Part shown: positions 1 to 64,000 of the stretch, piece by piece
Layout: each line of letters begins with the position of its first letter
Numbering within the stretch: the stretch's first letter is position 1
Assembly: GCA_043821645.1 (NCBI GenBank)
Contig: JBDRCO010000049.1
Coordinates: 1-64,000 of the forward strand
DNA: 64,000 bases
Origin: Pseudomonadota bacterium
Lineage (GTDB): Bacteria; Myxococcota; JACRCW01; JAFGSX01
Direction: 5' to 3'
Translations under genes and position numbers: made by a program
Notes under the pieces: generated by a model
What the model was told of the DNA's origin: nothing
The model's input: only the letters and a program-made list of their open reading frames with translations
Databases searched by the model: none

Positions 1-173
1 CCTGGCAGCACTGTCAAGGGAGGCGTTCGGCACGCCCCCTCTGCGTCGGGCGCAGGTCCCGCCGCATTCACCCCTGGCAGCACTGTCGAGGACACCTCGT
101 CGCTGGCGCGACGTGGTGCCGCGGGCATTTTCTGGGTGTCCCTTGGGTACCTCGTCGCTGGGGCGACGTGGTG
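1..173. repeat. Two pairs of short hairpin-forming direct repeats
   Basis: CCTGGCAGCACTGTC at 1-15 and 73-87; ACCTCGTCGCTGG(C/G)GCGACGTGGTG at 94-118 and 149-173 (24/25 identical), each an imperfect inverted repeat. Confidence 0.7.
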
Positions 174-309
174 GCGGCGTTGGGGGTGTGGTGTCCAGGT
201 GCGCGAGTGCATCGTCCGGATGTTCACCGGTGTGGCTTGCGCGCGCGGGGGGGCTTTGGGATGATGCGCCGACTTCAGCGCGGGTGTGCCGACGCAGCCG
301 CAGTGGGGA

Positions 310-1149
310 ATGCAGGTGGCCAGTTACGAGGAGATTCTCGACAAGCTCCGCGCCATCGACGACAGCTTCGTGCCTGCTGCCGAGAATCGCTTTGCTCCCC
401 TGGTCGTTCGCGGTGCCGCTGCCGTCGACGAACTGCTGGGCCGTCTCGGCGATGACGACGCGGCCGTGCGTGCCGATGCCGCGGAAGCGCTGGGTCTCAT
501 CCGTTCAAGCAAGGCGCTGGCTCCGCTGCGCGAGCACCTGGCCGACCCCGCTCCCGCCGTGCGCTCCAACGCTGCCATCGCCCTCGTCAAGATCGGTGAC
601 GACGCGCTGTTCCCCGAGATCGTCAAGGGTCTCCGCGACGAGGATCCCAAGGTCGTCATCGGGGCTGCGGTCGCGCTCGGACGGATCGCGGACCGGCGCG
701 TGGTCCCCAATCTGGTCGAGGCCTTCAAGAGCGACGATCCCGACGTCGGCTCGGCCGTGGCCTGGGCCATGGGCCAGTGCGGCGATCCCGCGGCACTGCC
801 CTGGCTGATCACGGCCGTGGAGCAGGGCTTTGCCGCGCCCAACGCCTGTGAGGCCCTTGGACGCATCGGCGACCCCAAGGCAACCCAGGCCTTGCTCAAA
901 GCCCTGCACTCGCCCGCAGACGATACCCGGGCCTTCGCCGCCCGCGCCCTGGGAATGCTTCGGCACGAGGGCGCCGGGGGCATGCTGGGGGCTCGGATGG
1001 GCGCCATGGCTGCGAGCCAGGTTGTGCCCGGTCTCAAGCGGTTGCTCCGGGACGGCAGCAAGAAGGTCCGGCTGTGTGCCTCCATCGCCCTGTACGAGCT
1101 GGGCGAGAAGGTTGGGGGTCGGCAGCTGGTCGAGGAACTCACCGGCTGA
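310..1149 (+). CDS. HEAT/PBS-lyase-like repeat protein
   Basis: Recurrent 'L.D.D..VR..AA.ALG.IG' units; ATG 310 preferred over GTG 286. Confidence 0.88.
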   Translation: MQVASYEEILDKLRAIDDSFVPAAENRFAPLVVRGAAAVDELLGRLGDDDAAVRADAAEALGLIRSSKALAPLREHLADPAPAVRSNAAIALVKIGDDALFPEIVKGLRDEDPKVVIGAAVALGRIADRRVVPNLVEAFKSDDPDVGSAVAWAMGQCGDPAALPWLITAVEQGFAAPNACEALGRIGDPKATQALLKALHSPADDTRAFAARALGMLRHEGAGGMLGARMGAMAASQVVPGLKRLLRDGSKKVRLCASIALYELGEKVGGRQLVEELTG

Positions 1150-1216
1150 AGGGTCCCTGGCCGCGACCGGCCACCGCCACCCCCATCCTGTCGACCTCAC
1201 CACCAGGGAGTCCTCC

Positions 1217-1927
1217 ATGCTTCGCGAGTCCGCCAGCCGTCGACGGGACCGCGCTGGCGTGGTCCTCGACGCTCTATTGAAACACTTTCCCGACGCCCGC
1301 ATCGAATTGCGGTATGCCCCCGACGATGCCTGGCAGCTGCTGACGGCGGTGATGCTCAGCGCCCAGTGCACCGACGCCAAGGTCAACGCAGCGACGCCGG
1401 CTCTTTTCGCGCGTTTTCCCGACGTCCGTGCCATGGCACAAGCCCGACCGCATCAGGTCGAGCCTGTGATTCGCTCGCTGGGGCTGGCGCCCACCAAGGC
1501 GCGCAACCTGGTGGCGGCAGCTCGCACCGTCGTGGCGAGTCATGCTGGCCGTGTGCCGGGTACGCGTGAGGAACTCGAGGCTCTGCCTGGGATAGGGCGC
1601 AAGTCGGCGAGCGTGATCCTAGCGAACGCTTTTGGTGTTCCTGCGCTTGCGGTCGACACGCATGTCGGACGCATTTCCCGGCGCCTCGGGTTGACGACGG
1701 AGAAGGACCCGGACAAGGTCGAGTCTGTCCTCGAGGCGCTGTGGCCCGAGGAGCGGTGGCTCGGAGCCCACCACGCCTTGATCTGGCTCGGGCGGCGCAT
1801 CTGCCACTCTCGAAAGCCGTTATGCGAGATGTGCCCTGTGCAGGTCTGGTGCCCGCAGATCGGCGTTCCGATGCTGTCTGCGAGGCCTGACCCGGGAACG
1901 CGCGAACGTACCCCGGGGAGGCGTTGA
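1217..1927 (+). CDS. nth: Endonuclease III
   Basis: LSAQCTD, HhH LPGIGRKSA, AVDTHV, 4Fe-4S motif CHSRKPLCEMCPVQVWC; GGGAG before ATG 1217. Confidence 0.95.
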   Translation: MLRESASRRRDRAGVVLDALLKHFPDARIELRYAPDDAWQLLTAVMLSAQCTDAKVNAATPALFARFPDVRAMAQARPHQVEPVIRSLGLAPTKARNLVAAARTVVASHAGRVPGTREELEALPGIGRKSASVILANAFGVPALAVDTHVGRISRRLGLTTEKDPDKVESVLEALWPEERWLGAHHALIWLGRRICHSRKPLCEMCPVQVWCPQIGVPMLSARPDPGTRERTPGRR

Positions 1928-1933
1928 GCAGCG

Positions 1934-3268
1934 TCACCGGTACTTGAGGAAGGACCGGATCATGTCGCGCACGACCTCGTCGAGCGTCACATTCTTGGTG
2001 CGCGAGATCTCCTGCAAGCCGCTGAGTTCCTCCTGGCTGAGGCGCACCGGGACGGTCTGGGTCGGGGCGCTTCCGCTGCGGCTGACCTGGGTTTTCTGGT
2101 CCGTGCCCTCTCCCGAGCGCAGGAAGCTCTCGCCCTGAGGCGCCTCTTCCTCCTCCACTCCCGGGTCGGACAGCGCCCGAGCACCCACGTCCTCGGGCTC
2201 AACGATCTGGGCTTCGAAGTCTTCGATGCGGGCCTGGGCTGCACGCATCAGCTGGACCTGCTCGACCTCAAGCTCGTCCTCGAACAATTGCTTGATGAAG
2301 TTGCTCAGGTGGATGTTGGACGGGGTGAACTCGTGCCCGCCGAGGAAGGTATCGATGTCGAGCTGCATGTCCCACGCGGAGGGGTAGCGTCGCTCGCGGT
2401 CCTTCTCCAGTGCCTTGAGCAGGATACGTTCGATGGCCTCGGGCACGTCCTCCTTGAAGTAGCTGGGCGGGTAGATCTTGCCGTCGACGATGGCCTTGAG
2501 GATGGCCATCTCGTTTTCACCTGTGAATAGCTTGTAGCCGGTGACCCACTCGTAAAGCACGGTGCCGATCGAGAACACGTCGGAACGGTGATCGAGAACT
2601 TGCCCGAGGCATTGTTCCGGCGACATGTACGAGAGCTTGCCCTTGATCTCGCCGGCGCGGGTCTGCTCGAGCTGGCTGGTCGCCTTGGCGATACCGAAGT
2701 CGAGGATCTTCACGTTGCCCGTGAACGACACCACGATGTTCTCGGGGGTGATGTCCCGGTGCACGATGTTCAGGGGCTTGCCGTACGCGTCGGTACGGTT
2801 GTGTGCGTAGTAGAGGCCCTCGAGAACACTGGACGCGACCTTGAGCGCGTAGACCAGGGGGAAGGGGATGCCCTTCTTCTCGGCCTTGGGGATGATGCGG
2901 CTCATGTCCCGGCCGGAGACGTACTCCATGGCGATGAAGTAGCTCTGGCCGACGCGGCCCAGATCGTAGATCTGGACGATGTTGGGGTGGTTGAGCTGGG
3001 CCGCCAGCTTGGCCTCGTTGAGGAACATGTTGACGAAGGCGGGCTGGCTCGACAGGTGAGGTCGGATGCGCTTGAGGCAGATGATCTTCTCGAAACCCTC
3101 GACGCCCGCTTGGCGGGCCAGGAAGATCTCGGCCATGCCCCCGACGGCGATGCGATTGAGCAGAGTGTACTTGCCGAATCGAGTCCCGCGCATCGGGCGC
3201 AGCAGGCCGCGAGGGGACGCCGCGGACTGTCTCGGGCTGCTGCGCGAGCTCTCCACGCGATCACCCAC
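1934..3268 (-). CDS. Cytoplasmic Hanks-type Ser/Thr protein kinase with C-terminal ribbon-helix-helix-like segment
   Basis: AVGGMAEIF, CLKRI, HRDITPEN, DFGIAK, YMSPEQ, RSDVFS; no transmembrane helix; start may be ATG 3193. Confidence 0.93.
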   Translation of the reverse strand: MGDRVESSRSSPRQSAASPRGLLRPMRGTRFGKYTLLNRIAVGGMAEIFLARQAGVEGFEKIICLKRIRPHLSSQPAFVNMFLNEAKLAAQLNHPNIVQIYDLGRVGQSYFIAMEYVSGRDMSRIIPKAEKKGIPFPLVYALKVASSVLEGLYYAHNRTDAYGKPLNIVHRDITPENIVVSFTGNVKILDFGIAKATSQLEQTRAGEIKGKLSYMSPEQCLGQVLDHRSDVFSIGTVLYEWVTGYKLFTGENEMAILKAIVDGKIYPPSYFKEDVPEAIERILLKALEKDRERRYPSAWDMQLDIDTFLGGHEFTPSNIHLSNFIKQLFEDELEVEQVQLMRAAQARIEDFEAQIVEPEDVGARALSDPGVEEEEAPQGESFLRSGEGTDQKTQVSRSGSAPTQTVPVRLSQEELSGLQEISRTKNVTLDEVVRDMIRSFLKYR

Positions 3269-3271
3269 TGT

Positions 3272-4586
3272 CTAGCGCTGCTTTCGCCGCAGCAGGGCCA
3301 CGGCACGTTCGGCGTCGTCGGCGACGAGGTCCTGGTCCAGGGCCACCAGTTGGCGGTCGCGCACCACGAACTGACCATCGACCAGCACATGCCGAACATC
3401 GCTGGAGCGCGCCGAGAACAACAAAGCCCGGGCGGGATCTGCGCCGGCACGCTGGTGCGTGCTCGACATGTCGATGATCGCAAGGTCTGCACGCTTGCCG
3501 GGCTGGACGCTGCCGATTTCGCTGTCCAGGCCCAGCGCCTCGGCACCGCGCAGGGTCGCCATCTCCAGCAGCTGCCAGGGGTCCACCGGTGCACCACCCG
3601 GCCGGGTGCGGGTGGCCAGGGCCAGCACGCGCAGGGCCTCGAGAACGTCGTGGCTACCTGCCGTGACCACGCTCCCCGTGCCCAGGGATACGTGGATGCC
3701 TTGCTGCATCCACTCGGTGGCCTTGGTCAGGCCCGCCCCGCTGCGCAACTCGGCCACGGGGCAGTGGGCGACCCGCGTTCCGGACTCCTTGAGCAGCTTG
3801 TGGTCGCGGGCGGTCAACCACACGCAGTGGGCCAGCACCACATCGGTGCCTGTGAGCCCCACGTCGTGGAGGTGGGCCAGGGTCTCGCCGCCAAAGCGGG
3901 CCCTGAACTGTTCGACTTCTGCCGAGGTCCAGGCTGCCCGGGCATGCACCAGGCATCCCGCCCCTCTGGCCCGACCGATGACCTCGACCAGTAGTTCCTC
4001 GCTACAGCCCAGCACGTCCCAGGGAAGGTAGGCGTAGCGTAGCCGGCCGTCGGCCGATCCGTGCCACAACTTGCGTAGCTTCTCGGTCTCGGCCAGGGCA
4101 GCGCGGACGCGATCCCGAGATCCGCCGCTGCCCTCGGGCTCTCCCAGCACCTTGCCCGTCGTCAGCCGGATGCCAGTCTCGCGCCCCGCCTCGAACAGCG
4201 CCTCCACGTGGTGGCGACTGCCCGCGTCGAGCACGGAGGTGGTCCCGCCAAGAGCACACTGGGCCAGACCCAGCCGCGCCGAGGCCCGCATCATCTCCGG
4301 GGTGAGTTTTGCCTCGAGCGCCGTCAGAGCACTCTCATCGACCAGGGAGACCTCGTCGACGAAGCTGCGCAGCAGCGTGTGCGCCAGCCGCACGTGAGAT
4401 TGTACAAAGCCCGGTAGCACCACACAGCCGCTGATGTCCACGACGGTGGCGGGCCGTCGAAGCTCGCGACGTGCGTCGGGACCGAGCGCCAGCACGCGAC
4501 CCTCGCGGATCACGATGTCGCCCCTGCACGACCGTGCGCGCCGGGACCATGGGCAACACCTGCCCGCCGCGCAGCACCATGTCCAT
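3272..4586 (-). CDS. Amidohydrolase (MtaD/5'-deoxyadenosine deaminase-like) with degenerate active site; 1-nt frameshift near the 5' end
   Basis: VLPGFVQSH, GGTTSVLD, VLAHCVW, GSVQPGKRADL, DVRHVLVDG; MDMVLRGGQV..VQG joins DIVIREG if one base of the C4 run at 4521-4524 is removed. Confidence 0.85.
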
Positions 4587-4589
4587 GGC

Positions 4590-5036
4590 TCAGCGCCTCC
4601 TCTGGACCTGTGAAGGATCGAAGCGACGCGGGAGCAGCGTCGAAAGCTTCAGACGCATGATGCGTCCCTCGGGATTGGTGAGCAGCACCCGCAACTCGGG
4701 AGCGAACTCTGCCAGCACCTGTCGGCAGGCGCCGCAGGGGCTCGCCGGCTCCCGCAAGTCGGTGGCGATGGCGATGGCCTTGAACTCGCGCTCGCCCGCC
4801 GCCACGGCCGCTGCCACGGCATTGCGCTCCGCACAGATCGTCAGGCCAAAGGATGCGTTCTCGACATTGCATCCCGTGAAGACCCGGCCCGAGCTCGTGC
4901 GCAGAGCCGCCCCGACAGAGAATTTCGAGTAGGGAGCATGGGCGTTGTTCCGAGCTGCCAGTGCCAGCGCGCAGAGTTCTCGCTCGGATGAGCGCGAGGG
5001 CACGGTGGCCCTGGATGTCGCGCGCGTGTTCGGCAT
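4590..5036 (-). CDS. cdd: Cytidine deaminase (homotetrameric type)
   Basis: HAPYSKFSVGAAL, GCNVENASFGLTICAER, SPCGACRQ; GGAGGAG RBS. Confidence 0.96.
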   Translation of the reverse strand: MPNTRATSRATVPSRSSERELCALALAARNNAHAPYSKFSVGAALRTSSGRVFTGCNVENASFGLTICAERNAVAAAVAAGEREFKAIAIATDLREPASPCGACRQVLAEFAPELRVLLTNPEGRIMRLKLSTLLPRRFDPSQVQRRR

Positions 5037-5057
5037 ACAGCAACTCCTCCCGCGCGG

Positions 5058-5096
5058 ATTGTAGATGAAGACGTGCGGGGCGTCCGCAGGTTTTTT
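5058..5096 (-). promoter_or_regulatory. Possible internal promoter for cdd-amidohydrolase-kinase
   Basis: Minus-strand TACAAT (5063-5058), inverted repeat TGCGG-N5-CCGCA (5074-5088) over the -35 zone, A6 tract (5091-5096). Confidence 0.35.
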
Positions 5097-5234
5097 GTCG
5101 ACGGAGCGACGTGACAGGCTCGGGCCTGCTTGCGCAGGAGGCTGCTCCGGCCCGGGGGGAAGGCGACACGAGGTGCGTCGTCCAGGGCGGCATCGGGAGG
5201 CCGCCGAGCCCGGATCAAGCCTGGCGGCCCTGGT

Positions 5235-6104
5235 TCAACCCAGGGTCTGCCCAACCTCCGGGACCAGGTCCTGCAAGAGGCCCACGAAGGCCGAGGTGAC
5301 CCGGTCCGCGGTCTCCTTGACCTCGTCGTGGTTCAGGGGTTGCGACGAGATGCCGGCCGCCAGGTTGGTGATGCAGGAGATGCCGAGGACAGGTACCCCG
5401 CGATGGCCACAGGCGATGGCCTCGGGCACGGTCGACATGCCGACCGCATCCACTCCCCAGCGCTGGAACATGCGGATCTCTGCCGGCGTCTCGTAGGACG
5501 GCCCGAGCAGGCCGAGGTAGACGCCGCTCTTGAGCGCCAGGCCGCGCCGTGCGGCGACTTTGGAAGCCAGTTCGCGCAGGGCTCGTGAGTAGGTATCTGA
5601 CATGTCGGGAAAGCGGGGCCCCAGGCGATCGTCGTTGGCTCCGACGAGGGGATTGTGCGAGCTCAGGTTGATGTGGTCCCGGATCAACATCAGGTCACCG
5701 GGCTGCAACCCGTCACCGAGTCCCCCGGCGGCATTGGTGAGGATCAGGACCCGCGCTCCGAGTTCCATCAGGACCCGCACCGGGAACACCACCTGCTGAG
5801 GGCTGTAGCCCTCGTACATGTGCACGCGCCCCTGCATGACGAGCGCCGTGGTGCCGCCCAGGGAGCCCACCACGAGCTGGGATTTGTGGCCTGACACGCT
5901 GCCCTGCGGAAAGTGCGGGATCTCGGCATAGGCCAGTGCCTGCGCCTTGTCGAGCTGGTCGGCAAAGGCACCCAGACCCGAGCCCAGGACCACACCCACG
6001 CGCGGGCCCGGAGGCAGCGAGATGCGCTCGCGCACGAAGGCCGCGGCTGCTGCGATCTGTTCGTAGCCTGGACTGTCCATGAGAACCTCCGGGTGGGTCA
6101 CCAC
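5235..6104 (-). CDS. punA: Purine nucleoside phosphorylase (trimeric type)
   Basis: VLGSGLG, QGRVHMYEG, TNAAGG, GPSYETPAE, VGMSTVPE, ITNLAAG. Confidence 0.95.
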   Translation of the reverse strand: MVTHPEVLMDSPGYEQIAAAAAFVRERISLPPGPRVGVVLGSGLGAFADQLDKAQALAYAEIPHFPQGSVSGHKSQLVVGSLGGTTALVMQGRVHMYEGYSPQQVVFPVRVLMELGARVLILTNAAGGLGDGLQPGDLMLIRDHINLSSHNPLVGANDDRLGPRFPDMSDTYSRALRELASKVAARRGLALKSGVYLGLLGPSYETPAEIRMFQRWGVDAVGMSTVPEAIACGHRGVPVLGISCITNLAAGISSQPLNHDEVKETADRVTSAFVGLLQDLVPEVGQTLG

Positions 6105-6144
6105 CTCGCGATGTGCGCTACCTCGCCCGGCGGGCGGCGTCGAA

Positions 6145-7821
6145 TCACAACAGCATTCCTGCCACGGTGGCGGTCATGAAAGCGGCGAGGGTGCCACCGA
6201 TCATGGCGCGCAGGCCCATGCGTGCCAGGTCCTGCCGGCGCTCAGGCGCGATGCCACCGATGCCGCCAATCTGGATCGCGATCGAGCCGAAGTTGGCGAA
6301 GCCACACAGGGCGTAGGTCGCGATGACGATGGAACGCGGGTGCGCGATCTGGTTGCTGGCCAGCATGCCGGCCAATTGCTGGTAGGCGACAAACTCGTTG
6401 AGGATGGTCTTGACGCCCAGCAGCGAGCCGATGAGGGGCGCGTCCTGCCAGGGCACACCCATCAGCCAGGCCAGGGGTGCGAGCAGGATACCGAGAATGC
6501 GCTCCATCGACCACGGCATCCAGCTGGTGACATCGCGGACCGTGCCATCGTGCAGGACCTGGTCGAGACACTGCTTGAGGGCCAGGGCACCATCTGGCTC
6601 GGCGCAGCCTGCGGGGAGCGGGAGGCCGGCCCGGCCCAGGGCGTCCACGGCATGCCCCCAGGCAGCCTGGTTGTGCCATAGCGCTGGAAGCCCGATCAGG
6701 GCATTGGCCATGGCCACCAGGGCGATGAAGGCCAGCAACATGGCGCCGACGTTGAGGGCGAGCTTGAGTCCGTCTCCTGCGCCGCGCGAGGCCGCATCGA
6801 TCAGATTGGCGTCGATGCGCTCGACCTTCAGGCGCACCGTGCCGCGGGTCACCGGGTCTCCGTCCTCGGGCCACATGAGCTTGGCGCAGACCAGGGCTGC
6901 CGGCGCACTCATGACGCTGGCCGACAGGAGATGGCCGGCGATGTCCGGGAAGAAGGGATGCAGCATGCCCACGTAGGCCGCCATGACGCCGCCAGCGACG
7001 GTGGCGAAGCCACCCACCATCACCGCCATCAGCTCGCTCAGGGTCATGGTGGCGACGTAGGGCTTGATGAGCAGCGGCGCCTCGGTTTGCCCGACGAAGA
7101 TATTGCCCGCTGCGCTCAGGGTCTCGGCGCCCGAGGTGCGCATGGTCTTCTGCATGACCCAGGCAAAGACCCGCACCACATGCTGCATCACACCGAGGTG
7201 GTACAGCACGGTCATCAGCGAGGAGAAGAACACGATGGTGGGGAGCACTCCGAAGGCGAAAGTGGCGCCGACGCTGGCCCAGTTGCCACTGGCCTGGATG
7301 GGAGCGAAGGGGCCGGCCGCCGCGCCCACCGGCACGTTGGCGGTCCGCGCCAGATTTCCGAACAGGAAGCTGGACCCGGCCTCGGTGAACGAGAGCAGGG
7401 CCATGAATGCGCTGTTGACGACGGAGAACAGCTGCTCTCCGAGGGAGGTCTTGATGACCAGGAGGCCGAACAGGAATTGCAGGCCCAGCCCCCAGGCCAC
7501 CAGCCTCCAGTCGACGCGCCGGTGCGAACGGCTCAGGGCGAAGGCGATGCCCAGCAGCACGCCCAGCCCGAGCAGGCTCATCAGTCGCCCACTCCAGCTC
7601 GTCGTCACTGCCAGCTTCTTGAACTGGCTCAGGTTCACCGGGGCCGGCGCTTCCGGCAGCGGCGTCGGAGTGGGAGGTGCAGCCTGCGCAGCAAGGACCT
7701 CGCCGGCATCCTCGGGCCCGGCGGGTTGCACCCGGTTCGCGTCCTCCGTGGCCAGGACCTGCGAAGAGACGGTCACACCGAGCGCGACGACCAGGGCAAT
7801 GTGCAGGGCGCGCATCCGCAT
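6145..7821 (-). CDS. nupC: CNT family nucleoside transporter
   Basis: VLPTIVFFSSL, GNIFVGQTEAPL, GFATVAG, NEFVAY, YALCGFANFGSIAIQIGG. Confidence 0.93.
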   Translation of the reverse strand: MRMRALHIALVVALGVTVSSQVLATEDANRVQPAGPEDAGEVLAAQAAPPTPTPLPEAPAPVNLSQFKKLAVTTSWSGRLMSLLGLGVLLGIAFALSRSHRRVDWRLVAWGLGLQFLFGLLVIKTSLGEQLFSVVNSAFMALLSFTEAGSSFLFGNLARTANVPVGAAAGPFAPIQASGNWASVGATFAFGVLPTIVFFSSLMTVLYHLGVMQHVVRVFAWVMQKTMRTSGAETLSAAGNIFVGQTEAPLLIKPYVATMTLSELMAVMVGGFATVAGGVMAAYVGMLHPFFPDIAGHLLSASVMSAPAALVCAKLMWPEDGDPVTRGTVRLKVERIDANLIDAASRGAGDGLKLALNVGAMLLAFIALVAMANALIGLPALWHNQAAWGHAVDALGRAGLPLPAGCAEPDGALALKQCLDQVLHDGTVRDVTSWMPWSMERILGILLAPLAWLMGVPWQDAPLIGSLLGVKTILNEFVAYQQLAGMLASNQIAHPRSIVIATYALCGFANFGSIAIQIGGIGGIAPERRQDLARMGLRAMIGGTLAAFMTATVAGMLL

Positions 7822-7838
7822 CCTCCCTCGCCGGGGCT

Positions 7839-9146
7839 TCAGGCCAGGCGCTCGATGACCAGGTGGCCCTGGGGCGGCGCCTCGTGAGCCAGGGTCACCG
7901 CGGCGCGCAGGCGCAGGCAGCAGGCCTCGACGCCTCGATCGTTGTGGTGAATGTCGAACAGCGGCTCGCCGCGCTGCACGCGTTCGCCGACTTTCTTCTT
8001 CACGTGCAGACCGACCGCAGGGTCGATGACGTCGCTGGCGCGGGCGCGGCCACCACCCAGTTCCATGGCGGCGATGCCCACCTGCTCGGAATCGATCGCA
8101 GCCAGTACGCCGTCCTGCTCTGCCAGCAGCGGCTCCACGTGGGCGGCCTGTGGCAGCAAGGTCACGTCGTCGACGACCCGGGGATCCCCGCCCTGGGCTG
8201 CGATGATCTTCTTAAAGGTCTCGGCGCCACTGCCATCCTGAAGAGCCGTGTGCACCCGCGTGCTCCCTTCGTCGAGGGTCGTCGCCACTCCGGCGAGCAG
8301 CAACATCTCGCCACCCAGGGTGCAGACCAGCTCCACGATGTCGTCGGGACCCTTCCCGTGCAGGGTCTCGATGGATTCGCGGGTCTCGACAGCATTCCCG
8401 ACCCAGCGCCCCAGGGGCTGATCCATGCGCGTGAGGTAGGCCACGACCTGCTTGCCCATGGCGCGGCCTGTGCCCACCATCTTGCGCGCCAGGGTCCGCG
8501 CGTCGGTCTCTGTCTTCATGAAGGCGCCGGATCCCACCTTGACGTCGAGCACCAGGGCGTCGATGCCCTCTGCCAGCTTCTTGGACATGATGGACGAGGT
8601 GATGAGGGGGATGCAGTCCACCGTCGCCGTCACGTCGCGAAGGGCATAGAGCTTCTTGTCCGCGGGCGCCAGCGACGAGGTCTGGCCGATGAGGCAGCAC
8701 CCCACGTCGCGCACCGCGTCGTGAAAGCGCTGCTCGTCGAGGTCGACGCGAAAGCCCGGGATGGACTCCAGCTTGTCCAGGGTGCCACCGGTGTGGCCAA
8801 GTCCGCGGCCGCTGATCATCGGGATCTTGACGCCACAGGCCGCCACGGCGGGTGCCAGGGGCAAGGAGATCTTGTCGCCGACGCCACCGGTGGAATGCTT
8901 GTCCACATTGACGCCCGGGATGTCGCTGAAGTCAAGCACCGTACCCGAGCGCAGCATGGCCTGGGTCAATGCGCCCAGCTCGTCATCCGCGAGATCCTGG
9001 AAGAAGACCGCCATGGCGAAGGCCGCCATCTGGTAGTCGGGGATGTCGCCTCGCGTGTAGCCCTCGATCAGCCACTGGATCTGCTCTGGCGCCAGGTGCT
9101 GTCCATCGCGTTTGGACTTGATGATGTCGTAGGCACGCATGCTCAC
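7839..9146 (-). CDS. pdp: Pyrimidine-nucleoside/thymidine phosphorylase
   Basis: DKHSTGGVGDK, SGRGLGHTGGTLDKLESIPG, SIMSKK, DVKVGSGAFMK. Confidence 0.96.
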   Translation of the reverse strand: MSMRAYDIIKSKRDGQHLAPEQIQWLIEGYTRGDIPDYQMAAFAMAVFFQDLADDELGALTQAMLRSGTVLDFSDIPGVNVDKHSTGGVGDKISLPLAPAVAACGVKIPMISGRGLGHTGGTLDKLESIPGFRVDLDEQRFHDAVRDVGCCLIGQTSSLAPADKKLYALRDVTATVDCIPLITSSIMSKKLAEGIDALVLDVKVGSGAFMKTETDARTLARKMVGTGRAMGKQVVAYLTRMDQPLGRWVGNAVETRESIETLHGKGPDDIVELVCTLGGEMLLLAGVATTLDEGSTRVHTALQDGSGAETFKKIIAAQGGDPRVVDDVTLLPQAAHVEPLLAEQDGVLAAIDSEQVGIAAMELGGGRARASDVIDPAVGLHVKKKVGERVQRGEPLFDIHHNDRGVEACCLRLRAAVTLAHEAPPQGHLVIERLA

Positions 9147-9394
9147 GGTCTCCGCCAGTGATGAAGAATTCTGTCATATCAATGGGATGCAAAGGAGGTC
9201 AACGTGAGCCGGGAAGATTCGGAGCACGATTGCGCTCGGCACACATACATACACCCACAATTCCCCACCATCCTCCGGATGACGGATGGTTTCAAACAGC
9301 GGCCACAAGTCCACGTCGACGGCGCTAATGTAGGAAGGCTGCGGGCGCGAGCGTCCCGTCATGAAATGAAGTCCGGGTGGGGTCTGGAGTGGTG

Positions 9395-11344
9395 ATGCGC
9401 CAACTGTTCGTGCTCTCCCGCATCCTGGTGCTGGTGGTGTCTGGCCTGGCGGGCCTGGGTCTTGTTGCTTGCCGACCCGAGGTGCAGGGGCCGTCGACGA
9501 AGGTGCACATTGGCGACGATGATGCCGGAGTGCGTGACGCCAGCGCCGTCGACCATGCGACCTTTGACAGCGCACGACCCGACAGCGCCGTGACCGACAC
9601 CGGGACCGTCATCACCCCGGGCTGCAACGGTGTGTGCAACCAGCTCCAGGCCACGGCCTGCACCTGCGATGTCAGCGACCCCTGCGACTGGGTCGGAGAC
9701 GGCTACTGCGACACCCAGTTCTGCGCAGCGGCGACGAACACGCCCTTCGATGACAGCCTCGACTGCAATCCACCGCCACCGACCTGCAATGGCGAGTGCG
9801 AGCAGGGGACCTACACCACCTGCACCTGCGCGGCAGCGGACCCCTGTGGCTGGGCCGGGGATGGATACTGCGACGGCGACTGTGCCTCCGTGCTGCCCGG
9901 CGCGGCCTTCGACGACACCGCGGATTGCGGAGGCCCGCCACCGCCTCCTGCCAACGCCTGCAACGGAACCTGTGGCAACGGTACCTTTGACAGCTGCACC
10001 TGCGCGGCCAGCGATCCCTGCGGCCGTGCCGGGAACGGGACCTGCGACCAGAGTGCCTGCGCTGGCGTGCTTGCCACCGGCGCCTACAATGATTCGGCCG
10101 ATTGCGGTGGCTGGGATCCCTCGCCGGCGGGGGGCGAGAGCTATGTCGTGACTGCGGTCAACGACAACCTCGACAACGGCGACCTCGACGTGGTGAGCAA
10201 CGCCTTGCCCGGCCTGGGCTTCACACAGACGGCGAGCAACACCAACGTGTCGACCTCGACCCTGGCGGGTTACCTGGCGCAGAACTTGACCGTGCTGTAC
10301 CACACCGGACACGGCGACGTCGGGGAGGTCCTGACCTCCAACGGCTCCTTCGTCCCTGGCAGCGGGACCATCAATGTCCAGCACACGGTCTTCGCCACCT
10401 GCCTGACCTTGCAGTCCTATGCCTGGCGCGCCTCCATGGGGCCGACGGCACAATCGCTGTTTGGCTACACCGAAGTCTCCTACGACTACACCGATGACGA
10501 GGTGGCGCAGGATTTCATCGACGACGTGCGCCTGGGCAAGGGATTCCTGCAAGCCTGGTACCTGTCCAATGCGAGCCAGTCCTCGCTGTATGACCGCTGG
10601 GCAGCGTATGTGCGCGAGGGGGCGGATATCGTCGAGTACTCTGCGCGGGTCAATCGTGCGCCGGCCAATGTTCAGGCGCTTGGCCTGCCTCTAGTGGGCC
10701 TGGACCCTGCAGCGCGAGTGCAGGCCCTGGCCTCCCTTCTCGTCGACAGCGCGCGTTTTCCGCGGGAACTGGTGCCGGTTCATCAGGACGCCGCGGCTGT
10801 GGTCCAGGCGCGGCAGATGGCCGTCGGAAGCTGGAGTCTGCTGCAGGGCGGGGCTGGCACCGTGAAACACGCCCGGCATCGCGCCGAGGAACTCCTGCGA
10901 CGGGAACTCGGTGGTCTGCCCGAGGACGCGGAGCTGGATAGGGTGCTCGACATCGTATCGCGGCGAGGGGAGGGAGAACCCGAGGTGGTGGGACATCTGG
11001 TGCGTTACCGTCGGGTGGTCGCGGGCCTGCCGGTGCGGGGCAACGGGGTGGCGGACCATCTGAGCGTGCTGGTTGGTGGGCGCGGAGTCGTGGCCTGGAC
11101 CGTGCACTGGCCGGAGCGCCGTACCCAGCGCGTGCTCGACGAGGGCCTCGACGTGGCCGACGCACTGCGGCAGATGGCCCCAGCTCTCGCCCTGGTGGCC
11201 AAGGGCCCCCTGCGGCTGCTCGGGGCACGCGCCGTGTGGGGTGCGCTGCGGGGCTCGGACCAGCTGGTGCCTGCCTTTGCCTTCGAGACGGACAGCGGCC
11301 AGCAGGTGGTGGTGGACGCCAGGACCGGTCAGCTCCTGCTGTAG
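9395..11344 (+). CDS. Lipoprotein: three Cys-rich LNR-like repeats, putative caspase/gingipain-fold domain, C-terminal FTP/PepSY-like region
   Basis: Lipobox LVAC; repeats at 9623-10105; YHTGHG...FATCLT; ends VVVDARTGQLL. Confidence 0.75.
   Translation: MRQLFVLSRILVLVVSGLAGLGLVACRPEVQGPSTKVHIGDDDAGVRDASAVDHATFDSARPDSAVTDTGTVITPGCNGVCNQLQATACTCDVSDPCDWVGDGYCDTQFCAAATNTPFDDSLDCNPPPPTCNGECEQGTYTTCTCAAADPCGWAGDGYCDGDCASVLPGAAFDDTADCGGPPPPPANACNGTCGNGTFDSCTCAASDPCGRAGNGTCDQSACAGVLATGAYNDSADCGGWDPSPAGGESYVVTAVNDNLDNGDLDVVSNALPGLGFTQTASNTNVSTSTLAGYLAQNLTVLYHTGHGDVGEVLTSNGSFVPGSGTINVQHTVFATCLTLQSYAWRASMGPTAQSLFGYTEVSYDYTDDEVAQDFIDDVRLGKGFLQAWYLSNASQSSLYDRWAAYVREGADIVEYSARVNRAPANVQALGLPLVGLDPAARVQALASLLVDSARFPRELVPVHQDAAAVVQARQMAVGSWSLLQGGAGTVKHARHRAEELLRRELGGLPEDAELDRVLDIVSRRGEGEPEVVGHLVRYRRVVAGLPVRGNGVADHLSVLVGGRGVVAWTVHWPERRTQRVLDEGLDVADALRQMAPALALVAKGPLRLLGARAVWGALRGSDQLVPAFAFETDSGQQVVVDARTGQLLL
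9623..10105 (+). repeat. Three intragenic ~52-aa repeats with 8 Cys each
   Basis: CNGxC..CTC...DPCx(W/R)xG(D/N)GxCD..C...(F/Y)(D/N)DxxDC three times, separated by Pro-rich spacers. Confidence 0.9.
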
Positions 11345-11453
11345 ATCCGCTCTGCGCAGACCGACACAGAAAAAAAGCCCAGCAGGCAGGCCCACCTCGC
11401 GTGCAGTCGCGGGTTTCATGGAACTTGGCGGCTGCCCGGGCGTCTGTACTGAG

Positions 11454-13031
11454 ATGGCGCACACTGCGGCTCAGCACCCCGGCTCCCCGGACGGCCCGAC
11501 CCCACCCCGGATCTCGGGTGGCCACCTGTCCGCGGAGCTCCATAACGAGGTCGAGCACTTCACCCGCCGCCTGCGCAGGACGGTGTGGCTCAAGCTCCGC
11601 GCCGCCCAGGTTGTGCTCGTCGCCAGCGCGGTGCTGTTCGTGGCCACGGTGCACTACGACCAGCGGGTCACGTCCTTCCTTCGCGGCGAGACGGATCTCT
11701 TTGGCAATCTTCGCTTCTTGCCCACGCACCCTCCTGACCCGCGGGTGCTGTCGCACATCAATTTCAAGCTCGTGCACGAGAAGCTGCTGCCGGAGTGGGT
11801 CGCTGCCGAGGGCAGCGCGGGCATGTACCGCGACCCCTACCAGGCTGAAGCCGCATTTCAGGCTCTGCTCGCCGAGGTAGGCCGGGACCCCAACCTCGAC
11901 GCCCTGCTGCAGGAATTGCGACTGCGCCTGGTCACGCGCCAGTTCATCGACCGCGCCGAGCGCATCAAGTACCTGCTCTGGGCCTGGAACGATTATCTGC
12001 AGCGCAACGGACAGCGCTTCTGGGTCCGCGGCACGGCCCATCGCTCGACCTACAACGCCTTCTTCTCGCTCAAGACCTACGATCTGCTGGCCCGGCCCCA
12101 GGTGCAGGTCGCAGGCCAGCAATACCGTATCAGCCTGGTCACGCGCATCGACCGGCGTGACGTGCGCGAGCCCTACCTGGGTGCGGCCAGCAAGAACGAG
12201 AACACCGCCTTCGTCGTCGTGGACAGGCTGCACGATTTCGTGATCGACCACCTGTGGCCGGTGCTCGACGGAGAGGCGGGGGCGCTGCGCGATCCGGTGG
12301 ACGCCGCATTCGCCGAGGCGGTGGTGTTCGAGGCGCTGGTGCACCTGGATGAGGCCAGCCTGCGGCCGGTGGCGACCACGGCGCATCATCGCAGGGCCAT
12401 GGCCCGAGCCATCGATGGCATCAACCGGCGCCAGAGCTGCAGTGGATCCTACGTCGCGGGCAGCATCCCTCTGGCTGGCCTGGAAGCCGATGTCCTGGAA
12501 CAAGTGCAGGACATTGCCGAGCGGTCGTGGTTGGACGCCTGCCCCGCAGTGACCCTGGTCGAAGCCGAGGTTTTTGCCTCCTCGACCCGCGCCCTGGCCA
12601 CGACCGAGGATCTCGCCGAGGCCTTGGGGACCCTGGCGGCGTGGCTTGCCCAGGGTGTGACCGTGCACGAGGTGCGGCACATGGCGGATAGCGACCTCGC
12701 GGATGGTCTGGACCAGCCCCTGCCCTGTGCGCGGTGCCCGGCCAGCATGGATACCGAGGTGCGCGCCGAGGTCTCGGCCTATCTGTCGACACTGGCCTGG
12801 AGCGGATCCCCGGCCACGGCACTGTTTCAGGCCTGCCACTCGGTGCGTGACGACGACGGTGCCCATGGCAGGGCGCTGAATTTCCTGCTCGCGCAGCTCG
12901 ACGTGAGCTGCACCAGATCTCCTCCGCCCTTTCTGGCCGATCGGGCCCGGGCCCTCGAGCGCGAGCTGTTCGAGCGCAGCCAGCCCGTCCGCCTGGGCGC
13001 AGATTTTCCGCAGCGCGTGCTGCTACCCTGA
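11454..13031 (+). CDS. Membrane-anchored hypothetical protein with HExxH metallopeptidase-like motif
   Basis: N-terminal hydrophobic helix; HEVRH at 12666-12680 with downstream AEVSAY; start uncertain (11418 or 11454). Confidence 0.7.
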   Translation: MAHTAAQHPGSPDGPTPPRISGGHLSAELHNEVEHFTRRLRRTVWLKLRAAQVVLVASAVLFVATVHYDQRVTSFLRGETDLFGNLRFLPTHPPDPRVLSHINFKLVHEKLLPEWVAAEGSAGMYRDPYQAEAAFQALLAEVGRDPNLDALLQELRLRLVTRQFIDRAERIKYLLWAWNDYLQRNGQRFWVRGTAHRSTYNAFFSLKTYDLLARPQVQVAGQQYRISLVTRIDRRDVREPYLGAASKNENTAFVVVDRLHDFVIDHLWPVLDGEAGALRDPVDAAFAEAVVFEALVHLDEASLRPVATTAHHRRAMARAIDGINRRQSCSGSYVAGSIPLAGLEADVLEQVQDIAERSWLDACPAVTLVEAEVFASSTRALATTEDLAEALGTLAAWLAQGVTVHEVRHMADSDLADGLDQPLPCARCPASMDTEVRAEVSAYLSTLAWSGSPATALFQACHSVRDDDGAHGRALNFLLAQLDVSCTRSPPPFLADRARALERELFERSQPVRLGADFPQRVLLP

Positions 13032-16000
13032 GCGCGTTCCCGCCGTCTTTGCTGGCACACCCGCGCGTTGCAGGGTCTCGTTGAGGAAGCGCCGCGCCAG
13101 GTCGACGATGTCCTGGCCCGCCGCGAGCCAGTCGGCGTCACTGGCCGTGAGCACGAGCTTCATCTGAGGTGTCAGGCGAAGCCGCGCGGGTTGCTCGGCG
13201 ACCCAGGCGGCGATGCGGGCAGGATCCAGACGCACCGAATCTGCAAGGGCCACCACCACACGCGCCGGGTCGTGGCTCCCCTCCCGGGGCGCCATCAGAT
13301 CGATGGCCCGCGCGGCCAGGCTCTTGAGCAGGACCTTGAGCACCATGACCTCGCACAGGGTACGGACCTCGTCGGGGGCGGGGCCGTAGCGATCCTCGAG
13401 GGCGCCCTGCACCTCGTACACATCACTGGTCTCGAGGGCGGTGGCCATGCGCTGGTAAAAAGCCAGGCGCTCGTGCACATCGACGACGTAATCCTCTGGG
13501 ATGAAGGCCGCCACATGAACGTTGAGCTCGGGCTCGGGCGCCAGGTCCACATCGCGCCCCTGCAGCTCTTGCACGGCCTCGGCGAGCAGCTCCGCATACA
13601 TCTCGTACCCGACCGCAGCCACGTGGCCATGTTGCGACTTGCCCAGCAGGTCGCCGGCCCCGCGGAGTTCGAGGTCGTGCTGGGCGATCTTGAAACCGGC
13701 GCCCAGTTCGGCAAAGCGCTGCAGCACCTCGAGCCGCTTGCGAGCCTTGGGGGTCATGCGCTCCGACGAGGGAGGCACCAGCAGGTAGGCGTAGGCGCGC
13801 TCGTGGCTACGGCCGATGCGACCCCGGAGCTGGTAGAGCTGGGCCAGGCCGAGCTGATCGGCACGGTTGACGATCATGGTGTTGGCGCGCGGGATGTCCA
13901 GGCCGCTCTCGATGATCGTCGTCGACACCAGCACGTTGAGTTCACCGCGGATGAAGCCGAGCATGACCTGTTCGAGCGGGCCTGGTGCCATTTGACCGTG
14001 GGCGACCCCGACCCGGGCCTCGGGGACCAGGCGGCGCAGGAACTCGGCAAAGGCTGCGATGGACTGCACGCGGTTGTGCACCACGTAGACCTGGCCTCCG
14101 CGCCGGAGTTCGCGCTGGATGGCGTCGCGGATGAGGTTCTGATCGAAGCGGCTCACCGCGGTGCGAATGGCCCGGCGGTCCGCGGGCGGGGTCATGATGA
14201 TGGAGAGATCGCGCAGGCCAAAGAACGCCATCTGCAAGGTGCGCGGGATGGGGGTGGCGGACAGGGACAGCACGTCGACGTTGGCACGCAAGGCCTTGAT
14301 GCGCTCCTTGTCCTTGACGCCGAAGCGATGCTCCTCGTCGACGACGAGGAGACCCAGGTTCTTGAACCCCACGTCGTGCTGCAGCAGCCGGTGGGTGCCG
14401 ACGAGGATGTCGAGCTGGCCTTGCCGCGCGCGCTCGAGAACCTGCAGGACCTCGGCACTCCGACGCAATCGCGAGATCACGTCGACGCGCACGGGCATGC
14501 CTGCGAAGCGCTCGCACAGCGTCAGGTAGTGCTGCTGCGCCAGCACCGTGGTCGGCGCGAGGATGGCCACCTGCCGGCCTCCCAGGGCCACCAGCATGGC
14601 CGCGCGCATGGCGACCTCGGTCTTGCCGTAGCCGACGTCCCCGCACACCAGGCGATCCATGGGGCGGTCGCGCTGCAGATCCGCCAGCACGTCGGTGATG
14701 GCCCGGGCCTGATCCGGGGTTTCCTCGAAACCGAAGCGGCCCTCGAACTCCCGGTACATGGCGTCGGGGGCGGGATAGGTGACACCGGACACCACCTCGC
14801 GCCGGGCATAGATGGCCAGCAGCTCCTGGGCCATGGCCAGCAGAGCCTGCTTGACGCGGGCGCGGGTCTTGTTCCAGGTCTGTCCTCCCAGCTTGTCCAG
14901 ACGGGGGCGGTGGCCCTCGGCACCGGAGTAGCGCTGCACCAGATTGATGCGCGTCACAGGCAGGTACAGCTTGTCGTCGTCACGATAGGTGATGAGCAGG
15001 TAGTCCGCCTCGACGCCGCGAACGTTGAGCCGGGTCAGGCCGTGGTAGACACCGACGCCGAAATCGACGTGCACGACGATGTCGCCGTCCTCGAGATCGC
15101 CCAGGGTCGTGCGAAAGGGTGTCTTGGTGGCGGTGGTGCGGCGACGGCTGCGCCGGCCAAAAAAGTCCTCCTCGCTGAAGATCGCCAGCCGCAGATGCGG
15201 GAACACCGCGCCACCGGAGGGCAGGCTGGGGACCGCGACCAGGTGGGCGTGGACCGAGGCCTGGTACAGGCTGGACGCCACTGTGGGATCCAGCAGATCG
15301 GGCAGAGCCTCGAGCACCCGGCTCTCCATGTGGTGGTCCGAGAGAAGATCGCGGAGGCGCTGCAGGCCCCCTCGACCCTGAACCAGGATCAGCGTGACCA
15401 CGCCGTCCCGGCGCAAGCGGTTCAGCCGGCCGCGCACCGGTGCGAACAGATCGGGAGTCTCGTCGCTGTCCGAGGCCTGGCGCGCGATCTGCTCGATCTC
15501 CTGGCGCAGGTCGTCGGTGTCACTGCTGACCTCGGCGCGGCAGGTCCCCCGGCAGTCCAGGCCCAGGGCGTCGATGCGCAGGGTGGCGCGCGCGTCGAGC
15601 CAGCTCTGCGCCTCGCTTGCCCCGAGAGCGTGCCAGTGCGGTGCGAAGGCGAGGCGGCCTCGCCCGCATGCATCGTCGAACCCTTCTGCAAGTTCCTTCC
15701 ACGCCGAGTCCAGGGCCTCGGCGACGGCCGTGGGCTCGACCAGGACCAGCTCGTAGGGTGGCGCCAGCATGGCCTCGAGGAGCTGCAGCAGGGCGGGTCG
15801 GGGCTGTGGCGAAAAGGCAGGTGCCAGACCCTCGACACCGAAGAAGGGGACCCCGTTCTCGACGTCGTGCAGCACGGTGTTGAGCTTGCGGGTGGGAAAG
15901 TCCTGGGCATCGGCCTGCTCGCGCAGACGGTCGAGGGCGCAGGCCACGGCGTCGGGATCGAACAGCACCTCACGCACAGGCGGAATGGAGATGGCCGGCA

Positions 16001-16649
16001 GCGCCTCGCCACTTCGCTGGTTGCTGGGGTCGAACTGGCGGATGGTATCGACGTCGTCACCGAACAGATCGATGCGCAGAGGCAGGCGGGCTCCGGGCGG
16101 GTACACGTCGACTAGGCTGCCGCGCACCGAGAAGGTGGCGGGGTCCTCGACCAGGGGAACCCGCGCATAGCCAGCGCGCAGCAAGGCCAGGCTCAGGCTC
16201 TCACGACCGATGCTGTCGCCGGGGTGGAGGTGCACGGAGGCGTCGACCAGCCGCTCCCACTCGAGGGTGCGTCGCATCAGAGCAGGCGCGCTGCATAGCA
16301 GCAGGTCCGGCATCTCGCCGTCGGCCAGGCCCAGCAAGATCCCCAGGCGCTCTCCAGTCACTTCCAGGGACGGAGACGCCGTGGAGTAGGGCGTGCTGTC
16401 CTCGAAGGGCAGGTTGCGGATGCGCCCGGCGGACCCGAGGAGAAGCCTGAGATCTCGTTCCAGGCTCTCGGCCGCGCCAGGGTCCGCGGTCACCAGCAAG
16501 GCCGGGCGCGCCCGGTCGCGGAGCTCGCGGGCCAGGGCGCGCGCTGCAGCCAGGCCACGTGCCCCGGTGATGGTCAGACAGGGGTCCGCCCCACCCTTGG
16601 GAGGAGCAGCCCGTTCGCCCGTGGCGAGCCCATGGTCAGTGGAGGTCAA
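13023..16649 (-). CDS. mfd: Transcription-repair coupling factor
   Basis: UvrB-like N-terminus, CarD-like domain (VVHVDFGVG), GDVGYGKTE, DEEHRFG, SATPIPR, QLRGRIGR, TRCF C-terminus. Confidence 0.97.
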   Translation of the reverse strand: MTSTDHGLATGERAAPPKGGADPCLTITGARGLAAARALARELRDRARPALLVTADPGAAESLERDLRLLLGSAGRIRNLPFEDSTPYSTASPSLEVTGERLGILLGLADGEMPDLLLCSAPALMRRTLEWERLVDASVHLHPGDSIGRESLSLALLRAGYARVPLVEDPATFSVRGSLVDVYPPGARLPLRIDLFGDDVDTIRQFDPSNQRSGEALPAISIPPVREVLFDPDAVACALDRLREQADAQDFPTRKLNTVLHDVENGVPFFGVEGLAPAFSPQPRPALLQLLEAMLAPPYELVLVEPTAVAEALDSAWKELAEGFDDACGRGRLAFAPHWHALGASEAQSWLDARATLRIDALGLDCRGTCRAEVSSDTDDLRQEIEQIARQASDSDETPDLFAPVRGRLNRLRRDGVVTLILVQGRGGLQRLRDLLSDHHMESRVLEALPDLLDPTVASSLYQASVHAHLVAVPSLPSGGAVFPHLRLAIFSEEDFFGRRSRRRTTATKTPFRTTLGDLEDGDIVVHVDFGVGVYHGLTRLNVRGVEADYLLITYRDDDKLYLPVTRINLVQRYSGAEGHRPRLDKLGGQTWNKTRARVKQALLAMAQELLAIYARREVVSGVTYPAPDAMYREFEGRFGFEETPDQARAITDVLADLQRDRPMDRLVCGDVGYGKTEVAMRAAMLVALGGRQVAILAPTTVLAQQHYLTLCERFAGMPVRVDVISRLRRSAEVLQVLERARQGQLDILVGTHRLLQHDVGFKNLGLLVVDEEHRFGVKDKERIKALRANVDVLSLSATPIPRTLQMAFFGLRDLSIIMTPPADRRAIRTAVSRFDQNLIRDAIQRELRRGGQVYVVHNRVQSIAAFAEFLRRLVPEARVGVAHGQMAPGPLEQVMLGFIRGELNVLVSTTIIESGLDIPRANTMIVNRADQLGLAQLYQLRGRIGRSHERAYAYLLVPPSSERMTPKARKRLEVLQRFAELGAGFKIAQHDLELRGAGDLLGKSQHGHVAAVGYEMYAELLAEAVQELQGRDVDLAPEPELNVHVAAFIPEDYVVDVHERLAFYQRMATALETSDVYEVQGALEDRYGPAPDEVRTLCEVMVLKVLLKSLAARAIDLMAPREGSHDPARVVVALADSVRLDPARIAAWVAEQPARLRLTPQMKLVLTASDADWLAAGQDIVDLARRFLNETLQRAGVPAKTAGTRSG

Positions 16650-16684
16650 GGTCGTGGGTCAGCAAGAACCGGGCTCGATGGCGC

Positions 16685-17107
16685 TCAGTTGCACACGTTG
16701 GCGGTACAGGTGCCGATGGCCGGGTCGCAGCCAGTGAGAGCGTCGGTGTTGTTCGGGAAGTCCGGCGAGCAGGCCTGGTTGGCTCCGGCGAGGCAATCAT
16801 AGCCATAAGTGCTGTCCCACAGTGCGCAGTGGAACGGCCCGGCTGTGTCGGCGGCGCAGTCGGCGCACTTGAGGGTGGTGTCACACCACACCAGCAGGGC
16901 GCCATGGCACTCACCGTAGTCGGTGACCGCACCACAGGCCTGGCCCGTGAAGTCCGCGCAGGTCGGAGCCACGTAGGCGTCGGGACGGGCAGCGTCGCTT
17001 GCTCCGGCGTCGTCGTCACCCTCATCGGTAGGCCCGCAAGCCGGGATGCTGTGCAGGGCGACGGCCACGACGGTCAGAGAAACCAGAATCGACATCGTGC
17101 GCTTCAT
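16685..17107 (-). CDS. Small Cys-rich lipoprotein
   Basis: Signal peptide ending IPAC; Cys-rich domain paralogous to 17161-17925. Confidence 0.75.
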   Translation of the reverse strand: MKRTMSILVSLTVVAVALHSIPACGPTDEGDDDAGASDAARPDAYVAPTCADFTGQACGAVTDYGECHGALLVWCDTTLKCADCAADTAGPFHCALWDSTYGYDCLAGANQACSPDFPNNTDALTGCDPAIGTCTANVCN

Positions 17108-17160
17108 GTTTGTCCTCGTGCCCGGACACGCGTGTGCGCTCCGGTGCGCTTGAATAGGGG

Positions 17161-17925
17161 TCAGATGTCTTCAGTGGTGGCGTCTTCGAGGACGGCATCG
17201 GCGGTGCCAGCGTCCTCCAGGGGCGCCGTGTCCGTCGTCGTGGCGTCGGTGGTGCCGGCATCCACCGCCATGGCCGCGTCGGTGTCCACAGCGCTATCGG
17301 TGGCAACGCTGCCGTCCTCGGTCGCGGCATCGGTGCTGACCGTACTGTCCGTGGTGACGGCGGAATCCGAGGCGGTCCCTTGATCCGGGGACGAGGCGTC
17401 GCTCGCGACTGCCGTGTCGTTTCCCGTCGCGGCATCGCTGGTCGTGGCCGCGTCCTGCATGCCGGCGTCGGTGCCGGCCTGGATGCAGGTCGGGCTGGTG
17501 CCGCCGCTGCACTCGAGGCCATCACTCTCGTCGCAAGGGAAGTTCCCGTTGCAGGTGGTGGCGGGGTCGCAGTTCCAGTAGTCGGGCTCGCAGGCCTGGC
17601 TCAGACCCGCCAGGCACTCGTTGAAGGCCCCGTACAAGCCACAGGTGAAAGGGCCACCCGCGGCCGTGGCACAGTCGCGCTCGACCAGGCAGTTGTTGTC
17701 GCAAAAGCGCAGCAGGGTCCCCTGGCACACGCCCTCGACGGTGATGGTGCCGCAGGCCGCGCTGCAGCCCGAGTCAAAGCCGGCCTCCGTGGTCCCGGTG
17801 TCGGTGCCTGCTCTGTCCGTGGGACCGGCGTCGCCTGTCCCGGCGTCGTCGCCAGCTGGCGGTGGGCAAGCCACCAGCAGAACACCGAGCAACAACACCC
17901 AACCCAGCGAAGATGGTTTTCGCAT
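17161..17925 (-). CDS. Cys-rich lipoprotein with acidic D/A/T/S low-complexity tail
   Basis: Lipobox LVAC; same Cys pattern as neighbour; DAG/DAA-rich tail. Confidence 0.78.
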   Translation of the reverse strand: MRKPSSLGWVLLLGVLLVACPPPAGDDAGTGDAGPTDRAGTDTGTTEAGFDSGCSAACGTITVEGVCQGTLLRFCDNNCLVERDCATAAGGPFTCGLYGAFNECLAGLSQACEPDYWNCDPATTCNGNFPCDESDGLECSGGTSPTCIQAGTDAGMQDAATTSDAATGNDTAVASDASSPDQGTASDSAVTTDSTVSTDAATEDGSVATDSAVDTDAAMAVDAGTTDATTTDTAPLEDAGTADAVLEDATTEDI

Positions 17926-18077
17926 GTCTCGTCTCCTGTCTCTCGTCGCGGCGGAAGGCACGCTGACCGCACCAGGCGCCTAGCCTAGTGGATTCCCCGG
18001 ACGAAGTCATCCCCAGCTGCGTCTGGTGTCGCGCGTGCCGCTCGCGCTATGATGCCCGAGCCTGACGTCAGCGAGCG

Positions 18078-18710
18078 ATGAGCCAGGCAGGGAGAAGAGG
18101 CGTGGCCGAGTTCTTGAGCATACGGCGTGCTGCTGGAACACCCCTGGAAGTACCAGGGCGAGCCCTGCAGCACTTGCCGCTGCGCGTGGACGCCGCGATC
18201 CAGGAGACCGAGGCTCGCTGGTGTGGGGATTTCACGGCAACCAGCCATGGCTTTGGCCACGTGAAGATTCTCCCCGGGCCGCCGCCACCCGGGACCTTCG
18301 GCCTGCGCGGGGACACCGTGCACGTGATCGTGGTGTGCGATGGTTTTCATCGAGGCATGCTCGCGGATCAGGGCTTGCGCCTCGTGATGGTGGCGGGGCC
18401 CCGAGGTCTCGGTACGCTCGCGCCCTCGGATGTCCAGCCCTCGATGCTGGCGCATGCGGAACTCGACGTGGTGCTGCGCCCGGCGTACACCTGGAAGCAC
18501 CCCGTGACCTCCGGGCGTGGCGCCGAGCTCCAGGTGGCAGCGGTGCACCTGCTGGCCAGCGAACTCGAGGCCCTTGCGGCGGATCATTCCGGGCTTGAGA
18601 TCTACTTCTCCATTCACTCTGGCCGTGGGGTCACCTACATCAACCTTGACGGCGTCCCCGGCCACAATTTTCAGATCGATGGGACCTGGCTTCATCCCGC
18701 GCCGACCTGA
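18078..18710 (+). CDS. Hypothetical protein
   Basis: 210-aa ORF filling the gap, globular-looking composition; no motif recognised. Confidence 0.6.
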   Translation: MSQAGRRGVAEFLSIRRAAGTPLEVPGRALQHLPLRVDAAIQETEARWCGDFTATSHGFGHVKILPGPPPPGTFGLRGDTVHVIVVCDGFHRGMLADQGLRLVMVAGPRGLGTLAPSDVQPSMLAHAELDVVLRPAYTWKHPVTSGRGAELQVAAVHLLASELEALAADHSGLEIYFSIHSGRGVTYINLDGVPGHNFQIDGTWLHPAPT

Positions 18711-18800
18711 GCCCGCTGCCACAAGCTTCCCTCATCCAACAACGAAAAATCCCTGGTGGTGGCGTCTTGCCCGGTGCGCATCGCCGATTTTCGGCAGTCC

Positions 18801-21800
18801 TCAGAAGCTGTAGCCGAAGAGGATGTGCGGCGTGACCGCGGGCAGGCGTAAGGGATCCACGGCCAGATCGAGTGCCACAGGTCCCACCGGCGTCACGTAG
18901 CGCAGACCCGTGCCCAGCCCCACACCCATGCGGTGGTTCTGCAGGTCGCTGACGGTGCTGGTCAGCAGGTCGTCAAAGCGCGGGCTCTCATCGGAGACAT
19001 AGGCCGCGTCGATGAACACAGCCCACTGCACGTCGCCAATCCACAGGTGACCCAGGTTGAGTCGCGCTTCGACGTTGGCCACCACGCCGAGCAGCCCGGG
19101 CTTCACCACCACTGCGGGTTCGCAGTTCAGATCCGGCTGCGCATCGCACTCGTCGCTGCTGCGGCGGAGCCCGTCGTGGTCGATGAACAGGGGCTGGCCC
19201 CGGCCGTCGACCACACGCTGGGGCACACCGATGGATCCGAGTTCGTGGCCACGCACGGTGCGATCCCCGCCCGCCAGGATGAGCTCGCGTTCCGGGATGA
19301 GGCGCCGATCGGCCAGGCGGTAGCTCGGGTCGAGGAGCGCGCCGAGCGCCGTGCGCAAGCTCCCGGCGAGGGTGAGGCGGCCGATGCTGTAGTAGGCCTG
19401 GACACCACCGGCCAGTACCGCGAAGTCGCCCTCACCGAGCAGATAGCGCGACCCCAAGGTGGTGCTCACCTGCACCTGCACACCAGACCGGGGGTTGAAG
19501 GGATTGTCGATGTCCCGGTACTGCAGCCGAAGAGCCACCGCACCGACGCGCACGCAGTCGATGAACTCGTCGCGGCAGGTCTGCGACGGATCGCTGAGCA
19601 CAGGCCCGACCAGGCCGAAATCGTAGCGCGCCGGGTTGCCCAGGGAATGTGCGTCGAACGAGAGTTCGTAGGATGTGCTCACCATGATGCGTTCGCTTAC
19701 CGCCAGGTCGAGCTGGAGGCGCGTCGACACCGAGTGCGTGCGCTGCATGTCCGCGTCGAGTTGCAGGTTGTCGAGGAAGGAACGGCGTCCGCCGGGGCGA
19801 TCCGACAGGTCATAGCCCCCGCTGAGCGTCAGGGTGAGCGGGGTTCCCCAGATCCGCGGCCAGGCCGCGCGGGTCCTGGCAAAGGTGTGGCGGCCGATGA
19901 AGAGACCGAAACGGCCTGCGAGATCGACGTCCACCATGCGTCCCAGCAAGTTGCGTTCCCGGAGCTCGGCCTCGAGCCCGAACAGGTCTGCGGTGGAGAA
20001 GTTGAGCGAGGTATCCAGGCTCAGGCTCGGCTTCTCCTCGAGCGAGACCTGATAGGCCAGGTTGGGCTTGCGCGTCTCGATGCCGATGTAGCGTCCGCGG
20101 ACGCGGGTGAAGAGACCTGTCCGCCGCAGCCGGCGGAGCCCGGCCGAGACCTCACGCGGATCCAGGGCCGCCCCGGGCTCGATGGCCATCTCACGGTTGA
20201 TGACATCGCGTGCTGTATCGAGGTGGCCGTCCACGAGTAGGCTGGAGAGTCGTGCCCGCGGACCCTCGACGACCAGGATGTGCAGGGCCGGTCTGCCCGC
20301 CTGATCGAAGTCGGTGAGCAGCTCGGCCTCGGCGTAGGGAAAACCGCGCTCCGCATACAGCCCGATGATCCGACCGCGGTCCACGTCGAGGGCCTCGACC
20401 AGGAACGGGCCCCCGACCTGGTGCAGCATCACCTTCCGTAGCTCGTCGCAGGACAGCGATGGAGTCCCGGTACAGGCGATCTCGGCGAGCGTGAAGCTGT
20501 CGCCGAGGTTGCTGCGGAACTTCACGCGCAACCGATCGCGCCCATCGCGTTCGAGGTCTGCCACAACCGACGCCTCGGGATAACCCCGCGCGACGAGGGT
20601 GCGCTCGATGTGTCGCCGATCCGCCTCGACGATCTCGTCCACGGCGTGTCCCAGCTTATCCCAGCCGAGCCAGGCCTCGAGGGGCGCCGGCACGAAGCGC
20701 AGCAGGGACAGGGTCAGGTCCTCCAGGCCGTGGGGTTCACGAGACCGCGTTCCCAGCGTGAGCTGCTCGCGCAATGCGTGCTCGGTCAGGGGCGGCGGGA
20801 CCCGGATCTGCACTTCGGCCACGTCGAGCCGGGGGCCCCGTTGCAGGTGGTAGCGCACCTGCACGTGGCGCATGTCCGGCTCCGCTCGTTCGGCTTTCAC
20901 CTCGGCCAGGGGAAAGCCGTGCTCCTGCAGATAGCGCCGCAGAGCCTGGCGCCCGCTCTCCACCTCGGTGTCGTCCGTGGTGCCGCTGTCAGCGAAGCTG
21001 AGCTGGTCGCGCAGTGCGGTGGCGTCGCCCAGGACCTCACCCTCGAGCAGAACCTCGAGGTGGGGGCCCGGGTGCACGCGCACCAGCAGGTCCACCGTGC
21101 GCGCCTCGAGATCCACCGTGGGTCGGGCGCTGATCTGGGCTTCGGGGTGATTGCCCTGTTCGCGATGCTTCCGCTCGAGGGCGTCCACGCGTTCACGCAG
21201 GAACAACGGCGAGTACACCTCGAAGAACGAGGGCGTGAGACGCTGCCGGATCTCGAGAGCGGAGATCGGACCGGCTCCTTCCACGTCGATGCGACGCACC
21301 TGCAGCGTGTGTCCGCCCACGATGGTCACGCGGAGGTCCACCAGACGTCTGCTTCCGGCGACAGGCTCTGCTGTGATGCGAACCTCGGCACCAAAAATGC
21401 CCTCGCGCTCGAGGTAGTCCTGGATGCGGCGGCGCTGCCTCCCCACACGATCACTGGTGCCGTCGCGGTCAAGGTCCACGCGTTGCCCTGGTCGCAGGAA
21501 CAGACGCTTGGCCAGATCACTGCGCAGGATCCGAAAGGGGACCCCCTCGAAATGAATGCGGCGGATACTGCGGGCGACCGACAGCGCACATTGCAGGACC
21601 TGGTGGACGACGGCGCAGCGCGCGGCGCGGTAGCGGCTCAGCGCAAGAAGCTGTTGCTCGATCTGCTGCAGGCTTGGCGAGTCAATGTGCTCACCGCCCA
21701 GGGCGCGCACCATGGTTTCTATTTCCTGGACCTCTCCTGGCAAGGGCTCGTCGATGCGAACCTGCACCGCGCGCACGATGTGCAAGGTGGTTGGTGACGC

Positions 21801-21956
21801 AGGATGCGAACTGGGCGACACCCGAGCGGGTGACGGCTGCGATTCTGGCGCCGAGGCCGGTGCATCCTGCTCGGCGGCCCGGACCGCGGCTGGCACGGCG
21901 AGGGTGATGACAGAGAGGGCGCCCACGAGTGCGGCGGGCTGTGCGAGGGATCGCAT
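18801..21956 (-). CDS. Omp85 (BamA/TamA) family outer membrane protein
   Basis: Signal peptide, repeated POTRA-like units (Y...GFP.AEV), GGDRTVRGH (VRGY-like), GTGLRYVTPVGPVALD, terminal GYSF; TGATG overlap with upstream gene. Confidence 0.92.
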   Translation of the reverse strand: MRSLAQPAALVGALSVITLAVPAAVRAAEQDAPASAPESQPSPARVSPSSHPASPTTLHIVRAVQVRIDEPLPGEVQEIETMVRALGGEHIDSPSLQQIEQQLLALSRYRAARCAVVHQVLQCALSVARSIRRIHFEGVPFRILRSDLAKRLFLRPGQRVDLDRDGTSDRVGRQRRRIQDYLEREGIFGAEVRITAEPVAGSRRLVDLRVTIVGGHTLQVRRIDVEGAGPISALEIRQRLTPSFFEVYSPLFLRERVDALERKHREQGNHPEAQISARPTVDLEARTVDLLVRVHPGPHLEVLLEGEVLGDATALRDQLSFADSGTTDDTEVESGRQALRRYLQEHGFPLAEVKAERAEPDMRHVQVRYHLQRGPRLDVAEVQIRVPPPLTEHALREQLTLGTRSREPHGLEDLTLSLLRFVPAPLEAWLGWDKLGHAVDEIVEADRRHIERTLVARGYPEASVVADLERDGRDRLRVKFRSNLGDSFTLAEIACTGTPSLSCDELRKVMLHQVGGPFLVEALDVDRGRIIGLYAERGFPYAEAELLTDFDQAGRPALHILVVEGPRARLSSLLVDGHLDTARDVINREMAIEPGAALDPREVSAGLRRLRRTGLFTRVRGRYIGIETRKPNLAYQVSLEEKPSLSLDTSLNFSTADLFGLEAELRERNLLGRMVDVDLAGRFGLFIGRHTFARTRAAWPRIWGTPLTLTLSGGYDLSDRPGGRRSFLDNLQLDADMQRTHSVSTRLQLDLAVSERIMVSTSYELSFDAHSLGNPARYDFGLVGPVLSDPSQTCRDEFIDCVRVGAVALRLQYRDIDNPFNPRSGVQVQVSTTLGSRYLLGEGDFAVLAGGVQAYYSIGRLTLAGSLRTALGALLDPSYRLADRRLIPERELILAGGDRTVRGHELGSIGVPQRVVDGRGQPLFIDHDGLRRSSDECDAQPDLNCEPAVVVKPGLLGVVANVEARLNLGHLWIGDVQWAVFIDAAYVSDESPRFDDLLTSTVSDLQNHRMGVGLGTGLRYVTPVGPVALDLAVDPLRLPAVTPHILFGYSF

Positions 21957-24900
21957 CACAGCTCGAAGATCCGCATCGTGAGCTTGAGATCCCACGTGCT
22001 GTAGACGTTGGCAGCCATGGATAGATTGGTGGCGCTGGCTTCGAAAGCCACGCTATTCGCGATGGGAAGGTTGTCGGAGAGGAGCAGCCGGCCTCGCACT
22101 GCGTGACGCAGCGTTCCCGCGGCGATCGTGCCGTCACTGGCGCCCGGGTCCTCGATGTCGAAGAAGGAGACGCTGGTCTCGCCCTCGAACTGCAGGCGCC
22201 GGTCCACGTCCCAGCGCAGCCCTGTCCTCGCTCCGGTCGCGCCGGTCTCCAGGACCAGATCCACCGTGCGGTCGTCGTCGCCACCCACCAGCTGCTGCAG
22301 TGTCCCCTCGACCTGGCGCTCCACGTCTCCCAGCAGTTCCCTCGACACCAGGCGCACCGCCGCGTCGCGGCTCGTCTCGTTGAGAAGGGCTCCTAGCGAA
22401 CGGCCCGTCGCCAGCAGACTCAGCAACTCGGCGCGGGAGAGGCGCTCGCCGGACTCGTCGGATCGGATGTCCATCTGCATGCGCTCGAGATCGCCCTCCA
22501 GACTCAGTTCCACCGGGAGTTCGGCGCCCGTCGGACTCTGGGCGGGTTCGATGACCGCACTGGCACGCAACTCGACCCGTGGCACCAGGCGGCGGTCTGG
22601 CCGCGGCGGGAAATCCACGGTGGCAGTCTCCACATCGAGGGTGCTGCTGAGGAGTGACACGGTTCCCTCGGTCACGTCCACAACACCGGTCAGGCTGGGG
22701 TCGCGCAGCGTGCCCCCCAGACGCAGATCGCTGCTTCCGTTGACGTCGATGATCAGACTCCCCATGTCCGCGTGGGCCCGCAGGTCCGTGCCAGTGATCT
22801 GCAAGTCCAGCGTCATCGCCGCGAGCTGGGGCAGGCGCTGCGCCAGCGGGGTGCCCTCGTCGGCTGTCGACGCTGTGGCAATGAAGTTGCTCAGGCGATA
22901 GCGCTCGCGAAAGCGCCCCTCGACGACCTCCACCGAACCCCGCAGGGCCGGTGCTGAGGCGTCTCCGATCAGCGAGAGGTCGGCGTTGATCTCGCCGCGA
23001 ATGCGCTCCAGCCGCAGCATCACATTCTCGGCGCGTCCTTGCAGGTCGTAGTGTGTGATCGCGCCGTGGTCCAGGCGTACACGGCCGTCGAGCACGGCTT
23101 CACCCCCGAGCCCGCGCATGGCGATGGCGTCGGCGCGGATCTCCTCATCCGCAAAGCGCAGCTCGCCACCGCTGAACTCGATGGGTTTGCCCAGCGCGCG
23201 CGGTGTGATGGTGGCGCCGGGCTGCGGCCTGAGATGACCCCGGATCAGCATCTGCTCGGCACTGCCGCCCAGAGTGAGCGCCGCACTGCACTGGCCGTCC
23301 GCCGAGGTGACCTCCGTGGTCAGCAGCTTGAGCACGACCAGAGCCAGATTGCCCTCCAGCTGCAGGTCGATCGCTTCGGGGGCGTAGCTGCCGGCGATCC
23401 TGAAGCGCGAGCCGCCGCTCTCCATGTGGGTTTCCGGAAGGCTCACGCGGGAGCCCTCGATTTGCACCACGGTGGGAGCGACCAACACGATGGGTCGTGC
23501 CGGGGGAAGCACGATCTGGGCAGTCGCGAGACGGGCGTCGAGCTCCAGCTTGTCCTGGCGACCACCGTCGTAACGCACCTGCACCGTACCGTCGAGCAGC
23601 CCGCTGCCGCCGCGCTCGCGCAGGGAGGCCACGAAGGGTTCGGGAGCGAAGGCCTTGAGATGCAGCAGCGAATCTCCCCGCAGCGACGGGCCAGCCCAGG
23701 ACAGGCGGCCCTCGCCCTCGAGCTGGTTCAGGGCTTGAAGCGAAAAGTGTAGCTCCTGTCCTGCCAGGTCCGCCGAAAGCAGCGCGCCCCCACGGGCCTT
23801 GCCGTCGACGAGCACACGCCGCGCCCGCACCTGCGCCACGCCTTGCAGACGATCGAGCGGGCCCGAGATCTCGACATCAGCATCGAGGGGGCCATCCAGG
23901 CCGCGTCCTCCCTCGACACGCGCCAGGGCCAGGGTCAGGGGGACTTCGCGGGCCCACGCCTGTCCCTGCATCGACTTCGCTGCCAGATCTACTCGTGTCT
24001 GGACGCGCACGCCCTGGGTGCGCTTGTCCGGCGCCCGTGGCCTGCAGGGCTGCAGCGATCTCTCCGGTCCCAGTGCGTTGACCTCGACCATGAGGGTGTT
24101 CTCACGCAGGCAGAGCACCGCATCCGCAGGCCCGGTCGAGCGATCGGCGTAGCGCAGGTCGTCGACACGCAGCCTTCCGAACACGAGGGGCCTGTCGCGG
24201 ACCCCGGACAGGCTCGCCTCACCCTGAAGGGTTCCCCCAAGGCCTTGGGCGCGAAGATACGGGAGCTGCTCGACCGGCATGGGCCCAATTTCCAGGGCAC
24301 CGTCCAGCGCGCCGCCGTCGAGGTCAAGCAGGACGTGGCCGCTGACCCAGGGCTGCACGGTGTTGGTATCGTCGGGCCACAAGCGCAGTCCCTGCACGCG
24401 AACCGACCGGCCTGCCAGCTCGCCGTCGAGGAGCGCGCGGTAGGGTCCGCCTCCAGACCAGCGCAGGTCTCGCCCCACCGCCGTCCACGTGACCATGGGT
24501 GCGTCGAGCGATCCTCCCAGCACGGCTGCTAGGTCTGCACGGCCCTGCAGGCCCTGAACGTCGGGTGCCAGGGACTGCAACTTCGCGGACGCGAGCTGTG
24601 CACTTCCGGACAGGGTGCGCTCGCCGGTGAGGCCGATGTCCGCCTGCCCCTCGAGAACACCATCGGCCAGGTTGCCGCGCACTTCTTCCAGGTGCAGCGC
24701 CGTGCCGTCGAGATCGAGCAGCGCCTGGACCTCTGTCACGGCCACACCACTCCACTCGCCACGGGTCAAAGTCGTGGTTCCGCGCAGCACCACATGCTTG
24801 AACGAGCCCGTGGCCCGGCCCGCGAGCATGAGTCCCTCGACGGACAGGCCCGCTACTGGCTGGCGCAGTAGAGCCTCGGCCCGAGGAGACTTGACCACCA

Positions 24901-26281
24901 GCTCCAGGTTGAGTTCCTTCTCAGTCAGGAACACCTTGCCACTGCTCTTGACGTCCACGATCGGACCTCGAAGCCGGGCGTCATCCAGCACCAGCCTCGT
25001 TTTCTCGAGTCGTCCCTTTGCCCGCAGCTCGTGAGGAGTGCGAACCAGCACCGCACCAGATTCGAAGCGGCGCAGGGTGCCGCGCAGATCGAGATCCAGA
25101 GCTTGCGTGTCGCCCAGAGGACCGCTGGCGCGCAGGGTGCCGTCGACCACCCCGCTCAGCGACGCCACCCGGGACAGCTCGGCGAGCGAGCTGCCGCCCA
25201 GCTCGATCTGGGCGTCCAGCACCAGCCCCTTGAAGCGCAGCGACGCCGAGCCCGAGGTGTTGCCCCCTGCGATTCGCGCCTTGAGGTCGCTGCTGCGCAA
25301 GCCCTTGACGTCGACGCGCACGGTGCCCCGTGCCTGGCGGATCGGGGTCCCCACCACCTCGAGGTCGACGGGTTGGATCGCGAGGTCCAGCTCCGGTTTC
25401 TCGAGGACGCCTTGCATGCGCAGAGCCGCCTTCACTGCACCGGCCTTGAGGTCGGGTCGGTCCAGACCCTCGGGCCAGTAACCCGCGGGGACCTGCAGGT
25501 CGCCTCGCAGGTCGTAGGCGCCCTTGCCGTCCCACGCGATGCTCCCCTGCACCCGGTTCGGCAGGCCCTGAACCGCGAAATCCAGGCGCGGCGTGCTCAG
25601 CCCCTTCTCGCTGACGCTCAGCGATGGCAGACGCAGGTCTTCACCGGTCAGCTTGAGCTCGCCCAGCTGCACCACCAGCCGGCGCGCGCTGGCAGAGGTT
25701 TCGATGCGCAGCTTGCCGTCACCCAGGTGGAGCTCGCCATTCATGCCCAGGCTGGCCGCAGCAATGGCGAGATCGTCCTTTCTGAACAGCACACTGGCGT
25801 CACTGGTGGACAGCCCTTCGAGAATCACGGTCAGGGGCGAATCGTCGCCAGGAGCGGCCTTGGTCTTGAAAGCGCGGGCGATGTTGAGGCCCTTCTTGTC
25901 GACGACGAGCGAGAGTTTGAGTCCTGCCACAGGTGCGCGCACCACGCGCAGAGTGCGGCTGGCCAGCGCGCCCACATCGACCATGGCCTCCAGGCGCTCG
26001 GCCGTGGCAACGCGCTTGCCCTCGGGGTCGAGGATGGACAGGCCCTCGGCCACAATAGTGTCAGGTACCCTCCAGCTAAGTTTCTGCACGCGCAGGCTGC
26101 CCGCGATGCGGCGGTTGATCTCGGACAGGATCAGCGGAGGCAGGCGCTCGCCCGGCGACCAGCCCGCGCCCCGAAGGTCGTGGCGTGGCCACAGCAGCGC
26201 GAGCAGCACGGACAGCGCGAGAAGTCGTGGCAGGCGATGACGCACGACACGCGTTGTACCACGACGTCGAGGGCGAACCAA
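21956..26281 (-). CDS. TamB/AsmA-like translocation-assembly module protein
   Basis: N-terminal anchor, long Gly/Leu beta-rich repeats (G.L..P), adjacent to Omp85 gene; start codon uncertain. Confidence 0.85.
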   Translation of the reverse strand: MVRPRRRGTTRVVRHRLPRLLALSVLLALLWPRHDLRGAGWSPGERLPPLILSEINRRIAGSLRVQKLSWRVPDTIVAEGLSILDPEGKRVATAERLEAMVDVGALASRTLRVVRAPVAGLKLSLVVDKKGLNIARAFKTKAAPGDDSPLTVILEGLSTSDASVLFRKDDLAIAAASLGMNGELHLGDGKLRIETSASARRLVVQLGELKLTGEDLRLPSLSVSEKGLSTPRLDFAVQGLPNRVQGSIAWDGKGAYDLRGDLQVPAGYWPEGLDRPDLKAGAVKAALRMQGVLEKPELDLAIQPVDLEVVGTPIRQARGTVRVDVKGLRSSDLKARIAGGNTSGSASLRFKGLVLDAQIELGGSSLAELSRVASLSGVVDGTLRASGPLGDTQALDLDLRGTLRRFESGAVLVRTPHELRAKGRLEKTRLVLDDARLRGPIVDVKSSGKVFLTEKELNLELVVKSPRAEALLRQPVAGLSVEGLMLAGRATGSFKHVVLRGTTTLTRGEWSGVAVTEVQALLDLDGTALHLEEVRGNLADGVLEGQADIGLTGERTLSGSAQLASAKLQSLAPDVQGLQGRADLAAVLGGSLDAPMVTWTAVGRDLRWSGGGPYRALLDGELAGRSVRVQGLRLWPDDTNTVQPWVSGHVLLDLDGGALDGALEIGPMPVEQLPYLRAQGLGGTLQGEASLSGVRDRPLVFGRLRVDDLRYADRSTGPADAVLCLRENTLMVEVNALGPERSLQPCRPRAPDKRTQGVRVQTRVDLAAKSMQGQAWAREVPLTLALARVEGGRGLDGPLDADVEISGPLDRLQGVAQVRARRVLVDGKARGGALLSADLAGQELHFSLQALNQLEGEGRLSWAGPSLRGDSLLHLKAFAPEPFVASLRERGGSGLLDGTVQVRYDGGRQDKLELDARLATAQIVLPPARPIVLVAPTVVQIEGSRVSLPETHMESGGSRFRIAGSYAPEAIDLQLEGNLALVVLKLLTTEVTSADGQCSAALTLGGSAEQMLIRGHLRPQPGATITPRALGKPIEFSGGELRFADEEIRADAIAMRGLGGEAVLDGRVRLDHGAITHYDLQGRAENVMLRLERIRGEINADLSLIGDASAPALRGSVEVVEGRFRERYRLSNFIATASTADEGTPLAQRLPQLAAMTLDLQITGTDLRAHADMGSLIIDVNGSSDLRLGGTLRDPSLTGVVDVTEGTVSLLSSTLDVETATVDFPPRPDRRLVPRVELRASAVIEPAQSPTGAELPVELSLEGDLERMQMDIRSDESGERLSRAELLSLLATGRSLGALLNETSRDAAVRLVSRELLGDVERQVEGTLQQLVGGDDDRTVDLVLETGATGARTGLRWDVDRRLQFEGETSVSFFDIEDPGASDGTIAAGTLRHAVRGRLLLSDNLPIANSVAFEASATNLSMAANVYSTWDLKLTMRIFEL

Positions 26282-26311
26282 CGCGGTGCGCGATTCGAGG
26301 TGCCCGCGTGT

Positions 26312-26860
26312 TTACCCGTCGTGGTGAGGCGAGTCCATTTTGGATGCCAGGCCTTTGAGCTCGGCGAAGGCTGAACCATAGCGCCGGCCCGCCCGCAGCA
26401 GGGTGCTCGGTTAGAAGGTGCCACGCCACAGGATGCCGCCCCGCGCCCTGCCGAGCACACCGCTGCGGATCATGGAGTAGCTCGTGTGCAGCACGACCAG
26501 TGGGTAGAAGACCAGATTTCCTGACGAACGGAGATTGAGGCGATTGGAGGTGAGTTGCGTGGTCGTGGCAACGGTCAGGGCGAGCACGCCAGCGGCCAGG
26601 CTCCACGGTGTGCGCGCCAGGGCCAGGATGAAAAATGCAGACAGCTCCACCAGGGTGACGGCAAGGCCCATACCCAGCAGGCGCAGCAAGCTGAAGTTGC
26701 CAATGGCCGTGAAAGATGCGCGCTCGGCACTGATCAATGCGTCGCGGATGCTCGCGTGGAACACCAGGTCGACGAGGGCCTGGCCTTGCACCACCGACTG
26801 CCGCGCTCCACTGGCCTTGAGCATCTCGCCCAGGGTGAGGTCGTCTGCAACCTCCCGGGT
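26312..26860 (-). pseudogene. 3' remnant of a GT2 glycosyltransferase
   Basis: EVADDLTLGEMLK, TM helices, GGILWRGTF*PSTLLRAG (TAA at 26411-26413 where Tyr is expected); catalytic N-terminal part absent. Confidence 0.72.
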
Positions 26861-26864
26861 CTGC

Positions 26865-27797
26865 TCAAGATCGTTCTGCTGTGCGCCGGGCTTGCGCCAG
26901 GCTGCGTCGACGTAGCAAGGGAAACAGCTTCGAGACCAGGGCGACTGCGAGGAAGCCGCCGGCAAGCCAGAGCCCTGTCAGGGTGCCTCCCTGGATTCCC
27001 GGTTCGAGCAAGGCCACCGTCGGATCATCCGGGTTGTAGCGCACCTGGACCCTGCGGCCGGCCGGATAGCGCTGCACGGCCCCGGCCGCGGTGGCGTCGT
27101 CGTACTGAGTCTCGGCGACGCGCTCCCCTCGGTACTCCTGGTGCTGCGCGCTGTAAGTGTAGATGACTTCGGGCCAGTACACCTCGGTTCGCTGCGTTCC
27201 ACCGCTTCGCGACCTATCGGCGCTGAAACTCCCTCCACCTGTGCGCGAACTGCTCGATTCGTGTCGTACCCTCGACGACAGGATCTGGCCCTGGGCAGTG
27301 GGCCAGGTGAGAGACCGCGAGGCCCGGATCAGATCGAGTACCCCTCCGACGCCGAACCAGAGTATGAAGGGGAGCAGGATGCCGACGAGAAACCAGCGTT
27401 CAAAAAATGTACCCCCGGGGCGCGCGCCCGCCAGGGCCGCGACCGCTTCCTCCACCCTGCCCCGGTCGAGGCAGGATTGTAGCCGTGCAAAGAGCACGCG
27501 CGAGGTGTCGCTGTCCCGGAGTGCATGCTCCACCTGGGCCAGAGCGTGCGTGCGGGCCTCGAGATAGGTCCGTACGGTCAGCACCAGGGGGTCATCGGCC
27601 CGCTCCATGAGCAGGTCGAGCGCCTCCTGCACCTCACCCCCGGTCAGGATTGAGTGGAGCCGGTTGAGCAGTCGTCGCTGCTTCTCGTCGTCGAGATCCA
27701 GTCTGCCCTTGAACGCAGCCAGCGCCGCCGAGAATTCCGCCAGCCCCGAGAGGGCTCGCAGCTCGTCGGCAAGATGCTCCTGCTGGCTCTGCTTCAC
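26865..27797 (-). CDS. DUF3592-like membrane protein
   Basis: TM helix, SLTWPTAQGQILSS, YWPEVIYTY, RYPAGRRVQVRYNPDDP..ALLE, second TM helix. Confidence 0.85.
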   Translation of the reverse strand: MKQSQQEHLADELRALSGLAEFSAALAAFKGRLDLDDEKQRRLLNRLHSILTGGEVQEALDLLMERADDPLVLTVRTYLEARTHALAQVEHALRDSDTSRVLFARLQSCLDRGRVEEAVAALAGARPGGTFFERWFLVGILLPFILWFGVGGVLDLIRASRSLTWPTAQGQILSSRVRHESSSSRTGGGSFSADRSRSGGTQRTEVYWPEVIYTYSAQHQEYRGERVAETQYDDATAAGAVQRYPAGRRVQVRYNPDDPTVALLEPGIQGGTLTGLWLAGGFLAVALVSKLFPLLRRRSLAQARRTAERS

Positions 27798-27948
27798 GAC
27801 GGCGCCTCGAAGTCCGGGAGTTTAGCAGGGAGGCGTGCGAGGTCGACAGGAGTAAGGCCTGAGCCGCCAGGATCGGTCGCCACTTGTCGCGCCCCGGCGC
27901 TATAGTATGACGCAGGCCGGCAGAGAACACTGCCGCGAGGAGCTCCTC

Positions 27949-29130
27949 ATGAGCAACCGAATACGAACCCAGGACGCCCGCACCGCCCTGCGCACCATTC
28001 TCGACGAGAAGACCCGCGAGGTGGCGGGCAACAACACGCTGGTCTCGAAGATAGAGGCCAAGAACCTGGATCCCTTTCTCAAACGCGCCGAGGAGGCGCT
28101 GCGAGTGGAGGGGGGCAAGGGCACTCGCGTCAGCGTCGACGCCCTGACCGAGCGCGCCATGGGCGATGCCATGGAGACCTGGAATGAGTTCAATCCGCCG
28201 GGTCAGGGTCTGGATAGCGCGCTCCTGGCCAAGGCCGAGCTGGCCGAGATTCGTGCTCGGGATCCCGAGCTGGGCGCACTTACCGAGCTGGCCATGTTGC
28301 GCGCGGGCAAGCGCGGTCAGAGCGCCGCAGCCGTGGTGCACGACTACTTTGCCAGCTTCGACTTCGCCAACCTGAACCTGCACGATGAGAGCGTGCCCGG
28401 CGGCCAGCGCATCGACGCCCGACCTGGCTTGCCCGGGCGCAGCGGTGTCCCGCAGGAGGTCCTCCAGGTGTTCGACCGCTACTACCAGGCCGAGCAGGCG
28501 GACTGGGCTTCGGTCAGCCTGCACCGCGGCACCGTGGGCGGCCACGACGTGTATGCCATCTACATGTCCACCGACGGCGACGATGCCTACCTGGAGACCT
28601 TTGATCGCCAGGGCAGCGCCCTGTGCTCGGCCCGCCTGCAAGCCGGTGAGCTGATGTGGGACGAGTTCGTGGGCCGTGCCCGCCTGGCCGTGCCCATCCT
28701 CAACCTGAGCAACGCGGTTCGCACCGAGGGCTACTCCGAGCCCGCCGAGCGGGCGGCCGCGGGCCAGATCCCCGTGGACTGGGCTCCCGAGGTCCGGGTG
28801 GACGCCGCCACCATCCATCACAGGGGATCCCTGCTTGGCGCCATCGACCTCGACCCGTCGAAGCTCGACGAGGAGCAGCGCCAGGTTGCTTTCGCGGGCC
28901 TCGGTCTGGCCTGGGAGCGCGTGTTGCAGCACCGCCCCGACGGCGACGCGGACCTGCAGATCGGGCCCCGCACCCAGGGCGTGCTCGAGGTTGGGAGCTT
29001 TGACAATCCGGTGGATGGCCAGCACTACCTGGTGGCCAACTGGAAGGATATCGACGACGGCAGCTCCACCTTTTACTTCCAGAAGACGGACCTCGGGCTC
29101 GAACTCAAGATCGACCAGTACAACAACTGA
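27949..29130 (+). CDS. Hypothetical protein
   Basis: GAGGAG RBS, strong GC3 bias, no signal peptide or recognised motif. Confidence 0.8.
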   Translation: MSNRIRTQDARTALRTILDEKTREVAGNNTLVSKIEAKNLDPFLKRAEEALRVEGGKGTRVSVDALTERAMGDAMETWNEFNPPGQGLDSALLAKAELAEIRARDPELGALTELAMLRAGKRGQSAAAVVHDYFASFDFANLNLHDESVPGGQRIDARPGLPGRSGVPQEVLQVFDRYYQAEQADWASVSLHRGTVGGHDVYAIYMSTDGDDAYLETFDRQGSALCSARLQAGELMWDEFVGRARLAVPILNLSNAVRTEGYSEPAERAAAGQIPVDWAPEVRVDAATIHHRGSLLGAIDLDPSKLDEEQRQVAFAGLGLAWERVLQHRPDGDADLQIGPRTQGVLEVGSFDNPVDGQHYLVANWKDIDDGSSTFYFQKTDLGLELKIDQYNN

Positions 29131-29319
29131 CAGCGCCACAACGTCCGGCTCGCGAGGGGCGGTGCTCTGGTGCACTGCGGACCCAGCGGCAGGCCGTGGG
29201 CGCGGCCCCGATGCACAAGTGCTCGGCGACGACGATGCCATCGTCCCCGGGCACCTGTCCCCGATACCTCCGAGGAGGTAGGCTCACGTCTCCCGCCAGA
29301 AAAATAGAGGACCCGCCCC

Positions 29320-30330
29320 ATGTCCGACTCAATCAACCTCGTGCTCGACACACCTGTGATCCGCCTGGGCGAGGAACTCCGTGGCACGGTCCAGGTCAAC
29401 GTCGACAGGAACTGCACGTGCAAGGCGCTGACCCTGGAGGCCAGGTGGCAGGTCCTGGGTCGTTCTCAATGCGCGGGCAAGGGCCCCTCCATCAAGTTGT
29501 TCGACGGCACATGGCGAGCAGGCGAGCAGGCTCGCTATCCCTTCGTGCTTCCGGCGCCTCAGGGACCCGTGAGTCAGGACGGCATTCACCTCAAGCTTGG
29601 ATGGGAGCTGCGCGCGCGCGCGGACATCGCCCGGGCGCCCGACCTCGAGGTCGGGGAGATGTTCGTCCTGAAGCCTGCGCCCATCGCCAGCTACCATGCG
29701 GGGCCCACCTTCCGCCCACCCAAGCCACCGGGTGCGGGCATGGGTGGCTTGTTTCTGATCTGGGTGATCTTCCTGGTTCTCGGCGGAATCGTGGGCCTGC
29801 TCATGCAGGGTAGCGGCATGCGACAGGGTCTTCTGTGGGGGCTGGCTGGGGGGACAGTGCTCGCCGGGCTCGTCGGCAGGGACTACCTGACAAGCTGGCT
29901 GGCCTCGCGTCGGCTGGGAAGTCCGCGCATCCGCATCGATCCTGTGGTGGCGGCACCTGGCCAGGCATTGACCATCAGCCTCCAGCTGAAGCCATCGCGG
30001 CCGCTCAAGCTGAACAAGAAGCTCATCCGAGTGACCGCCGAGGAGAGCTGGGTCCATAACAAGGCGGGTTCTCACACGGGCAACGACTCAACCATCCAGC
30101 ACCACACACTGGCGTCGTTCGAGCCCGTCGTGCAGGTCGACGAGGCGGCACTGGCCCAGGGACGGCCCTGCACCCTGAGCGCGGTGGTGGACATCCCATC
30201 CGACGCGCCTTGCAGCTTCGGTGGCAATGGCATCAGCCTCAAGTGGCATTGCCTGGTGCACGTCGTCATCGAGGGCTGGCCCGACCTCGAGGAAAGTGTT
30301 CACCTGGCGGTCCTGCCAGGTCCGGTGTGA
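29320..30330 (+). CDS. Membrane protein with two arrestin/SpoOM-like beta-sandwich domains
   Basis: LGEELRGTVQV, GPVSQDGIHLKLGW and APCSFGGNGISLKW either side of two TM helices. Confidence 0.7.
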   Translation: MSDSINLVLDTPVIRLGEELRGTVQVNVDRNCTCKALTLEARWQVLGRSQCAGKGPSIKLFDGTWRAGEQARYPFVLPAPQGPVSQDGIHLKLGWELRARADIARAPDLEVGEMFVLKPAPIASYHAGPTFRPPKPPGAGMGGLFLIWVIFLVLGGIVGLLMQGSGMRQGLLWGLAGGTVLAGLVGRDYLTSWLASRRLGSPRIRIDPVVAAPGQALTISLQLKPSRPLKLNKKLIRVTAEESWVHNKAGSHTGNDSTIQHHTLASFEPVVQVDEAALAQGRPCTLSAVVDIPSDAPCSFGGNGISLKWHCLVHVVIEGWPDLEESVHLAVLPGPV

Positions 30331-30422
30331 GAGGGTGGTGGGTCCGCGTGGTCTCTGCGTCGTCTGGCGCGAGTTCCAGAGCTTTCGCGAGGTGGTACTG
30401 TGGCCCATCAGGGAGGCTTGAC

Positions 30423-32948
30423 ATGAGAATCCTTGCCACCGCGGCTCTTTTTTCTGTCTTCGCTACTACGGGCTGCACCGCCTGCGACAAGCCGCCGGAC
30501 GACACCGCCACGATCGAGATCTCGGGCTCGGTTGAGAAAGGGCCTTTTCTGACCGGGTCCACCGTGTTCGTCACGTCGGTTGGGACCACTGGGAATGCCC
30601 ATCTGACGCGCACCATCAACGATCAGGGGGACTTCAGACTGACCGTGCCACAGCAGCTCGCCATTGATGCCGCCTGGAGGCCAACGAGGTGCGGGGGGAG
30701 CATGGGGGATACCGGGTGCTTCGAGGCTCCAGCGTTCATGGTTTTCGAGGCAAATGGCTTCTACTACAACGAGCTCACCGGAGAGCTCTCCAACGCCCCG
30801 ATCACCCTGCGCGCGTGCCCGGTGCTGACCGGAACTGGAATGGAGATCGACCCCGAAACAGAAACCGAAGTCCCCATTCCCGTACACCTCAATATCCTCA
30901 CGCACCTCACCTTCGAGCGTAAAACGGGTTCAGATATCGCGAAGTACATCACGCAGGACGGGCAACTCGTCTGTGGTGTTGTGCCCTCCACCGTGGCCGA
31001 GGCCGAGCTGCTGGTGGCTCTGCAAATTGGGCCGCCGGAGTATCGCCTCCAGAATCCGTGTGACGACATCGAGTCCCGCCTCCCGGACCTCGGCGAGAGC
31101 CGCGCGCACATCCTGGGTGGCGATACGGATGCGAACGCTTTCCTGCTGGCCGTGAGCGCGATCTTCGCGCAGGCCGCACAGGATCGCGGTGGGTCCTTCG
31201 ATGCCACCCTGCAGGAGTTGCTGAACAACACCTCCCTGGACCTGGCAGATGACGGGGAACTCAAGCCAGAGCTCGTTGCCGAGCTTCATGCGGCGGAGAT
31301 GGCTCTCGACACCCGGGCGGTGATGGACCTGCTCTCTCTTCGCCTCGCGGACATCGGCGCCCTGACGCCCGTGCCAGACATCGACCGCATCATCGATTCG
31401 GACCGCGATGGCCAGGTGAACTCGGAGGATTGCCGGCCACGCGACCCCGACCGCTGGACCGGCCATGCCGACCTTGACAGCGATGGCCACGATGCACTGG
31501 GCTGTGGCGGCGACGACTGCGACGACGACAATCCACTGCGCTACACCGGTGCCACCGAAGTCTGCGACGCCAACGACGTGGACGAAGACTGCGACCCGTC
31601 GACCTTTGGCTTTCGCGACAGCGACGGTGATGGGGCTGCGAGCGCAGCGTGCTGCAACAGCGATGGCTTGGTTGAGGTGTGTGGCTCGGACTGTGACGAC
31701 GCCAACAGCGTCGTGTGCCCGACCTGCACGGAGATTGACGGCAACAGCGTCGACGACGACTGCGACGGCGTGGTCGACGAGCTGGCGGGCCAGGAGGTGT
31801 GCAATCGCATCGATGACGACAACAATGGCTTCATCGACGAGGGGGTCCTGGTTGCGGCCAATCCCGTTGTCGTGGGCTCCATTCAGGGAGGCAACCTTGC
31901 GGTGACCGAAGGCGCCAGCGACTACGGGGTGGCCTGGCTCGACGCGGCGGCACGTCCCTTTGCCCACCGGGTCGGGTTCGACGGGATCGCAGATCCGTCG
32001 CACCTGGTGCAGATCGACGACGTCACGGTGGCCAATTTCGGTGTCGATGTGTGCTGGGATGGTCGGCACTACACCGTGGTGTACTCGGCAGACAGAAACG
32101 GGGACGGGCTGACCGAGGGCTACTTCGCGCGCGTTGACGGGAGCAGCGGAGGCGCGGGCGGACTGCTCGTGCCGCCGACACGCTTTGATGATCCGCTCTT
32201 TGGCGAACACACAACCAAGGGTCCGACTCGCGTTCGCTGCGCCTTCAGATCGGGTGCAGACAAGGTCCTGGTGACCTGGCTCGAGCAAAAGGCCACCGAG
32301 AGTGATTTTGATCTCATCCGCTCGACCGAGCTTGTCGAGGCCGGTGGAAACCTGCTGGTCGAACTAGGCGACGACGTCACGATCTTCGAAGACGGCAACT
32401 GGGTGCTTGGACACCCGGCCGTGATCGCCGGGGTCGTTGGCGCTTTCTCGGTCTGGGATGAAAGCTCTGCGAACAGCACCTGCTTCCGTCTGCACGGCAA
32501 GCGACTTGGCACGAGTCCGACCACCCTGCCTGTTTTCGAGGATGACTGTCAGGCCAAGGAGATCATACCCAGCCTCGCCCTTGACGAAGAGATCGGAACC
32601 CTGGCCGTTGGCTTCCGCAGAGTCGATGGCGCCACCACGACGGCTGGCCTGTCGCTGATCGACCTGGCGATGTCGACGGTCCCGCCTGCGATCACCATCA
32701 ATGACGCCACCAGCGTCGTCGTGGCCAGTGCAGGCACCCAGGCTGTGGGCGCCCTGGCCCGCGGGTTGCCGGGAGCCCCGGAGCTTCGCCAGTACCGGAG
32801 CACGGACGGAGCCCAGCTTCCAGGTGGCGGGCTCGTCGTGGGAACCTCGATGCAGCTGCTCCTGGGGCACAGGACAGGCTCGATACGCTACACCGCCTTT
32901 GGACTCGACGGGTCGGGCTTGAGCGTGCAGGATCTCACCTGCCCGTGA
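30423..32948 (+). CDS. Large lipoprotein with Asp/Cys metal-binding repeats (DCDD / EVCxxxDDDCDG)
   Basis: GGAGG RBS; TTGC lipobox-like; DCDDDNP, EVCDANDVDEDCD, DDDCDG, EVCNRIDDD; beta-rich C-terminus. Confidence 0.8.
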   Translation: MRILATAALFSVFATTGCTACDKPPDDTATIEISGSVEKGPFLTGSTVFVTSVGTTGNAHLTRTINDQGDFRLTVPQQLAIDAAWRPTRCGGSMGDTGCFEAPAFMVFEANGFYYNELTGELSNAPITLRACPVLTGTGMEIDPETETEVPIPVHLNILTHLTFERKTGSDIAKYITQDGQLVCGVVPSTVAEAELLVALQIGPPEYRLQNPCDDIESRLPDLGESRAHILGGDTDANAFLLAVSAIFAQAAQDRGGSFDATLQELLNNTSLDLADDGELKPELVAELHAAEMALDTRAVMDLLSLRLADIGALTPVPDIDRIIDSDRDGQVNSEDCRPRDPDRWTGHADLDSDGHDALGCGGDDCDDDNPLRYTGATEVCDANDVDEDCDPSTFGFRDSDGDGAASAACCNSDGLVEVCGSDCDDANSVVCPTCTEIDGNSVDDDCDGVVDELAGQEVCNRIDDDNNGFIDEGVLVAANPVVVGSIQGGNLAVTEGASDYGVAWLDAAARPFAHRVGFDGIADPSHLVQIDDVTVANFGVDVCWDGRHYTVVYSADRNGDGLTEGYFARVDGSSGGAGGLLVPPTRFDDPLFGEHTTKGPTRVRCAFRSGADKVLVTWLEQKATESDFDLIRSTELVEAGGNLLVELGDDVTIFEDGNWVLGHPAVIAGVVGAFSVWDESSANSTCFRLHGKRLGTSPTTLPVFEDDCQAKEIIPSLALDEEIGTLAVGFRRVDGATTTAGLSLIDLAMSTVPPAITINDATSVVVASAGTQAVGALARGLPGAPELRQYRSTDGAQLPGGGLVVGTSMQLLLGHRTGSIRYTAFGLDGSGLSVQDLTCP

Positions 32949-32993
32949 GGCTCGGTGCTGCTTTGATCCGGGTCTTTGGTTGAAGCGCACACC

Positions 32994-33019
32994 AAAAAAA
33001 CAGTGCGGTCCCAGCACTG
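32994..33019 (-). terminator. Intrinsic terminator
   Basis: Minus strand CAGTGC-TGGGACC-GCACTG followed by T7, just after the kinase remnant's stop. Confidence 0.75.
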
Positions 33020-33031
33020 ACTCGAGCCTGA

Positions 33032-33540
33032 TCAACGTACCTGGCCCGAAGCCAGCCGAACCTCGAACCGCGTCCCATCTCCTTCTCGTGCCGTGCAGGT
33101 GGCCGTGCCGCCGTGCAGCTCGGCAATTTGCCGCACCAGAGCCAACCCCAGGCCCACACTGCTGTCCTCACCCTCGCTGTGACCCGCGGGTCTGTCGAAG
33201 GGCTCGAAGATGCGCTCGCGGTCCTACACCCACAGCAACACACCTCTGTCGACGGAGCAGGCGGTCTCCTCGACCTCCTGGTCCTGGCGTGGCGACGGGC
33301 GTTGAGGATGAAGATGCGCAGCAGTCGTCGGAGCAGGCGGGCATCGCCTCGGGCCTCTACCCTGCCTGCGCTCGCGGACCCGGGTTCGCCGGTGGCTCTG
33401 GCATCGCCCTCTGACGGGGTGCCCCCGGGCTGATCGCAGTGCACGTTCTCGCGCCTCGCCTCGTCTTGGAGCAACGCGGTCAGGTCCGAATGCGCGAAGG
33501 CACATTCCTGCTGGTCTGCCTGCAGGCGGCTGCACCCCAG
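33032..33540 (-). pseudogene. 3' remnant of a sensor histidine kinase (HATPase)
   Basis: GDARLLRRLLRIFILNARRH, frameshift, V*DRERIFEPF (in-frame TAG, G1 box missing), VGLGLALVRQIAELHGG, GTRFEVRL. Confidence 0.85.
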
Positions 33541-33542
33541 CC

Positions 33543-34703
33543 TCAGGGTGCTGGATGGAATTCTCGAATGACGCCCAGGTATTCCTCGGCGAAATCGGAA
33601 TTCACCGGCAACACCTTGCGGCTCCATTCCCAGGCTCGTTCGGGAAACCTCTGCGCGTCGACGCATCCCTGCGGCCCGAGCAGGTGATTGCGAGGTGGGT
33701 CGTAGATGTAGCTCACATCCAGGCCCTTCTCGTGCAGGCGCTGGACGATGGCGTCGCGATGGTCGGTGAAGAAAGGCACGACCAGGTTGCAGTACCGGGC
33801 AGAGTAGGCCGGCTCGCGTCTCTCCAGATCACACCGGGCGATGAGTGCGCGGTTGCGCGCGCTCTTGTCAGCGATCGTGCTCTCGAACGCGCGCAGCTTG
33901 TGCTGTATCGCCTGCACCATCACGGACGTGGGCTGCACAGCGTAGCGCTTTCCGTCGGACGAGAGCAGGTCATGCGTGCTCATCAGCGAGGCGTGCTGTG
34001 CCGGAACGAGAAGCTTCAGACGCTGCTCGACGTGTCGGGCTGAGATCTCGGGAGGACTGCGTGTCGCTGTTCGCGTGCGCAGTGCCTGCAGCACAGGCCG
34101 GACGGCCCTTCTGCCCCTCGCCGGGACGAGCATGCTCAACTGGCTCCATATCCGTTCGCGGCGAGAAGGTCTGCTGCCTTCCCTGTGCACGGTGCGCTGT
34201 ATCTCTTCCGCCACAGCGGCATCGCGGCTGAGCACGATACCTCCATGTACCTGCAAAACCTTGCTGCAGCTCAGAATCGCAACATCGCCGACGGTTCCGA
34301 CACGCGCTCCGTCCACCCGGGCCTCCACGACGTGGGCGCAATCCTCGATCACGCGGAGCCCGTGTGGTCGGACGCGCTCGACGAGTTCCCCCACCCGGTC
34401 CGGTGTGCCGTAGAGATTGGTCGTGATCACACCCTTTGCCCGCGACAGCGTCTTCTTGTGCAGCTTGTCGATGTCCAGGTTCCCGGTGTCGGGGTCCACG
34501 TCCACGAACACAGGCAGGACTCCGGCCGCGAGCAAGGCCGTCACCACCATCTTGCAGGTGATGGGCGAGAGCAGCACGCCGTCGCCTGGCCTGAACAGGC
34601 TCTTAACAACCGCGTACAGGCCAAAACGCGCCGAGGGAACAATGACCGGTGCTCGTCCGTACTCGGACATGAAATAGCGCTCGAGTTCCGGCGGTGCCTT
34701 CAT
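33543..34703 (-). CDS. DegT/DnrJ/EryC1/StrS family PLP-dependent aminotransferase
   Basis: PSARFGL, GDGVLLSPITC, PVFVDVD, NLYG, VIEDCAH, SCSK...GG. Confidence 0.85.
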   Translation of the reverse strand: MKAPPELERYFMSEYGRAPVIVPSARFGLYAVVKSLFRPGDGVLLSPITCKMVVTALLAAGVLPVFVDVDPDTGNLDIDKLHKKTLSRAKGVITTNLYGTPDRVGELVERVRPHGLRVIEDCAHVVEARVDGARVGTVGDVAILSCSKVLQVHGGIVLSRDAAVAEEIQRTVHREGSRPSRRERIWSQLSMLVPARGRRAVRPVLQALRTRTATRSPPEISARHVEQRLKLLVPAQHASLMSTHDLLSSDGKRYAVQPTSVMVQAIQHKLRAFESTIADKSARNRALIARCDLERREPAYSARYCNLVVPFFTDHRDAIVQRLHEKGLDVSYIYDPPRNHLLGPQGCVDAQRFPERAWEWSRKVLPVNSDFAEEYLGVIREFHPAP

Positions 34704-34954
34704 CTCGCATCCACATCCAGCACACAACGGCGCTGCGTCCGACCGCCCTGCGAGGACCCGGCGTCGCGCCGCTGACACCGACGAAGCATAGCAGAGCACC
34801 CCGTGGTGCACGGCCCGCACCGCCCCCGCGCCGGGGCCGGTGTCTCAGACGATCGACGCGTGCCCGAGATCGCTCGCCGTCCGCCGAACCCTTGCCCGGT
34901 GTTCTGGTCAGGCGATCGGGGGGCCGCCTTGGACCACACCCGCGACGACCCTGC

Positions 34955-35019
34955 GGGTACTCCTGCACCATGGCGGTCAATCGCTGGTCGTCGTCAATCA
35001 TGAGCAGGCGTGGGGCCTT
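34955..35019 (-). pseudogene. 5' remnant of an OmpR-type response regulator
   Basis: APRLLMIDDDQRLTAMVQEY directly after the cpxP-like gene; presumed start reads AAG; similarity ends after about 21 codons. Confidence 0.65.
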
Positions 35020-35028
35020 GGGGCGATT

Positions 35029-35556
35029 CTACCGGTCGTGCTGGCTCTCCATCCACTGCACCAGTTCCCGGCGCTGCGCCGGGGTCAGAACCTCGGCCAC
35101 CCTGGCAACGCTGTCGGTGATCTCCAGGCTCACAGCCTGGGCGCGCTCGAGCTGCTGGGCACGAAAGCGCTCCAAGGCCTGGCGATCGATGGTGTCTGCG
35201 GTCAGCAGCGCATGCATCTCCTCTCGCATGCTGTCGTGCTCGCCACGCATGGCCAGCATCTTGACCAGTTGCTCGTCGAGGATGGCCTGGATCTGAGTCT
35301 TCTGATCCTCGGTGGCATCGACCTTGGACAGGGCGCGCCCGACCATGAACTCCATGTGGGCCCGCGCGTCCTCGGGGTCGACATTGCGGTGCCCCATGCC
35401 GAAGTGCCCGCGGGGGCCACCGGCGAAGCCTGCGACTCCGACCACCAGGGCCAGGGCGGTGCCCGCGGTCAGCAGCCCAAGGATCCAGCGGCGCAGGCCG
35501 CCCGGACGGTGGCGGGGGTGATCCTCGAGGGTTTTGTTGTCGGTGTTCGTGTTCAT
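35029..35556 (-). CDS. Spy/CpxP family periplasmic protein
   Basis: Signal peptide, ATEDQKTQI, VLTPAQR (LTxxQ), Met-rich helices; AGGAG RBS. Confidence 0.88.
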   Translation of the reverse strand: MNTNTDNKTLEDHPRHRPGGLRRWILGLLTAGTALALVVGVAGFAGGPRGHFGMGHRNVDPEDARAHMEFMVGRALSKVDATEDQKTQIQAILDEQLVKMLAMRGEHDSMREEMHALLTADTIDRQALERFRAQQLERAQAVSLEITDSVARVAEVLTPAQRRELVQWMESQHDR

Positions 35557-35666
35557 CGTCGTCTCCTTGTTGCTGCGCGACGGTTCCGACGCAGGCTGCG
35601 TGGGCCCGGTGCGCGCTGTCTGGAGACCAAGGTAGGTCCCGGGCATTGCCCTGCTGTGTGGCCCGG

Positions 35667-35682
35667 GTGAAGTTTTATGAAG
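35667..35682. promoter_or_regulatory. Direct repeat resembling an OmpR/CpxR-type binding site
   Basis: GTGAAG-TTTT-ATGAAG (10-bp period) upstream of the cpxP-like gene. Confidence 0.4.
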
Positions 35683-35818
35683 CTCAGATGTCCCGGCCGC
35701 GGCCGCCTCGTGCTCTCATTCCCCGGGGCAGTTTCCTTTTCTCGACAAGGCCTCGATCCTATATCGATAGACGGGTGGGTCCGCGGCCCTCTCCTGGCCG
35801 CCGAGGTGAGGTCCGTCC

Positions 35819-38299
35819 ATGAGAATCCTGAGTTCGTGCGCGATGTTGGTCCTCCTGGCGGGCTGCCCCACCGAACAGACGCGTCCCCTGGACGATAGCC
35901 GGGCCTGCACTCCTGCCAACCACTGCCGCCTGGTCGACGGCGTGGCCGAGTGCGAGCCGGGCTACACCTGGAATGATCCCGACGAGTCCTCGGGGGATCT
36001 TCGCTGCGTGGCCGTCGTCGACGCGGGGGCGCCGGACAGCGGAGCCGCGGACCTGGGCCCGTTCGATGTGCCAGCGCCGGACACCGCGGTCCAGGACGCG
36101 GGTGTGCCCTCCGACGCAGCGAGCGCAGACCTGTTGGTGGCGACCGATGCCTATGGCCCGGACCTGGCCGTGGTCAGCGATGCGGCCCAGCCCGACAACT
36201 GGGTGCCACCCACCGGGGCGCCAACCTTCGACCTGCCGTACCGCTACCCGGACTTGCCCGCGGGCTACCAGCTTCTCGACGACGTCAATGCCGACGGTCG
36301 CCTCGATGCGGTGCAGGTCGAGAGCTTCAACCCTTATGACTCCCTGAACCTGCGGATACAGCTCGCACAGGTGAGCGGCGGCTTCGCCCCCAGCTTCGAA
36401 GCCACGGTGGCAGGCCATGCCGGGCGGGTGCTGGCGGTGTGCGACTTCGACGGTGATGGCAAGGTCGACCTGCTTCTCGGTTCTGGCAACAGGCCCGTCA
36501 GCTACCTGTTCACGAGCCTCGGTGCTGGCCAGTTTGCCACGCCACCCCAGGAGGTGAGCTACACCTATGGCGCGGACAGTTTTCGCGACTTCGACAGCAA
36601 TGGTCGCTGCGACGTCCTTGAGCTGCAGGGTGCCTTTGGCTACTCCGCGGGTTCCGTGACCCTGCACCTGGCCCAGGCCAGCGGCGGTCCCATCGATGTG
36701 CTGGTCGACAACCTGCACTATGGCAGCACTGGCGTGGGAGACGTCGACGGCGATGGTCGTCTGGACCTGGTGCTGGCCGGTACGGGTTATCCCTACAAGC
36801 TGCTGGTGTATCGCCTGCTCGCCGACAATAGCCTGCAGCCCTGGGGCGGTGACATGGACTGCCCGAGCTGCAACGACGCGAGCCAGATCGTGGTGCGCGA
36901 TCTGGACGGCGACGGCGACGGGGACGTGGTGCTGGGCGCCTCGGACCTGACCGTATTCACCAATAGCGGCAGCACCCTGAGCGCGGCTGCCAGCCTGAGC
37001 GTGGACGACCCCCAGGCCCTGGCCGTGGCCGACGTGGACGGCGACAGTCACCCCGACCTGATCGCCATCAGCCAGCCCGTACCCACCACTGCCAACGATG
37101 GCCTGGAGATCCTGTACGGCCCCGCCTACACGGACGTGCGGCGCTTCTACAACCTGTCTGGCTCGCGTCGCATCTCACGCATCATCGACCACAATGGCGA
37201 CGGCAAGCGAGATGTGATCCTGGACGACGAGCTGGTGTACGCCGGAATGGGGGGCCGCGAGCTCATGGCGCCGCGCTTGTCGCTGTGGCCCACTGCGAGC
37301 TCGAGTTTTTACTACGCCACGCGCTACTTCATCCTGGAAGCCGACGCCACACCTGGCCTCGAGGTGGCCTCGTCCATGCGCTCGTCCTTTCGCATGGCCC
37401 ACGTGGGCTCGGACCTGCGCTTTGCCAGCGAGGCTGGTTGCAGCGGCTTGTTCGACGACAATGCTTTTCCTAACGCGGACCTCATCCTGAAGGACCTCAC
37501 GGGCGATGGCCTGGTGGACCTTTTACTCGGCAATGACCAGGGTGCACACCTGCGGGTAGGGCAGGGCGGCTGCAGCTTCGGCGCAGAAGCTGTCATCGTG
37601 CCCAGCGCCTATGCGAGCTGGCTCGACGTCACCGGGGATGGTCTTGCCGACGCGCTGTGGCATGCCAGCGGTACCCTGAATGTGGCCCTGGCCACGACCC
37701 CTGGGGTCTACGGCAGCGCCGTGACCTCGTTCCTGGCGGGTGACTACTACAGCTACACGGCCGCCCCCCTGGACAGCGGCACGAGCATCGACCTGGTGCT
37801 GCTGGGCTACGACACCAACGCGTTCCTGGTCGCCACGGGCGATGGCGCGGGTCACTTCGTCAGCGCCGGGGCCCAGGCCATGGGCACGGCCTCGGATCGC
37901 ATCGTCGATGTCGAGACCCTGGATTATGACGGTGACGGGGACGTGGACCTGCTGATGTCGCTCACGGGTACCGCGCCGCGGGTGGAGCTGTTGCGCAACG
38001 ACGGCACCGCGCACTTCGCGATCGAGACCGTGCTGACGGAACAGGCTGGCTCCTACAACATGTACCTGGGCGTGTACGACTTCGATGGCGACGGTTCGCC
38101 CGAGCTGTGGGTGGACCAGGGTCGGGCCCAGGGTATCTTCGCCCTCGACGGCAGCGTGCCGGCCACTGCGTTGGCACGACTGAACCTGGACTTCGCCTGG
38201 CCTGCGGACGTCGATGGCGACGGCGATGCGGACCTGTGCTTCATCGACGACTACGATGGCCGCGCTATCTTCGCGGTGGCGGCGAACCGGGCGCGCTGA
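35819..38299 (+). CDS. FG-GAP/VCBS repeat lipoprotein
   Basis: Lipobox LAGC, EGF-like Cys segment, many D(V/F)DGDGxxDL repeats. Confidence 0.88.
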   Translation: MRILSSCAMLVLLAGCPTEQTRPLDDSRACTPANHCRLVDGVAECEPGYTWNDPDESSGDLRCVAVVDAGAPDSGAADLGPFDVPAPDTAVQDAGVPSDAASADLLVATDAYGPDLAVVSDAAQPDNWVPPTGAPTFDLPYRYPDLPAGYQLLDDVNADGRLDAVQVESFNPYDSLNLRIQLAQVSGGFAPSFEATVAGHAGRVLAVCDFDGDGKVDLLLGSGNRPVSYLFTSLGAGQFATPPQEVSYTYGADSFRDFDSNGRCDVLELQGAFGYSAGSVTLHLAQASGGPIDVLVDNLHYGSTGVGDVDGDGRLDLVLAGTGYPYKLLVYRLLADNSLQPWGGDMDCPSCNDASQIVVRDLDGDGDGDVVLGASDLTVFTNSGSTLSAAASLSVDDPQALAVADVDGDSHPDLIAISQPVPTTANDGLEILYGPAYTDVRRFYNLSGSRRISRIIDHNGDGKRDVILDDELVYAGMGGRELMAPRLSLWPTASSSFYYATRYFILEADATPGLEVASSMRSSFRMAHVGSDLRFASEAGCSGLFDDNAFPNADLILKDLTGDGLVDLLLGNDQGAHLRVGQGGCSFGAEAVIVPSAYASWLDVTGDGLADALWHASGTLNVALATTPGVYGSAVTSFLAGDYYSYTAAPLDSGTSIDLVLLGYDTNAFLVATGDGAGHFVSAGAQAMGTASDRIVDVETLDYDGDGDVDLLMSLTGTAPRVELLRNDGTAHFAIETVLTEQAGSYNMYLGVYDFDGDGSPELWVDQGRAQGIFALDGSVPATALARLNLDFAWPADVDGDGDADLCFIDDYDGRAIFAVAANRAR

Positions 38300-38366
38300 A
38301 GGGCTGCATGATCCCACACCGGCTGGCCAGATGACTGAACCCTCGATCCCCGGTAACCTGCGCAGG

Positions 38367-39251
38367 ATGCGTCCGAGTTCAGCCCTTCTTCCCTTGCTCG
38401 TCCTGCTGGGGTCCTGCACCCCGCGCGGCGGGCCCTGCGTCGACGATGCGGACTGCCAGGGCGACCCCTGCTTGCACGATCTGGATCGCGGCGACCACTA
38501 CTGCAGCGCTCTGTGCGAGGCCGACCACGACTGTCCCGAGCAGCAGCTGTGCGACGTGCGGATCACCGGCGCGCCCGGCGACCAGAGCGTGACCTCACTG
38601 TGCATCGAACGCGTGCGGCAGTGCGGCGAGGCCGAGGTTTGCAACGGGCTGGATGACGATTGCGATGGCGAGACCGACGAGAGCTGCACGGTGCAACTAT
38701 GCGCTGCAGACGTGCACTGCGGCGGGCTGTGGACCTGCGCGCCTAGCTACGAGTTACAGGACCTGGCCTGTCGCGCGCCTCTCCCGGGCTCCTCGCCCTT
38801 CGGCACGCTGTGTGTCGACAACACGACCTGTCCCAATGGCCTGTGCGACACCGGGCGCTGTGCGCCACTGTGCAGCGAGGACGCAGACTGCGCGAGTGGC
38901 CAGCGCTGTGCGCGTCCCAGCTCCAGCACCAGCTCGCTCGCACATCAGATCTGCCACGACCCCTGCGACTCGGAGACGCTGTGCGATCCCAGCATGGTCT
39001 GCACCTGGCGTGGTGACCCCGCGAACTGCCGATGGCGTGCTGTGTGCTCGCCGACCCGGGGCGCGCGAAATGTCGGCCAGAGTTGCCTCAGCCACGACGA
39101 GTGCAAGAGTGCGCTGTGCGTCGGGCGAATCTGCACACGGCCCTGCGCGGTCCAGATGGACTGTTCGCCACATGGATTGACCTGCGAGCCCGTGTATCTG
39201 AGCACCGATCCGTTGCGCTGCGATGTCACTGGCATGACGGTGTGCCAGTGA
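38367..39251 (+). CDS. Cys-rich repeat lipoprotein
   Basis: Lipobox LGSC; CxxDxDC units; EVCNGLDDDCDG. Confidence 0.8.
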   Translation: MRPSSALLPLLVLLGSCTPRGGPCVDDADCQGDPCLHDLDRGDHYCSALCEADHDCPEQQLCDVRITGAPGDQSVTSLCIERVRQCGEAEVCNGLDDDCDGETDESCTVQLCAADVHCGGLWTCAPSYELQDLACRAPLPGSSPFGTLCVDNTTCPNGLCDTGRCAPLCSEDADCASGQRCARPSSSTSSLAHQICHDPCDSETLCDPSMVCTWRGDPANCRWRAVCSPTRGARNVGQSCLSHDECKSALCVGRICTRPCAVQMDCSPHGLTCEPVYLSTDPLRCDVTGMTVCQ

Positions 39252-40678
39252 GGTCACCCTTGACAGGCCGGACCTGGCTGCTCGCGTTGCTGGTCACGGT
39301 CGCGACGGGCGCCCTGGCATGCCACACCGCGGCCCCTCGATCAGGCGCCACGCGGGATGCCTACCCCCGCTACGGCGTGCAGCAGCTCGAGCTGGTGGTG
39401 CTCGCGGTGAGCGGGCCAGAAGTGGGTTCCGACGACAAGATGCAGCTGAACCGAGCGCCGCCTCCGCTGCTGCATCGCGAGGCGCTCATCGAACCCGCGG
39501 TGCCGCAGGCTGCGGAACTGTCCCGTGCCTACGCCAGCTCCCTGGCCTCGGATCTGGTGCAGGCAGGCTTCGAGGTGCGGGTGGTCAAGGCCGGGCGGAC
39601 GCTGTCCGAGCAGCTGGCCCGGGCGCGCGAGAGGGGAGCCGACGCGGTCCTGCTGGTGCGCTACCGCTGGGTGGACCAGATCATTCTGGGGCGCACGCTG
39701 CGCGTCCGCGTGCCCGTGCACCAGGGGCGCTCCGACACCCGCGCACTCACCAGTTCCGAGCTGGAGGTGGATGCTCCCGAACAGCACGCCGCCCTGCTGT
39801 TGCTGTCCGCGGTCCAGCTCGTCGACGCTGCGAGTGGTCTGCTTCTGTTTCGTGGTCCCGATCTCGACCTGGAGCCCGGGGATGTCGTGCGACCCGGGAG
39901 TTCCGTCTTGTCCTGGGGCCTGGTGGCTGAGCAGGACGAGGTCACGACCCTGGATGGCGTGGAGGCCGCGCGTCGGGCTGCGTCCCTGGCCGTGGGCGGG
40001 CTCCGCCCCAGCCCCTGGCGCCGAGGGGTGGACGAGAACAGGGCGCGTGAGCTGGCGCAGCTCGAGCCTGTCGAATCTCGCATGGCCTGGAATCCAGCTC
40101 TGGTGCTGGGCCTGGGTCTCGTGCGCTTCCCGGTAGCTGTGGACCTGGGGCCGGCAACCGCGACCCTCGACGCAAACACCCTGCGTAAGCAGATCCTGGT
40201 GGCGGATCAGCCAGTGCAGAGTCTCGCCCTGGGCGGTGGATTCGAGCTGGGCTTCCGCGACGAACGCCTGCTTGCCCTGGCTCTGCTTCGGGAGAGCTAT
40301 GTGCCCGTTGCCTCGGCGCGGACCTACGTACGCACCGACGAGGATACGGCGCGCGCCTTCAGGATCCGGGTGGGGCCCCTGCACGACCTGTCGCTGGATC
40401 TGATGGCGGGCCAGCAGCGTCTGCTCGCACCCTGGCTCGGGTTGCGTGCTGCCGCCGGACCCTCGTTTCACCTGCACCTGATCGAGGGATCTGTGCCTCC
40501 GGGCACCACCCTCGGCGATCTCAACCTCGCCCTGGGTGGGGCGGCCATGGTCGAGCCCTTCGTGGTGCTGGGAGCCTTCGAGCTGGGTCTGCGGCTGCAA
40601 TCCGGTGTGGCCTACGACCTGGCCGGCGGTGTGCTGGGGAGTGGTATGCTGCTGTTGCGTGCAGGGTTGAGCTGGTAG
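39248..40678 (+). CDS. Lipoprotein with probable C-terminal outer-membrane beta-barrel
   Basis: GTGA overlap, lipobox ALAC, amphipathic strands ending LRAGLSW. Confidence 0.65.
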   Translation: MRSPLTGRTWLLALLVTVATGALACHTAAPRSGATRDAYPRYGVQQLELVVLAVSGPEVGSDDKMQLNRAPPPLLHREALIEPAVPQAAELSRAYASSLASDLVQAGFEVRVVKAGRTLSEQLARARERGADAVLLVRYRWVDQIILGRTLRVRVPVHQGRSDTRALTSSELEVDAPEQHAALLLLSAVQLVDAASGLLLFRGPDLDLEPGDVVRPGSSVLSWGLVAEQDEVTTLDGVEAARRAASLAVGGLRPSPWRRGVDENRARELAQLEPVESRMAWNPALVLGLGLVRFPVAVDLGPATATLDANTLRKQILVADQPVQSLALGGGFELGFRDERLLALALLRESYVPVASARTYVRTDEDTARAFRIRVGPLHDLSLDLMAGQQRLLAPWLGLRAAAGPSFHLHLIEGSVPPGTTLGDLNLALGGAAMVEPFVVLGAFELGLRLQSGVAYDLAGGVLGSGMLLLRAGLSW

Positions 40679-40706
40679 GTCCTCACTGTTCGAGGGGAGG
40701 GCTCCT

Positions 40707-41768
40707 TCACGGATACCAGACGATCCGTTCCGACAGGCTCACGCTGGGAGGGGTGAGCACCGCGGGCGAAGCCTCGAGGGTCTCCACGCGCAGGGTGCAG
40801 TCCCGGGAGTACAGGTGCACGTACAGGGGCACACCCACGCTGGCCTGCAGCGTGGCATCGGCGGTGACCACGTCGTCGACGGAGAAGCGCACGCGATCAC
40901 CCAGCAGCATCACGCCGTAGCGGTGCGGGCTACCGTCGGAGAAGAAGGCGTCGCCCACCTCCTCGACGGGGGACATGGATCCGGCCTGCACCTCGTGTTT
41001 GACCTCGGTGGTGCCGGTGCTGGTGAACAGGGCGTAGGGTGGGGTCAGGCTCTGAGGCTGAGCGCCCGCGCTGAGACCGATGCCCCAGTCCAGACATTCC
41101 GCCCCGGCCAGCTGGGCGTCGACACGCACGACACTGCCCTCGAAGGTGGTCTGGGTGACCAGCCAGGCGCCGGGTCTGAGGAGGGCCTGATTGCCGTTGA
41201 GGTCCACCGTGCCGTCGACGCGGAAATTCTCGGTGGAGAGCTCGGTTGCGGTGAAGGGCTCCAAAAAGGAAAAGACCTCCGCAGGATCGCTGTACACCGG
41301 GGCCAGGCTGGAGTCGCCGCCGACGTAGAGCCACAGGGAGCCCAGGGTCGTGCCTGGTGCAATGTCCGCCGGGAAGCGAAACACAAAAGCATAGGCCTCA
41401 CCGCGCGGATCGCGCATGGCCACCGCGCGGGTCTGCTCTCCTCCGGGCGCGGCGAGGATCAGGGCCGGACCGAAGCCCGTCTGCTCGACGGTGAGTGCGC
41501 CCTGAGGGCCCACCAGCAGCTCGCCCAGAGCCGCGGCGGGCACCGCGCTGTCGCCGGTGTTGCGGACCAGAACCTGGTACCGGGCCGTGTATTGCTCGTT
41601 CCACCAGCCTGGTGGCGCACAGTATCCCACCTGGCAGTGCCAGCCAGGCTTGCACGCCTTGTCGTCGACACAGCTCGCATAGCCCTGGTCCTGAATGCCA
41701 GGCGCGAACAGACAGTGCGCGCTGCCCAGGGAGAGCAGGGCGGCGAGGCAGCGTGCGATCCGGGTCAC
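40707..41768 (-). CDS. Putative lipoprotein, DUF2341-like plus lectin-like beta-sandwich
   Basis: SAHC, small Cys motif, GWWNEQYTARYQVLVRN, WLYVGG...VFSFLEPF. Confidence 0.65.
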   Translation of the reverse strand: MTRIARCLAALLSLGSAHCLFAPGIQDQGYASCVDDKACKPGWHCQVGYCAPPGWWNEQYTARYQVLVRNTGDSAVPAAALGELLVGPQGALTVEQTGFGPALILAAPGGEQTRAVAMRDPRGEAYAFVFRFPADIAPGTTLGSLWLYVGGDSSLAPVYSDPAEVFSFLEPFTATELSTENFRVDGTVDLNGNQALLRPGAWLVTQTTFEGSVVRVDAQLAGAECLDWGIGLSAGAQPQSLTPPYALFTSTGTTEVKHEVQAGSMSPVEEVGDAFFSDGSPHRYGVMLLGDRVRFSVDDVVTADATLQASVGVPLYVHLYSRDCTLRVETLEASPAVLTPPSVSLSERIVWYP

Positions 41769-42991
41769 AGGTCCCCCTCCGGCAGTGCGTCGCCATCCGG
41801 CAGCTCGGGCCCCCCCGCAGCGGGAGGGGGTTCGAGGTCCTCAGGTGGTGCCAGGGATGGCGGCTGCTCGGTCTCGGGCTCGCTGCGGTTCTCGGGCGGG
41901 GCGGTGACCGTGTTGTCCCACTCCTCGACCTCGACAGCAGGCTGTGGCGGCCCAGGTGCCGGTGCTGGCTCGGCGCCGGGCACCAGGATGTCCCACAATC
42001 CCAGGGTGGTGCCCGCGGCTGTGGTGACGAGGCCCGCGCCGTAGAGCACGTTGGCCAGTACCGAGAACAGCCGACCCTGCTCGACCAGCTGCTGGTCGCG
42101 AGGGAACACCAGCACCTGGCCACTGGCGCGGCGCTCCACCTCGGCCGACTGCAGCAGCACCATCACGCCGCTGGCGATGCCTGCGATGACCAGGGCGCCA
42201 CCCGCGCCGGTGATCACCCAGGACCAGGGTCCCAGGCCCGGCCGCCAGGGACCTGGTGGTAACTCCGCCTTCTCCAGTTCCTGGATCTCCTCAGCGCTGA
42301 CGTCGGTGCGCCGCAACAAGGCAGCCTGCACCGTGGATTCCTGTGCAAAGCGCACCTCGACGACCTGCTCGTAGGGCTCATAGCCCACACGGTCCACGGT
42401 CACCGTGCGCGTGCCCTCGCGGATACCGTCGAGCGCACTGGTCAGAGGTGTGCTCCCCAGGGTCCGTCCGTCGACACGAACCCGCGCGCCATCCACGTTG
42501 CAGGTCACGCGCAGCGAGCCGGTCAGCCGCTCGGGGGTCAGGGTCCCCAGCACCGCGCGGTGCACACCCGCACGCAGGCCGTCGTCACCACCGCGCAGCG
42601 GTTCCAGCACCTCTCGCCGCTCACTCGCCCGTGCCACGTCGAGCAAGCGCAGGTGCAGCTCCAGGCCGTCGTTGCTCCGATTCATGCGGCCAAACAGCGC
42701 CAGGTCGGCTCCCCGCTTGTCCGCAGCGCGTGCCAGGCAGGCGGGTTCCTGGTGCCGACACTTCTTGAGCAGGGCCTTGACCCGGGCGTTGACGGGGAGC
42801 ACGCGAAAGCCGTCGAGGGCAGCTATCTCGTCCTCGATCAGGGCGGTCACACCCTCGGCCACCTTGTGCTCGACCTGGTCCGAGATCAGGGGCAGCACCA
42901 CCACGGCCACGTCGTCGGCCGCTCTGGAGGCTGGGGAGACGGCCAGGCCCAGCATGAGCGCGGCACCCGCTGACAGCAGTCCCCGTATCAT
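41765..42991 (-). CDS. PEGA domain protein
   Basis: Signal peptide, GSLRVTCNVDGARVRVDG..LGSTPL..GTRTVTVDRVGY, C-terminal hydrophobic hairpin and Pro/Glu tail. Confidence 0.85.
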   Translation of the reverse strand: MIRGLLSAGAALMLGLAVSPASRAADDVAVVVLPLISDQVEHKVAEGVTALIEDEIAALDGFRVLPVNARVKALLKKCRHQEPACLARAADKRGADLALFGRMNRSNDGLELHLRLLDVARASERREVLEPLRGGDDGLRAGVHRAVLGTLTPERLTGSLRVTCNVDGARVRVDGRTLGSTPLTSALDGIREGTRTVTVDRVGYEPYEQVVEVRFAQESTVQAALLRRTDVSAEEIQELEKAELPPGPWRPGLGPWSWVITGAGGALVIAGIASGVMVLLQSAEVERRASGQVLVFPRDQQLVEQGRLFSVLANVLYGAGLVTTAAGTTLGLWDILVPGAEPAPAPGPPQPAVEVEEWDNTVTAPPENRSEPETEQPPSLAPPEDLEPPPAAGGPELPDGDALPEGDL

Positions 42992-43839
42992 CGTGCAGCG
43001 ACCTCTTGGGCGATGTCGGGGCGCGTCCGGGTCCTGGCATCGCGAGAGGGGCTGACGTACCACAGGAGCACGCCGCCCGCGACCATGGACAGCAGGGCCA
43101 GAGCCTGTGAACTCGAGAACAGCCCATCGAACCACACGCCACGCTCGAGGTCGCCACGCCAGAACTCCAGCGCAAAACGGATGCCGCCGCTGAGGACGAG
43201 GAATCGCGCGCTGCTGAGGCCTGCATGCGCGAGGCCACGACGCTGCAGCAGCAGCGTGACGCCGAGTCCCAGATCCAGGACGGCTTCGTAGAGTTGGGTC
43301 GGGTGCACGGGACCTAGCCCGGCACCCGGGCCTGCCCCGAAGCTCACTGCCCAGGGCAGATCCGTTGCGGCACCGTGACAGCATCCCGCAAGGAAACAGC
43401 CGAGGCGGCCAGTAGCCATGCCAAAAGGAAGCACCAGCACCAGCAGGTCCGCGAGGGGCCACAGGGGTTGGCGCAGGGCCCGCGCCAGCAGGACCACGCC
43501 AAGCGCCGCAAGCAGCAGACCCGGGTACCAGACGTAGCCTCCGTCGAGCAGGTGGGTCCAGTGCCAGGGATCGGCGGCCAGGAGATCGCCCACACCCGTC
43601 GTGACGCGACCATCGTCGAGGAGGTGGCCCGGGGCCTCGAGCAGGCAGTGGCCGAGCTTGGCGCCAAGCACGCCGAACACGGCGGCAAGCGCGCAGAACA
43701 GGCCCAGTCTGCGCCGGGAGAGGTCGATCCGGTCTCTCAACCAGAAGGCCAGGCCGCAGGATAGCGCCATGGCGAGCACCAGCAGGACGTGCCAGCTGGA
43801 CGCGGCGTGATCTCCAAAGCTCAGCAAGACCGGATACAT
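42988..43839 (-). CDS. lgt: Prolipoprotein diacylglyceryl transferase
   Basis: MYPVL, GAKL, GRLGCFLAGCCHG, HPTQLYE, RFALEFWRGD. Confidence 0.9.
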   Translation of the reverse strand: MYPVLLSFGDHAASSWHVLLVLAMALSCGLAFWLRDRIDLSRRRLGLFCALAAVFGVLGAKLGHCLLEAPGHLLDDGRVTTGVGDLLAADPWHWTHLLDGGYVWYPGLLLAALGVVLLARALRQPLWPLADLLVLVLPFGMATGRLGCFLAGCCHGAATDLPWAVSFGAGPGAGLGPVHPTQLYEAVLDLGLGVTLLLQRRGLAHAGLSSARFLVLSGGIRFALEFWRGDLERGVWFDGLFSSSQALALLSMVAGGVLLWYVSPSRDARTRTRPDIAQEVAAR

Positions 43840-43998
43840 GAAGCAAGGGTAGGAGAGCGCCGACGCACTCGCAAGCCGCGCGCCATGGGGCAGCGTGCAA
43901 TACATCCGCGACAGCCATGCAGCGCCGATAATAGTGTTCTGTGGCTGGTGCGCGATATATGAGAGGGCGGGGTGCGGGGGCCAGGAGCGAGCACCATC

Positions 43999-44892
43999 TT
44001 GAAAAGAAGCGATCCGAGCCTGGAACCCCTATCTCGCCGCGCAACCTGGGCACTGATCCTGGGGCCGGTGGCGATTCTGCTCGCTGGCCTGCTCGCCGTT
44101 TACGCGATCTCTGGTCCCGCAGCCGTGGCCTTCGTGTTTGGCATGGCGAGTGTGTCCGTGCTGACCGGTGCCGGAAAGTTCGTTGTGTTGGCCGCGTTGA
44201 CTCCGGGCGCGCCCGTGGGTCCTCTTGGACTGGCGCTCCTGGTCATTGCCATGGACACCACGGCGGCCTTCATGCTGGTGCCCATCATGCCCCTGGTCTA
44301 CCGGGCACCGGTGGTGGGCAAGTACCTGAACCAGGTGCGGCAGGCCAGCCGCGAGGTGCTCAAGCGCAACCGCTGGATGCGTCGTTTCACCTTTGGTGGA
44401 CTGGTTGCCTATGTGGCCGTGCCTTTCGGTGGCACCGGAGCCGTGGGAGCGGTCTTCCTCGGGCGCCTGCTCGGGCTTGGTCGTGTACCCATCATCGCGG
44501 GGACCTTCATCGGCGCGGTCATCGGGGCGCTGTCGATCTTCGGTGTGGCGGCCCTTGGCGAGGAGTATGTCGACGCGCTGCGGGACAATCCCTACATCGC
44601 CCTCGGCGCCCTCGCGGTCGTGCTGCTGGCGGGCGGTCTGCTGCTGTGGCGCTTCCTGCGCGTGCTGCGCAGTGGTGGCTCCGCTCGCAGCGAGCGCATG
44701 GGCTCGCCCTCTCGACTCTCGACAGAAGTCCCCGGCAGCGCCAGAGCTACGACCGGCGGCAATGGCAACGGCAATGGCCACGGGCGGACAGGGCAGAGCG
44801 AGGCCCCGGCGACCAAGCGCGAGGCCCGCTCCCCAGTTCTGGCGGTGATGGATGTGCGCGAGCCGCCCACGGATCGGGGCGCGCTGCAGTAA
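43999..44892 (+). CDS. Putative small multidrug export family (COG2426-like) membrane protein
   Basis: Multiple TM helices; VAVPFGGTGAVGAVFLGRLLGL; AGGAG before TTG 43999. Confidence 0.72.
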   Translation: MKRSDPSLEPLSRRATWALILGPVAILLAGLLAVYAISGPAAVAFVFGMASVSVLTGAGKFVVLAALTPGAPVGPLGLALLVIAMDTTAAFMLVPIMPLVYRAPVVGKYLNQVRQASREVLKRNRWMRRFTFGGLVAYVAVPFGGTGAVGAVFLGRLLGLGRVPIIAGTFIGAVIGALSIFGVAALGEEYVDALRDNPYIALGALAVVLLAGGLLLWRFLRVLRSGGSARSERMGSPSRLSTEVPGSARATTGGNGNGNGHGRTGQSEAPATKREARSPVLAVMDVREPPTDRGALQ

Positions 44893-44898
44893 TACGAT

Positions 44899-45864
44899 CT
44901 AGCCCCGGGCCTTCTTGATCTCCTCGACCAGCTCGGGCACGGCCTTGAACAGGTCGGCCACCAGGCCGTAGTCGGCGACGCTGAAGATCGGCGCCTCCTC
45001 GTCCTTGTTGATGGCCACGATCACCTTCGAGCCCTTCATGCCGGCCACGTGCTGGATGGCGCCGGAAAGACCCACTGCGAAGTACAGGTCGGGTGCCACC
45101 ACCTTGCCTGTCTGTCCCACCTGCAGGTCGTTGGACAGCCAGCCCGCGTCGACCACCGCGCGGGTGGCGCCGATGGCGGCCTTGAACAGGTCGGCCAGGG
45201 GCTCGAGCAAGTTCTTGAATCCCTCAGGTCCCTTGAGTCCGCGGCCACCCGAAACCACGCAGTTGGCCTCGCTCAGGTCCGGTCGCTCGCTCTTGACCTC
45301 GTCAAAGCGCACGAAGCGCATCTTGCTTGTGCCGGGATCCGCGGCAAAGGCCTGCACTTCGGCAGCGCCGGCCGCAGGTTCGGCGGGCGCGAACTCGGTG
45401 CCGCGCACGCTCACCACCTGCACGGCGGTGGTCAGCTCGACAGTGCCAATGACGCTGCCGGCCCACATCGGCCGCTTGTAGGTCTTGGCGTCGACGATCT
45501 GCACGATGTCCGAGGCCATGGCCGCGTCGAGGCGGGCAGCCACGCGGGGCAGCAGATCTTTGCCGGTGGCGGTCGCCGGGCCCACGATGTGGCTCGCTCC
45601 AACACTCTTGGCGATGTCGGCCACCACCTTGGCAAAGGGCTGGGCCAGGTAGTGCGCCAGGCCCTCATGCTCGGCAGTGTGGATCTTGGACGGGCCAAAG
45701 GTCTTGGCCTCCTCGACGGCCTTGGGGGCGCCCGCCCCCAGGATGGCGAACTGCACCTCACCACCCGCATGCTTGGCGAGCTCGCGGGCGGCGCTGATGG
45801 CAGGGCGATTGGTCTTCTTGAACACACCGCTGGCATGCTCGATGACGACGAGAATAGTTCCCAT
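44899..45864 (-). CDS. etfA: Electron transfer flavoprotein alpha subunit
   Basis: [37 protein letters not shown]. Confidence 0.97.
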
Positions 45865-45945
45865 GCTAGCCTCTGCAGGGACCCGCGGGTCCCGGTGCGC
45901 GTGCGCGACGAGCCCGGGGCCCGGCGCACGCGGTGAAGGTCCGTG

Positions 45946-46689
45946 TTACAGCGCCTTGGCCTCGTCCCGGAGCTTCTGCACCAGGGTCGCAACGTCGGGC
46001 ACGCGCACGCCGGCCTTGCGCGTCGGCGGCTCCTCGAAACCCTTGATCACGATGCGCGGCGTCACGTCGACGCCGAGAGCTGCCGGGGTGGTCTCCTCGA
46101 GGGGCTTCTTCTTTGCCTTCATGATGCCGGGCAGCGAGGCGTAGCGAGGCTCGTTGAGGCGCAGGTCCGCGGTGATGACCGCGGGCAGGTCCAGCTCGAC
46201 CACGTCGACGCCGCCATCGGCCTCACGCTCGACCGTGGCCTTGGCGCCCGCGACCTCGACCTTGCTGGCAAAACAGGCCTGGCCCCAGCCCAGGCTCTCG
46301 GCCACCAGCTGGCCCACCTGCGCCGAGTCGTCGTCGATGGCCTGCTTGCCCAGGAGCACCAGATCGGGGCTTTCCTTCTCGATGATCTTGAGAATCACCC
46401 GCGCCACAGCGGCCGGATCCAGGCCCACGGCCTCGACCAGGATGCCGCGGTCGCCGCCCATGGCCAGGGCTGCGCGGATCTGCTGGGTGGCGTCCTTGGG
46501 GCCGATGGACAGCACCACCACCTCGCCGCTGGCCTTCTCCTTGATCCGCAGCGCCTCCTCGACGGCAATCTCGTCGAAGGGGTTGGGGATCATCTTGATG
46601 CCGTCGGTGACGATGCCCGTCTTGTCGGGCTTGACCTTGATCTTGGCCTCGTAGTCCGTGACCTGCTTGACGGTGACGAGTATCTTCAC
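45946..46689 (-). CDS. etfB: Electron transfer flavoprotein beta subunit
   Basis: KILVTVKQV, NPFDEIAVEEA, GKQAIDDD, LNEPRYASLPGIMKAKKK; AGGAGG RBS. Confidence 0.97.
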   Translation of the reverse strand: MKILVTVKQVTDYEAKIKVKPDKTGIVTDGIKMIPNPFDEIAVEEALRIKEKASGEVVVLSIGPKDATQQIRAALAMGGDRGILVEAVGLDPAAVARVILKIIEKESPDLVLLGKQAIDDDSAQVGQLVAESLGWGQACFASKVEVAGAKATVEREADGGVDVVELDLPAVITADLRLNEPRYASLPGIMKAKKKPLEETTPAALGVDVTPRIVIKGFEEPPTRKAGVRVPDVATLVQKLRDEAKAL

Positions 46690-46911
46690 GCTCTCCTCCT
46701 GGTTCGCGGGGCTCCGGAGTTCATGCACTCTGCAAGACCCGGCGGCTATGGTGCGGACGGGCGGACCCGCCTGGAAGGCGATTCTGGCGTCGCGCCGGAT
46801 GATGAGGTGCGCGCCCGATCGCCGAGCCGCGCCGAGTAAATCGAGGCCAACGCGGGGTGTCAAGCTGGCTGACGCTCTGCGTTATGGGGCCTCGGCAGTC
46901 CGCTTTTGGTC

Positions 46912-47601
46912 CTAGAAGGGCAGGTCCAGGGCCGAGGTCAGGAAACGCGTCAGGGGCGCGCAGGCCTTGAACGTCGCGGCCACCTCGTCGAGGAACCCAG
47001 GCTGGCAGGCCTGCTTCTCACTGAAGCCGGCGTGGGCAAAGAAATCCTTGCGCTTGAGGTCGTCGATCAGGGGGTGATCCGGGTCCACGCCGCGCGGCGG
47101 CCGCTTGAGGCTGTCTCCGCCGAGTTCCAGAGTGCGCGTGAAGGCAGCGCTGCGGGTGATCTTTTTCCACTCGGCAGGCCTGGCCTCGATGGCGCCGCGA
47201 ATGGCGGCCAGCGCCTGGCCATCGGGGTGGTAAATGCCGGCTCCCGCAAACACGCTGCCTGGCTCCAGGTGCAGGTAGAACCCTGGCGCGTGCACGTCGC
47301 GACCCGCCTGGTGCCTGAACTGCATCCCGACATGGGTCTTGTACGGGCGCTTGTCCTTGCCAAAGCGCGTATCGCGGTGAATGCGGAACATCGAACCACC
47401 CTGGGGCCTGGCGTCGGCCACGAAGGCCTTGCTGATGCGCGCCAGGCGCGGCGCGAAATCCTCGATGAAGCGCAGGGTGGGATCCCGCAGGTCCCGCAGG
47501 TAGCGCTCCTTGTTGGCTTCGAACCAGGGGCGCTCGTTGCTGACCTCGAGCTCGCGCAAGAAGGCAAAAAGTTTCGGGGTAAAAAAACTCTGACCTGGCA
47601 T
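46912..47601 (-). CDS. DUF2461/TIGR02453 family protein
   Basis: NERPWFEANKERY, FRIHRDTRFGKDKRPYKTH, PGFYLHLEPG. Confidence 0.9.
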   Translation of the reverse strand: MPGQSFFTPKLFAFLRELEVSNERPWFEANKERYLRDLRDPTLRFIEDFAPRLARISKAFVADARPQGGSMFRIHRDTRFGKDKRPYKTHVGMQFRHQAGRDVHAPGFYLHLEPGSVFAGAGIYHPDGQALAAIRGAIEARPAEWKKITRSAAFTRTLELGGDSLKRPPRGVDPDHPLIDDLKRKDFFAHAGFSEKQACQPGFLDEVAATFKACAPLTRFLTSALDLPF

Positions 47602-47777
47602 GGCTTCCTCGTCGACAGTTCCGGCAGCAGGTGATGCTTCCATCTAAATTTGCGGCGCACATCTCGCAAGTCCCGGCACGCGATTCGGGATACCCACCTT
47701 GACAAGTCAGGGACCCCTTCGCTAGCTATCAGCTCCCCAAGTCGGATCCAGCTGTCTGGGTCCCCAGTGCAGGTTCG

Positions 47778-48623
47778 ATGTCACAGGATTCCGCGGCGGC
47801 GGCCGCACGTACCGCCATCGAGAAGCGACGCGTGGATCTCGACGCGCTCCCGGCGGAACTGCGCATGGCATTTCGCGAGGATCCCGCCGTGGCCATGGCC
47901 CTGCGTGCGCGCGAGCTGGATGTCGAGAATGCGCCCGAGCCCACGGCCCAGGGCACACAGATCTGCGCATTCTTCGACATCGACGGCACCTTGATCCACG
48001 GCTCGATCGTCGGTCACCTGGTGCGGCAGGCTCTTGCCGACGGGCGCATCGGACTCTTCTCCATCGTCATTTTTGGGATCTTTTTGCTGCTGTACAAGGT
48101 CAACCTGATCCCACGGCGGCGCATGTATCGCTGGGGCTACGGACTGGGCGCCGGGCTGTCTCTGGCCGAATCCACCGACTTCGTGCGGCGGACCATCGAC
48201 GAGCGCATCCTGACAGAGGTGTTCGCCGGCGCGCGCGAACTCATCGAACGGCACCGTAGCCAGGGACACCGCCTGGTCGCCGTCACCGGAGCGCCCGACT
48301 ATGCCGCGGCGCACGTGGCGAACGCCCTTGGTTTCGACGATGTCCTGGCGACACCCACACCCATCGAGGGCGCGAGCCTGGGCCGTGAGCTGGCTGGACC
48401 GCTGTGTTACGGTGACGGCAAGATTCCCTACGTCCACGCCTATGCTGCCAAGCACGGCGTGGATCTTGTCTCCAGCACCTTTTACAGCGACAGCCGCTCG
48501 GATCTGCCCCTGCTTGATCGCATCGGCCATCCGGTGTGTGTGAATCCGCAGCTCCTGCTCAGGCTGGTGGCCTGGCGCCGCGGCTGGCCCATCCTCACCT
48601 TGCACCGGGGAGAACGACGATGA
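47778..48623 (+). CDS. HAD-IB family hydrolase (SerB-like)
   Basis: FFDIDGTL, VTGA, GK, YSDSRSDLPLL; TTGACA at 47699-47704 upstream. Confidence 0.9.
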   Translation: MSQDSAAAAARTAIEKRRVDLDALPAELRMAFREDPAVAMALRARELDVENAPEPTAQGTQICAFFDIDGTLIHGSIVGHLVRQALADGRIGLFSIVIFGIFLLLYKVNLIPRRRMYRWGYGLGAGLSLAESTDFVRRTIDERILTEVFAGARELIERHRSQGHRLVAVTGAPDYAAAHVANALGFDDVLATPTPIEGASLGRELAGPLCYGDGKIPYVHAYAAKHGVDLVSSTFYSDSRSDLPLLDRIGHPVCVNPQLLLRLVAWRRGWPILTLHRGERR

Positions 48624-50281
48624 GCACGGGTGATGCCTCGCGGGAGGGCGCTGGCGCGGGTGCCCTGATCATCGAGCGAGAGGGCAAGCCCGAGCTCCGG
48701 GTCGCCCTTACAGGTCACGGCATACGTCTCGGTTCACACCCACGCAACGATGTGTCGCTGCCGGGTTCAGGCCTGCCCGATTTTTTTGCCGAGATCGTCG
48801 CGGCACCCCAGGGTGGCCACGCGGTTCTGGCTTCCCGGGGCCAGCAGCTCGAGATCAACGACAAGAAGGCCTCACGCCACACGCTGCACGAAGGGGATCG
48901 CATTGCTCTGGGACGCTTTCGTGGGCGCTACTGTGCGCCCCAGGCGCACAGTGGATCGGTGGCGCTGGGTTCCACCGGGCAGATCACCTTGAACCGCGAT
49001 GCCTCGACCCTGAGCGTGGCCGAAGGCATGATCCTCGTCGACGAGGGGGAGACCACCCGACGCATCGGAGTGGGTGTCGGGGGCGTGCGCATTGGCAAGG
49101 CCGCTGACAATGACCTCGTGATCGGTGACAGCTCGGTGTCGGGGTACCACGCCGTGGTCTTCGCCCGCGGGGACCGCTACTTCATCCAGGATCTCGAGTC
49201 CACCAACGGCACCGTCGTCGGCAACCTCAAGGTGGTGGAGTCGGAACTGCCGTTCGGGGTCGAGTTCAGGCTCGGTCGAGTCCGCCTGCACTTCGACAAG
49301 CACATCACCGAGGCTGCGCTGCTGCCGTCGGAACGAACCGAATTCGAAGGCATTTTGTCGGGCGATCCGAACATGCGCAGGGTGTTCAGCCTGATCGAGC
49401 GCATCGCGGGCCATGACGCGACGGTCTGCATCAACGGCGAATCCGGGACTGGTAAGGAGCTGGTGGCGCAGGCCCTACATCGCCTGTCGCCTCGATGTCG
49501 GGGCCCCATGGTGGCACTCAACGTCAGTGCATTGCCGCGGGACCTGATCGAGAGCGAGCTGTTCGGGCACGAAAAGGGTGCCTTCAGCGGCGCCGATCGA
49601 GCCCGGCCTGGTGCCTTCGAGCAGGCGCAAAAGGGCACGCTGTTCCTGGACGAGATCGGCGAGCTGCCGCTGGAGGTCCAGCCCAAGCTGCTGCGGGTGC
49701 TGGAGACGCGCCAGGCGCGCCGCGTCGGCGGACGCGAGTCCATGGACCTCGACGTACGCATCCTGTGCGCCACCCACCGCAATCTCGCCGCCATGGTGCG
49801 CCAGGGGACCTTCCGCGAGGACCTCCTGCATCGGGTGTTCGTGCTGCCCATTCAGCTCCCACCCCTGCGGGATCGTCGTGGTGACGTCGAGCTTCTGGCA
49901 CGCCACTTCCTGCGTACGCTGGATCCCGCGGGCGCCCACCAGCTCAGTGAAGATGCCCTCCAGCTCCTCAGGAGCTACAGCTGGCCCGGCAACGTGCGCG
50001 AACTTCGCAATGTGCTTCTTCGCGCCGTCATGCTCAGCGAAAAGCCGGTTCTGGACGAGGACAGCATCGTGTTCGTGGGGGACAGCCTCGAGGGTCGGCT
50101 CGCCGAGGGTCAGGCCTACATGCCTCTGTTGCGACTCCAGGACCTCGAACGCATGGCCATCCAGCAGGCCCTTGAACGGAGCGCAGGAAAGCGCTCGGCC
50201 GCCGCCGAGCTCCTGGGTATCAACCGATCCACGCTGCTGCGCAAGCTCAAGGAGCTCAAGCTCGAAGAGCCCACAGGCTAG
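48620..50281 (+). CDS. FHA-domain sigma54-dependent transcriptional activator
   Basis: Two FHA-like domains (VSGYHA, STNGT), GESGTGKE, ESELFGHEKGAFSGA, LFLDEIGE, WPGNVRELRN, Fis-type HTH; ATGA overlap. Confidence 0.93.
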   Translation: MSTGDASREGAGAGALIIEREGKPELRVALTGHGIRLGSHPRNDVSLPGSGLPDFFAEIVAAPQGGHAVLASRGQQLEINDKKASRHTLHEGDRIALGRFRGRYCAPQAHSGSVALGSTGQITLNRDASTLSVAEGMILVDEGETTRRIGVGVGGVRIGKAADNDLVIGDSSVSGYHAVVFARGDRYFIQDLESTNGTVVGNLKVVESELPFGVEFRLGRVRLHFDKHITEAALLPSERTEFEGILSGDPNMRRVFSLIERIAGHDATVCINGESGTGKELVAQALHRLSPRCRGPMVALNVSALPRDLIESELFGHEKGAFSGADRARPGAFEQAQKGTLFLDEIGELPLEVQPKLLRVLETRQARRVGGRESMDLDVRILCATHRNLAAMVRQGTFREDLLHRVFVLPIQLPPLRDRRGDVELLARHFLRTLDPAGAHQLSEDALQLLRSYSWPGNVRELRNVLLRAVMLSEKPVLDEDSIVFVGDSLEGRLAEGQAYMPLLRLQDLERMAIQQALERSAGKRSAAAELLGINRSTLLRKLKELKLEEPTG

Positions 50282-50388
50282 ACCGAGAATTCCAGCCACG
50301 GAGTTCGTGCTGTGGGGCACAGGGGCCGGGGCTTGGCTGTGCCGCGCGCTGTGTGCCGCGATCGGGTGATGGCCGCCGGGGCCCGCGT

Positions 50389-52341
50389 TCAGCGCAGGTC
50401 CTGCATGTGCTGTTCGATCTCGCTCAGGTGGTTCCGCAACGTGGCGTTGTCTGGCTCGTGTCCGATGGCGAAGGTCATGTTGAGGTGTGCGGCGTCGACG
50501 TCACCCCGCGCCAGGGCGGCGAAGGCCAGGCGCATGTACTTGCGTCCCACAGGTGTGATGGCTTCGACCTCACGCTCACCCTGGTCGGTCTGCACCTCCC
50601 CCAGGGGGTAGCGCGGCACAGGCCCGCCGGCACGCTGGGCCAGCAGGGCGTCATAGCCACCGCGGCGCTCACGGTTCGACAGCACCGTGTAGGCCTCGCA
50701 GATGCGCATGAACAGAGCGTCCACACGCTCCTTGATGAAACCCGGGCCAAGCGGGAAGAAGCGGTCAGGGTGGTACTCCAGTGCCAGACCGTGAAAGGCT
50801 CTCTGCACGGTCTCGACGTCGGCGTCGGCGGTCACACCGAGCAGCTGGTAGTAATCGATGCTGTCCAGCAGCCTGTACAGGGCGAGGATTCGCCGGGTCA
50901 GGCGACCACCGAGCTGGCTCTCACTGATAGCCTGGCGGATGGTGTGGGAGTCGCGCTCCTCCGGTGCCAGCGGAAAGATCCCCGAGACCTCACCGCCGGA
51001 TGTTCCCTCGGAGGCGGGCGAGGCAAACACGTCGCCGTCAGCGGCCGTCTGCGCCGCCACGGCCTCGTCGATGTCGACCTCGGGTCGCTGTTCGACCGGG
51101 GTGGGCTCCTCGGCCACGATCAGGTCCTCGCTCGCCATGGCCCGCACTGCCGCGTCGACCTCGCCCACCGGTGTGGGCTCTTCCTGGACAGGCTCCTGTG
51201 TCGCGGAAATCTCGGGACCCGGTTCCTCGAGCGCGGGTTGCATGCCCACCGGTGTCGGTTCTTCGATCGTGGCCCCGCTCGCGGCAAGGATGGAGGCGAC
51301 CGGTGTGTCGGCTGCGGGTGTGGTGTCGTCGGCCGGAGACAGGACCCCGTCGGGAATTCCCGGGCTGGCAGCGTGCGGATCGTCGGCAGGCACCTGGACC
51401 GGTTGAGGAACCTGTTCCGCGGAAGGCGTCTGGCCCTCCGGGATCGGCTCCTCGATCAGGCGGCTCCCGGTAGCAGGAATCTCCGGTCCGGTCTCCCGGG
51501 TGACATCGGGGTCGGCGATGGGAGGCTTACCCATCAAGGCCTGTGCCGCAGCGGCGAGGAGATCCGCGTCGGCCCCGCTTGGACCGTCGCTTGGCCCCGA
51601 GAAGGGCGGGTGGTCCTCGTCCTCGGTTGCAGCAGTGGCTGTGGTCCCGAGGGGAAGCGCCTCAGGAAGCTCCTGTGAGGGCTTCCCGGTCGCCACGTCA
51701 CCGGGCGGCGTTTCCTTTCTCGTGGCGTCGGGAGAGGGGCGTTTCTGCATCGAGGGAGTCAGCTCGATGATGCCGGCGGTGGCCGGATCCTCTGTGCCCG
51801 AGGAGGGCGCGCGCAGTTGCAGGGTCACGGCATCGGTGGGGGCTTGCTCCTCGTGGCCCGCGAAGACCCCATCGGCGTCGACCACCACGGGCTCGGCCCG
51901 GGGTGGTGGTGTGTCGCCGGTCAGGCCGTCGGCCTCGGCGTCCTCATCGTCGAGCTCACCGAGGAAGGCATGCTCCCCATCAAGGATGGCGTGCAGGGTC
52001 GCCTCGTCGGGCGGTGTGGCCAGGACCCCGTCAATGCCCTGGTTCGACGCACGCGCCTGCAGGTCCTTGTCGTCTGCATGGGCCGACAGCAGGTACACGC
52101 CGACGCCACGGCCGAGCCGGTGTTCGCGGATGAGCTGGCACAGGATCGATCCACTGATGCGCGAGGTGCCCTCGCAGACGAAGCAGATGTCGGGTCGCCC
52201 CTCGAGGAAACGATCGAAACCATCCGCACCGTCGAAGGCGAAGAAGGTCGCATGCGAGGTTCTTGCCAGGCTCTGATTGAAGTGCGACCGCAGCTCCTCG
52301 TGGTCGAGGACGAACAGCAGCACCTTGCGCGCCGTGCTCAT
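50389..52341 (-). CDS. Pseudo-receiver / acidic linker / J-domain / TPR-like protein
   Basis: REC-like N-terminus without phospho-Asp (PDICFVC), long P/E/A/T linker, DYYQLLGV...YHPDRF. Confidence 0.85.
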   Translation of the reverse strand: MSTARKVLLFVLDHEELRSHFNQSLARTSHATFFAFDGADGFDRFLEGRPDICFVCEGTSRISGSILCQLIREHRLGRGVGVYLLSAHADDKDLQARASNQGIDGVLATPPDEATLHAILDGEHAFLGELDDEDAEADGLTGDTPPPRAEPVVVDADGVFAGHEEQAPTDAVTLQLRAPSSGTEDPATAGIIELTPSMQKRPSPDATRKETPPGDVATGKPSQELPEALPLGTTATAATEDEDHPPFSGPSDGPSGADADLLAAAAQALMGKPPIADPDVTRETGPEIPATGSRLIEEPIPEGQTPSAEQVPQPVQVPADDPHAASPGIPDGVLSPADDTTPAADTPVASILAASGATIEEPTPVGMQPALEEPGPEISATQEPVQEEPTPVGEVDAAVRAMASEDLIVAEEPTPVEQRPEVDIDEAVAAQTAADGDVFASPASEGTSGGEVSGIFPLAPEERDSHTIRQAISESQLGGRLTRRILALYRLLDSIDYYQLLGVTADADVETVQRAFHGLALEYHPDRFFPLGPGFIKERVDALFMRICEAYTVLSNRERRGGYDALLAQRAGGPVPRYPLGEVQTDQGEREVEAITPVGRKYMRLAFAALARGDVDAAHLNMTFAIGHEPDNATLRNHLSEIEQHMQDLR

Positions 52342-53987
52342 GACTGCCTCGTCCCTTCCTGGCGTCGGCGCACCGCGGATTGCTGGGCGGTGCGCAGGGT
52401 ATCCTCGCTCAGGTCCCGGGCCTCGCGGACCGCGGCCAGGGCCTGTTCAGCCACCGAGAGCGAGATGCGCACGTCGCTGGCCGTGCGATGGCCCGTGACC
52501 AGGTCGCGCGCCGACACGTGCAAGATCCCGTCGCGATCGAGCTCGAAGCCGACATTGATGCGCACGGCACCTCGCTGCCCGGGTCGCAATCCATCCAGGA
52601 CGAACTCACCCAGCCGGCCGTGCGAAGCGTGCACGCCGCGGGGCGTCTGCGAGATCAGGATGCGCACCTGGGTCTGGTTGTCCTGCGAGGTCGTGAACAC
52701 CCGGTGGGCGACCAGGGGCAGGTGGGCGCCGGCGGGGATGATCACCTCGGAGTAGCCCCCACTGGTCGCGATGACGACGTCGGCCGAGGCCACGTCCAGA
52801 CCCAGTAGCCGGATGTCCTCGACGGCCATGGCGGGGTTGGAGACCAGGGCTTCGCCGTACATCGCGGCGCCCACCGCAGGCGCCTCGGGGGCGGCCATCT
52901 CCACCGGCGTGTCCCGGCCCGCAAAGGCACTCAGATCTTGACGCACGTTGCTCAACCGGCAGCCCCCACCCACCAGGAGCAGGCCCTGGATGGCCGCCGG
53001 CTGCAGATCCGCCCGCGCCAGGGCCTCGTCGGCAGCAGCGAGCACAGCCTCGAAGAAGGGCTGGGCCAGCCTGTCCATGTTGCCGCGATCCAGGTAGCTG
53101 TCGAAGTCGATGCTCTCACCGGCCATGGCGACGAATTCGCGCAGGCGAATGCGCACCTGCTCGTGGTCCGCGAGGCTGCGCTTGGCGTGCTCGGTGGCGA
53201 AGATCAGGCGGGTGCGCGCTGTCAGGTTGGCCGAGAGTTCATAGCCGACCGTGTGCTTGAATTCCTCGATCAGGCTCTCACACAGAGCGGTATCGACGTC
53301 GAGGGCGCCGATGCTGGCGTCGCAAGCCAGGCTCAGGCACTCGATCAGCTTGCCGCGCCTGTCGACGACGGCTGCACCGATCTGGCTCCCGCCGGCGTCC
53401 ACCACCAGCCAGCGCATGTCCTGTCCACCGTCGGCGGTCTGGGCCACGGTGGCGGCCAGCGGCGAGGACAGGATCCGCATGGTCTCCAGCCCGGCGAGCC
53501 GGGCCGCCAGGACCATGGACTGGCGGTGCGCGTCGCCAAAACACGCGGGGACCGTCAGCACCGTCTTGGTCACAGGCTCCCCGAGATCCTGCTCGGCCAG
53601 GGTGCGCAGATGCTGGATCAGCTGGGCCACGATCTCTGGCACCGCGTAGGCCGTGCCCGCCAGATGCAGCGTGGCGTGCCCGGCAGGTCCCGGCACGACG
53701 GGGCAGGGCGTGTGGGCCAGGGTGCGGCGGACCGCGATGTCGCCCGGGAAGCGACCCAGCAGGCGCATGGGTGTGATGACGGTACTGGGGGGATCCAGCA
53801 CTGCGCGGCGGCGGGCCGTCTCCGCCACGAAGACCGCACCCTTGTGATCCAGCGACACCATGCCGGGCAGTCGCGCGCCCGCGCTGCGTGACGGGTACAG
53901 CCGCGGCTCGCCATCGACGATGACGGCGGCCGTGGCACCCCATGCCCCGACGTCCAGACCCAGGACTTTTTCCATCTCAGCCTTCAC
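52338..53987 (-). CDS. Divergent Hsp70/DnaK-family protein
   Basis: VLTVPACF, AARLAGL, EHAKRSL, LVGG, FTTSQDNQ, FELDRDGILHVSARD; ATPase motifs degenerate; ATGA overlap with J-protein. Confidence 0.9.
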   Translation of the reverse strand: MKAEMEKVLGLDVGAWGATAAVIVDGEPRLYPSRSAGARLPGMVSLDHKGAVFVAETARRRAVLDPPSTVITPMRLLGRFPGDIAVRRTLAHTPCPVVPGPAGHATLHLAGTAYAVPEIVAQLIQHLRTLAEQDLGEPVTKTVLTVPACFGDAHRQSMVLAARLAGLETMRILSSPLAATVAQTADGGQDMRWLVVDAGGSQIGAAVVDRRGKLIECLSLACDASIGALDVDTALCESLIEEFKHTVGYELSANLTARTRLIFATEHAKRSLADHEQVRIRLREFVAMAGESIDFDSYLDRGNMDRLAQPFFEAVLAAADEALARADLQPAAIQGLLLVGGGCRLSNVRQDLSAFAGRDTPVEMAAPEAPAVGAAMYGEALVSNPAMAVEDIRLLGLDVASADVVIATSGGYSEVIIPAGAHLPLVAHRVFTTSQDNQTQVRILISQTPRGVHASHGRLGEFVLDGLRPGQRGAVRINVGFELDRDGILHVSARDLVTGHRTASDVRISLSVAEQALAAVREARDLSEDTLRTAQQSAVRRRQEGTRQS

Positions 53988-54155
53988 ACCTCACGGGCGC
54001 AGCACGCGCTCCGAGTCGAGACGCCGCAGCGGTCTGGACGCGGCGTCGGAGCCAGGAAGAAGAGGGGCCCAGGGTCCGCTTTCACCTTGTCCAGGAGGCA
54101 CGGCGCTCCAGGCTGTTCTTCCCACGGCGGCGGCGCAGGATCCACTGCGGTGTCG

Positions 54156-54599
54156 CTACTGAACGTTCACCGTCACGGCCACCTGCTCCGTCATGCGCTG
54201 GCACCACTTGTCGGTGCAGATGAAGAAGGTGGCATTGGCCTCGATGGCCTGCTCACCAACACTCTTGGCCGCGAAGCCCACGCTCATCTCCATGCGCTTG
54301 CCGTCGTCCACGGTGACGTCGCTGCGCCCGAGCTTGGCCTTGTCGAGCACGATGCCGGCAGGCGCCCGCAGGGTCACAGACAGCGGGGCCTGCTTGTGCA
54401 CCTTGCGATCCTTGCCCGGCACGATCGCGAGCACGAAATTGCCGCGCTCACCGACCTTGATCTGCTTGGTGCTGGCCGAGGTCTCGATGTTGTAATCGAC
54501 ACCGCGACCCTTGGGCTCTTCCTCGGCGCGAAGCGGGAGCCACAGGGCCAGCAGGCCCAGGGACAGAAGAAGTGTGAAGGGACTCTTTCTTATTTTCAT
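54156..54599 (-). CDS. Exported protein, DsbD N-terminal-like
   Basis: Signal peptide, beta-rich, FFICTDKWC near the C-terminus. Confidence 0.6.
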   Translation of the reverse strand: MKIRKSPFTLLLSLGLLALWLPLRAEEEPKGRGVDYNIETSASTKQIKVGERGNFVLAIVPGKDRKVHKQAPLSVTLRAPAGIVLDKAKLGRSDVTVDDGKRMEMSVGFAAKSVGEQAIEANATFFICTDKWCQRMTEQVAVTVNVQ

Positions 54600-54802
54600 G
54601 GCTGCCTCTTTGATCGGACGGGCACGAGCCCCGCTTCATGATGATGGACGTGCACGCTCCAGGAAAATGCATGCCGTCAGTCCGACGACGCGGCAGTCTA
54701 GCCCTGATCCCGGGTGTGCGGCAAGCCGGCGCGTCATCGCCGGGGGGCATAGTCAGGGCCGCCGTGGCGCGCCAGAGGCCGATCTGACGCGATGAAAAGG
54801 CT

Positions 54803-54831
54803 TTGACAGCCCCATACCCCGGGGCTAGTCT
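54803..54831 (+). promoter_or_regulatory. Sigma70-type promoter for rpsA operon
   Basis: TTGACA-N17-TAGTCT. Confidence 0.7.
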
Positions 54832-54850
54832 CCGCCCGCTTCTACCGGAT

Positions 54851-54872
54851 CCCGCCCGTGGCGGGGTTTTTT
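54851..54872 (+). terminator. Terminator-like hairpin in rpsA leader
   Basis: CCCGCC-CGT-GGCGGG-G-TTTTTT. Confidence 0.5.
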
Positions 54873-54957
54873 CCCAACACCTGCGGGGATTTGTGGCCGC
54901 CCCGCGCCGAGCCAGCCAGCCCGGTCTACCCGACCACCACTGTAACCGGAGCGCTTC

Positions 54958-56694
<1,737 letters not shown>

Positions 56695-56754
56695 ACCCGG
56701 TCCCCGCCCACGAACATCCCTCTCCCTGACCTTCTGACCATCTCGCGGCGCGTT

Positions 56755-56772
56755 TTCACCCCCGGGGGTGAA
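56755..56772. repeat. Perfect 18-bp palindrome between rpsA and ihfB
   Basis: TTCACCCCCGGGGGTGAA. Confidence 0.7.
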
Positions 56773-56910
56773 GCGCAGCCATCGACGTCTCTCCAAGTCA
56801 AGCCCCGCACACCACCGGTCCCGTCGTGGCCGTGCTTGCACCTGCGGCGGGCATTTGCTACGCACGAGCTTCACACACCCCGCAGCATGCATGCTCCGTT
56901 GGAGGTTTCG

Positions 56911-57210
<300 letters not shown>

Positions 57211-57286
57211 ACTCCGGGGCGCGCCAAGGCGGGAACATGTGGAGCTCCTCACGACCCGGTACACGGGGCGGCGCGATGAGGGACCG

Positions 57287-57637
57287 ATGAAGCGCTCGCG
57301 TCTGCTGCTGTGGGGCGGCCTGCTGGCCGTCACGACCCTCATCCTCGTCGGTGTGCTGGGCCCCAATCGCGAGGTGCAGCGCCTGGAGCTGTTCTGGACC
57401 TGGAGCTGGCAGCTTCCGCTGTGGGCGGTGCTCGGTGTCGGCGTGGCCCTCGGCTCGGCTCTGGGCGGCGCGGTGATCGGCGTGCTCTGGATCGCCGAGC
57501 TGCGGCGACGGGTGCGCAGCGAGCAGCGCGCCAATGGGGTGCAGATCGAGGTCAACCAGCTCCGGCGATTGCTCGCCCGTCCAGCCTTGCCTCCCACGCC
57601 TGTGCCGCGCGCGAACGACGTGGATGGAGAACGCTAG
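57287..57637 (+). CDS. lapA: LapA-like membrane protein
   Basis: Two TM helices with N..V.L.F...LPL spacer, coiled tail; rpsA-ihfB-lapA-lapB synteny. Confidence 0.75.
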   Translation: MKRSRLLLWGGLLAVTTLILVGVLGPNREVQRLELFWTWSWQLPLWAVLGVGVALGSALGGAVIGVLWIAELRRRVRSEQRANGVQIEVNQLRRLLARPALPPTPVPRANDVDGER

Positions 57638-58828
57638 GTGGACGCGCTGTTTGAATCACCGTGGGCCTGGGTTGTCAGCGGCGCGCTGGTGGTGGCCCTG
57701 GTCTACGGTGCCCTGCTGCTGTGGCAGCGCTACACGCTCCCGCTGACTGCTCCGGCGCTCCGGGACCCCTTCGTGGACGGCCTGGTGGCCCTGGCCGAGG
57801 GCGACCTGGGCGCGGCCGGGGGCAGCCTGGAGCGGGCCATCGAGCTCACACCCGAGGCCCCCTGGTCCTACCTGGCCCTGGGGGTCCTGCTGTGCCGCCA
57901 GGGCGACCGCCCTCGCGCTGCACGCCTGCTCCAGGGCGTACTCGCACGAACCGATCTTCCCGGTCCCCTCGCGGCGGCAGCCCATGAATCCCTGGTGGAG
58001 GTGCTGGCCAGCGACGGGCGGCTGGCCGAAGCCCAGGCCTGGGCGCGCAGCCTGCACCAACCTGCGGGGATGGATGCGGTGCAGCTCGAGCGCCGGGCGA
58101 GGGTCGCGCTGGCTGCCCGGGCCCATGGCATGGCCCACCAGCTGGCGACCCAGCTCGAACGTCTGGATCGGGATCGGGGACGCCTCCTGGCTGCCCTCGA
58201 ACTGGCTGCCCGGGCAGAGGACCTGGCCGACGACGGCAAGCCTGCCGAGGCACTCAAGCTGCTCAAAAAAGCCCGCGCACGTGACGACAGCATCGCCGCG
58301 GTGTGGGCTCTGGAAGGCCAGCTCCGGCTGGACCAGGGCGACCTGGAGCGTGCGCGGCATGCCCTTGCAGAGGCCGTGGTCCGGGAGCGAGCCCTCGCCC
58401 TGACGGTCCTACCCCTGCTCGAGGATGCCCACTTCGAGCGGGGCAAGGTTGCTGACTACGAGGCCCTGCTTCATGAACTCCTCGAGCGCGGACCCCGGGA
58501 TCCCCTGATCTTGTGGGCCCTGGGCGAGCACCACGCGCGCCGGAATCACCTCGACGAGGCCGGGCGTGTCCTCGACGAGGCTCTGGCCCTGGCACCGGAT
58601 TTCGAGCTGGCGCGCCAGGCCCTGCAGCAGGTGCACGCCCGGCAACACGGCCAGGAGCCTGTCACCGTGCAGGGCATCGTGGTGCGCACGCGCTGTGCCC
58701 ACTGCGGCACGGCCGATGTCCGGGGCATCGTGCGCTGCCCGGCCTGCGGCTTCGTTGGCGAGATCCTCTTTGCCAGCGCCCTGCCTGCCCTGCCCTCGGG
58801 GCCTGCACTGCGCGCGCCGGTGCTGTGA
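57638..58828 (+). CDS. lapB: LapB/YciM-like TPR protein with rubredoxin-type ribbon
   Basis: N-terminal TM helix, TPR helices, CAHCG...CPACG. Confidence 0.78.
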   Translation: MDALFESPWAWVVSGALVVALVYGALLLWQRYTLPLTAPALRDPFVDGLVALAEGDLGAAGGSLERAIELTPEAPWSYLALGVLLCRQGDRPRAARLLQGVLARTDLPGPLAAAAHESLVEVLASDGRLAEAQAWARSLHQPAGMDAVQLERRARVALAARAHGMAHQLATQLERLDRDRGRLLAALELAARAEDLADDGKPAEALKLLKKARARDDSIAAVWALEGQLRLDQGDLERARHALAEAVVRERALALTVLPLLEDAHFERGKVADYEALLHELLERGPRDPLILWALGEHHARRNHLDEAGRVLDEALALAPDFELARQALQQVHARQHGQEPVTVQGIVVRTRCAHCGTADVRGIVRCPACGFVGEILFASALPALPSGPALRAPVL

Positions 58829-58830
58829 CC

Positions 58831-59613
58831 ATGCATCCTCCTGAGCCACCTCGCACCGCCGCCATCCTGGTCATCGGTGACGAGGTGCTCAGTGGCAAGA
58901 CGCACGACTGCAACAGCCACTGGCTGGCCGGCGAGCTGTATGCCCTGGGCGTGGCTCTCGAACGGGTGGTGGTGATCCCGGACCTGGTCGCGGAGATCGG
59001 ACGCAGCGTGGCCGCCCTCAGTGAGGCCCACGATGTGGTCTTCACCTCCGGCGGTGTGGGGCCGACCCACGACGACCTGACCTATGCCGGGATCGCCCGC
59101 GGTTTCTCGCGAGCACTGGTACGCAACGAGGCACTGGTCGAGCGCATGCGTGTGCACTACCGCGACACGCTCAACGAGGCGCGTCTCCGCATGGCCGACA
59201 TTCCGGAGCCTGACGAACTGTGCTTCGAGAATGGCATGGTCACCCCGGTGGTGCGGGTGCACAACGTCTACATCCTGCCCGGTGTGCCCGTGCTTTTCAG
59301 GCAGCTCTTCGGCGGTCTGCGCGAGCGCTTCCGGCGGCAGGCCATGTACCTGGGGCAACTGTTCACGAAGCAGCCCGAGGGCGACATTGCCGACCTCATG
59401 ACGTGCGTGGTCGAGGCACATCCCGCGGTGCGCGTGGGCTCCTACCCGCATCTCGGTGACGAGGCCTTCAGGGTCAAGATCACCGTCGAGAGCACCGACG
59501 AGAGCGCGGCGCGCGCGGCCCTCGAGTCCATCGCCGCCGGGCTCGATCCCCTGGCGCTGGTCGAGCGTCGCGAGGTCCAGCGCGTCCTGGCGCCGGGCAG
59601 CGCAGACTGCTGA
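58831..59613 (+). CDS. CinA N-terminal/COG1058 molybdopterin-binding-like pyrophosphatase
   Basis: IGDEVLSGKTHDCN, SGGVGPTHDDLT, LPGVP, GSYP. Confidence 0.88.
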   Translation: MHPPEPPRTAAILVIGDEVLSGKTHDCNSHWLAGELYALGVALERVVVIPDLVAEIGRSVAALSEAHDVVFTSGGVGPTHDDLTYAGIARGFSRALVRNEALVERMRVHYRDTLNEARLRMADIPEPDELCFENGMVTPVVRVHNVYILPGVPVLFRQLFGGLRERFRRQAMYLGQLFTKQPEGDIADLMTCVVEAHPAVRVGSYPHLGDEAFRVKITVESTDESAARAALESIAAGLDPLALVERREVQRVLAPGSADC

Positions 59614-60906
59614 TCAGATCACGGTACCCGCCGGGATCACGGTGTTGCCCGGGATCACCGTGATGCCGTCCCGGACGCAGAAGAGATCGCCATCGACATT
59701 GGCGCCATCAGGCTGGCGCCGGATGACCACGCCGTCGCCCAGGTGCACGTTCTTGTCCAGGATGACGCGCTCGAGCCGGCAATCGGGGCCAATGCCCAGG
59801 GGGACCATGTCGTCGTGCGCCACCACGATGTCCTCGGCCAGCTGGTCGCCCTCGTAAAAATCCGCGCCCAGCATGACCACCTCGCGCAGGTGCGAGCCCG
59901 GCCGGATCACGCTGCGCACGCCGATGACCGAGTCCGCGATCTCGGCGCCGTGGATGTCGGAGCCCTCGGCCAGCAGGCTGTCGACGATGGTCGAGCCCAC
60001 CACGCGGCACGGTGCCAACGAGCGGGCATGGGTGAAGAATGGCCAGCCCGGCTGATACAGACTGAAGGGCGCCTCGGGCTGGGCCAGGGAGATGTTGGCG
60101 TCGAAGAAGTCGCGGATGGAACCGATGTCGCGCCAGTAGCCCGCGAACAGGTAGGCGTTGACGTTGAAGCGGCCCAGGGCCGAAGGGATGACCTCGCGTC
60201 CGAAGTCGATCTGGTTGCTGCTCGAGAGCAGTTCCGTGAGGACCTGGGGGCGGAACACGTAGATGCCCATGCTGGCCAGGAACAGGTCCTCGTGGGTGGC
60301 GTGTCCCGCCGCCCGACACAGGTCCACCGGCGCCTTGCAGGCTGCGATCACGGCATCGTCCTTTGGTTTCTCGACGAAATCGTGCACGCGGCCCTTGTCT
60401 GTGGCGCGCAGGAGCCCCATCTGCGAGGCCGCGGTCCGATTGACCGGACAGGCGGCGAGGGTGATGTCCGCGTTGCTCTCGTCGTGAAACTGCAACAGCC
60501 GCCGGTAGTCCATGCGGTACAGGTGGTCGCCACTCAGGATCAGGGTCGCATTGCTCTTGAAGTAGTGGATGTGGGGCAAGGTGCCGCGCACCGCGTCGGC
60601 CGTTCCTTGGTACCAGTTGCTTCGCTGGTTGGTCTGGGCCGCGGCCAGGATGTCGATGAAGCCGTCGGAGAAGTGGTCAAAGGCATAGGTCTGCATGATG
60701 TGGCGGTGCAGGCTCACCGACGAGAACTGGGTGACCACGAACATCTTCTTGATGCCCGAATGGATGCAGTTGGACAGCGGCACGTCGATCAGACGGTACT
60801 TGCCTGCGAGGGCCACTGCGGGTTTGGCGCGATCGCGTGTCAGGGGGCGCAGACGCGTGCCCTGGCCGCCGCCGAGGATCACTGCACAGACCTTGTTCAT
60901 CTCCAT
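59614..60906 (-). CDS. glgC: Glucose-1-phosphate adenylyltransferase
   Basis: ILGGGQGTRL, RAKPAV, WYQGTADAV, SGDHLYRMDY, FVEKP, ASMGIYVF, DFG. Confidence 0.97.
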   Translation of the reverse strand: MEMNKVCAVILGGGQGTRLRPLTRDRAKPAVALAGKYRLIDVPLSNCIHSGIKKMFVVTQFSSVSLHRHIMQTYAFDHFSDGFIDILAAAQTNQRSNWYQGTADAVRGTLPHIHYFKSNATLILSGDHLYRMDYRRLLQFHDESNADITLAACPVNRTAASQMGLLRATDKGRVHDFVEKPKDDAVIAACKAPVDLCRAAGHATHEDLFLASMGIYVFRPQVLTELLSSSNQIDFGREVIPSALGRFNVNAYLFAGYWRDIGSIRDFFDANISLAQPEAPFSLYQPGWPFFTHARSLAPCRVVGSTIVDSLLAEGSDIHGAEIADSVIGVRSVIRPGSHLREVVMLGADFYEGDQLAEDIVVAHDDMVPLGIGPDCRLERVILDKNVHLGDGVVIRRQPDGANVDGDLFCVRDGITVIPGNTVIPAGTVI

Positions 60907-60968
60907 GCGCTGCGACTCTCCAGGGCGCTGGCGGCTGTCAAATTCGCTTTGGGCCGTCTCGCGCCCGC

Positions 60969-63900
60969 TCAGGGTACCTCGTCGCATCCGAGGGAGAAAG
61001 GTGCGCTACGAGCCTGGTCGTCGATGTCCTGGAGATCGGCGAGGGCAAAAGGCCACCAGGCATCCACGGAAGGGATCCCGTTTGCATAGGTCGAATTGTC
61101 GTCGATATGCATGTGTGGACTGTCGATGAAGGACGGATCCCCGGTGCCCGTCGGCGCATAGCCGGGCAGAAGGGCGACGCCGGTCTCTTTGACGTCGAAA
61201 GTGCTGCAGGCGTTCCCTTCCTCCCGGGCATCCAGCACGTGGGTGCGCAGGCTCCAGGTGCCCTGGTTGGGTAGCCACAATGCGTTGTCCGTGGCGCTGG
61301 TCGGTTCCACCGCGAAGTTCTCGGCGCAGGTCTCCCAGAAGCCGTAGCGCCTGTCTCCCAGGCTCACCTCGACGATGTTGGCATGAAAGACTCCCACGTC
61401 TTGCCTCGACAGACTGCTGCCATCCTTCGAGCGTTGCAGCTCGACACCCATCACCTGGGTACTACCAGTGGAGCCTCCACCGACGATGGTGTTGAAGAGG
61501 TAGCGCACGCCTTCTCCGACGGGGCCCTGGGCCTGCACGCCGCTGCATGCGTCTGCGGTTCCGCCGTGTATCCAGTTGCTGACGATGTAGGTCGCCGAGG
61601 TCGGGGTGCCCGTGGCGAAGTGTCCAGTTCCGGTCACGTGCAGACCCACCGAGCTGCTGCCAGCGACACCGGAACCAGCCTGGATCTGGTTGCGTTCGAT
61701 GCGGCAGCCGGTGCAGGGCCCATCCAGCCACAGGCCCGAGCTGGTGCCGGTGGCGCTGGAGGTGGTCCCGGCGACCATGGCGCTATCCCGGATCGCGCAG
61801 GTCCGGCAGGCCGGTAACCACGCCGCTTCGCTGTTCTCCTTGCCGCCGGAGGAGCTCACCACGCAGTTCTCCATCAGCAAGGCCTCGGCTCCGGCGCTGC
61901 TCTCGAGCCACAATCCACGCCCTTCGCGTGCGGCGTCGCCACTGGAGATGTTCACGCTGCGGAGAGACAGCGTGTGAATCTCCGCTGCGCTGTTCACGTG
62001 CAGCCCCGTGCTGGTGGTCGCCGTGCTCGTGGCCGCAAGGGCGCCCCCCTCGATGGTGCCGCCGGCGAAGGACGAACCTGGATCGGGATCGATCAGCTCG
62101 GCACCGGCGCTGTGCGGAGATGCACCCGATCGGGCCACGAGGTCGGTGGACGTGACGCGGCCGCCAACCAGGAGCAGGCCCTGGCTCGTCTCATACGCCG
62201 CCCCGCTCTCGGCCGTGGTCCGGGTGAGCGCCAGGGTGGCGTTCTCGACATGAACACCGACGGCCGTGGACATCCGGTTCCCTGATGGGTCCGCAGGGGT
62301 GGTGATCGTACTGTCGAAGATGTTCAGCGCCGGGCAGCCTCCGACGGAGCTGTGATACCACAGGCCCTTGGCTTCGGTGGCGATCGCGGCACTGGCGTTC
62401 AGGAAGGCGATGCTGTGTGCACCGCCTGCGCTCGGGGGCACATCGCACTGCATTCTCACGGCAATGGATCGGGGACCGGCGGTGCCAGACAGGATCTGCA
62501 CCGGGCTCCCGGCGATGCCCGAGATGCCCAGGCGTGCGTTCATGGACAGAAGGCCGTAGCTGGTGCCGGTCGAAGCGGAAGCTGGCCCGGCCTCGATCAG
62601 GGTGCCAGGGCCGATGGTCATGCTGACGTCGGCAGAGGTCGCAAACAGCCCGATGCTCAAATTTGTGGCTGTCCCCAGGTTACGGATCTGGCACTGGGAC
62701 AGGTCCACGACGCCCCCACCCACCTCGAGACCCGTGACGTAGTCTGACGTGCCGTCGAGCGGACCCGCCGAAACCTGGCAGTCGTCCATGGTCAGGCTGA
62801 CGGCGCCCGAGATCATGTGGACACCGGTGCTGACCAGCGTCCCGGTCGCGGTGACCTGGGTGCCGCTCTCGATCACGACGCTGGCACCGGAGTCCAGGAG
62901 CACCCCCGTCGCCGCTCTGGCCAGCGGATCTGCTGGTGCCGAGGTCCGCACCTGCACGTTGATCAGGCCGACGCTGGCCAGATTGACGGCGCTGACTCCC
63001 AGACTGGTCGGGGAACTGGTGCCTAGACCCGGGTGCGCGTAGGCCTCGCCACCTTCGACGACCCCGCCACTCACCTGGACCAAGAAGGCCCGGGTGATGC
63101 CCGTGGCCTCGGGGTCGCTGTCCGCAGCCAGGCCCACGACCGCTCCAGCGTGGCCGCCGCGCAACTCGTTGTCGACGAGCGTGGCACCACTGGAGAGGAC
63201 GGCACCGAAGGCCCCCAGCGCCGCCGCTGCGCCGGTCACGCCGTGGATGGCGTTGCCGGTGAGCAGGGGTGGGTCCGAGTCTGACGTGCCCTCTATCCAG
63301 ACTCCAACGTTGATCCCGGGAGCGTGGCGGTTCGCGTCGCCACCGGCGATGCTCGGGTTGTCGACGATCTGCGGCGCTCCGCCGGCGATGGACAGGCCGA
63401 TGCTGATGTCATCGTGCTGCGATCCGTCACCGCCCTCGCCGCCGAGCAACGTGCAGCCCTCGACCGTGCTACGAGGACCCGCCTGGACCGCGTCGTCCGT
63501 CGCCAGAGCCACAGCCACGACGCTGCGGGCCTGTCCACCGATGGCCTGGCTCGCGATCAGGTGGACGCGTCCTCCACTGACCGCGAGGCCCACTGCCGAC
63601 GTGGTGGCGAGGCCTCCCTCGACCAGGCTGTCCTGCACCCGCAGGTGGTGTGCGCTGCGGCTCGCCGTCGCGAGCAGGCCATAGCTCGCGCTGGTGGCGT
63701 TCGGCGCACCGTTGCCGAGCAGCCCACAGTCCTGGACCGTCGCCGAGCAGTTCGTGCTCAGAACCGCGGCTCGCCAGGCCACAGGAGGGTCCTCCGCGGG
63801 AGGCGCCACACCACGGATGTCACAGCCGCTCACCGTGACCATCCCCGTCACGTGTACTCCGGTGATACCCCCGAAGTGCAGTGGGGTGCGTGTGACGGCG

Positions 63901-64000
63901 GGACTCACCTGCCAGCTCGCCGGGTCGTGGCGACAGAGCAGATCGATATCGCCGGTCACCACGGGCTGCGGCAGGTCGTAGGCCGATCCTGTGGTGGCGA
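60969..64000 (-). CDS. Large Gly/Ser/Ala/Thr-rich right-handed beta-helix protein (5' part outside window)
   Basis: Frame open to window edge; recurring ~30-aa 'I.GG....S.GL.' turns; C-terminal GDPSF...DIDDQAR..SLGCDE (choice-of-anchor-Q-like). Confidence 0.8.
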   Translation of the reverse strand, partial: ATTGSAYDLPQPVVTGDIDLLCRHDPASWQVSPAVTRTPLHFGGITGVHVTGMVTVSGCDIRGVAPPAEDPPVAWRAAVLSTNCSATVQDCGLLGNGAPNATSASYGLLATASRSAHHLRVQDSLVEGGLATTSAVGLAVSGGRVHLIASQAIGGQARSVVAVALATDDAVQAGPRSTVEGCTLLGGEGGDGSQHDDISIGLSIAGGAPQIVDNPSIAGGDANRHAPGINVGVWIEGTSDSDPPLLTGNAIHGVTGAAAALGAFGAVLSSGATLVDNELRGGHAGAVVGLAADSDPEATGITRAFLVQVSGGVVEGGEAYAHPGLGTSSPTSLGVSAVNLASVGLINVQVRTSAPADPLARAATGVLLDSGASVVIESGTQVTATGTLVSTGVHMISGAVSLTMDDCQVSAGPLDGTSDYVTGLEVGGGVVDLSQCQIRNLGTATNLSIGLFATSADVSMTIGPGTLIEAGPASASTGTSYGLLSMNARLGISGIAGSPVQILSGTAGPRSIAVRMQCDVPPSAGGAHSIAFLNASAAIATEAKGLWYHSSVGGCPALNIFDSTITTPADPSGNRMSTAVGVHVENATLALTRTTAESGAAYETSQGLLLVGGRVTSTDLVARSGASPHSAGAELIDPDPGSSFAGGTIEGGALAATSTATTSTGLHVNSAAEIHTLSLRSVNISSGDAAREGRGLWLESSAGAEALLMENCVVSSSGGKENSEAAWLPACRTCAIRDSAMVAGTTSSATGTSSGLWLDGPCTGCRIERNQIQAGSGVAGSSSVGLHVTGTGHFATGTPTSATYIVSNWIHGGTADACSGVQAQGPVGEGVRYLFNTIVGGGSTGSTQVMGVELQRSKDGSSLSRQDVGVFHANIVEVSLGDRRYGFWETCAENFAVEPTSATDNALWLPNQGTWSLRTHVLDAREEGNACSTFDVKETGVALLPGYAPTGTGDPSFIDSPHMHIDDNSTYANGIPSVDAWWPFALADLQDIDDQARSAPFSLGCDEVP

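Follow-up and report, generated by a model that had tools for sequence, protein, structure and literature searches.

A Hanks-type kinase with a ribbon-helix-helix-like tail is linked to purine-type amidohydrolases, in part catalytically degenerate, across Myxococcota

Results

A nucleoside gene cluster with a conserved three-gene core

The minus strand of the window, by which we mean the whole 64,000-nucleotide stretch of DNA that was analysed, holds pdp, nupC, punA, cdd, an amidohydrolase gene and a Hanks-type Ser/Thr kinase gene, running from position 9146 down to 1934 in the order and on the shared strand that the initial annotation had described. The source organism belongs to an uncultured groundwater myxobacterium lineage. 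All genes and protein features given below lie on the minus strand. The cluster opens with pdp (7839..9146), which encodes a pyrimidine-nucleoside/thymidine phosphorylase of 435 aa that scores 590.5 bits against NCBIfam NF004490 (cut-off 269) and in which Pfam recognises the domains Glycos_transf_3, PYNP_C and Glycos_trans_3N. It is followed by a NupC/CNT-family nucleoside transporter of 558 aa (6145..7821), with 44 hydrophobic 19-residue windows and with matches to Nucleos_tra2_N, Gate and Nucleos_tra2_C that are all over the Pfam cut-offs. This protein carries an N-terminal extension of ~80 aa and an insertion, and its match to TIGR00804 is split into two stretches and reaches 431 bits, just below the cut-off of 442; although it falls short there, its domain matches make it a member of the Pfam CNT family. 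Next come punA (5235..6104), for a purine nucleoside phosphorylase of 289 aa (NF006054, 361 bits, cut-off 218), and, across a gap of 198 nt (5037..5234), cdd (4590..5036), for a tetrameric-type cytidine deaminase of 148 aa (TIGR01354, 149.4 bits, cut-off 113.65).

From cdd onwards the genes are closely packed. After the cdd stop codon, TGA (4592-4590), come 3 nt and then an ATG at 4586; the amidohydrolase stop codon, TAG (3274-3272), is likewise separated by 3 nt from a GTG at 3268. Both of the 3-nt spacers reported previously can thus be read directly from the sequence. As relatives keep only cdd, the amidohydrolase and the kinase together, the punA-cdd gap probably separates two transcription units; inspection of this gap revealed no convincing repeat or promoter, and operator-like repeats were looked for in two intergenic regions of the cluster and not found. 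Together with cdd, the genes for the degenerate amidohydrolase and the kinase make up the conserved core, which here lies behind a pdp-nupC-punA salvage unit and possibly reads on from it. The wider linkage of the kinase to pdp, nupC and punA, on which the initial annotation had built, did not extend to relatives: it was seen in 0 of 28 loci from the genome set (L018-L045) and 0 of 20 metagenome loci (L104-L123), and was seen in the source genome only.

The 5' end of the amidohydrolase gene

The main amidohydrolase ORF (3272..4513) is 413 aa long as listed, and the true 5' end of the gene lies upstream of it, at 4525..4586, where the frame that begins with the ATG at 4586 reads a typical amidohydrolase N-terminus matching those of the orthologues. 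In the window as assembled, this frame is out of register with the main ORF, the apparent frameshift lying in a G-run with one extra base (4521..4524), which had been missed in the earlier reading of this DNA. Four public runs were compared over the region, and two contigs span position 4521, one from the probable source sample (X1 record 4, depth 7.75) and one from another study (X2 record 10, depth 2.6); both have one base fewer. Since two independent contig sets lack the base, it represents an assembly error or a variant and not the mark of a pseudogene, and the real gene is therefore most likely a single ORF of 437 codons that begins 3 nt after cdd.

A deaminase-like protein without its catalytic ligands

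The amidohydrolase is DadD/MTA-deaminase-like and matches Pfam Amidohydro_1 (PF01979; 179.4 bits, E 1.5e-52) over profile positions 1-345 of 345. Its best sequence family is the 5'-deoxyadenosine deaminase equivalog DadD (NF005557), against which the ORF scores 323 bits (E 2e-96) and does not reach the cut-off of 522; a six-frame search of the source genome gives 331 bits. Orthologues of DadD type with an intact active site reach 568, 538 and 504 bits. Comparison of the motifs with those of orthologues bore out the loss of catalytic ligands noticed in the initial annotation. In the protein from the source genome (G000), HxH is represented by H-V-R, H-x-H-x-x-E by H-A-R-A-A-W and G-x-D-G by G-T-G-S: H40 is kept, and the second His of HxH has become R42, the strand-5 His R192, the catalytic Glu W195 and the strand-8 Asp G280, the residue roles being those established for subtype III amidohydrolases. 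All five columns (40, 42, 192, 195 and 280) are conserved in 30/30 intact relatives.

The source protein belongs to a degenerate clade of at least six sequences, with the change of His192 to Arg common to all six. The other five are 44-58% identical to it; of these, four span the full length, at 432-441 aa, and P0015 (from genome G001), with the motifs HVRAAE and GAGG, is cut by a contig end. The five full-length members of this clade also have R192, D166, R257 and R302 in common (5/5). By contrast, the catalytic residues are kept in 12/12 more distant DadD-type orthologues and in 30/30 further family members. The initial annotation had held that orthologous deaminases retaining their catalytic residues would speak against its proposal; such retention is indeed the rule among the 12 distant kinase-linked DadD-type orthologues, but it breaks down in the clade of at least six sequences around the source protein. 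With all 12 distant kinase-linked partners intact, a dead enzyme therefore does not define the module.

Despite these losses, the protein appears to retain its fold. The 30 intact relatives have 136 columns with a conservation of at least 93%, of which the source protein has kept 79 and lost 57. Its AlphaFold2 model (pLDDT 90.4, pTM 0.92) confidently predicts a (beta/alpha)8 barrel with a small beta-sandwich domain, closest in fold to MTA/adenosine deaminases (TM 0.91; 4gbd, 4f0s). The codon-position GC pattern of the gene is that of a coding frame. When the gene was compared with its counterpart in G001, the one genome of the same family, pN (0.30) was lower than pS (0.54), with zero stops in 272 aligned codons, and the NG86 dN/dS was ~0.41, about twice the kinase value of 0.19 for the same pair. 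Both figures are rough, since the genes are GC3-biased and in part saturated and were compared by plain Nei-Gojobori counting. Judged from its sequence, the amidohydrolase is a pseudoenzyme in the operational sense, having lost its catalytic residues under what this rough estimate indicates to be purifying selection.

A soluble Hanks-type kinase that ends in a ribbon-helix-helix-like tail

The 444-aa ORF at 1934-3268 contains a Hanks-type Ser/Thr kinase catalytic domain in residues 36-295 (2384..3163; Pfam Pkinase, PF00069, 132.5 bits, cut-off 31.7). Invariant in 30 kinase orthologues are K66, E85, H170-R171-D172, N177, D190-F191-G192 and S216-P217-E218, which we take to be the catalytic Lys, the alpha-C Glu, the HRD Asp and its Asn, DFG and an APE-like motif. 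The cytoplasmic location proposed earlier agrees with the hydropathy profile, in which no 19-residue window lies above a Kyte-Doolittle value of 1.6 (maximum 1.31), and the kinase looks both competent and soluble. The longest ORF starts with the GTG at 3268, orthologue conservation starts only near residue 26, and the start codon is uncertain. The catalytic domain is followed by a conserved segment, residues 296-340 (2249..2383), with F314, P316, H320, L321, F324 and Q327 invariant in 30 orthologues; this segment is specific to the orthologue group and is the source of its phylum-wide matches. The family is present in 152 of 251 genomes across Myxococcota, is close to single-copy and is very conserved.

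The ribbon-helix-helix (RHH)-like tail that had been suspected at the C-terminus of the kinase (residues 405-444; 1937..2056) is supported by profile matches and by its predicted fold. The source-genome tail itself matches RHH_1 (E 0.0072; 16.7 bits, under the Pfam cut-off of 20.5) and DUF6290 (E 0.0021; 18.7 bits, under the cut-off of 27), and its best PDB profile match is CopG (E 0.0077). Each of the 20 orthologues whose tails were aligned ends in an RHH tail, with RHH_1 matched by nine (E up to 1, best 3e-6), a FitA-like RHH by six and RHH_4 by five. In the AlphaFold2 model of the tail (pLDDT 86.3), an extended strand is followed by helices H18-31 and H35-49, and the top Foldseek matches are all RHH chains (TM 0.6-0.8, probability up to 1.00), with E-values of 0.08-0.7 and none <=0.001. 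Profiles and model thus support a fold of ~40 residues with the topology of the CopG/Arc/MetJ superfamily. Full-text literature searches found no paper that describes an RHH domain in a Hanks kinase.

Linkage across the phylum and degeneration in two lineages

We then re-examined 40 kinase loci using six amidohydrolase queries over 3.5 kb upstream. A cog0402 amidohydrolase lies within this distance at 22 of the 40 loci, nine lack one and nine are not assessable because of contig ends; the adjacency that the initial annotation had expected in relatives is therefore found at 22 of 31 assessable loci, a count that overstates the number of independent events, kin loci being non-independent. Among ten hand-picked loci, nine of them new (G124 is the contig of L028), five are without an adjacent amidohydrolase. 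Taken together, these five and the nine of 31 imply that the kinase needs no amidohydrolase in cis. The source genome has ~7 cog0402 amidohydrolase genes in 7.07 Mb, so that adjacency by chance would be expected at less than ~1% per locus.

Three types of arrangement track the kinase tree, namely cdd-DadD-like-kinase, SsnA-like-(SAM methyltransferase)-kinase-TruA, and a divergent SsnA gene beside the kinase. The partner is DadD/MTA-deaminase-like in the source lineage and SsnA-like in the Myxococcaceae-type lineage. Amidohydrolase and kinase are 3 nt apart in the source genome and 36-176 nt apart in most DadD-type loci, and a 5'-nucleotidase gene lies upstream at four loci (L021, L022, L023 and L029). 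Other neighbours of the kinase gene are TruA, an rRNA-type methyltransferase, YhbY, MutS, NrdR and a release factor; such neighbours, and the near single-copy state of the kinase, point to a role in housekeeping that is wider than the sensing of nucleosides.

Degeneration was also seen among the SsnA-like partners. SsnA is described in PMC12507026 as a ring-opening amidohydrolase in reductive uric-acid degradation, so that this partner, like the DadD-type one, is purine-related. At L113 and L115 the SsnA-like protein has a HAR motif, Arg or Asn where the strand-5 His belongs, and Ala or Ser in place of the strand-8 Asp. The f11 genomes and L109 have Tyr at the position of the strand-6 His and Gly at that of the strand-8 Asp. 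For the f11 pair G174-G245, dN/dS (again a rough value) is 0.11, against 0.10-0.16 in adjoining genes, which indicates strong purifying selection. The linkage at 22 of 31 loci, and the existence in both lineages of degenerate forms under purifying selection, support the view that the two genes are functionally coupled and that the amidohydrolase acts in a non-catalytic way.

Discussion

Several known systems share elements with this locus. The 5'-deoxyadenosine/MTA/SAH deaminases (NF005557 DadD; 4gbd, 4f0r, 4dyk and TM0936, 1p1m) resemble the amidohydrolase in fold (TM 0.89-0.91) and length, and DadD counts its orthologues from two families away among its genuine members. The source protein differs in its score (323 bits against 522) and in having R, R, W and G for the second HxH His, the strand-5 His, the Glu and the strand-8 Asp; to go by these residues, it would work as a binding protein at most and not as a deaminase. 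Amidohydrolase-fold pseudoenzymes are known in animal CRMP/DPYSL and in the inactive dihydroorotase-like PyrC' subunit of Pseudomonas aspartate transcarbamoylase, which likewise kept the barrel, lost metal ligands and persist in non-catalytic roles. These are cyclic amidohydrolases from another context, whereas the source protein is of the cog0402 deaminase subfamily, and we know of no link between them and a bacterial Hanks kinase.

On the kinase side, the predicted fold of the tail matches the RHH domains of PutA and NikR (TM 0.72-0.79, probability 0.97-0.99). The logic is the same, in that a metabolite module is coupled to an RHH domain, fused to proline-catabolic enzymes in PutA and joined to a ligand-binding domain in NikR; here, however, the RHH domain forms the C-terminal end of a Hanks kinase, its DNA binding is putative and the candidate metabolite binder is a separate polypeptide. 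In Mycobacterium tuberculosis PknK, a Ser/Thr kinase is fused to a large MalT/LuxR-type transcription-factor region. As in the source protein, one chain combines a soluble Hanks kinase with a region of putative DNA-binding or regulatory function, which is of MalT/LuxR type in PknK and a 40-residue RHH here. In the pfk-pkn4 operon of Myxococcus xanthus, the kinase is co-transcribed with an active enzyme which it phosphorylates. As at the source locus, a myxobacterial Hanks kinase gene directly follows a metabolic enzyme gene, but the source kinase has an RHH tail and a partner without catalysis.

With somewhat less than an even chance in our estimation, the amidohydrolase-fold protein provides a purine-metabolite input to the kinase-RHH protein and is a pseudoenzyme sensor where catalysis has been lost. 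The kinase belongs to a family of soluble Hanks kinases that is phylum-wide and close to single-copy; each of them ends in an RHH domain, which would dimerise it and most likely bind DNA, and the family is linked by descent to purine-type cog0402 amidohydrolases. The retained pocket of the amidohydrolase-fold protein may accommodate a purine nucleoside or a metabolite derived from purines. Occupancy of this pocket would be relayed to the kinase, of which the protein may be an allosteric partner or a ligand-dependent substrate, whereupon the kinase-RHH protein would alter the transcription of genes for nucleoside and nucleic-acid metabolism. Catalysis would be lost where sensing can dispense with it, as in the source genome, leaving a pseudoenzyme sensor. 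The pairing of amidohydrolase and kinase, which is found again and again in the phylum, may be an undescribed metabolite-sensing switch.

Several observations weigh against this proposal: kinase loci without an adjacent amidohydrolase, the housekeeping character of other kinase neighbours, the sub-cut-off RHH scores and high Foldseek E-values of the source-genome tail, and the failure to find an operator-like repeat in the two intergenic regions. That all 12 distant DadD-type partners are intact, and at or near the 5'-deoxyadenosine deaminase cut-off, counts against a sensor and favours a simpler reading, a catabolic operon with its resident regulator. Here the kinase-RHH protein would control the amidohydrolase and cdd by phosphorylation or via its tail, the amidohydrolase would be target and not sensor, and degenerate copies would scaffold, bind or slowly decay; the catabolic neighbours cdd and 5'-nucleotidase (at the four loci given above) fit this, as does the precedent of pfk-pkn4. 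Yet if the amidohydrolase were nothing more than a target, one would not expect catalysis to have disappeared in two of its families, each time beside the kinase and under purifying selection (0.11 in f11, 0.41 for G000-G001), nor is such a role suggested by the dead clade's own conserved residues (R192, D166, R257 and R302), and we consider this reading possible but rather unlikely.

It is improbable, in our view, that the gene order was simply inherited without direct coupling, with the kinase-RHH protein as a housekeeping regulator in a conserved nucleic-acid-metabolism neighbourhood. The type of neighbour does track the kinase phylogeny, as vertical inheritance would give, TruA, the methyltransferase, YhbY and MutS are unrelated to purine catabolism, and nine assessable loci have no amidohydrolase; however, drift in gene order is unlikely to yield a partner that varies by clade (DadD-like, same-strand SsnA-like or divergent SsnA) and yet is always of the cog0402 purine type, and the spacers are very short. 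Least credible, and in our judgement very improbable indeed, is that the source-genome amidohydrolase is merely a decaying pseudogene, frameshifted and dead at its active site. A frameshift 22 codons into the gene in the window, the 57 lost positions and a dN/dS about twice that of the kinase would agree with decay, but both independent covering contigs lack the extra base, five other sequences at 44-58% identity share the change of His192 to Arg, pN is below pS without a stop in the aligned codons, the GC pattern is of the coding type and the predicted fold is confident.

Returning to the amidohydrolase as a purine-metabolite input, its link to the adenosine signalling of Myxococcus xanthus is an analogy only, the host here being an uncultured groundwater lineage. 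A more doubtful step, which we regard as unlikely though worth stating, would be to see in the pair a two-protein signalling device of the Myxococcota, phylum-wide and nearly single-copy, in which the kinase is itself a transcription factor by virtue of its RHH domain and the amidohydrolase-fold receptor for purine metabolites, a former deaminase or ring-opening hydrolase, has at least twice become a pure pseudoenzyme sensor. If this is true, the device would report the availability of nucleosides or purines, for example from lysed prey or kin, straight to gene expression.

Organization of the gene cluster

The minus strand of the window carries a tandem array of six genes, in the order and orientation described by the initial annotation: a thymidine/pyrimidine-nucleoside phosphorylase (pdp, 7839-9146; NF004490, 590 bits), a NupC/CNT transporter (6145-7821; three CNT Pfam domains, TIGR00804 at 431 bits, cut-off 442), a purine nucleoside phosphorylase (punA, 5235-6104; NF006054, 361 bits), a cytidine deaminase (cdd, 4590-5036; TIGR01354, 149 bits), an amidohydrolase with its main ORF at 3272-4513 (Pfam Amidohydro_1, E 1.5e-52) and a Hanks Ser/Thr kinase (1934-3268; Pfam Pkinase, 132.5 bits). 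From pdp to the kinase the spacers measure 17, 40, 198, 3 and 3 nt, the longest separating punA from cdd. Because of this gap, and because pdp, nupC and punA are not found near the kinase in relatives (0 of 28 genome-set loci, L018-L045, and 0 of 20 metagenome loci, L104-L123), we divide the cluster into two units (pdp-nupC-punA and cdd-amidohydrolase-kinase), whose juxtaposition appears to be specific to this lineage. The lineage is uncultured: the assembly (G000; 7.07 Mb, 140 contigs, 94.7% complete) has one other genome of its family, G001, in the genome collection examined, and the DNA is present in groundwater and biofilm metagenome runs. The 13 runs listed as containing it include no RNA run, and two metatranscriptome runs from the study of the probable source sample contain almost nothing of it.

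Between 1700 and 9700 we detected no promoter-like site and three terminator-like sites, all on the plus strand (2.7 expected); none was found on the minus strand inside the cluster. In the punA-cdd gap and upstream of pdp, repeats were limited to a single direct repeat of 10 nt and to short inverted repeats rich in GC, none of which we read as an operator. The transporter homologue is longer than its family model (558 versus ~400 residues). Its hydrophobic N-terminus resembles a signal sequence, it has an extension of ~80 residues, and the match to the C-terminal domain is split in two by an insertion. Divergent from pdp, a 655-residue ORF (9377-11344, plus strand) with a lipoprotein-like N-terminus carries three tandem Cys-rich modules of ~50 residues each (pattern C..C.C...DPC.W.GDG.CD) and gave no Pfam match. 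The flanking genes for a HEAT-repeat protein (286-1149, plus strand) and the transcription-repair coupling factor Mfd (13023-16649, minus strand) represent ordinary context. An endonuclease III gene (1250-1927, plus strand) converges with the kinase, their stop codons 6 nt apart, and in another genome (G002) an endonuclease V gene lies directly 3' of the kinase (L020:9255-9992). Both are repair enzymes for damaged or deaminated bases, and their position beside a deaminase-type operon may or may not be meaningful.

An ATG at 4586, 3 nt past the cdd stop, opens a frame that reads a typical amidohydrolase N-terminus and lies one base off the main ORF, the shift falling at a four-G run (4521-4524); in orthologue sequences, the N-terminal piece and the main ORF form one protein. 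Comparison of 3200-5100 with Logan contigs of four public sequencing runs revealed a sole difference, one base missing at 4521. This base is absent from both contigs that cover the site, one from the probable source sample (X1) and one from another study (X2, depth 2.6), the comparison at 4521 resting on these two runs because X3 and X4 do not reach it. The extra base in the window is therefore an assembly error or a minor variant, and the amidohydrolase is most likely encoded by an uninterrupted ORF 437 codons long, in agreement with the 3-nt spacing to cdd proposed earlier.

A putative dead deaminase encoded by a maintained gene

The amidohydrolase in the window finds its best family in the 5'-deoxyadenosine deaminase (DadD) equivalog NF005557, at 323 bits against a cut-off of 522. 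The H-x-H, H-T-H-x-S-E, A-H-C/G and G-x-D-G/A motifs are retained by all 12 orthologues found in other families of the phylum; against NF005557, three of these reach 568, 538 and 504 bits, and the nearest solved relatives of these intact proteins are MTA/SAH and adenosine-analogue deaminases. The corresponding motifs read H-V-R, H-A-R-A-A-W and G-T-G-S in G000, and H-V-R-A-A-E and G-A-G-G in G001, where the contig ends inside the gene. Measured against 30 further intact relatives, hand-picked from the 120 matches listed in a protein search, the G000 protein retains 79 of the 136 columns with a conservation of 93% or more. The ligand and catalytic columns H40, H42, H192, E195 and D280 are present in 30/30 of this intact set, and G000 retains only H40, which bears out the loss of catalytic ligands first suspected from the sequence.

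The protein search also brought up four other full-length relatives, 45-58% identical (P0003, P0004, P0010 and P0012), which together with G000 and G001 make up a degenerate clade. The strand-5 His is replaced by Arg in all six; the H-x-H position reads HVR, HLH, RVQ, QVV and QVV within the clade; and the strand-8 Asp has become Gly in five members, P0003 keeping the Asp. Since the old catalytic positions vary from member to member, the pattern argues against a new common chemistry, whereas the shared derived residues (R192, D166, R257 and R302, common to the five full-length members) argue for a new common constraint. Degeneracy, which had been put forward as a feature of the module, holds for this clade of six, but not for the 12 distant orthologues, every one of which keeps its residues.

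Between G000 and G001, Nei-Gojobori estimates gave a dN/dS of 0.41 for the amidohydrolase (58% amino acid identity over 272 codons) and 0.19 for the kinase (80% over 418 codons), with no stops in either; both ratios are rough because GC3 exceeds 0.8 and synonymous sites are near saturation. Intact pairs of similar kinase divergence share 65-78% amidohydrolase identity. A decaying pseudogene was considered and rejected, given the base absent at 4521 in both covering contigs, the 272 codons without a stop and the dN/dS of 0.41. An AlphaFold2 model built from a 35-row alignment (pLDDT 90.4, pTM 0.92) has as its top fold matches the inhibitor-bound MTA/adenosine deaminases 4gbd, 4f0s and 4dyk (TM 0.91), and thus predicts a well-folded purine-deaminase look-alike devoid of the metal-binding and catalytic residues. 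Taken together, these data suggest that the deaminase is dead and its gene is not. We found no protein above the DadD (NF005557) cut-off in the G000 genome. Elsewhere, this genome encodes an SsnA that is intact (535 bits; cut-off, 444) and one further cog0402 paralogue.

A soluble kinase with a ribbon-helix-helix-like tail

The catalytic Lys, alpha-C Glu, HRD...N, DFG and SPE motifs are invariant across 30 kinase orthologues. As no 19-residue window exceeds a Kyte-Doolittle value of 1.31, the protein is soluble by this simple hydropathy test. A family-specific segment (residues 296-340) follows the kinase domain, and the pattern of the last 40 residues is conserved in 20/20 orthologue tails examined. 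Scanned singly, these tails matched RHH_1 (9/20, best E 3e-6), DUF6290 (9/20), FitA-like RHH (6/20) and RHH_4 (5/20), the window's own tail falling below the Pfam cut-offs (RHH_1, 16.7 versus 20.5 bits), and a profile of all 20 found CopG as its best solved sequence (E 0.0077). The AlphaFold2 model of the tail (pLDDT 86.3) places an extended segment before two helices. Its top Foldseek matches are all ribbon-helix-helix (RHH) proteins (ORF56, CopA, CopG, StnY, Arc, AmrZ, PutA, NikR and ParD), with probabilities of up to 1.00 and TM of 0.6-0.8; none reached E 0.001, as expected for a tail of just 40 residues. On this profile and model evidence we accept an RHH fold, from which we infer that the tail may bind DNA. 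The kinase thus appears to be competent, soluble and RHH-tailed, much as the initial annotation had it in calling the protein cytoplasmic with an RHH-like tail. Prediction of a kinase-amidohydrolase complex (30-row and 35-row alignments), run without controls, scored 0.00 in both runs and gave no answer for or against contact.

Inherited linkage of the kinase family to purine-type amidohydrolases

We scanned a species-representative genome collection and the JGI metagenomes with the kinase alignment, taking 80 loci from each, and kept 20 genome-set loci (L018-L036 and L040) and 20 metagenome loci (L104-L123) whose match was at least 51% identical and mostly reached the tail (L040, L104, L117, L120 and L123 are partial). 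The 120 loci dropped were kinase-domain-only matches (30-53%) to other kinases, many from Actinomycetota. Re-examination of the 40 kept loci with six amidohydrolase queries placed a cog0402 amidohydrolase within 3.5 kb upstream of the kinase in 22; in nine the upstream sequence was too short to judge, and in the remaining nine (L030-L033, L108, L110, L112, L121 and L123) none was found over this distance, L031 having cdd directly before the kinase. The linkage of the kinase to the operon in relatives, on which the earlier proposal depends, therefore holds for the amidohydrolase, at 22 of 31 assessable loci, but not for pdp, nupC and punA.

The 22 loci are of four types. Thirteen have cdd, a DadD-like gene and the kinase on one strand (cdd is present in 12 and cut off by the contig end in L018); two have an SsnA-like gene directly upstream of the kinase (L106, L107); four have the order SsnA-like gene, SAM methyltransferase, kinase, TruA (L109, L113, L114, L115); and three have an intact divergent SsnA (L035, L036, L120; 438-469 bits against 444). 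Four DadD-type loci (L021, L022, L023, L029) have a 5'-nucleotidase gene upstream. Downstream of the kinase, DadD-type loci encode a conserved protein of 410-455 residues, followed by YhbY and MutS (L021:9341-10675, L022:9311-10537, L023:4594-5988, L025:9329-10558, L027:9321-10685, L028:9286-10509 and L029:9445-10791); it gave no Pfam or NCBIfam match, and its G000 homologue (41% identity) lies on a separate contig, C63. At L108, on a contig of metagenomic origin, an internal stop interrupts the kinase orthologue (L108:2521-3729); an NrdR-type repressor gene follows it (L108:3876-4412), and release factor 2 lies upstream.

The C-terminal 152 residues of the kinase match 152 of 251 genomes of the phylum at E <=1e-10 (132 of 210 high-quality genomes; 80 of 83 in the Myxococcaceae-type family f11), nearly always once per genome; the tally of 152 includes one genome flagged as unpublished, G195, on which no other result depends. 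Among the matches listed, about half span all 152 residues and the others just the first 45-90, although G203, partial in this search, aligned through residue 444 in tblastn with the whole kinase. From these genomes, mostly complete ones, we hand-picked ten loci, of which the one in G124 lies on the contig already sampled as L028. The four f11 genomes G174, G245, G145 and G203, out of seven examined, carry the amidohydrolase-methyltransferase-kinase-TruA operon, and at five of the ten loci (G117, G227, G247, G082, G010) no amidohydrolase was found near the kinase. In a quick IQ-TREE maximum-likelihood tree of 45 kinases, with SH-aLRT support only, the orthologue group stands apart from three other kinases (98). 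Loci with DadD neighbours form one clade of 14 rows (94; G000 plus G001, 99), those with SsnA-like neighbours a separate clade of 19 (100) and the divergent-SsnA loci a third (99). The association between these kinases and purine-type amidohydrolases is thus inherited, old and recurrent.

A second degeneration among SsnA-like partners

SsnA acts in reductive urate degradation (PMC12507026). On the SsnA model, the SsnA-like neighbours score progressively lower (191, 147, 94 and 65 bits; cut-off, 444). The protein at L107 keeps all motifs; those of the f11 genomes and L109 keep H-x-H and H..E, with the strand-6 His changed to Tyr and the strand-8 Asp to Gly; and those at L113 and L115 read H-A-R, with the strand-5 His changed to Arg or Asn and the Asp to Ala or Ser. 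This is a second degeneration, independent of that among the DadD-like proteins. For a close f11 pair (G174-G245), the dN/dS of the amidohydrolase-like gene (0.11) is akin to those of the neighbouring methyltransferase (0.14), kinase (0.10) and TruA (0.16), and therefore indicates ordinary purifying selection.

When the upstream regions of five SsnA-like operons were aligned, the only conserved feature was a CGTG[CT]TA..AC box 10-15 nt before the SsnA-like ATG (L184:10556-10575; also at L185, L187, L109 and L193). It looks like a -10 element, and its closeness to the ATG would make the mRNA leaderless or nearly so; no palindrome was found upstream of these operons.

Discussion

In the sensor model considered here, the amidohydrolase-fold protein would bind a purine nucleoside or a derivative and act on the kinase, and a dimeric RHH tail would carry the signal to DNA. 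This is the reading that we favour, tentatively and at slightly less than even odds. Alternatively, the kinase-RHH protein might be a plain regulator and the amidohydrolase the enzyme that it regulates, a reading that we consider less likely. Partners are intact in most DadD-type loci, which points to an ancestral enzyme state: the ancestral partner was probably either an enzyme that also signalled or an enzyme under regulation, and the pseudoenzyme would be derived. Two separate amidohydrolase lineages appear to have lost catalysis, with selection on the genes and their linkage to the kinase both persisting. As for the sensor model in its original form, the pairing of a pseudo-amidohydrolase with a kinase-RHH protein has strong comparative support across the phylum, but the import of a purine by NupC and the salvage of prey nucleic acids rest on a juxtaposition observed only in G000.

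Several known systems invite comparison. PutA and NikR are RHH-tethered metabolite regulators, PknK joins a kinase and a regulator region in one chain, the pfk-pkn4 operon offers a comparison for a kinase-enzyme gene pair, and CRMP and PyrC' are amidohydrolase-fold pseudoenzymes. Excreted adenosine was reportedly described in 1981 as a density signal in M. xanthus. Our search of the full-text literature, with subscription journals outside its scope, found no paper describing a Hanks kinase with an RHH domain and none joining a bacterial amidohydrolase pseudoenzyme with a kinase as a sensor.

Myxobacteria have the largest bacterial kinomes, yet to our knowledge an input or an output has been assigned to very few of the Hanks kinases among them. 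For the kinase-RHH family there is now a candidate for each: a DNA-binding-type tail in the same chain as output, and a genetically linked purine-type amidohydrolase or pseudo-amidohydrolase as input. Complete f11 genomes of 9-12 Mb carry the kinase together with a degenerate SsnA-like partner, so that standard genetic and biochemical work on a cultured relative, in place of this uncultured groundwater lineage, could probably test the idea. If true, it would provide a clear bacterial case of the repeated conversion of an enzyme into a pseudoenzyme sensor.
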